DNA of 64,000 bases from a virus, in the IMG/VR virus record IMGVR_UViG_3300045988_170943, positions 96,001 through 160,000 of that record; one strand, 5' to 3'. The translations under genes were made by a program, and so were the position numbers. Below, piece after piece: positions 1 through 64,000 of this stretch (its first letter is position 1; the number at the start of each line of letters is the position of its first letter). Under the pieces are notes generated by a model. It made no database searches, was not told the origin of the DNA, and worked only from the letters and a program-made list of their open reading frames with translations.

Positions 1-7
1 GTAAGAA

Positions 8-772
8 ATGGTTCTATATAGAATGTTTATGTCGCCACATAAGATTGTCTCTGTGCGTGACGAGGCGTACTCTAGGGGCAGTATTCACCAGCAAAACAGG
101 TTTCTACTGCTTCTCCTGATCTTTGGTTTGGCGTGTTGGCCTTTTAGTGCGAAGGTCGCATGTTTCTTGTCGATAGTTTCTGTCGCTTTCCTTGGCATTA
201 ACTTCATTTCATGCTTCATGGATGACGAGGATGATTTTGCTTTCAACGCGAATGGTTTAGGGTCTAAGTACATCTTCAAGAGCGACATTATTGAAGTGCC
301 AAGGCTCGACTTTTCAGTGTGCGATGTTCTTCATCAACTTGATCGTCTCGCATGGCAGGACATTCGCAAGGTTGATGATGCCACTGAGAAAGTTAACAAG
401 TCAATCAATCAGGCTTTAAAGCGCATCCAGTGGGGAGACCTTCGAGACAAGGTAATGTGGGCACAGGGTGAGCAGAAGCATCTAAGTTTGCACACGGATG
501 ATTTCGTTTACTACCTGAGTCGCAGTTCATGCCCAGGTCTTAGTGGACCTTGTAACATCATCAGGACGACCCTCAGGAACTATGCCGACAGTCTCACCAA
601 GATGGCTGACGACATTGACAAAATAGTGGAGAATCGCATGTATGGTGTTCGTAAGTCGTTAGGTGTGTGTCACTGCTATTCCGACGTAGAGGGTGACATT
701 GAAGACACCATGGGCGAGAGTGCCACTTCTGGTGCAGACACGGACACCCTCTGGGATGAAACCTCCTTCTGA
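8..772 (+). CDS. hypothetical protein with N-terminal hydrophobic segments
   Basis: 254-aa ORF. N-terminus FLLLLLIFGLACWPF...IVSVAFLGINFISCF looks like 2 transmembrane (TM) helices. No recognisable family. Confidence 0.4.
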   Translation: MVLYRMFMSPHKIVSVRDEAYSRGSIHQQNRFLLLLLIFGLACWPFSAKVACFLSIVSVAFLGINFISCFMDDEDDFAFNANGLGSKYIFKSDIIEVPRLDFSVCDVLHQLDRLAWQDIRKVDDATEKVNKSINQALKRIQWGDLRDKVMWAQGEQKHLSLHTDDFVYYLSRSSCPGLSGPCNIIRTTLRNYADSLTKMADDIDKIVENRMYGVRKSLGVCHCYSDVEGDIEDTMGESATSGADTDTLWDETSF

Positions 773-969
773 CACAAGGTTGGCACTGGAGACGACCGGC
801 AGGCGGGCTGACATCTAGAACTTATTCTGGGTGCAGGATTACTCCTCCCCGTCTTAGTGACAGCCTGAAGCAAAAGAACGTGTCTCTCATTGTAAGACAT
901 GCTTGTCGTTTAGGGATATTCTCTACATGTATCCCACAATGAGAGCATGACGCAGAGAGGCACTGAACC

Positions 970-1998
970 ATGGCGACGAAGACGGTCAAGATCTGGTCTG
1001 ACGGGGACTGGCAGCACGTCATCAACAATCCCTCCAGCCACGACGGAGATACCGTTGTCGTACTGGGGGAGGTTCACACAATCGAACCGCCAGAAGGCGC
1101 TCACCTCAACATAGTTCTCAACATCTCTGGGAACGCCAAGGTGCGCAAGATCTATGGTGTGGACATCCAGTCCATCGACGGCAACGCCAGGGTTGATACC
1201 GTCTTAAGCGACTGCTGCATCAAGGACATCAAAGGCGATGCAGTAGTAGGTGAGATCGCCTATGATTGCGAAGTGAAGAACATCAGTGAGAACGCTGTTA
1301 TCGGGATGTTGACGAACTTCCGTGGACATGTTGGGCGCATAGAGGGGTACGTTAAGGTTGGTCAAGGGTCAGATGTTCTCATTGCAGATATGTGTGAACA
1401 TGCCAGTATCCATTCTGTGCACAACAGTAGGGTTCTGTCAGTCGCGGATGAAGCGAAAATCAACCACGTTTTAGGCAGGTCATCCATCACATACTATGGT
1501 GGGTGCTCTCCAGACACTTCAGGTAGCAGCAGTGTCGCCTATTTGAGTGACGGAATCGCATGGGACCGGGGCTGCAATGATGCCGTAACCATCCCTATCA
1601 GAAACCCCAAACAGAGCAATATTTTTGAGGCGTTAGACCATTTAGGGTATGTCGTCTCTGACAGCAAGGTCACTTGCTACATAGTGGCCGATCAGGACGG
1701 CATGATGCTCACATATCGAGGCGAGAAGGCTGAAGCCCGTATTGGAGAATCCATCACCCCAGGTTACGGGGACGCTGTAAAGGCGAAGAGCACTCCCAGG
1801 GGGATCCTCTCTCTTCAAATCCCCCACCTTGCTAAATACCCTGACGGTCGCCTGAATCCAGTCAGGTTCTTTGAGTGCAAGGCCCATATAAAAAACTGCT
1901 ACATCAACTACTCAACCCTGTCAGCATCCCTGTTCGCCAACAGGGTGCAGGTGGTACGTGAAGTAGACGAGAACACACTACCAGTCACCAACAAGTAG
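970..1998 (+). CDS. beta-helix / hexapeptide-like repeat protein (paralog A)
   Basis: 342 aa with periodic V/I-x-G-x-x-V repeats (VGRIEGYVKVGQGSDVLIADMCEHASIHSVHNSRVL...). Same repeat style and a CEH/DEH motif as ORF 17163..18332. Confidence 0.5.
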   Translation: MATKTVKIWSDGDWQHVINNPSSHDGDTVVVLGEVHTIEPPEGAHLNIVLNISGNAKVRKIYGVDIQSIDGNARVDTVLSDCCIKDIKGDAVVGEIAYDCEVKNISENAVIGMLTNFRGHVGRIEGYVKVGQGSDVLIADMCEHASIHSVHNSRVLSVADEAKINHVLGRSSITYYGGCSPDTSGSSSVAYLSDGIAWDRGCNDAVTIPIRNPKQSNIFEALDHLGYVVSDSKVTCYIVADQDGMMLTYRGEKAEARIGESITPGYGDAVKAKSTPRGILSLQIPHLAKYPDGRLNPVRFFECKAHIKNCYINYSTLSASLFANRVQVVREVDENTLPVTNK

Positions 1999-2095
1999 AA
2001 CCCGCCCCTCACCTAGTAGGGGTTGCGCGACACCCGCCATCCTGCTACAATGAGCGCAACCCCGCTGGGACAACCTACTCTTGACAACACGCAAC

Positions 2096-2138
2096 GAGGC
2101 CCCTGTGAACGTTCTGGAATGGCGCTCACAGGGGCCTC
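2096..2138. terminator. hairpin terminator between convergent genes
   Basis: Perfect 13-bp stem gaggcccctgtga / tcacaggggcctc (2096-2108 / 2126-2138) with a 17-nt loop. Lies between the + gene ending at 1998 and the - gene ending at 2159. No U-tract. Confidence 0.5.
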
Positions 2139-2158
2139 GCTCTAGCGTAGTTGAGTTG

Positions 2159-2632
2159 TCACCCTACTTCGCTCATCGCCTTCTCCAGTAGGTAGCCCCA
2201 CTCGTTCGGCTTATCATGGAGAGGGTCGCTGTCCGGCGGAGTAGAGAGAACCCTGTCGCCAGAGCCCTTCTCCTTGAAGACAGTCCTGATGGACACCTGC
2301 CCAACTGGCTCCACCTCTGGGGCGTCCTGGGGATCCTGATAGTCGCACTCCTGCATCTCAGTAGCCCCTTCCTCCCAGTAAATCTCATAGTACTTACCGT
2401 CGTCATGCATCTTGACGATACCAGTGTAGTACACTGACCACCTTCCGCGATCAGTCACCTCAGATTGAACGATGTTCCCCTCCTTACTGAATCCGCTGGA
2501 CAGACTCTCGATCTGTTCGCTTGTAAAGTGTCGCATGAATATGCTCCTTTGTTTACTCTCTGTGCGTGTGTTCTTCTTGACTCTACCCGACAAGTATTGT
2601 GGCTGTCTACACCAAGGCCCTAGTTCGCGCAT
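2159..2632 (-). CDS. hypothetical protein
   Basis: 157-aa ORF. Protein-like composition (YYEIYWEEGATEMQECDYQDPQD). Confidence 0.45.
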   Translation of the reverse strand: MRELGPWCRQPQYLSGRVKKNTRTESKQRSIFMRHFTSEQIESLSSGFSKEGNIVQSEVTDRGRWSVYYTGIVKMHDDGKYYEIYWEEGATEMQECDYQDPQDAPEVEPVGQVSIRTVFKEKGSGDRVLSTPPDSDPLHDKPNEWGYLLEKAMSEVG

Positions 2633-2781
2633 GTGTTCGCTACTTGAAGTGTGCTTCTTGATCGACGTTCAACCTTATCGACCATCCCCCAGGCCCGTTG
2701 GCACAGGGTGTTGTCCTTGCCACACAGGGAGCGCTCTCTAACCCGCCGGACATCTTCTACTGTTGTGCCGTCTTTCAAGAA

Positions 2782-3555
2782 CTACTGACCTTCAATGGAA
2801 GCGTACTTGTTGTCAGTTTCATTATTCTTCCAAATAGGGAAGTCCTCTATGGCTGAGGGGCTTTCAAAGGTCACCTGGTCTGCTTCGCAACTACTGGGGA
2901 AAATCATGTCGATCATATGGGCTGCTTCACTGGTCATGTGATCTTCATAATCACGGCGTCCCTTTTTGGTAACCTGTTCGATAAACTCGGCCGCATCATA
3001 GATCTTAGACACAACAGAGTTCACTATCTCGCTCCGACCGGGAGTGTCTTCGTCAAGTAACAGCACTGCAATGACGTGCTCGTCACGCAGTATGGTCTCT
3101 ACCTCCGAGACCTTCTCAATAACCAGTTGGAAAGCATCTGAGTCAGACCACTGCGTATCATATACAGTGGTAACATACTGATTCAGCGATTCTCTGAGCA
3201 AAGACAGGGCTGCATCAAACTCAGACAGGTAACCGTAACCTTTGTTCTTGAATAGTTTCTCTGGAATGTACAGAGAGATGAGCTGAGTACCCACTCGCTC
3301 CCTATAGACAGGCGTCATGCCGTGGATAGTATCAATGTCCATGATGTTACATACGGTAAGTAATGTAAAGATTAGTGACATCAACCCGCAAAAACCTACA
3401 GCCAAGACATTAGGTTCAACCTTGAAGGACAGGCCCCAGAAAAACCAGGTAACAAACATTGATTGTGCAATATTGAAGAAATAATAAGCGTTAAACCTAG
3501 CGCGCCACCTGGAAGAAGACCATAGAGTGGACTTCTTTTGATCTTTTCTACTCAC
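2782..3555 (-). CDS. membrane protein, unknown function
   Basis: 257 aa. N-terminal region has 3 hydrophobic helices (FFNIAQSMFVTWFFWGLSF / VLAVGFCGLMSLIFTLLTV). Confidence 0.5.
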   Translation of the reverse strand: MSRKDQKKSTLWSSSRWRARFNAYYFFNIAQSMFVTWFFWGLSFKVEPNVLAVGFCGLMSLIFTLLTVCNIMDIDTIHGMTPVYRERVGTQLISLYIPEKLFKNKGYGYLSEFDAALSLLRESLNQYVTTVYDTQWSDSDAFQLVIEKVSEVETILRDEHVIAVLLLDEDTPGRSEIVNSVVSKIYDAAEFIEQVTKKGRRDYEDHMTSEAAHMIDMIFPSSCEADQVTFESPSAIEDFPIWKNNETDNKYASIEGQ

Positions 3556-3681
3556 AGAACTCTCCCGTCTCCACTATCTAAGTAAACCTCTGTGCCACTC
3601 ATTAACAATACATATAGTGTTTTACCCCACAGACTCATCCCTATTGTCCGTGTCCTTCGAAGATCACAAAAGGTCGCCAGG

Positions 3682-4056
3682 TCATGTGACATTGTCAACA
3701 GGGTAGAGGATCACCCTCATGATGGGTGTGTGCCTGCCACAAAAGTCAATCATGATGAAACTTTCCCCCATGGTCCACGTGACGTCACTGATGACCTGCC
3801 CAGTTGAGCCATAGTCGTAAACCTCCCTAACTGAGAACGGCTCCGCATCGAAGGAGGGGAGATGGCTCAGCATGATGCGGTGACCGCCATCGAACTCAAT
3901 GACTACTCCACGCTCCCCTGTTGTCTTTGAGCGAACCCGGTACGCTTGGGATACCGTTCGCCCAATCGACTTGACCTTGATCTCCTCCAGTTCCCGTACC
4001 GCACTGTCGGAGTGGCTGCGCCACAAGAATCGCCAGTAGTCCCACCTTGAAGCCAT
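3682..4056 (-). CDS. hypothetical protein (start trimmed to the Met preceded by a ggaggg SD)
   Basis: The track ORF is 3682..4179. The internal Met (MASRWDYWRF...) is preceded by ggaggg, so the 5' part is likely non-coding. Confidence 0.4.
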   Translation of the reverse strand: MASRWDYWRFLWRSHSDSAVRELEEIKVKSIGRTVSQAYRVRSKTTGERGVVIEFDGGHRIMLSHLPSFDAEPFSVREVYDYGSTGQVISDVTWTMGESFIMIDFCGRHTPIMRVILYPVDNVT

Positions 4057-4112
4057 GAGATTCCCTCCTGATCCTGTTGTTTCTTCTCGACCAGTTTTGG
4101 GCTGGCTGCTCT

Positions 4113-4493
4113 TCAGGGAAGAATCGGCTTGTTGTCTGCGTCCCAACGGCTGTCGATCCGCAGCATCCCGTATGCCCATGCTGCGTCCATGAGGTCCGTG
4201 CGGAAATTGTGTGCAGGATCTATGTCCCCACTGCGGTCAGGGAAGATGGGCTGGTTCATCTCGTGTAGGTCAACAACCTGCAAAGCATTTTTAAGGGCAT
4301 CTAGGGCGTCTCGCACCCCAGACTCAGTGAGAGTGAGGTCATCCTGGTCCAGTTCCTTGACCCCATTAGGGAAGTACGCGATTCGGTTACATGAGTCGAT
4401 CGCTGCTGATGCCGCAAGCCTGATCTTGCGGCTAATCCACTTCAGTCGCTTAGCCGTAGCATCCATGACTTCTCCTGTTGTTTGTGCTGTCAT
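4113..4493 (-). CDS. hypothetical protein (start trimmed)
   Basis: Track ORF is 4113..4673. A likely start is MTAQTTGEV (ATG complement at 4491-4493). The upstream part is Arg/Cys-rich and looks non-protein-like. Confidence 0.4.
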   Translation of the reverse strand: MTAQTTGEVMDATAKRLKWISRKIRLAASAAIDSCNRIAYFPNGVKELDQDDLTLTESGVRDALDALKNALQVVDLHEMNQPIFPDRSGDIDPAHNFRTDLMDAAWAYGMLRIDSRWDADNKPILP

Positions 4494-4846
4494 GTTTCTT
4501 CTGGTGCTAACTCTACACCACCATACAGTCAGACATCTACCCTGAAAGCATGTGACATGGGACACAGGCGCACCGACCAGGATGGCAGTATAAGGTTGAC
4601 GACTCAAGGCGCCCCTGGCGAGGCAATCTAGTGTGCCTTGTTGCGCGTTCTGCGCCACACGAAACGCGGTCACCCGCCGCCACCAGCCAACGACATGGAG
4701 GGCCGCTGGAGCACCCCACGGAAGGCACTGAAGTTACGAAAGAACCCAAGAGTAATGGTGTAGAGCACGTTTGACAACCCCTCTCTGGCGGTTAGATACT
4801 ATTCCAGGAACAGAGAACCCGTCACCCCACCCCCAAGGAGCCACCT

Positions 4847-5815
4847 ATGTGGATGCACTGGAGCGAGAAGAAGAAAAGTATGATGCCCTGTGCTGGGCCA
4901 GGCCGCTGCCAGTTCGGTGACGCCCCGCACGCGAGCACACAGGCAGAGTGTGACGCCATTGTCGCCAAGATGATGGGTAAAGAGGTGGGCGACCTTGGGG
5001 GAACCAGGAGACCCAGGAAAGACGCGGGTCTGAAGTTTGATACCACTACCCTGGAGGGGCAGCAGGCTCACGACGTCGCCGCCATGAAAGAGTACGTGGC
5101 CGCCAACAAGGCCCTGGATCGTGAAGAGTACTACCGGGGCCACGCGGGCTGGTTCTATGAAAGGGGCCTGATCCCTGGAGGTCAGAGAAATTGGCGGAAG
5201 ATGCCCACAAAGAAGATGGTCAGTGACCTCAGGGCTCTGCATGAGCAAGTGATCGCTGAAAGGGGTTATGACCGTAACGGATACGGTGATATGGCTGACA
5301 AGATGGAGGCCGCGCGGGTTGCTGTTGATGAGCACTACGAGCGGTACCGGAAACTTGACAGCCAGTATGCGGGGTGGTCGAGGTTCTTCCTCACCAACAA
5401 CACTAACGGTCACATTCATTCATCCATGGAGTGCTCTACCTGCAACCGCAATGGTAAGAGGACCCAGTTCGAGTGGCTACCTGAACTGAGCGGGCTGAAC
5501 GAGAAGCAAGCCATCCAGAAGCATGGGCCACGCCTATGCACCACGTGCTTCCCGGACGCGCCACTGGACTGGACCAACGGTGGTGAGGCAGAACCTAAGG
5601 GTAGGAAGAGGCAGGTCCCTGAGGGTGTGTGCCCAGGTTCCGGCAGCAGCGAGTACGACGAGATGACAATGAACGAGTATGAGGGGTACAGGTCGGTTCC
5701 TGGCGGCACAATGAAGGTAACGGACAGGTACGTTGACTGCCCTGAGTGCGGCAAGCAGTTCAAACTTACCGCTAAGGGTGTCATCCGTAAGCACAAGATC
5801 CCAAAGAAGAAATAA
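4847..5815 (+). CDS. zinc-ribbon protein (four CxxC pairs), unknown function
   Basis: 322 aa. Contains CSTC...CTTC and CPGSGS...CPECGKQF, plus a basic C-terminal tail (HKIPKKK). Confidence 0.5.
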   Translation: MWMHWSEKKKSMMPCAGPGRCQFGDAPHASTQAECDAIVAKMMGKEVGDLGGTRRPRKDAGLKFDTTTLEGQQAHDVAAMKEYVAANKALDREEYYRGHAGWFYERGLIPGGQRNWRKMPTKKMVSDLRALHEQVIAERGYDRNGYGDMADKMEAARVAVDEHYERYRKLDSQYAGWSRFFLTNNTNGHIHSSMECSTCNRNGKRTQFEWLPELSGLNEKQAIQKHGPRLCTTCFPDAPLDWTNGGEAEPKGRKRQVPEGVCPGSGSSEYDEMTMNEYEGYRSVPGGTMKVTDRYVDCPECGKQFKLTAKGVIRKHKIPKKK

Positions 5816-5872
5816 GCACACTGTCCGCCTGTCTTTCCATAAAACTGGATTGCGGGATGGTAGACAGGGCAA

Positions 5873-5920
5873 GTCGTCGCACCTACTCTATTCGTGTGAG
5901 TAGGTGCGACGACTTTTCTT
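5873..5920 (+). terminator. rho-independent terminator
   Basis: Perfect 16-bp stem gtcgtcgcacctactc / gagtaggtgcgacgac with a 9-nt loop, followed by ttttctt. It sits 58 nt after the stop of 4847..5815. Confidence 0.8.
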
Positions 5921-6137
5921 GCCGCATACTCGCGTTGAACAGGCGATAAGGCAGGCAGGGAAGATGACTTTTCTGCTGACACCAAGGTGATGTGCTGGGG
6001 TTCACACTCGCTCATGTTGACTGGAACGCCACCTTGGTGGGACAATCTGCTCAGACCAGGCCATGCTCATGGTTCTGGGAAGAAACCATCCGAACCTGTA
6101 TCCCAGTGAATGCAGGCTACAAACAAGGAGCAGAGAC

Positions 6138-6452
6138 ATGTCCTACAAGAACGTGACCCGCAACTACCGCATCGGAGGAGAGGACTTCTCCCTCGTCTGC
6201 ACCCAGTCTTCAGGTAAGGGTAAGAAGTCCTACAATGTGGTCAACTCCCGCAGCCGTGTGGTTGGTCGAGTTGTGTCTATTCGTGGCTACCGTGACTGGT
6301 GGCAGAAGGGACGCAAGACGTCGTACCTGGTGTCTGTGCCTGGGGATCGTTCGGTGCTTCAGGGTGGTGCTCTCCGTTACCAGACGCTCACTTCTGCTGT
6401 TGAGGCTGTTGCGAAGGCTTCACTGATTAAGGTGAGTGTTCTTAGTGTCTGA
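6138..6452 (+). CDS. small basic hypothetical protein
   Basis: ATG at 6138 is preceded by aaggag. Product is 104 aa (MSYKNVTRNYRIGGEDF...). The track ORF starts further upstream at 6063. Confidence 0.45.
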   Translation: MSYKNVTRNYRIGGEDFSLVCTQSSGKGKKSYNVVNSRSRVVGRVVSIRGYRDWWQKGRKTSYLVSVPGDRSVLQGGALRYQTLTSAVEAVAKASLIKVSVLSV

Positions 6453-6495
6453 GCCCGCGCTAGACCCGAGAGACTGAAATGCTAGGGGAGTTTCA

Positions 6496-7158
6496 ATGGT
6501 GATCGGTAATCATGATGCTATCCGTGACCAGTTGATGCACCTTATTGAGAGCACGTCTCTTGAGGATGCTGCAATGATGCCACATAAGGTGGATGATGCC
6601 ACTGCGGCTCAACTGGCCCGGGAGGCACCTGGGTGCGAGTACCTGACCTCCTATGGTATTGACCCTTTCTGGCGTCACAATGCGTTCTCTGATGAGCGGC
6701 GAGAAATGTGGGAGGATCAGAGGCGGCGGTTCGGTTTTGATGAGCGTCAGACTTGGAGCCTGGATCTGACACTTCTTGGGCTCATCTTTGAGCGCATGGT
6801 CATGTTCCTCCCCTTGCAAGAGGACGTTCTGGATGTTGACGCCATCAAGAATGGGGAGCCACGAAACACGATCACCATTCACGGCGTCACCAAACCGGTG
6901 TCACTCTGGACGCACATGCTGAGTGAACTGATCCGGGCACGCTTGACAGAAACGATCCTCCTAGACAACCTGAAAGCAAAGGTTGACAAGGCAGAGGACG
7001 ACATGATGCTACAACTCCACACCGGCCCCACAGGCGACAACATTTTTGAGGTAACAGTTGACAGCAGTGCACTCACATTACAGGAAGCCTACTATGACGT
7101 ACTGGACGGGATCATTTTCGACATCCTCCGGGCCGTCTTCCCCCACCTGTGGTGGTAA
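6496..7158 (+). CDS. hypothetical protein
   Basis: 220 aa. ggggag Shine-Dalgarno (SD) sequence upstream of the ATG. Confidence 0.5.
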   Translation: MVIGNHDAIRDQLMHLIESTSLEDAAMMPHKVDDATAAQLAREAPGCEYLTSYGIDPFWRHNAFSDERREMWEDQRRRFGFDERQTWSLDLTLLGLIFERMVMFLPLQEDVLDVDAIKNGEPRNTITIHGVTKPVSLWTHMLSELIRARLTETILLDNLKAKVDKAEDDMMLQLHTGPTGDNIFEVTVDSSALTLQEAYYDVLDGIIFDILRAVFPHLWW

Positions 7159-7183
7159 ACAACAACGAAGGTACTATAAGATT

Positions 7184-7816
7184 ATGAGCAATTCAAAACA
7201 GAATGTCACCTCAACAAGAAGTGGACGTAAAGAGGTCTCTACCGCCACAGCGATGGCTGCTGTTGCTCTTGGAGGGGTGATTGGTCTCATGCTAAACATC
7301 GTCATTTATGGGCATAGCAAGCAACCTGACACTCCTACAAAGATAGACTACTACAGTCACTCAGCACCTTCACATTCAAGCGCCACCAATGAGGGGTACA
7401 ACCCGCAATTCATCAAGTCAGATGAGTACATGTATGAGGCAGTCAGTGCTTGCAGTGAGATTGAGCGAGTCGCTAAAGCCTTCAATAGCATTGACCCTGA
7501 CTCGTCAATGGGGTGCCACGATGGGGTACTGCAAGCCAAGAAGAACGGCGAAGGTATCGAGATCTACAACACTGACGAATCTCGACACTTCAACGAGGGC
7601 AAGCGGCCGTCCAGGATTGCTCTCGCATACTGCTCTGGTCGCTGCACGCTGGAGACGATGGTTGAGGTCACTGGCGGGAAGATCATCAAGAACCCTAACG
7701 GCAAGGGGTACCTCATCAGTCTGAGTTCTGGGAACTATAACTTTGAGGTTGTCAACCTAGGTAGTACTCCTAACTGGAAAACCACCCTTCAGCGTGTTGG
7801 AGATCCAGTTAAGTAG
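7184..7816 (+). CDS. membrane-anchored hypothetical protein
   Basis: ATG at 7184 after gaagg. One TM helix (AMAAVALGGVIGLMLNIVIYG), then a soluble domain with Cys residues. Confidence 0.5.
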   Translation: MSNSKQNVTSTRSGRKEVSTATAMAAVALGGVIGLMLNIVIYGHSKQPDTPTKIDYYSHSAPSHSSATNEGYNPQFIKSDEYMYEAVSACSEIERVAKAFNSIDPDSSMGCHDGVLQAKKNGEGIEIYNTDESRHFNEGKRPSRIALAYCSGRCTLETMVEVTGGKIIKNPNGKGYLISLSSGNYNFEVVNLGSTPNWKTTLQRVGDPVK

Positions 7817-8188
7817 ATCTGGCGGGAACAGTGACTTGCGAATGCAGATGCTTCCTCTCGATCTATTACCTAAGTACCACCTTGCTGCACACGCGAAAAG
7901 CGTCAACACGTGTTGAGCACCATTCTTAACGAACCTAAGGGTGCTGCCCCAAACCATTTGCGCAAGGGTGAAGAAAAACTGCTACACTTGCGCTTGGTTT
8001 TTAGACTCTCATTATCCTAGTGAAGGCATCTAACGCTGTAGTGTCACCGACTGGTTCACCATAGTCTAGGCAATGATCACAGGAGTCATCAACAAGTACG
8101 TTCGCAGTCCTAGCATCAATCCTGCTCTTGTCGCAATGTCACCATTCGCAACAAAACACCATGCCTGTATACCAGAAAGAACAACGCC

Positions 8189-8707
8189 ATGATTATCACC
8201 GAAGTAATCAAGTCAAACATCAAGGAAGCAACTGAAAACCTAAATCTCAACGGCGGGTTCGCTGACAGTGACACTAGAATCATCTACTGGAACTGTGAGG
8301 ATCTAACGTTGACGGCATACCCGGGTTTCTCTGAAGCGTCCGTGAACTTCGAGTTGGATGATACACAAGTGTGTGTGTCATCTAAACTGAATAGTGCATC
8401 AACTGTTGGTATCAAATGGGTTCTTGCAGACGCCATCAGAAGAATGGAGATCATGATCCTTTCTTGTGACGCTCTTACTTCTGAAGGCTGGGAACTAAGT
8501 AACACCTTCATAAAAGACAACCACATGACAGTGACAAGAGGCGAAAACGACTGGGTGTCATTCACTGTTCTTGATGATAAGATAAAGTTTTACGGCAAAC
8601 ACATCGAAGACGTCACGAAAGCCCTAGTGAAGCATTCTATTATCAAAGATGAGCGCAATGGGGCATCCAGTTACTTAATCAAAAACAACAGGTTATCACT
8701 TGGTTGA
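8189..8707 (+). CDS. hypothetical protein
   Basis: 172-aa ORF in the low-GC region. No recognisable motif. Confidence 0.45.
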   Translation: MIITEVIKSNIKEATENLNLNGGFADSDTRIIYWNCEDLTLTAYPGFSEASVNFELDDTQVCVSSKLNSASTVGIKWVLADAIRRMEIMILSCDALTSEGWELSNTFIKDNHMTVTRGENDWVSFTVLDDKIKFYGKHIEDVTKALVKHSIIKDERNGASSYLIKNNRLSLG

Positions 8708-8858
8708 TAGCACCGCTGAGTGCAGAGTAACTTTCACGGCAACAAATTCCACAGGGCATGATGTGCATGTGGCGTACATCACTCTCGCCAGAGTTGCACG
8801 CCTTGAGTTTCCTCCTGTACACTGAACGCGCAGTCACCAAACAGAGGAAGGAAGTAAA

Positions 8859-9380
8859 GTGTCTGAGATGGCGGAGATCATCAAGAACATCAACGAGGCA
8901 TCCGAGATTCTCGGTACGCCTCTTGCTTCGAGCAAGCGTGAGACTCACCAGGACAGTGAGCCCTCGGTCTGGTTTAAGGATGAGAGCAACCAGGTTAAGG
9001 GAGTCGTCTACTCTGACCTGTGCGTCGTGACCGCACCTCTTGTTGTGGACGGTCGGGAGATCGCTGAACTGAGAGTCGCAAAGGAGGCTTCCGATCCCGC
9101 AACAATTGTTGACAGCATTCAGGAGGCGACGAGGATGCGTGACACCATGTTCGCATGCCTCGACGTTCTCACTGACGACAAGATGAAGGTTGGGGTTCTC
9201 GGAAACCTTGTTACTGTTCCGGGTCGCTTGTATCGCACTGTCGTCCGTATCCAGAAGGATGATCTCTACATCAGTGGCCGAGACAAGGACGAGATTGTTC
9301 AGGTTCTTCATGATGCTGGAGTTATTGGTTCAACGGAACCTGTTGACGACTATGGGATCCGGTACCCGCTCGCCAAGTAG
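8859..9380 (+). CDS. hypothetical protein
   Basis: 173 aa. GTG start preceded by ggaagg. Confidence 0.5.
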   Translation: MSEMAEIIKNINEASEILGTPLASSKRETHQDSEPSVWFKDESNQVKGVVYSDLCVVTAPLVVDGREIAELRVAKEASDPATIVDSIQEATRMRDTMFACLDVLTDDKMKVGVLGNLVTVPGRLYRTVVRIQKDDLYISGRDKDEIVQVLHDAGVIGSTEPVDDYGIRYPLAK

Positions 9381-9422
9381 TCACTCCCATTAGTAGGAGT
9401 GCTTCATACAAAGTAGCGTAAA

Positions 9423-9467
9423 CACAAGCGGAAACAGGATCGTATTTCTATCCTGTTTCCGCTTGTG
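9423..9467. terminator. bidirectional hairpin terminator
   Basis: Perfect 18-bp stem cacaagcggaaacaggat / atcctgtttccgcttgtg with a 9-nt loop. Lies between convergent genes 8859..9380 (+) and 9530..9781 (-). Confidence 0.6.
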
Positions 9468-9529
9468 CTATCATCTAATATAAAGAGGGCGCACTTCACT
9501 ACAGAAGGAGAGCCCCTGTTGCTACTTGT

Positions 9530-9781
9530 TCAGTGAGGGGCCTTTGAAATCAAGTCCAGGAAGCAATCAAGAACGCGACTGTCGTCATGGTTCGCGTAAG
9601 CGACAGCGCTCACAGCGGCGACAGTGTTATCACTGTTCCCGCCCGTGTAGAACTCCCCGTCCGCGTCATAGCGAACCTGGGGGATGTCCTCAACGGGGAT
9701 GTTCTGTAGCCGCTCAACAATCGTGGACGAAGGTGCCCCGCCCACGTAGTCATTGTAGATGTCAACCATGGTATCTGCCAT
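9530..9781 (-). CDS. hypothetical protein
   Basis: 83 aa on the minus strand looks protein-like. The overlapping plus-strand ORF 9526..9783 is Arg/Cys-rich and looks spurious. Confidence 0.45.
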   Translation of the reverse strand: MADTMVDIYNDYVGGAPSSTIVERLQNIPVEDIPQVRYDADGEFYTGGNSDNTVAAVSAVAYANHDDSRVLDCFLDLISKAPH

Positions 9782-9929
9782 GATTCCCCCTATTCATCTC
9801 CTAGGTGATTTATGACTGAGGCCGCACTTTTGCCCCCTGCAATCTTTCCTATGGTGCAAGGTTCGTGCTGGTTGGCCCCAGTTCTCTGTCGTGGCCAAAT
9901 TAGCATGCCTGATAGGTGCCGGACAACTG

Positions 9930-11132
9930 TCATTGTCTATGATACTGGTCACTTATTTCCAGTCGCCCAATGAAGTCGCTGTATGGCACTGGTCTTGGTG
10001 CGTCACCGTCGTTGTTGAACACAACCGGTTCTGTCTCGATAGTGCCGTCGGCGTGCATGCTTGCCAGGTTCTCTGCGCTGCGTGACCTGAACCGTGTCGT
10101 GTCCTCTGGTGTGTTGCTCTGGTTGACTGATGCAGGGAGAATACGGCCACCGTTCCCCTCCCCAGATACCGTGTACTTGTCCATGCCTCTCCTGTACCTG
10201 GAGGTGGCTCTTTTAGTGGATGTTTCTGGTGTGATGTCAACGAACACTGCCCTCAGGCTGTAGCCGCCCTTCTTGAGCCTACCAACCCTGGAGTCCATGG
10301 AGGAGCGTTTCGACATTGTGCCGTCCAGGATGATGTTTTTCTTCTCCCTGATAGCCCGGTCCATGATGATGCTTGAGATATGTGAGGCTTCATCGTGGGC
10401 AAGTGTGGAGCACTCCATAGGGGTGAGCCCACGCAAGGTCGGGATCATGCCCCTCTCGGCCATGATCTCTTTGATGTCGTCAGGGTTGACAGTGATGTAC
10501 TTATCGGTGTCGATGTTGAGGTACCTGGTCAGGACAGTGGTCTTGCCCGCACCACCCATACCACCTGATATGATCGCTCTCCCTTCACAGGGCGTGTCTT
10601 CGTGCTGCTTGAATACGTCATCTATGATCTGCTGCTGTAGTTTGCGGCGTTCTGGCGTGTAGACGGGCCCAGCGGATATCTTCGTGGAGTACGTGTCACT
10701 GGTCTTCAGTCCGTCACGTATCGCCTGAGAGAGGGCTCTTTCTGCGTACTGATGCCTCAGGGACATATCTAGCCCAGAGATGGCCTGGTGGCTGTCGCAT
10801 GCTTCCTGGAGTACTCGCTCGCACTCACGTCCTTGTTCCACCAAGGACATGCTCTCCCACTGCTTCCCTCGCTCTGGGCTGTTGTCTCCGGCCCCAACAG
10901 GTTTCTGTGTCGCTTTCCTCCCCTTGGAGGAGGCTGAAGCGAAGAGATCCTTACCCATGTACTCTGCCTTGATGGTGTCGATCTTCTGTTGCGCCTCCTG
11001 TGGGGTGGATGCGTACACATGGGGCTCACCATCTTTGGTCCTTGGGCACTGACGGAATTCAGCATTACACTCAACGGCTACCCCATCACTACTGCGAGCA
11101 TGCCATTTCTTCTTATTTCTGTGTCCAGTCAC
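9930..11132 (-). CDS. zeta-toxin-like P-loop kinase with an N-terminal extension of about 170 aa
   Basis: Walker A GGMGGAGKTTV, then a DGTMSKRS segment resembling the zeta/PezT kinase core. About 170 aa of unique N-terminal sequence. Confidence 0.55.
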   Translation of the reverse strand: MTGHRNKKKWHARSSDGVAVECNAEFRQCPRTKDGEPHVYASTPQEAQQKIDTIKAEYMGKDLFASASSKGRKATQKPVGAGDNSPERGKQWESMSLVEQGRECERVLQEACDSHQAISGLDMSLRHQYAERALSQAIRDGLKTSDTYSTKISAGPVYTPERRKLQQQIIDDVFKQHEDTPCEGRAIISGGMGGAGKTTVLTRYLNIDTDKYITVNPDDIKEIMAERGMIPTLRGLTPMECSTLAHDEASHISSIIMDRAIREKKNIILDGTMSKRSSMDSRVGRLKKGGYSLRAVFVDITPETSTKRATSRYRRGMDKYTVSGEGNGGRILPASVNQSNTPEDTTRFRSRSAENLASMHADGTIETEPVVFNNDGDAPRPVPYSDFIGRLEISDQYHRQ

Positions 11133-11484
11133 AGGTCCTCTCCTGCCCTCGCATCTAGGTTCAAGGCGGTTCTCATGGGTAGTATCTATACGACGTTTGT
11201 TGAAGAGTTAGCAGAGATGCGGCCCTTACCTTCTGATGGATTCCTGGCTGCGGCCTGATGTAATCATAGGCGCTCACACCCGGTTGCCCTGGGATGCGGA
11301 GGGGTGGGAAGTGTTTTGTGACTAGTAACACATCTAGAATGGCTTGGATCGTACTACATGCGCAGACTATGCTGGATAACAGCAACAGCAGGAAAGACAG
11401 GCGGGCAGTAATGAACCTAACTATCGCCACAGTGGCGATCCGGCCAGTTAGCAGCCCGAACACAATGGAGATGGAGAAAGTAGC

Positions 11485-12183
11485 ATGACACTGCGTGGAG
11501 ACATGTTTGTCTACGCCGACAGGTGTAGTACGAACATTCACTCGCCACAGTTCTATGGAACTCTTAGTGGCTTCATTGCCTCAGGGAAAGACCAGTACTT
11601 CAAGATCATAGATGAGTACAAGGCGAACTTTCCTGTACGTCACTATTTCATGAAGACGTTCAGGAAGAGTTACGATCTTGAACGTATGATTCGTGACCTG
11701 AGTGGTGTCATGAGCGAGGATGTGTTCTTCTCTTACCTGGGTCCTGTGCGCCCTATCTTCCCTGAAGCCACTAGGGATGAGATGGAGAAGTTGGCGGCAG
11801 TCATGTTCACGACCACGAAGGACGCCCTAGCCGTCCTCCTAAAGGCCGTGGTTGAAGGCGGCGACAAGTACGGGTCCCTGGCTGACGATGTTATGGTTGT
11901 TCGTGACGATACCCAGTACCATAAGATCACACGCACGGGCCGCATCTTCATTGACGCCCGAGCCTCTGGTAGGGCTGAGTTGAAAGCGTACTGGACAACA
12001 GGTGTAGACGAATCGACCATTGTCACTTATAATGACCAGTATGGCGAGGCTGGTTGGGTCACCTGGTATGAACGAGTAATGGGCGACCTGAACCTGAAGA
12101 GTGAACGACCATGGGAGCGGGTCGTTGATGACTGGATTGACAGGAAGGCCGAGGACGCTCGTGCAACAGAAGAGCCAAACTGA
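11485..12183 (+). CDS. hypothetical protein
   Basis: 232-aa ORF. No motif recognised. Confidence 0.5.
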   Translation: MTLRGDMFVYADRCSTNIHSPQFYGTLSGFIASGKDQYFKIIDEYKANFPVRHYFMKTFRKSYDLERMIRDLSGVMSEDVFFSYLGPVRPIFPEATRDEMEKLAAVMFTTTKDALAVLLKAVVEGGDKYGSLADDVMVVRDDTQYHKITRTGRIFIDARASGRAELKAYWTTGVDESTIVTYNDQYGEAGWVTWYERVMGDLNLKSERPWERVVDDWIDRKAEDARATEEPN

Positions 12184-12606
12184 TTCGCATCCGTAGCACG
12201 AAATATGGGGCCGCTACACCCTAAGCCCTTCTCCCCTACTACACGTATGTGACTCGATCAGCACAGGTGACTCAGCATATGTCATGAGGCAAGAGCGTGA
12301 GGCCCTTCGGCGATCTAGGTGACGCGATCACCACTACCGCACCCCGCCTGCCGTCATCCCTGTTGTCGAATCTGGGACACCTCGGCCCGCGCACCCGCCC
12401 TCCTGCCGTAAAGCGCACTCGCCTGGCGACTACCACTACAACAGTACACGCCCGCCTTTATCCAGAGGATTTGTCTCTGCCGCAAGCCCCTCTGGTGTGA
12501 CCTGTTTCACCTATGCTGGGGTTGCTACCTTCCCTCCTGTGGTGCTAGAGTGAAGTCATCACGCCGAGGGTAGAAGGGTCTGAGGCGCAAAGCGAAAGGA
12601 AGACAA

Positions 12607-12972
12607 ATGGACACTGAGGCTAAGGTTCGCTCGATCACGAAGGCCATCGAGTCTGCTCTTGTGGGCCAGACGATTGACACATTTTCTGTTGGAGAGCAGG
12701 TCGTGGAGGATGGTAGTGTCCACTCCTCTGGTGTTATCTCCTTTGGCGAGGATGCTCATATCATCCAGGTTTCTGGGGCTCGTCTTGATGTCAAGGCCAC
12801 CCCTCTGGCTGGGGCTACCGTGACCAAGGTGGATTACGTTACGATGCCCATGGACGGGTACCTGGGCTGGAGCATCAAGGGCTACCAGGGGGATGGTCGA
12901 GCCACCGATATGGTGTTCGAGATTTGGAACGCTGGTGGCGAGGATGTTCAGTATGCTGTGTCGATGATCTGA
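12607..12972 (+). CDS. hypothetical protein
   Basis: 121 aa. Followed immediately by a terminator hairpin. Confidence 0.5.
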   Translation: MDTEAKVRSITKAIESALVGQTIDTFSVGEQVVEDGSVHSSGVISFGEDAHIIQVSGARLDVKATPLAGATVTKVDYVTMPMDGYLGWSIKGYQGDGRATDMVFEIWNAGGEDVQYAVSMI

Positions 12973-12987
12973 CTCCTCCTCTTGAGA

Positions 12988-13030
12988 GTGTAGACTCCTG
13001 GAATGCACCAGGGGTCTACACTTCTTTGTT
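12988..13030 (+). terminator. rho-independent terminator
   Basis: 14-bp stem gtgtagactcctgg / ccaggggtctacac (one G-U pair) with a 6-nt loop, followed by ttctttgtt. Confidence 0.65.
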
Positions 13031-13085
13031 GGGGGTTTCGCGGCCTCTTTTTGTGTGGTAGAATAGGACAATAGTAAAGGTCAAA

Positions 13086-14090
13086 GTGACTTTTACTGTG
13101 GGTCACCTTACCGTCCAAGAACACCAAGGAAGAAGCAGCGTGAAGTACTCCATACTCAGTGTAGTTACGGGAACCAGCAAGTGCACTGTCCCCTTCAAGC
13201 CATCTGACGCCACTAAGCACATCCCGCAAGGGTGTCAGTTCTGTGTCTCTGGGCAGTACGCGAACGACAGTAACCGTGTAGCACCAGAAGTGAACTGGAG
13301 GAACCTGAGGAAAGCGATCCAGTTGGCTCGCAATGGTGGGGTTGACACTGTGGTTCTTACTGGTAGGGGTGAGCCAACCTACTTCCCTGACCAGATCACT
13401 GACTACCTGAAGGTGCTTGGTCCTGAGTTTCCGCTCATCGAGTTGCAGACCAACGGGGTTCTGCTGGCCGGGGCGAGAAATGAAGACTACCTGAAGGAGT
13501 GGTACGACCTGGGTCTTACTACCATCCTCATCAGCGTAGTCAGTAACGACCCGGAAATCCTCAGGCAGAACTATATGCCGCTTTCCAGGTCATACTACGA
13601 CCTGCCAGCGCTCATCGCTAAACTCAGGGGTATCGGGTACACGGTTAGGCTGGCTTGTGTCTGCACCAAGGCGTGGATGTCCACCAGAGAGCAGGTGGCT
13701 GACTTCCTGAAGTTCGCCAAGGACAACAAGGTCGGCCAGGTCACCTTACGTCCACTGAACGACGAGTACCGGAGGGAGACCGCCCACACCTGGATCCAGA
13801 AGCACAAGATGACTGACAAGGACAAGGATAGTATCAGGGACTACCTGGATGAGGTGGGTCATAAGTTGCGGGACCTTCCAGCAATCGGGTCCATGTACGA
13901 TGTTGACGGGGTGGGTGTCCTCATGTCTCTGCCATTGACGAAGTACACGCACCATAACACTGAGGACACGGCCAGGAATCTCATCTTCTTCCCCGACGGA
14001 ACAACACGGTACGACTGGGAGTGGGAAGGGTCGGTACTTCTCCAGGGGGACAATCGTCCACTCACCTTGCAGGACGGATCCTACTGGTGA
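13086..14090 (+). CDS. radical SAM-like enzyme with a non-canonical C-x16-C-x2-C cluster motif
   Basis: N-terminal Cys spacing SKC-x16-C-QF-C instead of CxxxCxxC. Also has VLTGRGEPTYF (GGEP-like) and LQTNG motifs. The true start may be a GTG near 13138, preceded by aaggaag. Confidence 0.5.
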   Translation: MTFTVGHLTVQEHQGRSSVKYSILSVVTGTSKCTVPFKPSDATKHIPQGCQFCVSGQYANDSNRVAPEVNWRNLRKAIQLARNGGVDTVVLTGRGEPTYFPDQITDYLKVLGPEFPLIELQTNGVLLAGARNEDYLKEWYDLGLTTILISVVSNDPEILRQNYMPLSRSYYDLPALIAKLRGIGYTVRLACVCTKAWMSTREQVADFLKFAKDNKVGQVTLRPLNDEYRRETAHTWIQKHKMTDKDKDSIRDYLDEVGHKLRDLPAIGSMYDVDGVGVLMSLPLTKYTHHNTEDTARNLIFFPDGTTRYDWEWEGSVLLQGDNRPLTLQDGSYW

Positions 14091-14197
14091 GGTAATGGGC
14101 GGCACATTCTGAGAGGTGTCCACGGAACGATAGGATTCGGCCGCCTTGCACTGAGCATAAAGAAGAACGACAAGAATACATTGTGAAGGAATAGAGC

Positions 14198-15172
14198 ATG
14201 AGAATTGACTTGAAAGATGTGCTAGACCTGGATGAAGACAGCAGGGCCAAACTAGAGGAGTACAGGAGGAAGCGTGCGTTCGCCCCTGCCGCCTATGTTG
14301 AGGCTAAGACGGCAGCACTTGGCGACTATTGCAAGAACAATGACATTGACTCGCTTACCGTCCTGATCTCTGGTGGTATTGACAGTGCTGTCGTGGCTGG
14401 GATCGCCAAGGAAGTCTCCAACAGGTACGGTACTGGGGTTCACATGGTCACCATCCCTGCAACCAACAGCCGGGGGGTGACCAGGCAGGATGAGACCGTG
14501 GTACTGGCTCAAGAACTGGCTGACAACCTTGGTGAGACCCTTGATGTTCTTCCCTTTGATGGGGTTGTTGATGAGGCTGTTAGCCTGTGTGACCTGGAGG
14601 ATAGCCAGTGGGGGACGGGTCAGGCCGTCTCCTACCTGAGGACAGCGGTGGCTTACACCTATGTGACCAAGTGCTGGAGCGTGGGCGACAAGACCCTCTT
14701 GGTGGGGACAACCAACATGGATGAGGGGGCATACATTGGTTTCTTCGGCAAGGCCAGCGACGGCATGGTTGACATCCAGCCCATCAGCGACCTGCACAAG
14801 AGCGAAGTGTACCAGGTCGCCAACTACCTAGAGATCCCCGCATCTATCATCCAGGCTACACCTCAGGGGGACATGTACCATGGTGGTAAGGATGAGCAGA
14901 TTTTCGGGTGCACCTATGACTGTGTTGAGTTGTTCTACGCGACCCATATTGGCAGGTACGTGGATTCTCCTGTGAGTGAGCAGTGGAAACGAGTTGTGGA
15001 CAACATTGAGGATCTTCACCAGTACAACACACACAAGTACCTTGGTGGTTCACCTGCCGTCCACATGGACGTGATGCCATATGCGGGCACTTTTGGGTCG
15101 TGGTCCTACCAGAACATTGTAGAGTCTAGGAACATTCTTTCGTCTCACCTGACAAGCAAACAGGCACTATGA
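14198..15172 (+). CDS. nadE: NH3-dependent NAD+ synthetase
   Basis: PP-loop motif LISGGIDS. Also VGTTNMDEGAYIGFFGKASDGMVDIQPISDLHKSEVY and ATPQGD...GCTYDCVELF, which match the conserved NadE motifs GTDHAAE..GFFTKYGDGG.DI.P and KAPTADL...GVTYD. Confidence 0.75.
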   Translation: MRIDLKDVLDLDEDSRAKLEEYRRKRAFAPAAYVEAKTAALGDYCKNNDIDSLTVLISGGIDSAVVAGIAKEVSNRYGTGVHMVTIPATNSRGVTRQDETVVLAQELADNLGETLDVLPFDGVVDEAVSLCDLEDSQWGTGQAVSYLRTAVAYTYVTKCWSVGDKTLLVGTTNMDEGAYIGFFGKASDGMVDIQPISDLHKSEVYQVANYLEIPASIIQATPQGDMYHGGKDEQIFGCTYDCVELFYATHIGRYVDSPVSEQWKRVVDNIEDLHQYNTHKYLGGSPAVHMDVMPYAGTFGSWSYQNIVESRNILSSHLTSKQAL

Positions 15173-16569
15173 CAACGGGAGAGAAGGACTCACTGGGAGT
15201 ACCTGTTGCTCTGAGTGACCCAATGTTTCAGGCGTTCGCGGATACTCACCCGAGCAAGGATCTGGTTCGTTATGGGTACTACGATGACGGTGTGACCTCA
15301 CCGGACTGGGGACCTGCTACTACCCCCATCCCTGTGGGTGCTGTGTGGGCTTGTGGGGTCTCTGAGCGGCCTGCTGTGCTGGTGATGACTGGTGCCATGG
15401 ATCCGATGCACGACGGCCACGCTGAGGCCCTGGAGATAGCCAGGAGAAGGTTGGAGGGGCTGGGGGTCCAGATTGTTCACACTCACGTCATACCAGATAG
15501 TCATGTGTACGCGAGAATGAAGCGGCCTATGGGGGCTGGGAGCGATGAGGAGCGGGCCGCCAGTGTCAGGTCTTTGGGTTACGTGTGCGATGAGGACTGC
15601 ATGAGGTACCCTGGGAGACCGAACTACACGAGCATCCTCCTGCATGTCCAGCACAAGTGGCAGCAGCACGGTGTGCACCCAGTCGTATTCAACGTGGTTG
15701 GTTCAGACAACGCCCTGTTCGCTGAAGTGGCAGCAGCATACGATCCGGCCGGTTTCGGTACCGTTGTTGTGGAGACAGGCCACCAAGAAAAACCCCCCGT
15801 ACAGGAGGACGCTGGCCGGAACATCCTAGTATGCGACAGAGAAGGGCGAAAGTATGCGTCCTTGTCGTCAACCACTGTGAGAAGCGGTAACCACAGTAGT
15901 GATTTGCCTGTCATGTATATTAAAGACGACCTCGACTACTACACCACCAACAGGAAGTGCCATGACGAACTCATTAACGCACTAGAGGGCATGTTCACCT
16001 CATACGGGTACCAGGTGAAGGTCGGCCACTACCGGACACAAGTCAAAAAACTGGTCAAACAGACAGCATCCAAGCACTCCCAGGAAATAGAGAATGGTGC
16101 GATCACAGTATCCTTAGATCGACACATCCCAGCACAGGTCAGGTTCCCCATACACCGACTATTCCAGTCAGACACCCTACAGAAAATGGGGTACCTCCCA
16201 GACAGGCACCTTCAAGTACATCCAGGACAGAAGTTCATCCTGCTGGACGACGACATGGACACTGGCAACGGGATGAGATTCGTGAAACACATCATCAACA
16301 CCCAAGGTGGAGAAACCATCGGTGTTGAAACCATCTACCAGGACCCAGGGCGCGAGTTCGACGTTCTGGACGCTAGCGACGTCACCACTATTGACGGCAC
16401 AGGGCTCGTAGTCCAGTCATCTGACCTCACCATGAGCAGGATCCCCTACCTGCACACGTTCCTTGACCTGCAACGATTCTCCAGCGTGCCAGACCGTCAG
16501 AAAGAAGCGTTCACTCACCAGGTCACAAGCATTCTGAAGAGGCACAAGATCGGCACATATGAGAGGTAG
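15169..16569 (+). CDS. fusion protein: N-terminal NMNAT-like nucleotidyltransferase (HxGH) plus C-terminal type I phosphoribosyltransferase
   Basis: GAMDPMHDGH matches the G-x-x-DP-x-H-x-GH nucleotidyltransferase motif. KFILLDDDMDTGNGM matches the type I PRTase PRPP loop. The ATG overlaps the nadE stop (ATGA). Confidence 0.55.
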   Translation: MTTGEKDSLGVPVALSDPMFQAFADTHPSKDLVRYGYYDDGVTSPDWGPATTPIPVGAVWACGVSERPAVLVMTGAMDPMHDGHAEALEIARRRLEGLGVQIVHTHVIPDSHVYARMKRPMGAGSDEERAASVRSLGYVCDEDCMRYPGRPNYTSILLHVQHKWQQHGVHPVVFNVVGSDNALFAEVAAAYDPAGFGTVVVETGHQEKPPVQEDAGRNILVCDREGRKYASLSSTTVRSGNHSSDLPVMYIKDDLDYYTTNRKCHDELINALEGMFTSYGYQVKVGHYRTQVKKLVKQTASKHSQEIENGAITVSLDRHIPAQVRFPIHRLFQSDTLQKMGYLPDRHLQVHPGQKFILLDDDMDTGNGMRFVKHIINTQGGETIGVETIYQDPGREFDVLDASDVTTIDGTGLVVQSSDLTMSRIPYLHTFLDLQRFSSVPDRQKEAFTHQVTSILKRHKIGTYER

Positions 16570-16640
16570 AGGAGACAGAGAAACTGGGTGGTGGGCCCAT
16601 CATTTCAGATTGAGTCCACCACCCAGTTCATATCATCTAG

Positions 16641-16982
16641 TCACCACCCGTAGTCGATATGACCAGCGTCCTCCCGCGACACGCCGAACCGGGCCGTGAG
16701 ACGGTCCTCGGTGTTCTGGTAGATCGCCTCCTCGCTCGGATCCCCGTCATCTGGAGTGAAGGACGCGCTGTCCAGCCCCACCAGGTTCGGGTAGATGTCG
16801 CTCAGGGCGGCCACCTCTCCATCCTCGTCCTCCACCATGATGGTGCACTCCCACGTCGCTCCCTCTCCACAGTTTCCGTCCTGAGGGGTGTCGGTGAATG
16901 CGGGGCCTGACCACTTCAGGTAGAACGGCACCTCCTTCAACGAGAAGTTGCCTGTCATGGTCTGGAAGATGCTTGACATCAT
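16641..16982 (-). CDS. hypothetical acidic protein
   Basis: 113-aa ORF convergent with the NAD module. Confidence 0.45.
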   Translation of the reverse strand: MMSSIFQTMTGNFSLKEVPFYLKWSGPAFTDTPQDGNCGEGATWECTIMVEDEDGEVAALSDIYPNLVGLDSASFTPDDGDPSEEAIYQNTEDRLTARFGVSREDAGHIDYGW

Positions 16983-17162
16983 TACTCTTTCTGCTAGCAG
17001 GTGGGGAACATCCTCATTCCCTCAACTTGACAACTCAACCATACGACCTGCCACCTTGCGGAGTCAAATCCAAGTAGTGTGAACTGCCTCATTGCATCAG
17101 GGGAGCGTCCGCTTACCTGAGGTATTGAAGGTGAAGCGTGTTCTTGTTATCGCCCGCAATTT

Positions 17163-18332
17163 TCACCTGTCCTTTTTGAGGATATACAGGTTAGGCCATT
17201 CACCTTCCCTGTTCTCACACTGAACATATGAGTGGTTTTGCAGGTCAATGGTCTTATCAGGAAGAGTAAGTTGTTGTGCGGAGAACTTTTTCACACGAAC
17301 ATAGAACTCATCTACCCTCACTACATCCTCACCCGAAAAGAGACATGTTAGGTGACTCGCAGCAGGATGGTGGTACATTGATTTTCTGAAAGGTCTTTGA
17401 GTATAGAGAGGAACACCTTCCATGATGGACGAGTTTGTGGAGATGAAATTGTCTCCATCTTCCTCAGATTTCACGTTATGCAGCGGAAAGTGACCAACCC
17501 ATCTACCATCTTCACCTTTTCTGAATCCTGCAAACATCAGATCCATCTCAATGCTTGCGTGTTCCACATCAGGGGCCAAGGTGCCGCCATGCGCGACGAA
17601 CCTGCCCGGACTGACGTCACGCCCCTTCACGCGAACAACCACAGACGAGGTGAGCATGTCAGCAGGCTCACCAGTCGGCATGTATGTGATGTCTGTTCTG
17701 TCCTTCGCAACCTCCACCTTAGCCCCGTCTGACACCTCCTTGATAGCCACATCACCTTTGACGGACCCAACGACAGCATTATTGCCTACCATGCGAGTAA
17801 CACGGGAGTTTCCTGACATGAAGTCCACATGGCATCTTAGTTCATTGATGGAAGAGTCCCCAACAACCTCCACGATAGTACTATGCTCGTCCGTGAGGCA
17901 TATCTCCCCGCCGTTAATCTTCAAAACCTCTGTGCCACAAAGGATAAGAGCACATGAGTCCACCATCTCAATGATACAACTATTGGAGATTTCCCCAACT
18001 TCAACCCCGTCAAAAAGGCTCACCATCGAGTCGGTGATTTTGTGGACCCTTACTCTCCCCTCTGCCCCAAGGTATCGACAGTTCTCTACAGAGAAGAACT
18101 CAATAGGCGTCGCTTTACTTTCAGAGAAAATGTTGGCGTGATCCATGTTAGTGAGAGTGTCAACACTCGCCTTAATGATCACCTTAGCGTTTGAGCCCGA
18201 TTCTCGTCTTGCAGCCCCGTCAAGCGTCCCAATGATGCTACTGGTGACGACAACCTTCTCTAAGTCAAGGGCATCCCAGTTGATGGCTTCCCACTCTTGA
18301 ACGCTTGCAACATTCACTGTCGAGGCGGACAT
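17163..18332 (-). CDS. beta-helix repeat protein (paralog B of 970..1998)
   Basis: 389 aa with the same V-x-G-x-x-V periodicity as paralog A (VGNNAVVGSVKGDVAIKEVSDGAKVEVAKD). DEHSTIVEVVGDSS parallels CEHASIHSVHNS in paralog A. Confidence 0.5.
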   Translation of the reverse strand: MSASTVNVASVQEWEAINWDALDLEKVVVTSSIIGTLDGAARRESGSNAKVIIKASVDTLTNMDHANIFSESKATPIEFFSVENCRYLGAEGRVRVHKITDSMVSLFDGVEVGEISNSCIIEMVDSCALILCGTEVLKINGGEICLTDEHSTIVEVVGDSSINELRCHVDFMSGNSRVTRMVGNNAVVGSVKGDVAIKEVSDGAKVEVAKDRTDITYMPTGEPADMLTSSVVVRVKGRDVSPGRFVAHGGTLAPDVEHASIEMDLMFAGFRKGEDGRWVGHFPLHNVKSEEDGDNFISTNSSIMEGVPLYTQRPFRKSMYHHPAASHLTCLFSGEDVVRVDEFYVRVKKFSAQQLTLPDKTIDLQNHSYVQCENREGEWPNLYILKKDR

Positions 18333-18443
18333 GACGGTACCCCTTCTCTCACATGCAGTAACATCCCATACTTGTTGTTATCCTACCTCCAGAGAAAGGG
18401 GTACACCATCAAAACAAGTTGCACACCTAAACCCTAGATCTCT

Positions 18444-18601
18444 TACTCCGAGTCGTCACACGTCAGGTCGCCCTGGGTGAACTCGATGTGCTTCCCAAAC
18501 GGGGACGGCCTGGAGAACAGTCGCTCAAGCCGCCTCGTGTCCGCAAGCGGCTCATCCAGAATCCTTGTGATCTCATCAAACTGGTCACTGGTGACAATCA
18601 T
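18444..18601 (-). CDS. small ORF (52 aa) not in the supplied track
   Basis: Minus-strand sequence ggagaaggac-ATG-attgtcacc... encodes MIVTSDQFDEITRILDEPLADTRRLERLFSRPSPFGKHIEFTQGDLTCDDSE. Strong SD (ggagaagg). Confidence 0.4.
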
Positions 18602-18632
18602 GTCCTTCTCCTTCTAGAGGCTGGTTGTGGAT

Positions 18633-18923
18633 TCAATTACTGCGGACGCTAGATGTGTCCTGGTGGGCATCTATGCTGGCGGCCATCTGACTGATAAACT
18701 GCCCTTCAAGATAGGAGATGGCGACATTAAAGTCCCTCCGAGACAGCATGGCAGTGATCTCACAAGTGTCATCCGAGAGGATGTGACTACTAACGTGACA
18801 GTGGAACAGGTCATACATTCCTGCACGCGCCCACTCTGTGTAGGTGCTAATAGGGCGGCGAGACAGGTACTCCTGCTTCCATGTCACTGTGAAGACACTA
18901 GGGTACGTCTTAGGGGATGCCAT
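18633..18923 (-). CDS. hypothetical protein
   Basis: 96 aa. Protein-like. Confidence 0.4.
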   Translation of the reverse strand: MASPKTYPSVFTVTWKQEYLSRRPISTYTEWARAGMYDLFHCHVSSHILSDDTCEITAMLSRRDFNVAISYLEGQFISQMAASIDAHQDTSSVRSN

Positions 18924-19090
18924 GTTCCACTCTCTTTCCTTGAATCGCCTGACGACTGTATGTACTCAGTGTAGTGCGTGATGGGACCGGCCTGCAACCT
19001 GATACCTTGTGATGTTGTTCACTTGGTGGTGGCTTGCGCCCGCTAGTGTGCCCTGCTAGTATTGTCATTGAACACGGAAGCCACTGAGCA

Positions 19091-19411
19091 GTGAAAGGGA
19101 TGTTCAAAATGGCACAAGAGATGACCCTCAACGAGGCGATTGAGCACCTTGTTTCCGATCTTATCGATGAGATGAACACTATCGCCGAGTACAATCCTCA
19201 GTCGCACACCCTGGACATGGGGGATACCGTTGTTCGTTTCGATGAAGGCGGTAACAACTTCATCATTGACGTTGAAGATAAGGTTACTGGTCGATGGACT
19301 GAGGTGTGGCCTTCTGTCCGTGGGCGTGACGCATTCCCATGCGAGGATCTTGACGACAAGGAGATCAAGCACATCGCTAAGCAGATTGTTGCCTTCATTG
19401 ACGGCGAGTAA
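19091..19411 (+). CDS. hypothetical acidic protein
   Basis: 106 aa (MKGMFKMAQEMTLNEAIEHLVSDLIDEM...). Confidence 0.45.
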   Translation: MKGMFKMAQEMTLNEAIEHLVSDLIDEMNTIAEYNPQSHTLDMGDTVVRFDEGGNNFIIDVEDKVTGRWTEVWPSVRGRDAFPCEDLDDKEIKHIAKQIVAFIDGE

Positions 19412-19469
19412 CGAAGTCAACAATTCGCAAACTGACTGGGAAAATATGACACAGGGAGAAGGAGGCGTT

Positions 19470-19688
19470 ATGGGGACAGAGAGCACTCAAAACAGCAAGG
19501 TCAGTCCAGGTCTCATCATGACTGTCGCAGTGCTGCTGATTATTGAGGCCGCTGTCGGCTTACTCATCGGGTACGCAATGCAAGCGTCTGGGGTCAGTAC
19601 CCCCATGATGGCTGCTGTATGTGCTGCAATGATCGTGTCTTTCATTGCAGCAGGATTGGTCATCTGTCGTAAGTGGAACAACGACTAA
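19470..19688 (+). CDS. small two-TM membrane protein (holin-like topology)
   Basis: ggagaaggagg SD, then ATG. Product is 72 aa with two hydrophobic helices (LIMTVAVLLIIEAAVGLLIGY / MMAAVCAAMIVSFIAAGLVI) and a charged C-terminus (CRKWNND). Confidence 0.4.
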   Translation: MGTESTQNSKVSPGLIMTVAVLLIIEAAVGLLIGYAMQASGVSTPMMAAVCAAMIVSFIAAGLVICRKWNND

Positions 19689-19741
19689 AGCAAACCGCCT
19701 CATCTCACAATCCACGAAACCAAGAGCACAGGAGAAACAAC

Positions 19742-20125
19742 ATGGACACCCAGATGCCCCATTCCGTTAAAGTCACCATGGACATTGAGGACGGTCGAGA
19801 GGTTCACACCGCCTCCCTCCTTAACGAGGACGGGGAGACCCTTATGGATGCAGACATGGTTCGCAGTCCTGCACTGTACAAGTTCCTTGTTATCGCCTGC
19901 CTTAGCGCCGAGGGCCATAAGATGGAATCCTTTGAGAATGGATCCAATGTGATGACGGCTGTGTTCCCTGCTGACTCTGAGGATAAGAACTGGAGAGAGG
20001 CTTGCTATGCTTATGCTTTCTCCCTTAACCTGATTGAAGTTGTTAGGGGGTCTGATGTGATGGGAGGGTTCCATGGCTTCCATGATGAAGATGGAAACTT
20101 CGAGCGAATCTCGTTCACTAAGTGA
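19742..20125 (+). CDS. hypothetical protein
   Basis: aggag SD before the ATG at 19742. 127 aa. Confidence 0.45.
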   Translation: MDTQMPHSVKVTMDIEDGREVHTASLLNEDGETLMDADMVRSPALYKFLVIACLSAEGHKMESFENGSNVMTAVFPADSEDKNWREACYAYAFSLNLIEVVRGSDVMGGFHGFHDEDGNFERISFTK

Positions 20126-20193
20126 ATATATGATTGGCGTTCTGTCCTGTTCTCATGAAGGTATTGACACCGCAAAGATTGAGGGTGCTTTGA

Positions 20194-20955
20194 ATGGCTA
20201 GCACATCCACAAGCAACCTTATTCAGTACGTTAAGTGCATCCTTTCCCCACTTGTAGGGCGGGAAGTGTTCAACTTCGTTAAGGTTATCACCGACAAGGT
20301 TGTGATCAATAACGTGGGGTCGGCAATCAAGAAGGATCTTGTCCTATACGCGAAAGCACATGGTGAAGCCCAGCCAACTAAGGTGGCTCTTCCAACTGAG
20401 GTACTGAACATCTCCTCAATTGACACCAAGGGCTTCCCTTTCGTCCTTGACTCCATCAGTATGACGTACAAGGTTGGTTTGGAAGATCATGTCACTATTG
20501 ACCTCCTTGATTCTAGTGGTGAAGTGAAGGTTCAGGTTGTTGCTGTCCTGAAGTCTCCTGGGGCGGGCAATGTGCTCGAACTCGCTATGCATGATTATGA
20601 GGTCTCTGCGGGCCTGAAGTTCCCTGAACTGGAATACGAAGGGGCAACAAATGTTGATGCCTTGAAACGGGCCGCGAACGACGTGAAAGAAGTAGCCAAC
20701 CACCTCATTCACCCTTACCAGAGTTTCAGCAAGAGCAGCACTATGCTTCCAGTTGGTGGAGACGACGGCTGCGGGTGCCTTGAAGTCAGGGTAGTCGAGA
20801 GTCACCCTATGGTTCGCCTCTCGTTCCTTATCACCTCGTTCAGACCCTCGCACGCGGGATGGCTCGCTGACGACATCACTACCAGGGTGATTGGGGCACT
20901 GACTGAGAAGGGATACATGGTTGAGGCAGGATCCAAGAGCATGAGTTTCTGGTAG
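20194..20955 (+). CDS. hypothetical protein
   Basis: 253-aa ORF. Confidence 0.5.
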   Translation: MASTSTSNLIQYVKCILSPLVGREVFNFVKVITDKVVINNVGSAIKKDLVLYAKAHGEAQPTKVALPTEVLNISSIDTKGFPFVLDSISMTYKVGLEDHVTIDLLDSSGEVKVQVVAVLKSPGAGNVLELAMHDYEVSAGLKFPELEYEGATNVDALKRAANDVKEVANHLIHPYQSFSKSSTMLPVGGDDGCGCLEVRVVESHPMVRLSFLITSFRPSHAGWLADDITTRVIGALTEKGYMVEAGSKSMSFW

Positions 20956-21086
20956 GCAACAACTAGAACACTCCGAAAGATTGCCCCTAGAAGGAGTGCC
21001 TGTACCTTGAGTTATCCTTCTAGGGGCAATCTTGTTGACATCCTTTCAGTATTCCATTCCTAGTAAGAGAATGGCATCACTGCGAG

Positions 21087-21875
21087 TCACAGTCTCCCTG
21101 TCGTCACGAATACTTCAGGTCGCTCATCCTCATAGGTGTCAACCATGAGAGTGACCTCCAGAACAGGTTTACCAGTATCGTCAACCGCCTCAATAACCAC
21201 AGTAGCCATCATATGATCACTGGATACTGGATTGGACTTCTGGCTCAGAATCCTGACGTCATGAATCTTGGCTTTTTGGAAGAACTTGTAGTTACAAACC
21301 CACGTATCATCCCTGTAGTCACATGACGACTTATTGTCAATAATAGTGACTGTCTCAGCACCACCATCAAGAACGATCTTGACGCTATCCTCCGTGTGCT
21401 CCATTCTGGCGGCTTTATGACCGCTCAGAGAATCAATAATCTTCTTGATGTCAGAATCTTGGGTTGAGAACAGCAGATTACTAGTGCACTCAGGCCGGTA
21501 TGTTTTTACGTCATCAATCTCTGACTCACCAGCATAGAAGACAAGATCGAATGCGTCTTTGAAACCGTGAACATGGATCCTCACAATGTCTCGTTCCGCT
21601 TCACTGACCTTAGTGACGGACGAGGCAACCGCACCTTCAGCCCTGTCAATGTTAGGAGAGATGGTGAACCATGCACCGTCAACAAGCACCGACAGCCCAT
21701 CATACGTCTTGATAAGCAAGTGTGAGTAGCAGTCAGTTTCCCTCTTCTCGACCATTTCAATACGGCGCCCAACCATCTCACTGAGAGCATCCTGCACATT
21801 ATCGCATATGAAAGCACACATTAGGTCTCCCTTTACTTGTTCTCCGACTTCAACCAGTAGCATAAGCCGAAACAC
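21087..21875 (-). CDS. hypothetical protein, tandem paralog 1
   Basis: Its C-terminal region VIEAVDDTGKPVLEVTLMVDT aligns with ILEAVDDCGDPVMDIYLATT of ORF 21972..22745. Confidence 0.5.
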   Translation of the reverse strand: MFRLMLLVEVGEQVKGDLMCAFICDNVQDALSEMVGRRIEMVEKRETDCYSHLLIKTYDGLSVLVDGAWFTISPNIDRAEGAVASSVTKVSEAERDIVRIHVHGFKDAFDLVFYAGESEIDDVKTYRPECTSNLLFSTQDSDIKKIIDSLSGHKAARMEHTEDSVKIVLDGGAETVTIIDNKSSCDYRDDTWVCNYKFFQKAKIHDVRILSQKSNPVSSDHMMATVVIEAVDDTGKPVLEVTLMVDTYEDERPEVFVTTGRL

Positions 21876-21971
21876 AGGTGAAGGTCAACCCTTAGTGAGA
21901 GTGAGATAGGTAACTCACGTCACACTTGAGGGTCAACCTTCATGTCCGTCTTGGATGATCGGAGGTGACGG

Positions 21972-22745
21972 CTAGTTCGCCTGCATCACAATCAGAGGCA
22001 TACGCTCCTTGCCTTCCGCAGTCGTAGCCAGGTAGATATCCATAACAGGATCTCCGCAGTCGTCAACGGCCTCCAGAATGGAGGTTCCCTGATTCTCCCC
22101 AGTTGAAGACACCCAGGATCCCTGCTGCGCGATACTCACGTCATGGATGATGATCCGCTCCTGGTATAACTTGTGGTAGCGAACCCAGGTGACAGGCTCA
22201 TGACCGTTGTTGGCGTCCTTAATAGTCAAGATACCATTCTCGCCACTGTTATCAACGAAGTGGATGCTGATCTCGTCCTCACCATCCCTGTCCACCTTGT
22301 CAACGCTGACACCAATGAGCGACTTAGCGATGGAGGACACATCACTGTCGTAGTGGGAGAACATTCGAGGGGCTGAGTAAGTCGCACAAACCCACTCGGC
22401 AGCAACACTGTTCTCATCCTGAAACTCAACATGGAGCAGGATTCTACCTTCGCTCTGCCTCAGTGACAGACGTCGCATCAAAGGATTCCAGTACACTTCT
22501 TCGACCACATGCCCTTCAAGGAGATCACTGAAGTGCTTGGTCAGAGTGATTCCCTTTGCGGAAATCTTCAGGTAACTTCCGACTGGGGTTTTGATACGAA
22601 GCAGGTCGTTACCATGCTCTTGAGTTAAAGTAACACTTTGGACTCGCCTACCGACAAGAAGTCGAGCCTCATCGTAGACAGCATCCTCTTGCTTGCCTTC
22701 TGCCATTACACTACCCTTCCTACCTGGGTGCTCAATCATTGACAC
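21972..22745 (-). CDS. hypothetical protein, tandem paralog 2
   Basis: 257 aa. Shares a C-terminal module with 21087..21875. Confidence 0.5.
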   Translation of the reverse strand: MSMIEHPGRKGSVMAEGKQEDAVYDEARLLVGRRVQSVTLTQEHGNDLLRIKTPVGSYLKISAKGITLTKHFSDLLEGHVVEEVYWNPLMRRLSLRQSEGRILLHVEFQDENSVAAEWVCATYSAPRMFSHYDSDVSSIAKSLIGVSVDKVDRDGEDEISIHFVDNSGENGILTIKDANNGHEPVTWVRYHKLYQERIIIHDVSIAQQGSWVSSTGENQGTSILEAVDDCGDPVMDIYLATTAEGKERMPLIVMQAN

Positions 22746-22750
22746 CCGGG

Positions 22751-23020
22751 CTACTCAACCCGCTCATAGGTCTCAAAGAAGATGTCACGGCGGCAGCAAT
22801 AGTGCTCACCTCGCACACCCTCAATGACGTACCCACCAAAGGCCCCATGCATTGGACCCTCCAGTGTCGGAATCGTGATACCGCCATCCACGACCTCGCC
22901 ACCAACCCAATCAGCGACCTCCTGGGCGTTACCCTCAGTCAGTTCAACCGCTTTGATCCTCGTTGGACGCTTCTGCCAGCACTCAATCTTCATACTCTGT
23001 ACTCTTCCCCTAGATTTCAT
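22751..23020 (-). CDS. small hypothetical protein
   Basis: 89 aa. Its stop is 6 nt from the start of 21972..22745, so the two are operonic. Confidence 0.4.
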   Translation of the reverse strand: MKSRGRVQSMKIECWQKRPTRIKAVELTEGNAQEVADWVGGEVVDGGITIPTLEGPMHGAFGGYVIEGVRGEHYCCRRDIFFETYERVE

Positions 23021-23109
23021 TCAGGTTGCTTCTAGTTGTCAACTCAAACACATGCCTCATTTGTCTAAGTCACCTGCATCTACGTCACACAAATGGTTCT
23101 GTGATCGCT

Positions 23110-23718
23110 TTAGAGATTACCATCGATCTCGCTAATGGCTGCATTAATGTACGCTCGCACGTTGCTGATGACGTCCTCTTCGTCATCATCGAGAGGGAGT
23201 TCTCCTTCTGGGCTGACAACAACGTGTGTGCTACTGATGTCATGATCATCGAACTCGATATACCCGATGATCCTGGAGATTCCGAAAATCTCAACCTTCA
23301 TACCTTCTTCGACCTGACAAACAACAGATCGGCCTGAAATTAGACTCTTTCGGATGAAAGATTCGTCAATGTAGGTGATAAAGTACTCCATCACCTTGAC
23401 GCGAAATACATCTCGACTAATCAGCATGATAATGTCGTCAACAGGATGGATTGACGAGATGGTTCGCACACCATAGATCCCGTCTATTGTCACCTCATCA
23501 TATTTGTCAGTGATGCTGTAACTGAGTAGCGTGTCATCGTTCTCGATAGAGAAGCACCCGTACCAGTTTCCGCCAGATACCTCGATGTCACCAAAACTAT
23601 TCTCTTGAATCATGAAGGCGTCTGACACCCTAAAAATCGCATCCACCAAAGCGCTCTTGATAGGGGTGAGTCCTTCTCGGTTCTTCTTAGAGAACCTGTA
23701 GTAAGTATTGTTGCCCAT
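23110..23718 (-). CDS. hypothetical protein
   Basis: 202-aa ORF. Confidence 0.45.
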   Translation of the reverse strand: MGNNTYYRFSKKNREGLTPIKSALVDAIFRVSDAFMIQENSFGDIEVSGGNWYGCFSIENDDTLLSYSITDKYDEVTIDGIYGVRTISSIHPVDDIIMLISRDVFRVKVMEYFITYIDESFIRKSLISGRSVVCQVEEGMKVEIFGISRIIGYIEFDDHDISSTHVVVSPEGELPLDDDEEDVISNVRAYINAAISEIDGNL

Positions 23719-24124
23719 GGTTTATTTTCGATCTATTCTTTCGTGTGCTGATGTTTCAGTTTCTCGGGCGCTACTGTTCAGGGTCGTCCCACTCGAACCA
23801 GATCCCGAGGTCATCTGTCAGGTTCCCGTCCTCGTTGAATACGTTAGAGATCCGGAAAGATGATGGAGTATCAGGGCGCTCCACAACGTCAGTGCTGTCC
23901 AGGATGCGCCGCAGTGTGTCCGTACCACCAACGAATACGTATGGGGCGTCAGACCATTCGTGTGTCATGTACGAGATGTCCCGAATCAGCACAATGCTAG
24001 TCATGCGCAGAGGAACAAAAACGCGCACAGCAACTCCTTACTACTAGCAGGTCATGTTCAGGTCAGTGCCACCATAGTACATCATCAAGAGCAACACTAT
24101 CAACCCGATTAAGCATGACACAGA

Positions 24125-24577
24125 TCACATCACATCAGGATTTCTGTAGAAGGCAATGTTTCCCTCTTCGGTCACCTGCAACTGCGGTGAGAGACCGCCC
24201 GCGTCACCGACCTGGAATACCTCAACCCGTGGACCTTGCGCACCAACACCAATCATTGACATGTGAGCAACAACAACATTACCGAAACACGAACCTACAC
24301 CTTGTAGGATTGCCTCTTTGAGCAGGGTCTTGTTCTGGAACACATCTCTCACCACGGATAGGCAGGATAAGTCAGAAACATCCACCACGCAAAACTTGAG
24401 GACAGACGAGTTGCCAGCCGAATCCTCTTCGACCTCTGTCACAACTGAAGCACTATCTTCGTTTCGAATGTTTTCGACGCGGCAGCGGATTTCGTTAGCC
24501 ACGATCTGGGCGGCCTCCATGTTTCCATTGAAGAGGACGATACCACTAATTGACGCAACATTTTCTGGCACTAGCAT
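24125..24577 (-). CDS. hypothetical protein
   Basis: 150 aa. Confidence 0.4.
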   Translation of the reverse strand: MLVPENVASISGIVLFNGNMEAAQIVANEIRCRVENIRNEDSASVVTEVEEDSAGNSSVLKFCVVDVSDLSCLSVVRDVFQNKTLLKEAILQGVGSCFGNVVVAHMSMIGVGAQGPRVEVFQVGDAGGLSPQLQVTEEGNIAFYRNPDVM

Positions 24578-24583
24578 CGTCTA

Positions 24584-25246
24584 TCACAGATCCTTATCTA
24601 CTCTCATTGTGTACATGTCTCCTGAGGAGTGAATGACTCGCATTTCTCCAATGAAGTGACCTCCAGTGCCCTCCCCAAAGTCAAGGAGCGTGAACCCGTT
24701 ATCGTTCAGGCAATGCTCCACTAGGATGGATGCGTGCTCAGCGTCAGACACCCTGGCAATAGTTACTCCAGCCCGATACACCTTGCCCAGAAAGTCTTCA
24801 ATCGAGTTGGACTCTTCAAGGAAGATGCGGGCACTCCCCTGACTGTCGTGATCTGAAGCCAGCGAGATGAGTGCTATCATGGCTGCCGCAATGTCGGGCG
24901 CCGCCTCTGGGGCGAGAGGGGTATCGTCAACGGCCCATCCTTCTTCGTTCCACTCAGATGCACCCTCCCAGTAGACCAGCCACAGGTCATCCTCCTTGTC
25001 GCTGGAGTCACCGAAGATGAAGAGGTTCTGGTTCTGTCGAATAAACCTTAAAGCCCTAGTAACCGCCTGATCCACCTTGGGCGACAGGAGCCCCAGCATT
25101 GACGCTCTACCTCCGCACTCTTCAATGTCGTTGAGGTGTTTGACGAACTCGGCGGGAGTATCAGCCTGTTTCAAAGACTTCACATACCCTGAAACCTCAT
25201 TGATGTTCGAAATCACTCCTGTGCCTCCTTGTGGCGCTTCTTCCAT
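24584..25246 (-). CDS. hypothetical protein
   Basis: 220 aa. Starts 7 nt after the end of the upstream gene in the same minus-strand operon. Confidence 0.45.
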   Translation of the reverse strand: MEEAPQGGTGVISNINEVSGYVKSLKQADTPAEFVKHLNDIEECGGRASMLGLLSPKVDQAVTRALRFIRQNQNLFIFGDSSDKEDDLWLVYWEGASEWNEEGWAVDDTPLAPEAAPDIAAAMIALISLASDHDSQGSARIFLEESNSIEDFLGKVYRAGVTIARVSDAEHASILVEHCLNDNGFTLLDFGEGTGGHFIGEMRVIHSSGDMYTMRVDKDL

Positions 25247-25429
25247 CCTGGCTCAGTACTTCAGGCCGAAGATGCGTTTTCGGTCATCCTTACGGAACAT
25301 CTTAGGCCGATGGAACCCGAACTTGTAAACCTCAGCACCAGTGTCGTTGGTGGCTGTGATAACACCGTCAGACAGGATGTTGTATGCTCGCTCCGCCCCA
25401 GTGAGACCCGAGATGTTGACACTCGCTGA

Positions 25430-26962
25430 CTAGGTTGGAGATCCCCTAGAATCTAGGGTTTCTCTCACCATCATCAGCGTCGCCTCGGTTTTTATTTCCG
25501 AGGTACCGGTGTGCCCCTGGATTCTACTCAGGGCAGTGACCGGTTTCGACTGCCGCGTAACAGCCGAACTTCGCATTTCCTTTCTCTGACGAAGCAGAGA
25601 ACGCATTCTCTCTCGTGTTCGAGATGAAGGAGATGCCGCACGCAGAGCAATCTCTCTGGATGCTGAGACATCCCGGTTCAACTCAAAACCACAGGTAGTG
25701 CAGGTGCCAACTCGGGTAGATGTGTTGTTTCTGGTTCTATCTCCGCAGCGAGAACAGGTTCTAGAGGTGTCTTTAGCACTCACCTTGGTTACTTTAAGGC
25801 CGTAGCGCTTAGCCGTATTCTCAATGCGACTCTGAATCTCCGCATGAGGCCAACGACCTCCCTGAGCATCCAGCCAGGACAGGTTCTCTAAAGAAACGTG
25901 AGCGTCGTTCCGATCTGCGATCTCTACTACCTGGCTGGCGATGCACTGACTGATCTCGCGCTTGATACGAGTGGCCTTAGCACTGACTCGCCTGGCTTCT
26001 TCTCTGAGAACTTGGGCGTGCTGATCTCGATTGTGCTTCTCGCAGAGGTTCGCTCGCTCGTACAGATGAGCGGCTAGATCGCGGCGTTTCTGTTCCTTCT
26101 TAACTAAGGCTCCGAGTCGTCTCTTATAGTTGGCGTGATATGGGGCAGACCTGTGCTTACTCTTAGGATCGATGACTGTAGCGACGAACGGCTCGACCTT
26201 ACCCAGATCAACACCCGTGATTATCTTGGTCTGGCTGGCATCTATTTCGTGCTCAATAGTGATGTCGAAGACGACCTGTCCCTTGTTGTTCAGGCGGATA
26301 GTTGGACGACAGATCTTACCTTCACTGAATCTCTCGCTGTTCTCTGGTAGCCTGAGATAGAGTCTGGTGAGACCATAAGTAGGCGTCTTAACCTGAACAG
26401 TGACACTTAGAGGATCGTTGTCATCTCTTGATGCTTTGGGCGCGAAGTGAGTGTCACAGACCGCCAGGTTCAGTTTAGCGCTCACGCCTGGTAGAGACGC
26501 TTTCCTTTCGCCCTTGATGTGATAACGTCTCAGGTGAGAGCAGACCATGCCACTGGTTGGTTGCGGGGCATCAGGATAGGTGTTCTTGTAATGAGATAGT
26601 ATCTGGTCCGGTTTTGTCGTGCTCGGGTGAGTACTCATTACTTGGAACAGGCCAACACTCATGGCGTACAGTTCCAGAGCACTCACTACGTTTGAGACCA
26701 GCATCTCGTTCATATTGTGCTTCTGAAACGAGAAGCCGTAGCGACTCAGCCTCTTCCTGCCCCAGGAGTTCAGAGAACCAGTCGGCCTGTCACCTTGCAG
26801 AGCCTTGATCGCTAAATCATGAAACTCACGGCTGGCAAGCACCTCTCGTTCTGACTCGGCCATCCAGGCGACCATCTGAGCCAGATCGCGTTCAACCTGC
26901 TCCACGTCAACCCCGCCGTCAGTGGTGAACCTGTGCCTGGTTACTGCGTCGTAGTACTTCAC
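25430..26962 (-). CDS. tnpB: TnpB-like (IS605 OrfB family) RuvC + zinc-ribbon nuclease, solo copy
   Basis: RuvC-I ITGVDLGKV, RuvC-II VSLENLS, zinc ribbon CSRCG...CTTCG, RuvC-III NRDVSASREIALRA. GTG start. An Arg-rich C-terminal tail of about 80 aa. No tnpA nearby. Confidence 0.8.
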   Translation of the reverse strand: MKYYDAVTRHRFTTDGGVDVEQVERDLAQMVAWMAESEREVLASREFHDLAIKALQGDRPTGSLNSWGRKRLSRYGFSFQKHNMNEMLVSNVVSALELYAMSVGLFQVMSTHPSTTKPDQILSHYKNTYPDAPQPTSGMVCSHLRRYHIKGERKASLPGVSAKLNLAVCDTHFAPKASRDDNDPLSVTVQVKTPTYGLTRLYLRLPENSERFSEGKICRPTIRLNNKGQVVFDITIEHEIDASQTKIITGVDLGKVEPFVATVIDPKSKHRSAPYHANYKRRLGALVKKEQKRRDLAAHLYERANLCEKHNRDQHAQVLREEARRVSAKATRIKREISQCIASQVVEIADRNDAHVSLENLSWLDAQGGRWPHAEIQSRIENTAKRYGLKVTKVSAKDTSRTCSRCGDRTRNNTSTRVGTCTTCGFELNRDVSASREIALRAASPSSRTRERMRSLLRQRKEMRSSAVTRQSKPVTALSRIQGHTGTSEIKTEATLMMVRETLDSRGSPT

Positions 26963-27264
26963 AGGCTCACCTCCTTCTTGACGAGTTGATTAGCATAGAT
27001 GTGTGTATTGTAACACAGAGTGAGTGATGCTACAAGTCAAGGAATTGTAAAGGACTAGTGTGACTGCGGGCAACAGTGTTGCGGTACGCCTAATCAAAGA
27101 AGCCCTCAACGTATGGTATCCGCGATTCATCAGTAAGTACCTTTTCGTCATACTTCCTTCTCCTTCGGATTGGTCTCTTGGTTGGCTCTGCTAGTTGTTC
27201 TCTCCAACAATAGTGGAGGTTCCCGCCCTTGTTCAGAGGTAGTGGTCTTCCCCGTTTCCCCTTG

Positions 27265-28041
27265 TTACTGCCTGCCACCCTTAGTTGCATGTGACTCCAT
27301 CCTGTCGAGCGCAGCAATGTGTGACTCTGATGTGAGTAGCATTGAGTCCCACCACAAGGTGATGCGCCCATAGTTCACGTCGAACAGATGGTCTGGGCGA
27401 CCCTGGTTCGTGTCCCTGGTGACGCCGATCCCACGGAAGGCGCCTGTTATCGCCCTCCACAAATCTAGGTAGAAGGTGTTGTCGGTGGTCTCAAAGTCAA
27501 TGAAACTCCCGTCAGGGCCAGTCACTCCCACCTCGACATGGTTGATGTCATACTTGGAGTCATTACCAACGATCTTAACCCATGCCACACCCCCACCCCA
27601 CCCTTTAACAAGGGTCCCACCAACTTTATACAGAGATAAGTAAAAACCAGGATTGCCGGATAGGTACGAGATGAGATACTGAGACACTTGAGCCTCTGCC
27701 CTCATGCCCTTGAAAACCGCCTTCAACTCCTCATCGTCACCATCAATCGCTCGCCTACTAGAGAAGTAGGTGCGTCCGTCAAAAAGTTTCGCTGGCACCT
27801 TGAATACCCAACTGTCACCAAATGTGTGAATCGAGAACTCAGGCGTGTCAATAGCGAGATCATATTTGTTAGTAGAACCTTCAAGGCTTGTTGCTACCTG
27901 AACTATGTTACATCCGGCATCAAATGCCATCTCTACAGCGAGACGAATCCTAGGGTTGTCAATTTCATCTAGATCGCTGGAAAACCGGTAGTAGTTCTTC
28001 TCTGGGAAGTACCTTGTCATGGAAATCTTAGAACCGTCCAT
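27265..28041 (-). CDS. hypothetical protein
   Basis: 258 aa. Confidence 0.45.
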   Translation of the reverse strand: MDGSKISMTRYFPEKNYYRFSSDLDEIDNPRIRLAVEMAFDAGCNIVQVATSLEGSTNKYDLAIDTPEFSIHTFGDSWVFKVPAKLFDGRTYFSSRRAIDGDDEELKAVFKGMRAEAQVSQYLISYLSGNPGFYLSLYKVGGTLVKGWGGGVAWVKIVGNDSKYDINHVEVGVTGPDGSFIDFETTDNTFYLDLWRAITGAFRGIGVTRDTNQGRPDHLFDVNYGRITLWWDSMLLTSESHIAALDRMESHATKGGRQ

Positions 28042-28181
28042 CTTGATTATTCTCTCGTCTTTCTTTTTTAGTGGCTCTATCTGAATTACTATAGCACACC
28101 AGCGCCAGTTCTCGGAAGTAGCATCGTCTGTTACTCACATCACAGCGTAGAAGAGAGCACAAACATGAGGTGCCTTAACAT

Positions 28182-28613
28182 CTAGGTAGCATCGCCCGCC
28201 TGGGAGAGCAGTTCCTCTGGATGCATCTTCTGCAACGTGCTCAACATGCCTCCCCGGTTGAGTGCAACCCCTTGATCGTCCATATTCAGGACGAACTCGA
28301 TGAACACCTTACCTGGGACGCGATCTCGGACCTCAGTCACCACAAAAATAGGGCACCTTTGGGAAGTGTACGACTCCCAGAGAAACAGGAACGGCTCGTC
28401 GTCTTCAACAACGCCGGTCATGTCTCCATCACAGAGGTCTTCGAGCAGTGACCGGAACCCGCATCCATCCTTACCGTCAAAGTCGCCACGATAGTCACAA
28501 AGACTACGCAATATGGACACGCACGTGCGTGGGTCTTTATCGACGCTGAAACCCAATATGACATTGTTGCTGTCATCTGTTTGGTGAGTCAGGAAAATAT
28601 GCACCTCAGCCAC
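28182..28613 (-). CDS. hypothetical protein
   Basis: 143 aa. Confidence 0.4.
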   Translation of the reverse strand: MAEVHIFLTHQTDDSNNVILGFSVDKDPRTCVSILRSLCDYRGDFDGKDGCGFRSLLEDLCDGDMTGVVEDDEPFLFLWESYTSQRCPIFVVTEVRDRVPGKVFIEFVLNMDDQGVALNRGGMLSTLQKMHPEELLSQAGDAT

Positions 28614-28622
28614 TTTCTGAAC

Positions 28623-29258
28623 CTACCTCTGACCTTCTGGCCGCCAATAGGTGATGCCCTCGCCCGCCATCTCCGCTAGAGTCTCACTCGCCTGGTAGCG
28701 GGCACTCGTGTCGTAAAGATCCCACTGGGCAGCAGACGCGCCCTGCTGAGAGCCCCTTTCGCGGACAGGCCGCCCCACAGCGAGTACGCCAGCGTGAAGG
28801 TCGATAAACACCCCAGGAAGGGTACTCTCACCCCACCCAATGGCAGGGGCGTCCACCGCAGTCAGCCCGCCCCTACCAGCGACACGCACACCCTCCAGCA
28901 GAACAGCAGGAAAAACAGGGGTGCCCTCATCATCATTAATGTTTTCAGGTTCCATCTCCCAGACCTTGGAGCACAGGCCGCCAATGAGATGATCCATAAG
29001 GTCTGTCGAGCCCCGAACCCCAGTCAGGACGTCCTGGTAGCGTTCAAACACTGACTCCACCAGTCCCCGCAGAAGGCGAATCATCTCAACCCTCTTCGTG
29101 CTGCACAGGTAAACCGTCTGGTACGTAATCTCAACCTCACCACCAACATTGCGTACCACGTTCGAGACGAAAGAGACCGCCACACTCTCCAAGGGCCTTG
29201 TGCTCACATCCTCCTTGAAGTCCACGCCAAGAAGTCGCCCAATTAGATGCCTCATCAT
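28623..29258 (-). CDS. hypothetical protein
   Basis: 211 aa. Adjacent to 28182..28613 on the same strand. Confidence 0.45.
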   Translation of the reverse strand: MMRHLIGRLLGVDFKEDVSTRPLESVAVSFVSNVVRNVGGEVEITYQTVYLCSTKRVEMIRLLRGLVESVFERYQDVLTGVRGSTDLMDHLIGGLCSKVWEMEPENINDDEGTPVFPAVLLEGVRVAGRGGLTAVDAPAIGWGESTLPGVFIDLHAGVLAVGRPVRERGSQQGASAAQWDLYDTSARYQASETLAEMAGEGITYWRPEGQR

Positions 29259-29473
29259 CCTCTACACCTCCCCAGGTAGGGCCACTTACAACTCAACCTA
29301 TACTTTACGACACGGAGGTGACATGTGTCAACAAGCATATTGTGCTCTATGTCACACATACGAATCTCGTCACCTCACCGCCCACTGGGTTGCCTCACAC
29401 TTCCGCCTAGTGTATGCTGGACGGCAGGAAACAGGTCAACTACACCAACAAGCAACACGGACAGGAGTCATAG

Positions 29474-30598
29474 ATGAGTGGCCTTACTACCAAAGTACGA
29501 GACATCTTCAAGGCGCGTGTAGCCAAGAAGTCATCGTACACCCCTGAGGACAAGGGGATCACCTACCTGTCACGTCTTCCAAAGAGCATGGTTCAGGCGA
29601 TCCTGGGCACAGGGCTATGTCAAAGTTCAACAGTGGATCGCCAGTTTCTTCTGCCTCCCTTCTTCTGGTCTGTCTCGGGTGATGTCAACATTGAGCCTCT
29701 GGGGATGCTGTTCGGGATCTCTGACGGCAGGATCGTTGTGGACGCATTCAACATGCATGACAACAGCGATGAAGGCAACAACGTCACTTGCTATGCCAGC
29801 CGACACTTCTACCTTCCAGTGGGCAAGTATCTGGTGTATATGGCGGCTGAGAGCAGCCGGTTCGCGCCGCACCCAACTAGGGGTGATGTTGATGCTGTTG
29901 TCATGTCGTCGTTGTTCAAGTTGGCGGCGAAGGTGTACGCAATGTGGGCGGTCACTGCTGATGGCAGTCGTTGGCCTTACAGTTGGGATGCTAGTTGGTT
30001 CCCGCATGATGATGGGCGGACTGAACTTCTTCTTAAGCGTGTGAGTGGTCACGACCTGGTTTACGGATTCTCTGTTGACACCGACCTTGTAGAGGCCACT
30101 CAGGATAATGGTGACGTGAAAGACATCCTGTCGGTCTCACTGAAGAAGAGACACATCGATGCCGAATCTCCTAATGAGTTTCAGTACATTGTGGATCGCA
30201 TCGCTAACCCCTTGATTGAAGTGGGGTACGACGTCAACAGTCACATCACCTATGACGACGAGGTGGTCCAGGAAATCGTCGTCAACATTGATGTAACCAC
30301 CAGCACCACGGCATGGAATGGGGCTTCAAGTTGTAGGTTCTTCCAGGATCTTGAAACCATCCTCCGTGAGGTCACCCCCGCAAGACATAAGCCCTTGTTC
30401 ATCCTTGAAAGCGAGTCGAACCAAGAGCATTCTGCCCACCCTCAAGATCTTACCCTGTGCCCACTTGAAGCGATTGGCAGCAAGGATGATAGTGTCGCAC
30501 GATCCTACTATGATGATGCGATGAAACTGGCAGAAGAGACCATCCGATCCAGTGTCACCAGCAAAAATAGGTACCATAGTAGCGGCACCATCCAGTAA
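29474..30598 (+). CDS. hypothetical protein
   Basis: 374 aa. Confidence 0.5.
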   Translation: MSGLTTKVRDIFKARVAKKSSYTPEDKGITYLSRLPKSMVQAILGTGLCQSSTVDRQFLLPPFFWSVSGDVNIEPLGMLFGISDGRIVVDAFNMHDNSDEGNNVTCYASRHFYLPVGKYLVYMAAESSRFAPHPTRGDVDAVVMSSLFKLAAKVYAMWAVTADGSRWPYSWDASWFPHDDGRTELLLKRVSGHDLVYGFSVDTDLVEATQDNGDVKDILSVSLKKRHIDAESPNEFQYIVDRIANPLIEVGYDVNSHITYDDEVVQEIVVNIDVTTSTTAWNGASSCRFFQDLETILREVTPARHKPLFILESESNQEHSAHPQDLTLCPLEAIGSKDDSVARSYYDDAMKLAEETIRSSVTSKNRYHSSGTIQ

Positions 30599-30610
30599 GA
30601 AAGGCCAACC

Positions 30611-31018
30611 ATGACACAGAAGAACACCAACCCCACCCACCCTGACCGCGGAGACTGGGAGATGCCAGTAATCCTAGGAATCCTCCTCCTAGCCATAGTG
30701 ATTGGAGCATTTTTCGGCCCCATGATAGGGAAGCCGACCTTCCATGACGGCACCATTCACGTGGACTCACAGGGAGCCATCTCGTTCACAACCGATGCTG
30801 GCACTTACTCCAAGATCCCTAAGGAGATTGTCACCTATGCTGGCGGCGACGACATCAAGGACGGCCAGATCGGGTGCCTGAAGACGCAGAAGAAGGATGA
30901 CGGAGAGAAGTACGCCAAGTTGTACGCTGGCGGCAATTGCAAGGAGTACAAGGAAAAGCAGGACAAGGAAAAAGACAGGAACACACCTGTTATCTACCCA
31001 GTGTGGGTAGTGCACTAA
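30611..31018 (+). CDS. small membrane protein
   Basis: 135 aa with one TM helix (VILGILLLAIVIGAFFGPMIG) and a Lys/Asp-rich C-terminus. Confidence 0.45.
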   Translation: MTQKNTNPTHPDRGDWEMPVILGILLLAIVIGAFFGPMIGKPTFHDGTIHVDSQGAISFTTDAGTYSKIPKEIVTYAGGDDIKDGQIGCLKTQKKDDGEKYAKLYAGGNCKEYKEKQDKEKDRNTPVIYPVWVVH

Positions 31019-31120
31019 CCCGCATCCAGATGACTGGCGAGGTCGTTTCGTGCCGTTGTCGCCCTGACCGCCACCTACAGTGGGGTTGACACATACCAGA
31101 ACACATGAGACAATGGCTCC

Positions 31121-31759
31121 ATGAAGATCACAAGCATTATCAAGAACGTAACGTGGAGGTTCGTCAGGAAGCATCTGCTGGCGAACTACAGGCGCGGCTT
31201 TGCCACAAACTCCTCATCCTCACACTCCTTCGTCTACCTGAAGAGCACTCCCGAGGATGCCTATAGGGAAGAGTACTTCGACCCAGCCGGAGAGTACTAT
31301 GGCTGGGATGACTTCAAACTCTCTTCCATCATGGGCAAGTTGTTCTACGTCCTATCACAGAAGGTGCATGGATGGGAGTCCATGGACGAGGATGAGAAGC
31401 AGATGATTCGTGACGAGTTCCCTGAGGCCGATGACGGCATGATTCAAGCTGCCTCTGAGAGCGAGGTTGATCACGAGTCGTTCGGTGTCGTCACTCCAGA
31501 GATTGCTCGCAACCCGTACACCGTCGTGTTTGGCGGAAATGACAATGACGGCTATAGTTATGAGCGCGCCAAGGTTGTTTCCAGCGGCTTGGTTGACTGG
31601 ACCAAGACCGAGCCTGAGTGGGGGGATACAGAGAGGGTGGGTAGCGATCCGAAATCCCCTCTGGTGGCTGAGATGATCCAGGGTCTCAGGGAGCAGGGCT
31701 GGTCTGATGAGAGAATTGAGTACGAACTTCGCATCGATCTGAGCGAGGATGACCGATGA
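31121..31759 (+). CDS. hypothetical protein, translationally coupled to the downstream radical SAM gene
   Basis: 212 aa. Its stop overlaps the next start (ATGA at 31756). Confidence 0.5.
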   Translation: MKITSIIKNVTWRFVRKHLLANYRRGFATNSSSSHSFVYLKSTPEDAYREEYFDPAGEYYGWDDFKLSSIMGKLFYVLSQKVHGWESMDEDEKQMIRDEFPEADDGMIQAASESEVDHESFGVVTPEIARNPYTVVFGGNDNDGYSYERAKVVSSGLVDWTKTEPEWGDTERVGSDPKSPLVAEMIQGLREQGWSDERIEYELRIDLSEDDR

Positions 31760-32637
31760 GGCGTTACGGTGTTCGTTTCGATAGGAACGCTGTCTCGTTC
31801 TTTGACAGGGTTGATGGCACGAAGATCAGGTTCGCTGTCGGCAGGTATGAGAAGGCTGGCAAGCCCGAACTAGCCGACGTAAAAATTAGTGACTACTGCC
31901 CCATTGGGTGTGAATTTTGCTATATGGACTCTACTATTTTTGGTAAGCATGGGTCCGTAGAAAACATTGAGGCCATTGCTCGTGAGATGGGCAAGGCTAA
32001 GGTGTGGGAGGTCGCCCTTGGTGGCGGTGAGACCACCTCACATCCTGAGTTCGTGAGGATTCTAAAGATTTTTCGGGACAATGGTGTGGTTCCGAATTTC
32101 ACGACCAAGTTGCCTGCTGCTGTGCGCAAGTTCTGGCCTGAGATTAAGGACCTGATTGGTGGCTTCGCGTATAGCGCTGAGACTCCTGCTCAGATTCGCT
32201 CTGCCGCCAAGTTGCTGCGGGATGTTCCAGCAGGTAAGGCATCGTTGCACTATGTGATGGGTCTTGGGGACCGTGAGTCGTTCATGGAGTACATGAGAGC
32301 CGCAGACGAGGTAGGCTGGCGAGTCACGCTCCTGGGGTACAAGACCTCTGGTCGAGGTAAGGATGTGGTTCCATATCCTTATGACTGGTGGATCGATGCA
32401 GTGGACGAGTTGATCGCTGAGGGCAGGTGCCCGTCTTTCTCGATTGACACTCCGCTGGCCGATCAGTTCGCTGGAAGGATGCCGGTTGAGGGCTTCATGT
32501 ACCACCGTCATGAGGGTAAGTTCTCCGTCTTTGTTGATGCGGTGGAGATGAAGATGGGTGCCTCCTCCTTTGAGGACAAGGATTCGCTAGTTCCATTCGC
32601 TCAGGGGACGTGGCTGAGGGAGTTCAGGAAGTTCTGA
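31756..32637 (+). CDS. radical SAM enzyme (canonical CxxxCxxC), unknown function
   Basis: DYCPIGCEFCY (C-x3-C-x2-C) and ALGGGETTSHPEF (GGE motif). Confidence 0.7.
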   Translation: MRRYGVRFDRNAVSFFDRVDGTKIRFAVGRYEKAGKPELADVKISDYCPIGCEFCYMDSTIFGKHGSVENIEAIAREMGKAKVWEVALGGGETTSHPEFVRILKIFRDNGVVPNFTTKLPAAVRKFWPEIKDLIGGFAYSAETPAQIRSAAKLLRDVPAGKASLHYVMGLGDRESFMEYMRAADEVGWRVTLLGYKTSGRGKDVVPYPYDWWIDAVDELIAEGRCPSFSIDTPLADQFAGRMPVEGFMYHRHEGKFSVFVDAVEMKMGASSFEDKDSLVPFAQGTWLREFRKF

Positions 32638-32689
32638 ATCAAGCGGGGAGTAGGACACCCATCTGATCGTCTCTAACACCAACCAAGCG

Positions 32690-32755
32690 CAGAATCAGGT
32701 CTGATTAACTTTCTGTACTCAGGGAAGTATGATCAGACCTGATTCTGATTTTGCG
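32690..32755 (+). terminator. terminator hairpin after the radical SAM gene
   Basis: 16-bp perfect stem cagaatcaggtctgat / atcagacctgattctg with a loop of about 26 nt, followed by attttgcg. Confidence 0.6.
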
Positions 32756-32926
32756 TCTGCTATGTATTGTGCCTGCTTGAAGCCCCGCCTTAAACCAATC
32801 GTGCAAATATATGTAAGGGGTTGCAGGCGCGTTTTCATTAAGTGTTTCCGTAGTTTTTGTTGAGATGAAGCCGTTTTCGTGATCGAAGTGTTTCCTTAGC
32901 GTTACCGTTCATGCAAGATATTGGGC

Positions 32927-32932
32927 TACAAT
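32927..32932 (+). promoter_or_regulatory. candidate -10 hexamer (tacaat) for the pilus operon
   Basis: tacaat sits about 93 nt upstream of the pilin ATG, within the 270-nt intergenic region downstream of the terminator. No convincing -35. Confidence 0.25.
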
Positions 32933-33024
32933 CATCACCGAGTATCATGCTTGTGGCGACCGCAGAGCAAAAGCACCACACGTATGGAACATTTTTCGAG
33001 AACTCTACCTAGGAGATACGCAAT

Positions 33025-34668
33025 ATGATGAGGTCATTCAGGAAGGCATGTCTTGCAGGAGCACTGACAATGGCCGCCTGTGGTGCTGCTGTTCCGGCTG
33101 TCGCTGCTGACAATGACGCTATTGTCCCGGATGCTTCACGGCAGGCCACTCTGGACATCCACAAGTTGAGTGGCACTGAGTCCACTACTCGTGCTGACGG
33201 TACGGCTCTCGCCCCTGAGGAGGTTGCCAAGTATGGTAAGCCCATGGGTGGGGTCGTCTTTGACGTGTACAAGGTGTCTGGTATTGACGTCTCGACCAAT
33301 GAGGGGCTGAAGGTCGCTGAGAAGATCCATGAGCGCAAGGTCACTGCTGCTGACGTGACGGCCGGGAAGATCTCGGTTGATGGTCAGGACTACGCTCTGG
33401 TCAAGGAGGCCCAGTCGGTGACAACTGGCGAGGACGGCTCTGGTCAGGGAACCTATGGGCTGGGTGTCTACGTCGTGGCCGAGAACCTGGCAAACTCCAC
33501 CCCGACCGTTGACGGTGCTGCTGTGGGTAAGGACAAGGTTACCCCGAGTGCCCCTTTCCTTGTCTCTCTGCCGATGACGAACACGAATGGTCGCTCTGAG
33601 TGGATGTATGACGTGGATGTCTACCCGAAGAACCAGGTTGACGAAATCACCAAGAGCGTCAGTGACGGCAAGGTCGGAACACAGAACCAGGACGGCTACC
33701 GGGTTGGCGAGAAGATCACCTACAGCCTGAACTCGACTGTCCTGGTGGGCGACAAGAATGGTGACGGCACGGTTGACGGGGCCGATTTCGGTGGCGTCTA
33801 TCAGATCACTGACACCCTGGACGCCAACCTGTCTTTTGAGAGCGAGACGGTCACTCTGACGAGTGCCGCTGGCGTGTCTGAGGTGCTGACCAAGGGCGCT
33901 GACTACACCGTGGCTAGTGCTGGCAACCAGGTGACTGTGTCCATGACTGAGCAGGGGCTCGGAAAGTTGACTAAGGTCTCTGGTGGCAGCGTGACCACTG
34001 ACCTTGTGGCCCGTGTCGCTACTATGCCAGCCAATGGTATTGTTGAGAACCAGGCCGCTTTCGTACCAAACAACACGTGGAAGACCAGCCACCCCGAGCC
34101 AGGCATCTCCTCTAACAAGGTCACCTCCAAGTATGGTGACATCGTGATCCACAAGACTAACAAGTATGGTGACAATCTTTCTGGTGCCGTGTTCAAGGTG
34201 TTCCGCGCAACCAATGGGACCACCTGTGATGTTGAGGCGCTTAAGGGTGACCCGGTTGCTACCTCCAGTCCGACTGATGCTGCTGGTCTGACCAAGTTGA
34301 GCGGACTCCAGTTGTCCAACTTCTATGACGGTGCCGATCAGGCCAACCTTCACTCCTACTGCCTGGTTGAGTCCACCGCCCCGGACGGGTACACGCTTCT
34401 GGCTAAGCCGGTCAAGTTCGACCTGACTGCTGCTGGTTCCGTGACTGACCTGTCTGCCGCACTGGGTGATGGTGTTGACGCCAACACTGAGGATCTGACC
34501 GGCCGCAACGTCCACATCACTAACGTCAAGAAGGGTGAGTTGCCTCTGACTGGTGCCCAGGGCGTGGCTCTGCTGGCAACCATCTCCATCATCCTCGCTG
34601 GTGTCGGTACTGGCCTGGTGATCTCCAGCCGCAAGAAGGCAAAGGCGGCCGAGGTCGCCACTGACTGA
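33025..34668 (+). CDS. sortase-dependent major pilin (backbone fimbrial subunit)
   Basis: Signal peptide; pilin motif DVDVYPKNQ; E-box YCLVESTAPDGY; CnaB-like segments; C-terminal LPLTG plus a hydrophobic helix plus SSRKKAK. Confidence 0.85.
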   Translation: MMRSFRKACLAGALTMAACGAAVPAVAADNDAIVPDASRQATLDIHKLSGTESTTRADGTALAPEEVAKYGKPMGGVVFDVYKVSGIDVSTNEGLKVAEKIHERKVTAADVTAGKISVDGQDYALVKEAQSVTTGEDGSGQGTYGLGVYVVAENLANSTPTVDGAAVGKDKVTPSAPFLVSLPMTNTNGRSEWMYDVDVYPKNQVDEITKSVSDGKVGTQNQDGYRVGEKITYSLNSTVLVGDKNGDGTVDGADFGGVYQITDTLDANLSFESETVTLTSAAGVSEVLTKGADYTVASAGNQVTVSMTEQGLGKLTKVSGGSVTTDLVARVATMPANGIVENQAAFVPNNTWKTSHPEPGISSNKVTSKYGDIVIHKTNKYGDNLSGAVFKVFRATNGTTCDVEALKGDPVATSSPTDAAGLTKLSGLQLSNFYDGADQANLHSYCLVESTAPDGYTLLAKPVKFDLTAAGSVTDLSAALGDGVDANTEDLTGRNVHITNVKKGELPLTGAQGVALLATISIILAGVGTGLVISSRKKAKAAEVATD

Positions 34669-34828
34669 CTAGCGTGAGCCCTCCTGTGGTGTTGGCAAAC
34701 GGTTCAGCCTGTGTCAAGAACACGACTCGGGCCTGTCTGCCAGCACCACAGGGGTGTAAGACGCTGAGAACCCATAAGAAGAACTTCAAGAACAACTGAC
34801 CCTTACTTTTCTGGGGAGAGAAAGAACC

Positions 34829-37800
34829 TTGAACAGGATTACTGAGACCTTGAAGAGCCTCGGAGGCATGAAGACCGGGCGGGCACTGTCAACAGCAGTG
34901 GTTGTCGCCCTGGTCGTTGTCGCTGGCTTTGTGGTTGGCCCTTTGAGGGCTGCTGACCTTACCGAGTTGCTGCTGTTTGACCCAAGTACGGGGGCGGTTA
35001 CTGGTCTCACTGAGGAAGGCAAGACCCAGTTCAAGGATGCTGTGGATCTGAGTATTCCTGGCGAGATCAATGGGGTCAAGGTGACTGCCATTGGGGACAG
35101 TGCTTTCAAGGCGATGAAGTTCAAGAAGGTGACCCTGCCTGAGAGCGTGACCACCTTGGGTGAGTACGCTTTCTATGGAAACGGCATCAGTGAGTTGTCT
35201 GCCCCAGGTGTGACGACTGTCAAGGCTCATGCGTTGCAGTTGAATGCTTTGAAGTCGTTCACCTCGAAGACTCTCTCTGAGATTGGTGACAGTGCTTTCG
35301 CCCAGAACGCCTTGACTAGCGTGGATCTGGCTCAGGCACCTGCAACCGTTATTGGTGAGTCGGCGTTCAAGGACAACAAGATCTCTTCCCTGTCGCTGCC
35401 GTCTGGTGTCGCCACGATCAAGGCTGGTGCCTTCTCCAGCAACTCCCTGACCTCTGTGACCCTGCCTGAGAGCGTGCAGGAGGTTAGTGACAAGGCGTTC
35501 TCCAGCAACTCTGTCCAGGAGGTCACTGTTGGTACGAACGTCTCCTCATGGGGCTCTGAGGTGTTCTCTGGGGCTGGACGTTACGTCAAGGTTGTCACTG
35601 AGAACCCGAACATCATCACTCAGGGGTACTCTGATGGTTTTGGGCAGGTCGTCAACCCTGTCACGGTTCGCCTGCACCTGAAGGATGCCGCCACCGGGCA
35701 GGAGATTGCCTCTACTGTCACTATGGGGCAGGATCTCACCAAGCAGGGTGAGGTCTTTGGTAGGGGCGCTCAGGCCAGGGTCACTGCACCTGAGATTGAC
35801 GGCTACAAGGCCAACAATGCTTTCGTTGACTTCACTCCAGATAGCGACCCTTACGATGTTGATGTGGCGTACACCAAGGGTGGCGGCAACCCTGTCATTA
35901 CGGTGGCCGGTAAGTCCAAGTCGTTCAAGCAGGGGCAGCAGGTCACCAAGGCAGACCTGTTGAAGGATGTCTCCGCTACCGATGTCAACGGGCAGAACAT
36001 CACGTCCAGTATCACGGTTGAGCCTGAGACGCTGGACACCAGCACTCCTGGCACCAAGGATGTCTTCTACACTGTGACCGACTCTCAGGGCAACCAGACC
36101 ATCAAGAAGGTTGTTGTCGCTGTTGGCACTGACTTCGGTGAGATCGAGATGTGCAACGGCTGGAAGGTCAAGGACTTCGCGTTTGACGGGACAGCAGTCA
36201 TTGGTCTGAGCAGTTCCGGTCAGGCCAAGGTTCGTTCTGGGAACACCAAGGTCTGTTTCCCCAGTGTCACTAAGGACGGCAGGACCGTTGAGTCTATCGG
36301 CAGTGGCGACACTCCGTCATACCAGTATTTGACGAACGGTATCACCGCTGTTGAAGACTGGGGGAGCGCAACTAGCATCAAGAAGGGTTTCTTCTCTGAC
36401 CTGAGCCACCTTGAGAGCCTTCCTGAGACCTGGGGAAACATCACCAGCATCGGCAAGAGCGCTTTTGAGGGCGCCAGCAATCTGACATCTATCCCTAAGA
36501 CATGGGGTAAGGTGACATCTCTTGGTGACGGGGCCTTCAACCGTGCTGGACTTACCAAGATCCCTGAACAGTGGCCTGCCGGGATGACCTATCTCCCTAA
36601 GGATGTCTTCAAGAGCAACAAGATCAAGTCTGTTCCCGACTCCTGGGGTGACATCAAGGACATTGGTAACGGTGCTTTCGGGTACCAGAACCTCACTGCC
36701 GATGACACGTTCAAGGTCCCGAACTGGACTGGTATCACCAGTATCGGTGATCAGGCTTTCGCTAGTACCTCATACAGTCGGGCAAAGATGGATCTCCCGG
36801 CCTCTTTCGAGACGGTCAAGTCTATTGGCTGGGCTGCGTTCGAGTACGCCAAGGGTGTTGAGGACAAGATCACTGACTGGGGTGATGTTGAGAACATTGG
36901 AGCCAACGCCTTCTACCGCTCTGACCTGACATCTCTGCCTGACTCCTGGGGCAAGGTGAACAAACTTGGGCAAGAGGCTTTTGCTGAGACCAGAATCTCC
37001 AAGATCCCAGACAACTGGGGTGGCATCACGACCATTCCGAACGGACTCTTCTCCAATGTCTACGATTTGACAACCATTCCGTCTTCCTGGGGTAATGTCA
37101 CCAAGATTGATGACTACGCTTTCAGCAAGACGAGGATCACTGAGATTCCTGACTCCTGGGGTGAGGTCACCTGGATCGGTAACGGGGCACTGAACACGTC
37201 TGACGGCAGCAACTCCAACAACGGCACCATCACCAAGGTTCCTCCTTCTTGGGGTAAGGTGAACGTCATCCGTAGTTACGCCATCAACTCGGCAGTGTCC
37301 TCCTACCCGAGCGACTGGTCTGGTATCCGCCTGGTTGAGGAGTGGGCTCTGCGAAGCAAGAACCAGAAGTCAGCCCAGATCGTGACCGCCTCTGACGCCC
37401 TGCTGTCTCGTGAGCGCCCCAAGCGTGAGGGTGGGTACACTGGTGACACCAACCAGAAGGTGTACATGTACCCTGCTGACGGTACATTCCCAGACAACAT
37501 GCCTGCCGACACGGACAACATCTTCGCTGGCCCAACGTTCGCTAAGGTCCGTTACGTTGATGAGAACGGGAACGACATTCGCCCTGCTGTCAGCACGAAG
37601 ATGTACCCTCGTGGTACCGTGATTAAGCCCGTCAGCGTGTACGGTTTCGAGACCCCTGGTGACTACACTGTTCCTGTGTCCACCAGCGCTGACGAGAAGG
37701 AGATCGTCTTCACCTACAAGCGCAGTGGGCCTGTGGAGCAGAAGACCAGTATCAGTATCTCCAAGACCTACACTGACTCGAAGACTGGTGTGACCACTGA

Positions 37801-40800
37801 CACTGCCCCGACCGTGAATGCTGGGGCTGAGGAACTTGCTGTCACAGTCAAGATTGGTAACAGTGGCGCTAACGCTGAGGACATCCCTGAGGACACGACT
37901 ATCCGTATCCCTATCTCTGACGCCATGACCTTCAGTGGTATTGGTCAGGCTGACAGGGTGAAGTCTGCGAAGGTTGTTGGTAGCGAGATTGTCATGACCT
38001 TGAAGGCTCTCCCTAAGGGCACTGACTTCTCTGTTCCGGTCAGGTTCAGGTTCAACCGGTACAAGACTGCCGCCAACACCGCATACCCGATGAGTGCGAC
38101 CATGGTGTACCCGGACGACACTGCCAGGGGGCAGAGCAACACTGTTGACATCTACTCCCGGTATGAGAACCCTGAGATGCGGAAGGGGACCGTGGAGAAC
38201 GGCAACGAGACGAACATGAAGTGGGATGGTTACCTTGTTGACGACTATACCGCTAACGCTGACGGGTCTGTTGCTTCCGGGGACGCGGCGAAGAACTACC
38301 TCACCTACACCTTCTATGTAACTAACCTGCACCGTAACATTGGGGCATGGGAGGTCACCGACACTCTGCCCACCTACAAGAAGGCTGACGGCAGTGAAGC
38401 GAAGGCGGTCTTTGATCCTGCACTCAACCCTGGGTGGTCGCTCTCTGACGACGGGACCACAGCCGTCTACCGTGGGAGTGAGGCCATCTTGGACACTGAC
38501 TCCAAGTTGCTTCCTGTTACCCTGAGGCTGCGTTACCCTGACGCTGCCAATGGGGCCAACATCAAGAACTCTGCTGACATCCGGCTCACACCCCACAACA
38601 AGGGTGCCGCTGAGAAGGACCTGCACGCTGGCAACAGCATCACCAACTCTTTCGTGAAGTTCCCCGAGTACAAGAGCACTGGTGACGACTACGGGTCTGA
38701 CAAGTACGCCAGCGGACCCGAGTGTGTTCGTGCCCGCGAGTGCTTCTTCTCCGACACGACACGTGGACGGAACATGGAGCAGAAATGGAACTTGGTGGCC
38801 TACTCCAAGGGTGAGTCCACACCAAGGTTCACTGACCATGACCTGGATCCGAGGCTTCGCTACACCGCTCTAACCAACATCTCTGCCCACGGGAACCACA
38901 GGGGCAAGTCACACCCTGACACCCTTGATAGCGCTGACGTGATGGTGGTTGATCAGGAGGGCGCAACCCTGTGGACGGCCAAGATGCCTGCCGCCGGGTC
39001 CAGGCTGGACATCCCTGAAGAGTACACGACCGGCCAGGTGAGTATCATCATCAAGGCGAACAAGAAGATGAAGAACTCCACTGCTGCTGTCATTGTCCAC
39101 ACTGAGTTGCGTGACAAGGCCAGCAAGGTTGTCACGGATGACCCGACAACAGCGATCATGCGTAACCAGGTCACTACCGAGATGGATGGTGGCTACAAGG
39201 TGACCCGTGAGGCCAACCTGAGAGTGATCCCTGAGTCCAGGAAGATCACTGCCACCAAGACCTCATCTTTCGCCTCCCCAACGGTCACAGGCGACACTGG
39301 CTCCTACAATGTTGGTTTCAAGACCGACGAGGGATTCGGGGCAACCATTGAGAACTTCCGCATGGTTGACCTACTCCCCGCTGGCCTGTCCGTGGTGGAC
39401 TACACGATGTCCAACACCTTCGAGCAGTCACCTGGCGCAAGAGTTGAGGCGGTATCCAACTACAATGGCACTGGTCGTACTGCTGTCATCTGGACTGCTG
39501 ACTCTGTTCCAGCATCCGCTGTGACGAACAACACGATGGCTGTGGGTGCTATCACTGCCAAGGTCTCTGGTGAGGCCGCCACGGGGCGCATCACCAACGA
39601 CGTGTACCTGACCTCCACTACTGAGGATATGGTTTACGGCAACAAGGTTGATAACCCTCCTGCCGGTAACGGAACCTGGTCCAAGGCTGAGGTGAGCGAC
39701 CCTATGCTGGCTGCTGAGGACCTGTCCACGGTCAAGGAGATCCGTAACCTTGGTGGGGCCTGGTCCAAGGACATCACCACCTATGCTGGTGAGCAGTTCG
39801 AGTACCGGCTTGCTGCGTCCAACATGACGAACACGAACCGGACGAACCCCGTGTTCTACGACTTCTTCCCGCACGTTGGAGACACCTCCGTCACTGGTGA
39901 CCCCAGGCTTTCGGAGTTCGCCAACACATGGGACCTGACCCGCCAGCCTGTCCTGCCTGACGGGTGGCGTATCCAGTACCTCAACACTGACGACAACCCG
40001 CCTGTTGTGACGCAGAGCAACCGCGATTCTGTTCTGGAGTCGCTGAACTGGTCGGACACTCCTGCCGCTAACACGAAGGGGATCCGGGTTTCTGGTCCTG
40101 TTATTGAGGCGAGGACTACCGCTGAGGTGATCCTTCCGATGAAGGCACCTGAGGAGCATGTTGAGGGTATTGCTCCGCTGCCGTACAAGAACCTGTACAA
40201 GGTGGCGCGGAACACGTTCATGTATGATGATGACCAGTCACCTTTCCTGCTGGAGCCTGCTGGTGTCGTCAACCGCATGGACGCCCCTGGTGCCGACATC
40301 AAGTTCAAGAAGGTGTCAAACTTCCCTGGCGGGCCTCTTGCTGGAGCCAAGTTCGTTCTCAAGGACGACAAGGGCAAGACGATTGGTTCTGCTACCTCAG
40401 GTAAGGACGGTATGGTGAAGTTCGTCAACAAGCGAATCAAGCCAGGATACACCATCACTGAGATTCACGCCCCTAAGGGGTACAAGGCCACCTCCAAGCC
40501 GATTACGATTGGTGCCGACAAGTTCACCAACATGGTTGGACGTACCTATGTGATCGATCTGGGTGAGATGTCCAACTCAAAGATCTGGGCTCCGATCAAG
40601 CCGATGACTGGTGAGGTTCGTTTCGCAAAGATCGGTAAGGGCGAGATCCCCCTTCCTGGGGCAACCTTCCAGTTGAAGGGTACATCTGGTGCCACCAGTG
40701 GGCTCACCTACACTGCTGTGTCGAACAGCAAGGGCACGGTCTCCTTCAAGAACGTTCCTCTGGGCCGTTACTCGGTCAGTGAGGTGTCTGCTCCAGGTCG

Positions 40801-49132: not shown

Positions 49133-50056
49133 ATGAGCGACACCAACACACCTGAACCCACACCGAATCCGGGACCAGAAGCACCAGGAAACCCGGACGT
49201 GGAGCCATTTGGGAAGACAGACAGCAGTTTTCATGACTACACGCCGTCAGCAACCAGCACTCCGGTCGTGCCGCCGCCATACCCCGCAGTGAGCAGTTTG
49301 GGTGAGTCCCATCTACCGGCTGCAAGCACGGCGACCCCATACCAGTGTCCCCAGCCACCCAATAACTGGTCCAGTCAGGGTGGCTGGGGACAGGACAGTG
49401 CTACAGCACAGGACCCAGCATCCGTTGGGACGTACCCTGGTGACACGTGGTGGCAGCACCGGCAGTCTCAGGGCCCATACGCTCCCCCACCTGCCACGCC
49501 AGCGCTGTCCACCCTGGCAGATACTGGTTATGGGCATGATCCTGACGACATGAGCAAGCCGCTCTATGGGGCCACGTTCGGTCAGGCGGTAATTCGGTTC
49601 TTCAGCCGGTACGCCAGGTTTAAGGGCTACTCCTCCAAGTCTGAGTTCTGGTGGGTGTACCTGTTCGACTGTGTTGTTGGGGCTGCGTTCGCGTTCCTGT
49701 TGTTCCTGTCGTTCATGCCGATTCTTGGTTCTGTGGAGTTTGAGGAGCGGGCGAACGAGGCTGCTATCAGGGCTGGTGCACCTGATGCGATGATTCCGAT
49801 GATGTTGATCGGCCTGTGTATGTTCGCGTACTGGCTCGGAACCCTTGTCCCCAGGGTTGCTTTGACGGTGCGTCGATTGAGGGACACTGGCCGTGACTGG
49901 CCCTGGATTTTTGTGGCGTTCGTCCCCTACATTGGCGGGATCCTGTTGATGATCCTGTGTGCCCTGGACACGGACATGGGGCAGCACCGACCAGAATGGG
50001 AGGACACGCCCAAGGTGCCAAGTAGTCATATGTCGATACCAGGCATGGTCTCCTGA
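49133..50056 (+). CDS. DUF805-family inner-membrane protein with a proline-rich N-terminal extension
   Basis: N-terminal about 140 aa is Pro/Thr-rich. Then FSRYARFKGYSSKSEFWWVYLF (DUF805 signature) and several TM helices. Confidence 0.6.
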   Translation: MSDTNTPEPTPNPGPEAPGNPDVEPFGKTDSSFHDYTPSATSTPVVPPPYPAVSSLGESHLPAASTATPYQCPQPPNNWSSQGGWGQDSATAQDPASVGTYPGDTWWQHRQSQGPYAPPPATPALSTLADTGYGHDPDDMSKPLYGATFGQAVIRFFSRYARFKGYSSKSEFWWVYLFDCVVGAAFAFLLFLSFMPILGSVEFEERANEAAIRAGAPDAMIPMMLIGLCMFAYWLGTLVPRVALTVRRLRDTGRDWPWIFVAFVPYIGGILLMILCALDTDMGQHRPEWEDTPKVPSSHMSIPGMVS

Positions 50057-50262
50057 CGATCACACCGCTAGTTGCTGATGGCACTATCGCCCATGAGCGT
50101 GTTGTCGGCCAGCAGGCAGTATCCACCCCTCCTCACAGTGCGAGTCCAGTGAAAACTGGCCGCATGGGGGAGGGGTTGGTTCTGTTGACCTGGGGGCGTG
50201 GATCTGCTAGCATTGGCGCTATTAGTGTAGTCGCCCACCAGTGAAGAATAGGAGACCATGTT

Positions 50263-51102
50263 TTGACTATCTATGACTCTGGGAAGATCCGTGAAGACAT
50301 CGGGAAAATTCTTTCATCCCTCCTGTACGTTAAGGATAGGCATGGGGTGAAGAATAACCCTCATGTTGCATCCTTCATCGACGCAGCCTACAACGTCAAC
50401 ACTGCCCTTAACGTCAATGACGACCTTGTGGAGAACAACGATGAGGTGTTTGTGCGGGCCATGAATGTCCTCAGTGACCTTAAGCGCTTGAAGGATCTGC
50501 TGGACAGTCTGAAGGGCATCAAGGTCACGAACTTCCCACCCAGGTACCAGGCGCAGATCAACGGTATCACAAACAGTCTTGGTGCAGTGTGGGAGAACAG
50601 GGCCACAAGTACCCTCGACTACATTCGGGAGTACACCACCAGTAGTGACTTCATGACCCTAAAGGATGCGCTAAAGAGGGCGTCCTTAAACACGTCGCTG
50701 ATCTCACCTAAGGACTATCTGAAACAGGAGCCAGAAAAAGCAGGCGAGGCTGTTCTTGATGAACCTGCTGTTCAGGCGAACAACAAGGTTGAGGAAAATG
50801 GGGGCCACTCTGACACTCACCAGGAAACCACCAACGATAATAGTGGAGGCCAGGAAGCCACTGATGGGAAGGGCAGGAGTGAAACAAGGGCACCCCAGAA
50901 TGAGGAGGATCAGGGCCCGGACAGTGACACCCAAGGCAACCCCAGTAGGGAGAAGCCTGTAAGCGACCTGTACCAGGAGAAGATAGCAGAACAGGGCGAC
51001 GAGCAGGCGACACGGGAACAGGAGTTCCAGAATGCTTTGAGTGATCTTGAGGGAATGTTCGCACCCGACCTGAGTGAGGCGGTTCTCGACGGCGGCGAGT
51101 AG
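50263..51102 (+). CDS. hypothetical acidic protein
   Basis: 279 aa. C-terminal half is low-complexity and acidic. Confidence 0.45.
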   Translation: MTIYDSGKIREDIGKILSSLLYVKDRHGVKNNPHVASFIDAAYNVNTALNVNDDLVENNDEVFVRAMNVLSDLKRLKDLLDSLKGIKVTNFPPRYQAQINGITNSLGAVWENRATSTLDYIREYTTSSDFMTLKDALKRASLNTSLISPKDYLKQEPEKAGEAVLDEPAVQANNKVEENGGHSDTHQETTNDNSGGQEATDGKGRSETRAPQNEEDQGPDSDTQGNPSREKPVSDLYQEKIAEQGDEQATREQEFQNALSDLEGMFAPDLSEAVLDGGE

Positions 51103-51223
51103 CCCACTGCCGTTGGCGTTTCCGTATCCTCTGAACTACGATGCAGCACACTAAGGTTAGAAACGTGCCTGGCAGCAAGATACAGCACATCGAATATACA
51201 CGACAAGGGGCAGGTGCAAGCGC

Positions 51224-52297
51224 ATGGTGAAGTACCATATCTCTGACGGGGTGGCACGTAAGTGTGACGCAACTAAACGGCCTTGCCCTGTTGGTGCCTC
51301 GCCCAGTGAGCACTACCAGTCTAAGGCGGAGGCATATGCCGCCTATGCTGCGCAGAACGCACACAACCTCTTCGCTCTCGGCACCAACTCTGGCCTGGCT
51401 GCGAAGGTGAAGCGGTTCGTCGCCGTGGGCGGGGTTCTGGCGTCCATGTGCTCGGTGGCGGCCTGTGGGACCATTGACACGGACGAGACCCCGGAGTGGA
51501 AAGCCATTGAGCAGCAGCAGTCTGACGCTCAGGGACAGGCTGATCAGGAGAAGGCCAATGATGGGTACGGCAAGGTCAAGGATGCTGCGAAGAACAAGTG
51601 GGGCAAGGCTAAGGAGAAAGCCGGGAAGGTAGGCCAGGACCTCAAGGAGGCTACCAGCCAGACAGACAGTGGGGGGCCTGGAGGCACCGGCGGCAACAGT
51701 GGGGCAGGCGGCGACGTTTTCTTCCACGGTAAGTCACTGACCCCGACCGCCGAGGAGATCCAGCAGGCGAAGGATGATTTAGCGGGGTTGAAGGTCGCGC
51801 CCGAGAACGATGCCAGCGGCTACAACCGCAAGGAGATGTTCGGTGACTTCGACAGGGGGACGGTTGCTGCGGTCGAGCAGAGGGATGTCACCTACAACGC
51901 CTCTTTCAACGATGACGGTCGAGCAGAGGACGGATCGGCGTTCCGAGACCCCTACACCGGTAAGGTTGTCACAATCGTCAAGGGCAGCAGTCATGACGCC
52001 GACGTGGATCATGGCGTGCCACTGAAAGAAGTTGTCGAGTCAGAGGACCCGGAGCATCCGCTCAGCGCACAGGAGCGGCACCAGATCGCCAACGACATGG
52101 ACAACCTGCAACTGGTCGGGTCCCATGAGAACCGCTCCAAGGGCGATAAGGATCCGGCAACCTACATTCCCTCATATGAGCCCGCCCAGTGCAAGTACAT
52201 CATCTACTATGTGTCGGTCAAGTCGAAGTATCACCTGAGCGTTGACCCTGCTGAGAAGAACAGGATCCAGGAAGTTCTCGTCACGAAGTGCTCATAG
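51224..52297 (+). CDS. secreted lipoprotein with a DUF1524 (HNH/His-Me finger) nuclease domain
   Basis: Lipobox VAAC after a signal peptide; Gly/Lys-rich linker; DVDHGVPL...NLQLVGSHENRSKGDKDP, the DUF1524 HNH-like motif. Confidence 0.65.
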   Translation: MVKYHISDGVARKCDATKRPCPVGASPSEHYQSKAEAYAAYAAQNAHNLFALGTNSGLAAKVKRFVAVGGVLASMCSVAACGTIDTDETPEWKAIEQQQSDAQGQADQEKANDGYGKVKDAAKNKWGKAKEKAGKVGQDLKEATSQTDSGGPGGTGGNSGAGGDVFFHGKSLTPTAEEIQQAKDDLAGLKVAPENDASGYNRKEMFGDFDRGTVAAVEQRDVTYNASFNDDGRAEDGSAFRDPYTGKVVTIVKGSSHDADVDHGVPLKEVVESEDPEHPLSAQERHQIANDMDNLQLVGSHENRSKGDKDPATYIPSYEPAQCKYIIYYVSVKSKYHLSVDPAEKNRIQEVLVTKCS

Positions 52298-52365
52298 TGT
52301 GGAGAATCCTCCGCGCCTGCCCGCAACACACGTTAGTCAACACCTGTAGAATAAAGTACTCCCGT

Positions 52366-52893
52366 ATGAAAGGACTCACAACATTGGCAACAATCATCAC
52401 CCCAGAAGACGGCACAGACCACAAGGTAGACCTGTTCCTCGCTGGCGGCATCACCAACTGCCCCGACTGGCAGACCGAGGTCACACACATGCTAACCCAC
52501 CTCGACATCAACATCGCCAACCCCAGACGCCCCTATGGGCTGGAGAAGACCGGAGACGAGGCGGCACGACAGATCTCCTGGGAGCACGAGATGCTGGACC
52601 GGGCAGCCGTCACCATGTTCTGGTTCCCGGCCGGAGCGACACAGCCCATCGCCCTGCTGGAACTGGGCAGGAAGATGACCCAGGACCGCCCACTTGTTGT
52701 CGGTACTGACCCCAACTATGAGCGGTCATTCGATGTGCGGCAGCAACTCTGGCTGGAGCGGCGAGAGAAGCCCTACCACCACCTGCCAGACACGGCCCTG
52801 GAGGCGGCGGAGGCGTGCTACAGGGTAAAGGGGAAGTGGCTGCCAGCAGACGCGGCAGTACACATCATGAAACGGGGTCTTAGTGAAAACTAG
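52366..52893 (+). CDS. nucleoside 2-deoxyribosyltransferase-like (Rossmann) protein
   Basis: VDLFLAGGITNCPDWQTE resembles the YLAGP...W motif of deoxyribosyltransferase/DNPH1-like families. Weak assignment. Confidence 0.4.
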   Translation: MKGLTTLATIITPEDGTDHKVDLFLAGGITNCPDWQTEVTHMLTHLDINIANPRRPYGLEKTGDEAARQISWEHEMLDRAAVTMFWFPAGATQPIALLELGRKMTQDRPLVVGTDPNYERSFDVRQQLWLERREKPYHHLPDTALEAAEACYRVKGKWLPADAAVHIMKRGLSEN

Positions 52894-52957
52894 CGCCTCG
52901 ACACCTGACTATCTCACACCTGCAACACGCCAGAACATTCCCCGAAGGAACCCGCCG

Positions 52958-53359
52958 ATGACTACACGAACACCACCTGCTGCCCCCATTGCGGTCGAGT
53001 GCGTCTCTATCACCGAGATCCCTGGCCGTGACGCGGTGACCGTTCTGAATGAGACCGTGTTCGGGCCGTTACGCTCCGACCCGAGACAGTTCACAGGCAT
53101 GCTGCGCTCATTTTGCACCATGGGGCGCGCCCAGTTAGCGGAGGACATCAGGCGCGCCCCAGCGGATGCACTCGTGCCAGTAAGTGGCGCGAATAGGCTG
53201 GCCGGGGCGGTGATGGAACTGAAACTGTGCCTGACTGAGGGTGGCGACTTTGTTCTCCTGACCCTGTTCGGCGGGAAAGCAGACCCGGCGACGACGTTGC
53301 GTGACGCCCTGGAGCACGCCATCAAGGTACTGAGCGTTGTTGAGGCGGAGTACTCCTGA
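52958..53359 (+). CDS. hypothetical protein
   Basis: ATG at 52958 after gaaggaa. 133 aa. Confidence 0.4.
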   Translation: MTTRTPPAAPIAVECVSITEIPGRDAVTVLNETVFGPLRSDPRQFTGMLRSFCTMGRAQLAEDIRRAPADALVPVSGANRLAGAVMELKLCLTEGGDFVLLTLFGGKADPATTLRDALEHAIKVLSVVEAEYS

Positions 53360-53788
53360 CCCCTGGCCCCCATGGGATCAGATGCTCAGGTCTCTCACAC
53401 CTAGGGCACTCGGATTCTCCCCTGCAAACTGGCTCAACAGGTGTTGACCCTTGCGGTTTGCGTGTACGTATAGTAAAATGCCTGCTAGAGCAACCATACC
53501 CACACCGAAACACCCAGAAAAGAGCCCGACGCCAATGACCAGCAACCAGCCACCAGGCAGCATCTATGTCGTCATCAACGAGAACGGTGACATCAGGACT
53601 GGTGGCGGCTCATCCTCCCGGCCCGCAGTGCACGCCTACACCTCAGAGAAGGAAGCCCGCACCTATGTGAAACGGGCAATGAACTCTTACCGCCCTCCCA
53701 GATACAGGATCGTCGAGTACCGTCTCGCACCCCTGAAGTGAAATACTACTAGGCCGGAAACCAGAGAGTGAAAAAGACAGGTATCTGA

Positions 53789-54466
53789 ATGGGCAAACAC
53801 GCACGAGACAACCACACTCCCCCCGCGACCGGGATTGGACTCACAGACATCATAAGCATTGACGACTCCCCGTCCGCGCGCGCATCTTTCGAGTCGCTAC
53901 TCACTCGAAGCATCAGGTACGTACTCAGGTCCATCCTGTACTTCTCCAACGACACTGCCGACGCCGTGTGCCTGTTCGTGAAGTTCGACCACGGTCAGCA
54001 GGTGCGTGTCATGCCCATGTTTCGGTACGGACGTGACCTGCTCAGTATCGACGAGGCGTCCGCAATCACCGGAACCAGCCAGGAGGAGATTGACAACTGG
54101 GTGGGCGGCTTCCTGGGAAACTACATCACAAAGGAACTCATACCCCTGTTCCGCACCTACCACAAGGCCGTACCGGAGTCTGTGTGGTGCTTCTACGACC
54201 TGACCGAGGAGCAGGACACGGGTGAGGATGCGCAGCACACACACCTGACCTGGCGTACCACCGACCTCGTTCCAGAGTACCCGCCCCATAGCAGTGCCGC
54301 CCCTTACCTGGCGAACGAGTGCACGAAAACAAACACCCCCAGAGATACCGGCTCAGACATCGATCATGGTGACATCGACGACGAGTTGCGCCAGTGGGTT
54401 CACCGCACCATGAAGGTACACCTAGGGCTCACAGAGTCAAGGTCGCCCCGAAGATACTCCAACTAG
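53789..54466 (+). CDS. hypothetical protein
   Basis: 225 aa. Confidence 0.45.
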   Translation: MGKHARDNHTPPATGIGLTDIISIDDSPSARASFESLLTRSIRYVLRSILYFSNDTADAVCLFVKFDHGQQVRVMPMFRYGRDLLSIDEASAITGTSQEEIDNWVGGFLGNYITKELIPLFRTYHKAVPESVWCFYDLTEEQDTGEDAQHTHLTWRTTDLVPEYPPHSSAAPYLANECTKTNTPRDTGSDIDHGDIDDELRQWVHRTMKVHLGLTESRSPRRYSN

Positions 54467-54544
54467 AGTAGAACAGCCATCCTCGACCTGGCGCGAGGGT
54501 GCTTAGGGGCAGGTTGCTTCTAGAACCTTCTGGTATCTAAATTC

Positions 54545-54585
54545 GAAGGCCCTGAACACGCTGTGCTGATGCGTTCAGGGCCTTC
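54545..54585. terminator. bidirectional hairpin terminator
   Basis: 13-bp stem gaaggccctgaac / gttcagggccttc with a 15-nt loop. Lies between convergent genes 53789..54466 and 54631..54822. Confidence 0.5.
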
Positions 54586-54630
54586 TCCTGACACTACTCC
54601 CGCTGCAATCACAGGAGAGCAGGGGAAAGG

Positions 54631-54822
54631 TTAATCCTCTTCCTCATCATACTCGCTCCAGGCCCCTACTGTGAAGACGCCTGAGGACCACCCCTTTGAC
54701 TCGCCATAGTCAAAGTCTCCATCATGGTAGACACCCGAGTCAAAGTCGTCCTCCGTGAGGTCTCTTGGGTCCACCCCCTGAAGGTTACGAAGGTACTTGT
54801 CCGTGTAATCGCGGCGGGCCAT
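54631..54822 (-). CDS. small acidic hypothetical protein
   Basis: 63 aa. Confidence 0.4.
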   Translation of the reverse strand: MARRDYTDKYLRNLQGVDPRDLTEDDFDSGVYHDGDFDYGESKGWSSGVFTVGAWSEYDEEED

Positions 54823-55238
54823 CTAAATGCGCCTTTCCTTAGGTGTGTTGCCGGTTGTCCACTACTGGGGACCTACAGTCGTACCCGACTATATATCGCA
54901 AACACGCAGAAGTCAACCCCTTAAGAGAAATGTGAGCGCACTATCAGCATTCTTTAACACACCATTAAAGATATTCCGTTTCGTTACTTAACATGCGGGG
55001 AGACATGACTCACATATACGTTACGGTAAGATAGCGGGTCATGATAGACTGGACAACATGTTCTTGCAGATGAGGCAACTGGGTTTGAATACGGTCGCCC
55101 TGCCGCGTATTGGTTCTGGGGTGGGTGGCTGTTCTACTGTAGTCTGACGTTGTTACTATTTCTCTACCTGTACTGGCGTGCTTTATTGATCCTGTGTTAA
55201 GATGCACACGTACTACTTCTTTGAGGGAGGCTCACCGG

Positions 55239-56768
55239 ATGCAGTCTAAGACTGTTGTGTCTCGCACGTATCCTCGTAGACCGTATGCTGCGTTCAGTAA
55301 GAGTGGTGAGCCTCTGGATCTCAAGGAGGTTCTGGATGGTATCAGGCGGGATGTGGAACTGGTCTCCTACTATGCTCTGCAAGAGATGACGGAGCAGAAC
55401 CTTGCCCTGGTGATCTACTTCGACAAGTACAAGCCCGCCGAGGCTGGGCGAAGGATGGGACTGTACCTCCCCAGTGAGGTGAAGAAACAATTCAAGAGCG
55501 GCAGTTCCAGATTGGAACGTATGTTCAGAGAACAGGTAGTCGTCAATTTGAGATCCTGGGCCGCCCGAGTCAATGCCACTAACAGGACGTATGATGGTTA
55601 TATTTCGGCCGGGTGGAGGAGAACAGTCAGGAACTCCAAGCCGTCATCTATGCAACCTAGGTTGGCCCTGTCTGCTACAGATAAGGGCTATCACAAGAAC
55701 TTCAGTGTCACACCAGAACGTATCTCTCTTGACATGGTTGTCCAGGGGCGATGGGTGACCTTGCACTTCCCGACACCACCGCAGTTGTTGGAGGATAGTT
55801 GTGAGCCGGGCGTGCCGGACATCTGGGTTAACAAGAACAACAGGGTCATGTTCGGATTCCATGGGAAAACTAATCCAGGTAGGCCGGAGTTCTCCAGCCG
55901 CTATGTTGTTGGCGTGGACGTCGGGGTGACTAACCCGGCTGCTTATGTGGTCTGGGATACCAAGAACAAGGAGATTGTTGAGCAGTCCCTACTTGGGCAG
56001 CGCTCCAGATCGCTGAGTAACAAGATCAAACGCGGGATCAGACAGGTCGCCTCCCTGAAGAGAAAGGGGAGAGATGAGGAGGCCGCTCTTCACAGGACTC
56101 ATCTGTCTAATCGCCGTAAGGAACTGAGCATTCTCGTTGCTCAGGAGATCGCGGACGCGGCCTGGAGGCACGGCAATGCTCTGGTAGTGTTCGAGGATCT
56201 GAGCCATATTAAGAACACCATGAAGTTCGGTCGCTGGTTCAGGGGTGAGGTGTACAGGCGTACTCGGGACATGGTTGAAGCCGACGGCGGCAGGGTCCTC
56301 AAAGTCAATGCGGCCTACACCTCGAAGAGATGTCATGTCTGCCAGTCTGACCTGGACATGAGCGACTACAGTAGCCCCGTGTGTCACTCATGCGACATTA
56401 CCCACCACCGAGACATCAACGCGGCGGCGAACATCGCCCAGCGAGCCAACCATGAGAAGGCGTGCCAAACACGGAAGCGGCACACCACGAAGACGAAGTG
56501 TGTTCGCCGCTCCAAGTGCCGTACGAGACCGCTGAAGCATCCTGGTACGAAGAACCGGCCGACTCCTAAGGCGCCCCAGAACAGACCGAAAACTCTTGTT
56601 TGCTCACCTATCCCTAAGATGGAGGTGAGCAAGGGAATGTGCCCCGCAGAGTCTAGGGTTTCTGCGGTGGACCACGATACGTGGTTTCAGACAACCAGCG
56701 GCACGACGAATCCGAAGGAGAACCTATCTGTTGCAAGTGCAGTAGATGTGGTTTATCTCAAGGAATAG
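55239..56768 (+). CDS. tnpB: TnpB-like (IS605 OrfB family) RuvC + zinc-ribbon nuclease, second solo copy
   Basis: RuvC-I VVGVDVGVTNP, RuvC-II VVFEDLS, zinc ribbon CHVCQ...CHSC, RuvC-III HHRDINAAANIAQRA. gagggagg SD before the ATG at 55239. A basic C-terminal tail of about 120 aa. No tnpA. Confidence 0.8.
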   Translation: MQSKTVVSRTYPRRPYAAFSKSGEPLDLKEVLDGIRRDVELVSYYALQEMTEQNLALVIYFDKYKPAEAGRRMGLYLPSEVKKQFKSGSSRLERMFREQVVVNLRSWAARVNATNRTYDGYISAGWRRTVRNSKPSSMQPRLALSATDKGYHKNFSVTPERISLDMVVQGRWVTLHFPTPPQLLEDSCEPGVPDIWVNKNNRVMFGFHGKTNPGRPEFSSRYVVGVDVGVTNPAAYVVWDTKNKEIVEQSLLGQRSRSLSNKIKRGIRQVASLKRKGRDEEAALHRTHLSNRRKELSILVAQEIADAAWRHGNALVVFEDLSHIKNTMKFGRWFRGEVYRRTRDMVEADGGRVLKVNAAYTSKRCHVCQSDLDMSDYSSPVCHSCDITHHRDINAAANIAQRANHEKACQTRKRHTTKTKCVRRSKCRTRPLKHPGTKNRPTPKAPQNRPKTLVCSPIPKMEVSKGMCPAESRVSAVDHDTWFQTTSGTTNPKENLSVASAVDVVYLKE

Positions 56769-56967
56769 TCATACGCTTGCACTGGGATGAGGTGCTTTAT
56801 ACGATCAAGGAGGCGGCGAAACTACACCCTGGTATTGACGTTGAGGTGTGGGAGTTCTCCGTCAGGTGACCGTCCCTGAACACCCTACTAACATCAGGGC
56901 GGCCTGGGACACCAAACGTCGATATATCATGGTTGACAGGTGATCGGTCGAGACTCACAAAGGATAG

Positions 56968-57390
56968 TTGGCGCGCATGTATGAGATAGAGGAAGGCACT
57001 GTTGTCGTCGAGTGTGACGGCAGGGTGCTGGCATGGTCTGACGGGGTGTTCACTGGGGACAAGGAGATGCAGAGGTATGCGGCCTTGGCGATCTCCACGA
57101 AGTCCATTGTGACGCTTGAGGGAGCACTGGAGGTGGAGTGCGACGGGGAGACGGCTCTGGGTGCGCTTGGTGCCATGTTCGTGTTCTGCCCTGGCCGTAC
57201 CCATGTTGTCGAGTGTCCTGCCTATGTGAAGGCCCTCCTGGCTAGTGCGCGTACACTGGTCGATTCTGAGGACCCGTCAGCATGGGGCGAACCCGATGAA
57301 GACGACGACAGCCTCGACGACACTGGCCTTAAACCAGACTCCAAGGTTTCTGAGGTCGTTACTGGCTCCACTGAGGGGGATGTTGCCTGA
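56968..57390 (+). CDS. hypothetical protein
   Basis: 140 aa. Its stop overlaps the start of the next gene (TGATG). Confidence 0.45.
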   Translation: MARMYEIEEGTVVVECDGRVLAWSDGVFTGDKEMQRYAALAISTKSIVTLEGALEVECDGETALGALGAMFVFCPGRTHVVECPAYVKALLASARTLVDSEDPSAWGEPDEDDDSLDDTGLKPDSKVSEVVTGSTEGDVA

Positions 57391-59048
57391 TGTGCAGGTC
57401 CATTGAACAGGGTGGTAGGCGTTGCCCTTGCGGTCAGCCGGAGCGTCGTGCAGCGTACCGTCGGGCGCTGAAAGCCAGACGTAAGGCAGAAGCCATGTTG
57501 CAGGTGGCTGTGACCGTCAGCGACACCCCAACAGGCGGCTCCGGGGGCTTGTCGGGAGGGGCCTCCGCGTCAGCAGATGATCTGGTGGACCCGAGTACGC
57601 CAGCGGGCACTGCCACAGATTCAGTAGACGCCACAGGCGTTAGCACTAATGCCGGGTTGACACCACAGGAGAAGTACGCGACATTCGAGTCCGTCAAGGA
57701 ACTGCTCGCCACCCCAGACCGGGACAAGGTGATCGAGGAGTTCGGTGGCGAGGTCAACTTCACCACCCACATTGGTAGCGTTATCGCCGGTGAGGCCATG
57801 GCTCGCGCTGGTATCAACGTTGAGGAGGTGCCCGCCCTCAACCAGCAGTACAAAGAGGACCTGAACAGGCGACGTAAGGAACTCAACGCGGAGCAGGATG
57901 CCGCACTGGACACTATTGCGGAGTTGCGTGCGGCCGCAGAAGACAGGCTAGACCCATACGCCAGGATGAACCCGAAAGAGGTCCGTGAGGCCGCCAAGAA
58001 CGAACCTGAGGTGGTGGCCGCCAGGGAGCACTACGAGAAGTTGTTCAACGAGCACGAGGCCGTCATGAATGAGATCATGAGAGGCGGCGACTACGGACGG
58101 GAGACGATGAAGAAGGCGTCTGACGCCTACATGGAGGTTCTTCAGGAGGTGCGCCCGTTCGGCGGGGACCACGACTGGCACCCCAACAGCCCAAAGAAGG
58201 ACGTGAAAACGTTCAACAATGCTCTTAGACACTACCCGTCCGACTGGATCAGGGCCTCCGCAAAAGACGACTACAAACCTAAGGTAAAGACCACGAAGGT
58301 GCGAGCCCACTACAAGGCCAGGGCGAAACAGACATCCAGGAAGAAGATACCTGTCACCACTATCATAGGCAGAAACGACAGGCCGTCCCCTTCCATCATC
58401 CCCATGCTCAACGCTGACGGGACACCCGTACTTCAGGAGGTCACTGGCCCTGGTGGCGTTGGCATACAGATGGCGCCTGTCGGCCAGTTGGCTACAGTCA
58501 AGAGCACCCTGGTGTCAGCAGAGTGCACAGACGAGTACATGAAGACCATCAAACCAGCCGGTAAGGGGTGGAGCCTGTACCGTGACGAGAACGTAGTGTG
58601 CTGGCGTCGCCCTATGGAGGAGTACCAGACCCGCATATACAGTGCACCGGAACTTCTCACCACAGACAACAAGCGGGAGACCATGCCTGGGGTCACTGAC
58701 CGCGACTCCAAGGCTGTACACGAACTGGCCCACAGGTTCGAGCACGTTAACCCGAAGATCAAGGCCCTGGAGGACGAGTACCTTCGCAGCCGCCTCACCA
58801 AGGATGACCGTCTGGAGCCCATTTACGAGACGTTTGAGGAGGACGACGAGAAGGAGGTTGGTTACCGTGATCACTTCCTGCACCACTACATGGGCAAGGT
58901 GTACGAGGATGGATCCAGAGAGATCATGTCTATGGGTATGGAGGGCCTGTTCGGTGGCCAGTCTGGTGGCCTGATCGGCTTAAGTAATGATGGTAAGGCG
59001 GACACTGGGATGCGTGATTTTGTTCTTGGGACACTCGCGTGGAGGTAA
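57390..59048 (+). CDS. hypothetical protein with an N-terminal Cys cluster
   Basis: 552 aa. The N-terminus MCRSIEQGGRRCPCGQ is a possible small zinc-binding motif. Confidence 0.5.
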   Translation: MCRSIEQGGRRCPCGQPERRAAYRRALKARRKAEAMLQVAVTVSDTPTGGSGGLSGGASASADDLVDPSTPAGTATDSVDATGVSTNAGLTPQEKYATFESVKELLATPDRDKVIEEFGGEVNFTTHIGSVIAGEAMARAGINVEEVPALNQQYKEDLNRRRKELNAEQDAALDTIAELRAAAEDRLDPYARMNPKEVREAAKNEPEVVAAREHYEKLFNEHEAVMNEIMRGGDYGRETMKKASDAYMEVLQEVRPFGGDHDWHPNSPKKDVKTFNNALRHYPSDWIRASAKDDYKPKVKTTKVRAHYKARAKQTSRKKIPVTTIIGRNDRPSPSIIPMLNADGTPVLQEVTGPGGVGIQMAPVGQLATVKSTLVSAECTDEYMKTIKPAGKGWSLYRDENVVCWRRPMEEYQTRIYSAPELLTTDNKRETMPGVTDRDSKAVHELAHRFEHVNPKIKALEDEYLRSRLTKDDRLEPIYETFEEDDEKEVGYRDHFLHHYMGKVYEDGSREIMSMGMEGLFGGQSGGLIGLSNDGKADTGMRDFVLGTLAWR

Positions 59049-59233
59049 CTGCTTGAACACAAGATGACGCATAGGATGCAAGTAGCCGGGCCAGGAAGAC
59101 CTTTCAAAGGGTGCGACCTGGACCGGCTACTTGTTTGCTCTTAATCGACCACCACGGCGACTACACCATCAACATCGAGCACATAACGTCGAACGCACCC
59201 ACTCTCCCCCATGCACTCGCGTATTTCCACGAT

Positions 59234-59908
59234 CTACCAGCGGTTGCCGTCGTCAATGGCCGACCCGATGGCATTCTCCCCATAGATGCCGGTCCTCGGG
59301 ATCCACACCAAGGCGCCCGCGTACATGATGAACAAGGCTGCGATACTCAGCCAGTTCGACCACGTGAACCAGTTCTCCACTGGCACATACGACATGAGGG
59401 TGATGGTTTGCGATGTCAGCCAGGCGTCCAGCATGAGGAAGATGACGTTTGCACCACCAGCAACAACGAGGGTGACGACATCCGACTGGGCGAACCGGAA
59501 CACGAACCTGAACAGGCGAAACACGAAAAACGTCACATACCGGAAAGCCCCGAAGATCAGAAGGATCAGGAGAGCGGAGACAACCCATGCGGCCAGGTTA
59601 CTAGTGCTGAACCACCCTGTTTGCAGATAGTGGCCGAGGGTGAGGATTCCGAACTCTGCCAGGTGGTACCCTCCGACAGCGACACTGGCGACGAGGAGAG
59701 TGATCATGATCCACATGGTTGTCTTCACGGCCGGGCTAGAGGTGAACGGACGCCTGGTTTCCTCCTCGTACTGGGTGGGGATAATGGCAGTGTCCTGGCG
59801 GTTGAGGTGGGTCATTGACGTGCTCTTTCCTGATTGACGAAGACGGGTCACGTACTGGCAGGTCCCTGGAATATCCCTGGGTGATATTGGCAGCCGCCAG
59901 GGAAACAT
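59234..59908 (-). CDS. polytopic membrane protein
   Basis: 224 aa with at least 5 hydrophobic helices. The overlapping plus-strand ORF looks like an antisense artefact. Confidence 0.55.
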   Translation of the reverse strand: MFPWRLPISPRDIPGTCQYVTRLRQSGKSTSMTHLNRQDTAIIPTQYEEETRRPFTSSPAVKTTMWIMITLLVASVAVGGYHLAEFGILTLGHYLQTGWFSTSNLAAWVVSALLILLIFGAFRYVTFFVFRLFRFVFRFAQSDVVTLVVAGGANVIFLMLDAWLTSQTITLMSYVPVENWFTWSNWLSIAALFIMYAGALVWIPRTGIYGENAIGSAIDDGNRW

Positions 59909-60174
59909 AGTCTCACCTGGTCAAAGTTCATCCTGAATATGAGTAGGAGTAGGCTATGGTTACACTTCCCTGGTGGGGTTACGCGCTCGGAATAGGTCTG
60001 GGAATTGTGCTTATCGGATGGGGTTTCCTGTCTAACGCAAAGAAGAAGGACGATGAGGATTGACGTGTGACCCCAACCCTGTGGGGTGAAGGCCCGGAGG
60101 TACGGTATTGACGGCACACCTCCGGGCCTTTCTCTGTCCTCATCTTGTTCGACGGCGGATGTGGCTGTCATCTG

Positions 60175-60807
60175 TCACTGACCACCTTCGCCCCCTTGCT
60201 CAACGCTGTTAGTGTCGTCGTTGCTACTGGGCTCGTTTGTGTGCCTCTTGAGTTTGTCCGCACCATGACGCAACCACTCCTCAGCCTGGTCTCGGCTCTT
60301 CCTGGCGGTGTCCTTCGCTGAGTCCCACGCATCACCCAGAGGGCCGCTACTCTCGCCATCTTGGCCGCCAGTGCCGCCGCCGTTAACTTCTCCCTGTTGG
60401 GACGTTCCTCCTGGGACACCTGTGGGCTCTTCCTGGGGCCCGGAGTCACCTGTCGCGCCCACTGTACCGTCCTGGGTGGCCGAGTCGTCTCGTTGGCTCT
60501 CGGTGGCTACTGGGGGCTTGTCAGCACCGGCTGCTGCCTTGTCGTCTGGTTGTGTGCCCACCCCATGGTTACCTCCTGGTGCCGGATCCATGGAAGATGA
60601 TGACGCGGTTGACGATGAGGCGGCAGGTGTCTCCTTATGTGTCACAGCCCACTTTCCCGCATACCAGAGACCTTGCCCCATCCCGGCCAGGAAGAATAGG
60701 CCCAGGATAACAGCGCACCCCTGGATAAGACGTATCGTCATCTGATCCAACCGCTGTGCGTCCCAGGTGTCATCAACGTCACTGTGGTGGATGATTGGCT
60801 GATCCAT
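60175..60807 (-). CDS. membrane-anchored low-complexity (Gly/Thr/Asp-rich) protein
   Basis: One TM helix (LIQGCAVILGLFFLAGMG), then a Gly/Ser/Thr/Asp-rich domain. Confidence 0.5.
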   Translation of the reverse strand: MDQPIIHHSDVDDTWDAQRLDQMTIRLIQGCAVILGLFFLAGMGQGLWYAGKWAVTHKETPAASSSTASSSSMDPAPGGNHGVGTQPDDKAAAGADKPPVATESQRDDSATQDGTVGATGDSGPQEEPTGVPGGTSQQGEVNGGGTGGQDGESSGPLGDAWDSAKDTARKSRDQAEEWLRHGADKLKRHTNEPSSNDDTNSVEQGGEGGQ

Positions 60808-60999
60808 ACTCGGGTGCCTTCCTGCCTGACTTTTCGTGACGGTTGTATCGCAAGTAGAGTGGAAAAGACGGCTAGGGTCTTATTCAGCGCCCTCGTCTTA
60901 GAGATAGCATACTACAGGTCCGTCGTGAGCATGGGTGACGGCCGGGGCGGAGAGGGACCCATCGGGTAACCCATTCTTCGCCCCAGCCATCACGTTTGA

Positions 61000-62589
61000 C
61001 TACTTGGCGTCTTTGTTGGCCCTCGCTCGGTTAGCGAGTTCCGCCGAGACATCATTGGACAACTTCTGCAACTCGTCCACGCTCATGGATGACAGATCAC
61101 GCCCAGCCGCCGGGACCTTAGCATCACCCTTACCAGCGTCAGCCTGCCCCTTAGCCTGGCCAGTAGCGCCCTGGCCGTCGCCCTTGCTGGAGTAGACAAC
61201 CTTACCGGAGCCGTCCTTCAACATCATGCTGTCGTCGGCGGCAATGTAGGCGCGGTACACGACCGTCTGGGACTGGCCGACGGTAGCCACCCAGTACCCG
61301 TTCTCGCCAGGCACAACTTCGAACACATCAAGGTTGGTCTTCTGGCCGCCGAGCCCCTGAGCCATGACGTTACTGCGAACAGTGGACGTGGCCTGGCGGG
61401 CAGTCTCGTACTTGTGCACTTGCAACTGGGCCAACTGCCCATACTTGTTGTCTCCAGCGTTTACTGTAGAGATTGCGACGATACTCTTGGACTCGCCACG
61501 AGGAGTCAACGGGGTCACGAACTGGATCGTCCCCTTGTCGGTCACCATCCCGAACTCTGTCGGGTTCTCCCCGTTCACATCGTTCTCATCCTTGCTGGTG
61601 TCCTCCCAACCAGCCTTGCTGAAGAACATCCAGTCCATGAAGCCATTAGCGGTCTGGGCGGACTCGCGCTGTTTCGCAGCCAGCGATGAAGGGTACAGGG
61701 AGACACCATTGACAGACGTCATATCCTTATGATACTCGATGTCGCCAGTCGCACCGTTGTAGACAACAACGCCAGCGGGCACGTCATAGGCGGTGAGGAA
61801 CCCGACCTTGCTCTTATAGATCGGGGCGTACAGGACCGGCTGCCCCTTGTCGTTGCAGGCCACCGTCACGTCAGCCTTGTCGAACCAGGTGGTCCAACCT
61901 CCGGCCGCGTTCAAGATACGGTAGTCGAGGTTGTTCGTCCACCAGCCGCCACCGAGACGGTAGGGAGCCTTAGACTCATTGAACTTACAGAACTTGACGT
62001 CCTTAGCAATATTAGGCTGACCGTATTCCGGCAGGGTGAGGGTCTGGGTCGCCTCATATCCCTTCAACCATCCGCGACGAATCACCGACGTCGTGTACTG
62101 GCCCGTCCCCGGGATAGACTTCACGGTGCCAGTAACATCGCCCGTGTTGTCACCAAGGTTAGCGGAAGACGTACCCTTGGCGACATCATAGGGTACGCGA
62201 GGCTTGAACGACTGCTGATCGCCGTCCGTGGCAACAGTCACCTTTGACGCCTGATACAAGGCGTTCGCGTTCCAGTAGGTTGAGAAAGCCGAACCGCCGA
62301 TAAGTACCCCGAGAAAAACCACGGCAGCGGCAACCCAGGTCACAAAACCCCAGCGCTCCTCACCACTCTCGTTCAGGTACCAGCCCAGTGCGCCAAGAGC
62401 AATAGTCAAGACAAGCCCGACCCAAAACAACTGTGACCCCGCCAGGAAACGGAAAAACCCGTGAGTGGCCGTATTCCACATGGTGTGGAACAGGAACCAC
62501 AAGAATCCGATAACAAGGGTAGCAGACACTCCGCCAACCCACCTCCACATTGTGGACATACTTTCCTCTCTTGCCCGCAGATCCCTCAC
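61000..62589 (-). CDS. membrane protein with 4 N-terminal TM helices and a large extracytoplasmic domain
   Basis: 529 aa. Hydrophobic helices in the first ~130 aa. The C-terminus is Ala/Lys-rich. Confidence 0.55.
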   Translation of the reverse strand: MRDLRAREESMSTMWRWVGGVSATLVIGFLWFLFHTMWNTATHGFFRFLAGSQLFWVGLVLTIALGALGWYLNESGEERWGFVTWVAAAVVFLGVLIGGSAFSTYWNANALYQASKVTVATDGDQQSFKPRVPYDVAKGTSSANLGDNTGDVTGTVKSIPGTGQYTTSVIRRGWLKGYEATQTLTLPEYGQPNIAKDVKFCKFNESKAPYRLGGGWWTNNLDYRILNAAGGWTTWFDKADVTVACNDKGQPVLYAPIYKSKVGFLTAYDVPAGVVVYNGATGDIEYHKDMTSVNGVSLYPSSLAAKQRESAQTANGFMDWMFFSKAGWEDTSKDENDVNGENPTEFGMVTDKGTIQFVTPLTPRGESKSIVAISTVNAGDNKYGQLAQLQVHKYETARQATSTVRSNVMAQGLGGQKTNLDVFEVVPGENGYWVATVGQSQTVVYRAYIAADDSMMLKDGSGKVVYSSKGDGQGATGQAKGQADAGKGDAKVPAAGRDLSSMSVDELQKLSNDVSAELANRARANKDAK

Positions 62590-62834
62590 CTACAGGCATG
62601 AATGTTGCTCCAGGTCAGGGTACACGACCGGATGCGCGCCTGTCCAGTCGTTTCCACTCTCGCTGACATCGCATTTATGTGCGAAAGGGCACACGACCCA
62701 ATAGAACACCACACATTTCAACAGTTGTTGACTACACAATGAGGTTGGGTGGTGTGCCCGTGAACCATGTCGCAATCAGCACAACACCCAACCAAGACAT
62801 ACCCTCTTGTCAGAGTGCTATAGGCGGAAGGCTA

Positions 62835-63941
62835 TCACTGTCTGATCTCCAGATAGCGGCCCTCAGACAGTCGCCTCCGAAGCATGAACGCCAGAACCTC
62901 ATCCTCTGGCTCAGCCACCACAAGAGCCACACCCTTAACGTCCTTAACAAGACTACTCAGGGAGTCGATGGCGCCAGTGCGGGCGTCCACAAAAACGATA
63001 TCCACTCCATCAGCGTTGCTGCCCTCAACGATCAGGTTAATGCGTTCGCGTGCCCGCTCACGTGGAGTGCTGCCATCACTCAGGTGGCGATTCGAGGTGG
63101 ACAGTTTCACGGCCTTCAGCCCCTTAGCGACAGCCTGTCGTGCGAGAGCATCAAGGTTGATCTTAGAGCCCATCCCGCCGAGGATGAGTACTGGAGCACC
63201 CAGGTCACTGCTGGCGACGCGGGCCTGGAGGATATCTAGCGCACTGTCCAGAGAGACGTCCTTCTCGTCCTCACCAGTCAGGTCCAGGAGATCAGAAATC
63301 CCCTCACTCGGGGTCTTGGGCGACTCACTGTCCTCTTCAGTTGTCACGGCCAAGGTCTCAGGCTGCGGCTCGTCCTCGCCGTCAACACTGGCGAGCAGAT
63401 TGGCGACATCCTGGCTGACGGTACGATTCGGGGCGGAGGTAGCCTCCTTAGCCTTCAGGTCACTGATCGGCACACCCAGACCCTCCGTGGCCTCCTGGAA
63501 GTAGGACCCGATGGTAGTGATGAAGTCGCGGGACCCTTTGAAGGCGCTGGTCTCCTTCAGGTCTGCCCAGTACTTCGCCGACCGCTCCTCCGCGTCGTTG
63601 AACATGTCGGTCAGGGTAGAGCCGCCTCCGGTCCTGGTCTTCCAGTGGTGGGGGTTCTGGCTCATGTCCACAAGCGTGTCCTTGATGGTGTCGTCCATGA
63701 ACTCTGTGCTGTAGCCGCCATCTACCCACAGGGGCTCACTGGCAGCCTTCTCTGCGCTGGCTGCGGTCTCACTGGCTCTCTTAGTAATCCCTCCAGTGGC
63801 ACGGTTCAGTTCATCGAGAGTCTTGCTGAACTTGTACTCGGCGTGCCGGTACTTTACCTCGGTGGCTGCACCACTGGCCGCCTGGGTCACGCTGGCGGCG
63901 GCACGCTTGCTCAGGGATGTCGCCTTGCCTAGCGCGTCCAT
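62835..63941 (-). CDS. hypothetical protein
   Basis: 368 aa. The C-terminal segment VLILGGMGSKINLDALARQAV resembles a degenerate nucleotide-binding Rossmann segment without a P-loop. Confidence 0.45.
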   Translation of the reverse strand: MDALGKATSLSKRAAASVTQAASGAATEVKYRHAEYKFSKTLDELNRATGGITKRASETAASAEKAASEPLWVDGGYSTEFMDDTIKDTLVDMSQNPHHWKTRTGGGSTLTDMFNDAEERSAKYWADLKETSAFKGSRDFITTIGSYFQEATEGLGVPISDLKAKEATSAPNRTVSQDVANLLASVDGEDEPQPETLAVTTEEDSESPKTPSEGISDLLDLTGEDEKDVSLDSALDILQARVASSDLGAPVLILGGMGSKINLDALARQAVAKGLKAVKLSTSNRHLSDGSTPRERARERINLIVEGSNADGVDIVFVDARTGAIDSLSSLVKDVKGVALVVAEPEDEVLAFMLRRRLSEGRYLEIRQ

Positions 63942-64000
63942 GGCCTTACCTTCGATATCCTGGCGGGCGGCCCACGCGAGAGCGTCACTTATGGGCGTGC

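Follow-up and report, generated by a model that had tools for sequence, protein, structure and literature searches.

The window analysed here, the whole 64,000-nucleotide stretch, holds a NAD synthetase (NadE) homologue followed by a protein that joins an adenylyltransferase-like domain to a phosphoribosyltransferase (PRTase)-like domain. This raises the question of what product such genes make on a virus-derived DNA. Depletion of NAD+ ranks among the major modes of bacterial immunity, and the initial annotation had read the two genes as a unit leading from a base plus PRPP through a mononucleotide and a dinucleotide to NAD+. We found that the unit has three members: an upstream radical-SAM (rSAM) gene is strictly co-conserved with the other two, and other lineages have a 2OG-Fe(II) oxygenase instead. 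To our knowledge, a radical-SAM or 2OG-dependent step is required by no known NAD route, so the plain scheme, a Preiss-Handler pathway without an oxidation step, leaves a strictly conserved gene unexplained. The three-gene operon most likely restores NAD+ along a non-standard pathway in which a conserved oxidising enzyme takes part.

The operon and its carrier

The coordinates of the operon, its genes and their motifs are given in Table 1.

Table 1. Features of the three-gene operon (positions are those of the window)
Feature	Position	Strand	Residues	Description
Terminator-like hairpin pair	12986..13048	+		Consensus scan; 16-bp stem, then 7-bp stem
Three-gene operon	13140..16569			rSAM enzyme, NadE, NMNAT/type-I PRTase fusion
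rSAM enzyme	13140..14090	+	316 aa	First gene of the triad; from GTG 13140
rSAM cluster cysteines			aa 14-35	Within KCTVPFKPSDATKHIPQGCQFC
NadE homologue	14198..15172	+	324 aa	ATG start; single-domain (NH3-type) NAD synthetase
NadE PP-loop	14369-14386		aa 58-63	SGGIDS
NadE motif			aa 170-195	GTTNMDEGAYIGFFGKASDGMVDIQP
NadE motif			aa 238-241	CTYD
nadE stop/fusion start	15169-15172			ATGA
Fusion ORF	15169..16569	+	466 aa	ATG start
Fusion, N-terminal half	15169..15903	+	aa 1-245	NMN/NaMN-adenylyltransferase-like Rossmann domain
HxGH motif	15391-15420		aa 75-84	GAMDPMHDGH; PMHDGH at aa 79-84
Further N-domain motif	15700-15720		aa 178-184	GSDNALF
ISSTxxR-type motif	15862-15882		aa 232-238	LSSTTVR
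Fusion, C-terminal half	15904..16569	+	aa 246-466	Divergent type-I phosphoribosyltransferase-like domain
PRPP loop	16234-16275		aa 356-369	FILLDDDMDTGNGM

The nadE and fusion ORFs stand as initially annotated, and the start codon of the fusion does lie within the nadE stop. This overlap, the hairpins upstream and the convergent genes downstream of the fusion gene together support a single operon. Each hairpin is followed by a T-rich tail, and the pair, located just 5' of the rSAM gene, probably delimits the transcription unit on its 5' side. The program-made ORF of the rSAM gene begins at GTG 13086.

The module had been placed in a low-GC block. This was incorrect: its GC content is 0.545 compared to 0.544 for the whole window (0.520 at 1-30 kb and 0.565 at 30-64 kb). 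A colinearity comparison showed that both halves of the window belong to one element. Over ~46 kb the window runs colinear with a contig of 394 kb that IMG/VR classes as viral, and the metagenome contigs noted in this context have lengths of 400-409 kb. The carrier of the operon is a phage-like element of roughly 0.4 Mb; within the 64-kb window itself no phage hallmark genes were seen. GmrSD-like proteins are encoded on the same element as the triad.

The NadE homologue

The assignment of the second gene to NadE held up. The ATP-pyrophosphatase motif SGGxDS and the further motifs of Table 1 are present, and the protein passed the cut-offs of both Pfam NAD_synthase PF02540 (101.6 bits, cut-off 21, E 4.9e-29) and TIGR00552 (101.7, cut-off 63.65). 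The nearest solved structure was 3fiu, the NadE of Francisella (E 1.3e-20). With the closest equivalog model, NF010587, the score was 111 bits, below the cut-off of 255, which points to a divergent subfamily whose substrate might differ from NaAD or NaMN. We also observed a C-terminal extension common to the NadEs of other cassettes, and an identity of 33% over the full length with the NadE of the Leptospira cassette. Judged by its sequence, then, this NadE is a member of a divergent, cassette-specific subfamily, and its predicted function is the amidation of NaAD or NaMN with ATP and NH3.

The NMNAT/type-I PRTase fusion

Conservation in the fusion was assessed in 52 relatives that are 20-56% identical. 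The two motifs reported initially, HxGH and the PRPP loop, are both present, and the motif residues are invariant or nearly invariant at these levels of identity, beyond what is expected by chance.

In the N-terminal half, a conserved leader (aa ~15-45) precedes the Rossmann domain. H81 and H84 of the HxGH motif are invariant in the 52 relatives. Two more motifs, GSDNALF and the C-terminal LSSTTVR, had been missed in the initial annotation; in the latter S234 is invariant, and S233 and R238 are kept in at least 90% of the relatives. The window fusion scored 17.8 bits against PF01467, under the cut-off of 21, and relatives of it pass this model (e.g. P0045 at 45 bits). The TIGR00482 score in one relative was 49 bits compared to the cut-off of 112. 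For the family as a whole, the N-domain is significantly homologous to NMNATs of solved structure and shares their fold. The family consensus VDPWE aligns with VDTWE of human NMNAT1 in the mononucleotide-binding DxWE segment. The window clade, unlike the family consensus and the eukaryotic NMNATs, has CDEDCMR at that position. A fold search of BFVD returned only single-domain NMNAT-like viral proteins.

The C-terminal half matched type-I PRTases only and has the type-I PRT fold, in agreement with the initial call of type I rather than type II. The match is a divergent one: 21.6 bits against PF00156, under the gathering threshold of 26.3. Residues D317, R330, D361, D362, D401, D404, G412 and Y427 are invariant in the 52 relatives, with D360, G366, R424 and P426 kept in at least 90% of them. 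All nicotinate, nicotinamide and quinolinate PRTases known to us are of type II, and we know of no precedent for a type-I PRTase acting on nicotinate. The linkage to NadE and a distribution complementary to that of PncB suggest nicotinate as the base that the C-domain would use.

The radical-SAM enzyme and its 2OG-Fe(II) oxygenase counterpart

The first gene qualifies as a member of the radical-SAM superfamily by the three-cysteine motif and by a score over the cut-off of PF04055. The unusual Cx16CxxC spacing of its cysteines is due to a 13-residue insert; relatives show the canonical CxxxCxxC. The scores against more specific models were low, with 30.7 for the MoaA equivalog (cut-off 284) and, for a relative, 24.9 for the viperin equivalog (cut-off 180). 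The closest folds were those of MoaA, viperin and BlsE, which act on nucleotides or nucleosides, besides one lipid enzyme. A second radical-SAM gene of the window was considered as a homologue and dismissed, as the alignment was limited to the cluster motif.

In the lineages where the 2OG-Fe(II) oxygenase replaces the rSAM, the gene order is nadE-2OG-fusion, with stop and start codons that overlap. A tblastn search of the window found no homologue of this oxygenase. Among cultured organisms, Streptomyces, Variovorax and Leptospira carry the 2OG version, and we take these to be aerobes. The sources of the rSAM version, in a small sample, were gut and oral metagenomes as well as MAGs of Clostridia or Bacilli.

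Conservation and distribution of the cassette

The order rSAM-NadE-fusion was observed in all 56 scorable metagenome loci and in all 11 scorable viral loci with an rSAM at least 55% identical. When the fusions were clustered at 60% identity, 17 of the 19 resulting lineages had NadE within 5 kb of the fusion, and an HMM-detected rSAM or 2OG oxygenase was likewise present in 17 of 19. As for the exceptions, a different rSAM is adjacent in L057, and two uncharacterised ORFs separate NadE from the fusion in L053. The near-universal pairing with NadE argues for a deamidated fusion product, since a nicotinamide route needs no NadE.

A Pfam summary of neighbouring genes revealed PncA, PncB and NadE beside distant homologues of the rSAM. 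Such relatives stand in canonical clusters: PncB-NadE-rSAM-PncA (L033), PncB-NadE-PncA with the rSAM relative 6 kb away (L040), and PncB with NadE and an rSAM relative (L046). An all-against-all BLAST of the neighbours of these distant homologues showed nothing recurrent beyond near-identical loci. At the fusion loci, phmmer detected no PncB or PncA homologues in the examined DNA of any of the 91 loci, and the window has no NAPRTase/NampT homologue. PncB was thus found beside the distant rSAMs but not in this DNA of the fusion loci, and the fusion probably does the work of both PncB and NadD in a Preiss-Handler-like route with deamidated intermediates.

Genes with a relation to NAD or ADP-ribose, such as NUDIX and ADP-ribosylglycohydrolase genes, recur at the cassettes, and a TIR-domain gene and an abortive-infection gene adjoin the Leptospira cassette. 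Two candidate relations of other ORFs were rejected: the 212-aa ORF at 31121-31759 has no homology to the 218-aa ORF that the L003 clade carries between rSAM and NadE, and the assignment of the latter as an Asp/Glu racemase rested on a marginal match (E about 1e-3).

In 50,697 deposited phage genomes, DNA and protein searches found neither the module nor the window fusion nor two other family members. The rSAM query had a single match there, 24% identical, in a 735-kb metagenomic phage, and this set of genomes offers no cultured phage with the cassette. The cassette is not specific to phages, since cultured Streptomyces, Variovorax and Leptospira (including Leptospira interrogans) also carry it on their replicons. 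Relatives of the window clade were not found in 185,579 GTDB species-representative genomes, within the limits of a pattern scan; a GTDB scan with a five-sequence alignment gave three MAG contigs only. Clustering at 50% identity gives 511 representatives of the fusion family at E<=1e-10. Members that we looked up were labelled 'hypothetical protein', save two automatic JGI labels, and the family appears uncharacterised. Literature searches turned up neither an NMNAT-type-I-PRT fusion nor a cassette of NadE, an oxidase and an NMNAT, and the fusion architecture was not found in a survey of phage NAD genes (PMC9503650).

A proposed route to NAD+

We propose the following route. The C-domain of the fusion would join a carboxylated pyridine base, likeliest nicotinate, to PRPP to form NaMN, in place of the canonical type-II PncB. 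The N-domain would then adenylylate the mononucleotide (the NadD/NMNAT step), and NadE would amidate the carboxylate, either on NaAD, as in the classical order, or at an earlier point on NaMN, ahead of adenylylation, in the manner of the Francisella 'NMN synthetase'. The net result would be the conversion of nicotinate, PRPP, ATP and ammonia to NAD+ without the PncB, NadD and NadE of the host. A fourth activity, that of the rSAM enzyme or, in aerobe-associated lineages, of the 2OG-Fe(II) oxygenase, may carry out oxidative or radical chemistry, either on the base or on one of the nucleotide intermediates. The element would benefit by sustaining or restoring the NAD+ pool during its replication, including under attack by host NADase immunity. 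We consider it somewhat likelier to be right than wrong that the fusion and NadE make NAD+ on a phage-like element with the rSAM as an integral fourth activity. The presence of the cassette on cellular replicons weakens a specifically anti-defence role, and the module is a candidate for counter-defence.

Relation to known systems

Preiss-Handler clusters pncB-nadD-nadE have been described from in silico work on gut jumbo phages (PMC11662467), so the pathway logic proposed here is less novel than the enzyme set. In both cases the deamidated-route genes are clustered on a large phage-like element, the set ends in NadE, and a host-independent supply of NAD+ is the presumed benefit. In our locus, however, one polypeptide with a eukaryote-like NMNAT and a type-I PRT-like domain stands where those clusters have a type-II PncB and a bacterial-type NadD, and a radical-SAM or 2OG oxygenase gene is obligatory.

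The gene set had been said to match neither NARP1 nor NARP2, and this was upheld, also with respect to the later NARP3. NARP2 (NampT + NMNAT; NadV/NatV of Vibrio phage KVP40) counters NAD+-depleting defence (10.1101/2024.02.11.579819). In it, as in the proposed route, phosphoribosyl transfer comes first and the NMNAT reaction second; in the window an NMNAT-like domain would supply the latter. The NampT of NARP2 is of type II, acts on nicotinamide and needs no NadE, while the PRT of the window is of type I, fused to the NMNAT and always paired with NadE, a pairing that implies a deamidated route. NARP1 (Adps + Namat) and NARP3 (PnuC + NadR; PMC13464706) are also phage-borne means of NAD+ restoration, but with different chemistry: the module lacks a Prs-like Adps, a NampT-like Namat, PnuC and a NadR-like kinase domain.

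Among cellular systems, Francisella tularensis uses NadE as an NMN synthetase, with NadD replaced by the non-NadD NMNAT NadM, according to PMC3376133, which cites Sorci 2009. The combination of a single-domain NadE homologue with a non-NadD NMNAT is similar; the Francisella route has separate proteins, and neither a type-I PRT nor an oxidising partner. NadM-Nudix and NadR (NMNAT-RNK) are likewise fusions of an NMNAT with a second NAD-salvage activity, while the partner here is a type-I PRT-like domain. From viperin- and MoaA-type enzymes the rSAM of the triad differs both in scores far under the two cut-offs and in its context of NadE, NMNAT-PRT and PncA/PncB.

Alternative explanations

The conserved oxidising enzyme could also mean that the product is not NAD+ itself. 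The triad may make a dinucleotide with a modified pyridine or another carboxamide base. In this case the rSAM or 2OG enzyme would have to oxidise, dehydrate or hydroxylate the base or a ribose, and the PRT, adenylyltransferase and amidation steps would build the rest. Such a product could be a NADase-resistant cofactor, could inhibit NAD-consuming immune enzymes or act as their decoy, or could serve as a signal. We regard this as a possibility of clearly minor, yet appreciable, probability. It would account for an oxidising partner that is strictly co-conserved and translationally coupled, for two non-homologous enzymes filling the same slot, and for the contrast between 2OG carriers that are presumably aerobes and the gut, oral, Clostridia and Bacilli sources of the small rSAM sample. 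The nearest folds of the rSAM, a PRT domain not of the nicotinate/nicotinamide type, and a cassette-specific NadE with its own C-terminal extension point the same way. On the other hand, the rSAM relatives in otherwise canonical PncB-NadE-PncA clusters tie this enzyme to ordinary nicotinate salvage, the motifs of NMNAT and NadE are conventional, the rSAM and the 2OG oxygenase may catalyse different reactions, and we know of no modified NAD of this kind. Rather doubtful, in our estimate, is a broader version: an oxidation by the anaerobe-associated rSAM or by the 2OG enzyme of aerobes, followed by a new type-I PRTase-NMNAT, would yield either a modified NAD-type dinucleotide or NAD+ from a precursor closed to ordinary salvage, by which giant phages would escape or blunt NAD-directed immunity.

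PRT-fold regulators without catalytic activity exist, and PurR was among the structural matches of the C-domain. This domain might then be a PurR/PyrR-like regulatory or channelling domain that binds PRPP or nucleotides, leaving the fusion to work as an NMNAT on host-made NaMN or NMN together with NadE. We find this unlikely: the acidic pair and the TG within the PRPP loop are, together with D317, R330, D401, D404, R424 and Y427, invariant or kept in at least 90% of relatives, and the distribution complementary to PncB fits a catalytic replacement. The TIR-domain and abortive-infection genes beside the Leptospira cassette, as well as the GmrSD-like proteins of the same element, could suggest a defence or offence module, where a viperin-like rSAM or an oxygenase makes a toxic nucleotide analogue from a substrate supplied by NadE and the fusion. 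Still, PADLOC had no match for any of the three proteins, the rSAM is far under the viperin cut-off, and the linkage is to NAD-salvage enzymes rather than to nucleotide kinases, which makes such a module very improbable. A last alternative, raised in the initial annotation, is a common housekeeping locus for NAD on a bacterial chromosome; the window does hold Gram-positive surface-protein genes (LPXTG pilin, sortase, a 2622-aa adhesin). We give this explanation next to no credence, given the colinearity with the viral contig, the lack of a Pfam match for 40 of the 44 other ORFs surveyed, the result of the GTDB pattern scan within its limits, and a module without PncB and a typical NadD.

Significance

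Three phage NAD+-reconstitution pathways have been described, and the triad would be a fourth enzyme set. With the fusion family, a type-I PRTase would for the first time be proposed for the synthesis of pyridine nucleotides, and its conserved rSAM or 2OG partner points to a NAD-related step outside the textbook routes. With the cassette present in cultured Streptomyces, Variovorax and Leptospira interrogans, these predictions are directly testable.

Domain composition of NadE and the fusion protein

Both open reading frames proposed in the initial annotation, nadE and the gene of the NMNAT-PRT fusion, were found on the + strand where it had placed them, with ATGA at 15169-15172 putting the fusion start within the nadE stop. 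The quoted motifs were also present: SGGIDS and both NadE blocks in the first ORF, GAMDPMHDGH and FILLDDDMDTGNGM in the second, which carries in addition GSDNALF and LSSTTVR, unmentioned earlier. The NadE product scored 101.6 bits for PF02540 (curated threshold 21) and 101.7 for TIGR00552 (curated threshold 63.65). No glutaminase domain was found in this ORF, and the nearest solved structure was that of Francisella NadE (3fiu, E 1.3e-20).

Taken alone, the window fusion fell below the Pfam thresholds for Pribosyltran (21.6 vs 26.3) and CTP_transf_like (17.8 vs 21), and the domain assignments therefore required further evidence. Word-indexed searching across 5.8 billion proteins returned only 27 clusters, 35-99% identical; when 1.84 billion representatives were searched exhaustively with a profile, 878 proteins matched at E<=1e-3, of which 511 reached E<=1e-10. 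Since most of the profile matches were full-length (440-600 aa), the two-domain architecture represents a broad family. Members whose names were checked either had none or bore the label 'hypothetical protein', 'cytidylyltransferase' or 'nicotinic acid mononucleotide adenylyltransferase'.

Fifty-two members, which share only 20-56% identity with the window protein, were aligned. The invariant columns were G75, H81 and H84 (HxGH), G178 and D180 (GxDN..F) and S234 (SSTxxR) in the N-half, and D317, R330, D361, D362, D401, D404, G412 and Y427 in the C-half; D360, G366, R424 and P426 were kept in at least 90% of the members. The 52-sequence profile matched solved eukaryote-type NMNATs (9rpk, E 3.2e-24; human NMNAT1, 2e-19; NMNAT3, 4e-18), which speaks against the alternative, named in the initial annotation, of a PPAT or FADS N-terminal domain. 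Bacterial NadD was matched at 3e-6, and the C-half of the profile matched HPRT and APRT at about 1e-3. These comparisons identify an NMNAT-like N-half, followed by a C-half that is type-I PRT-like but divergent. As a caveat, in the window clade CDEDCMR occupies the site of VDPWE in the family consensus and in eukaryotic NMNATs.

A three-gene unit with two kinds of oxidising enzyme

A radical-SAM gene (rSAM) lies upstream of nadE, preceded by two terminator-like hairpins, and convergent genes lie downstream of the fusion. The order rSAM-NadE-fusion was also observed around fusion homologues 88% and 47% identical. The rSAM family exceeds the window clade (624 matches), and downstream of members sharing about 50% identity with the window rSAM, NadE and a protein of the fusion family were seen once more. 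With HMMs built here, the order was found in 11 of 11 IMG/VR loci with rSAM at least 55% identical and in all 56 metagenome loci having at least 3 kb downstream. As judged from gene order, the unit has three genes, rSAM included. For MoaA and for viperin, the rSAM protein fell far short of the curated cut-offs.

In other fusion lineages rSAM was absent, and a P4H-like 2OG-Fe(II) oxygenase was located between NadE and the fusion instead. These oxygenases are mutually homologous, have the HxD...H motif intact, and their stop and start codons often overlap the neighbours; the window has no homologue of them. Carriers include the Streptomyces sp. DK15 chromosome, a contig of 59 kb that also has RNR, sortase and pilin genes, and further phage-like contigs. 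Among cultured bacteria, this version was found in Streptomyces on a 497-kb plasmid, in Variovorax on replicons of ~800 kb and in Leptospira interrogans on p1.

The 91 loci, when pooled, formed 19 fusion lineages at 60% identity: NadE and 2OG in eight, NadE and rSAM in seven, NadE only in two and 2OG only in two. One 'NadE only' lineage had a different, convergent rSAM adjoining the fusion, the other had two uncharacterised ORFs between NadE and the fusion, and one locus among the '2OG only' lineages was truncated upstream. What is conserved is therefore a core of NadE, the fusion and one oxidising enzyme, which belongs to either of two unrelated kinds. The genera of the cultured 2OG-version carriers (Streptomyces, Variovorax, Leptospira) are aerobes, and the named sources of the rSAM version were human gut metagenomes and Clostridia or Bacilli MAGs; in this small sample, the split looks like the familiar pairing of O2-independent and O2-dependent enzymes. 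NadE or the fusion was broken into two ORFs in metagenome contigs L002 (3284-4245), L015 (6779-7854) and L026 (9847-11178), by either frameshift, assembly error or cassette decay.

Features of the window and of compared loci (L numbers; metagenome or viral contigs and replicons of cultured bacteria)
Feature	Position	Strand	Remarks
Zeta_toxin/AAA_33 kinase-domain ORF	9930-11132	-	400 aa; E 9e-18; ~2 kb upstream of module
Two terminator-like hairpins	12986-13048		precede rSAM
rSAM gene	start probably GTG 13140	+	316 aa; start aligned with 78%-identical orthologue
nadE	14198..15172	+	324 aa
Fusion gene	15169..16569	+	466 aa
TnpB-like ORF	25430-26962	-	Cas12f1-like_TNB domain; PHROG 'transposase'
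212-aa ORF	31121-31759	+	no family match; stop overlapped by second radical-SAM start
Second radical-SAM gene	31756-32637	+	CPIGCEFC motif; weak PADLOC pVip match, E 1e-5
LPXTG pilin	33025-34668	+
Surface protein	34829-42697	+	2622 aa; seven SpaA repeats, BspA-type LRRs
Sortase-like ORF	probably 42709-43656	+
TnpB-like ORF	55194-56768	+	Cas12f1-like_TNB domain; PHROG 'transposase'
L029	8001-9557		rSAM, then isochorismatase-like ORF (phmmer)
L033	5107-9489		PncB, glutamine-type NadE, rSAM, PncA-like (phmmer)
L040	1-1900 and 7977-8930		PncB, NadE, PncA; rSAM 6 kb away (phmmer)
L046	23-8846		PncB, NadE, rSAM (phmmer)
L140, Leptospira interrogans sv. Bataviae p1	NZ_CP043881.1 84666-100045		NUDIX-nadE-2OG-fusion

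The element carrying the cassette

IMG/VR contig 3300008363_000089 (394,300 bp) carries counterparts of the fusion (87% identity) and of rSAM (94% identity), and the far-end gene of the window (61000-62589) was 95% identical to another gene of that contig. The spacing to this far-end gene was ~46.6 kb on the contig vs 45.2 kb in the window; the whole window therefore belongs to one element of ~0.4 Mb. The triad was also found on metagenome contigs of 400,504 and 408,666 bp. The element is listed as viral in IMG/VR and is likely a jumbo phage. No capsid or terminase gene was seen in the element DNA examined, no tRNA was found in the window, and deposited phage genomes gave no match. The 44 other window ORFs surveyed had no structural hallmark gene and few PHROG matches, and only four matched Pfam: Sortase, Nuc_deoxyri_tr2 (nucleoside 2-deoxyribosyltransferase-like, E 1.7e-18), a second Radical_SAM and D12 adenine methyltransferase. 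The second radical-SAM protein is unrelated to the module rSAM outside the cluster motif. The earlier remark on low GC did not hold, with values of 0.545 for the module and 0.544 for the window.

Pilus and surface-adhesin genes are unusual on a putative jumbo phage; sortase and SpaA genes were also seen on the related element L006. TnpB-like ORFs occur at other positions in relatives of the element (L001, L002). In PHROG, the kinase-domain ORF matched domains from large polyvalent proteins labelled 'minor head'. GmrSD-like (type IV restriction) domains were found in the window (51224-52297, +), L006 (20345-21184) and L011 (3209-3739), all cassette-carrying elements.

Predicted pathway and relation to known NAD+ routes

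Homologues of rSAM 29-42% identical to the window protein were observed on IMG/VR contigs without the fusion, where a Pfam summary of three neighbours per side gave NAPRTase, NAD_synthase with CN_hydrolase, and Isochorismatase. In several phage lineages, this rSAM family appears to be linked with the salvage of nicotinate (L029, L033, L040 and L046 in the table). Single-sequence phmmer queries, of limited sensitivity, detected no PncB or PncA homologue in the DNA available for the 91 fusion loci. Given PncB clusters on one side and PncB-free fusion loci on the other, the rSAM family and NadE accompany either canonical PncB or the fusion, which is what one would expect if the PRT domain replaces PncB and the NMNAT domain replaces NadD. 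The PRT domain would then take the PncB step and the NMNAT domain the NadD step, with NadE acting in the order NaMN -> NMN -> NAD or NaMN -> NaAD -> NAD.

The near-universal pairing with NadE argues for a deamidated fusion product, because a nicotinamide route (NARP2-like) would not require NadE. Francisella NadE is an NMN synthetase in a setting where a non-NadD NMNAT replaces NadD (PMC3376133). Since the window NadE is closest to this enzyme among solved structures, the order could be NaMN -> NMN -> NAD. NUDIX and ADP-ribosylglycohydrolase genes accompany some loci and point to NAD/ADPR metabolism. GNAT, IMPase-like and Asp/Glu-racemase-like genes recurred near cassettes without explanation. 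In Variovorax L141, an Asp/Glu-racemase-family gene (4577-5218) lies directly upstream of nadE, and in the L003 clade a 218-aa ORF between rSAM and NadE (L003 8405-9061) marginally matched the ACTELS segment of that family (E about 1e-3).

The initial annotation had the set matching neither NARP1 (Adps + Namat) nor NARP2 (NampT + NMNAT), as their published enzyme sets bear out (10.1101/2024.02.11.579819); NARP3 (PnuC + NadR; PMC13464706) also differs from rSAM/2OG, NadE and fusion. A survey of virus NAD/ADPR genes gives NadV, NadM and NadR as the only phage NAD-synthesis enzymes (PMC9503650). From sequence, pncB-nadD-nadE clusters were described in gut jumbo phages (PMC11662467), and a phage-borne deamidated route therefore has a precedent.

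None of the three triad proteins matched a PADLOC defence model. A counter-defence role of the cassette is plausible, but its presence on cellular replicons as well weakens this reading. On the Leptospira replicon (L140), the opposite strand beyond the cassette encodes an HNH endonuclease, a protein with a TIR domain, one named 'phage abortive infection' and an integrase. The NAD-building cassette therefore adjoins a possible NADase immune gene, a neighbour that can be read either way.

To our knowledge, Preiss-Handler salvage has no step requiring a radical-SAM or 2OG-dependent enzyme, and NARP1-3 have none either. As a conjecture, the oxidising enzyme may release nicotinate from a modified pyridine, modify the ribose of an intermediate, or turn the product into something other than NAD+. 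That the cassette involves a modified product or an unusual precursor we consider rather improbable. Overall, the observations of the initial annotation were confirmed, and its interpretation was borne out in part. In its predicted functions, the cassette is one of MGE-borne NAD+ synthesis. The NMNAT-type-I-PRT family underlying it is uncharacterised; the novelty lies in the set of enzymes and in its oxidising partner, and the cassette includes a conserved oxidation step that known NAD routes leave unexplained.
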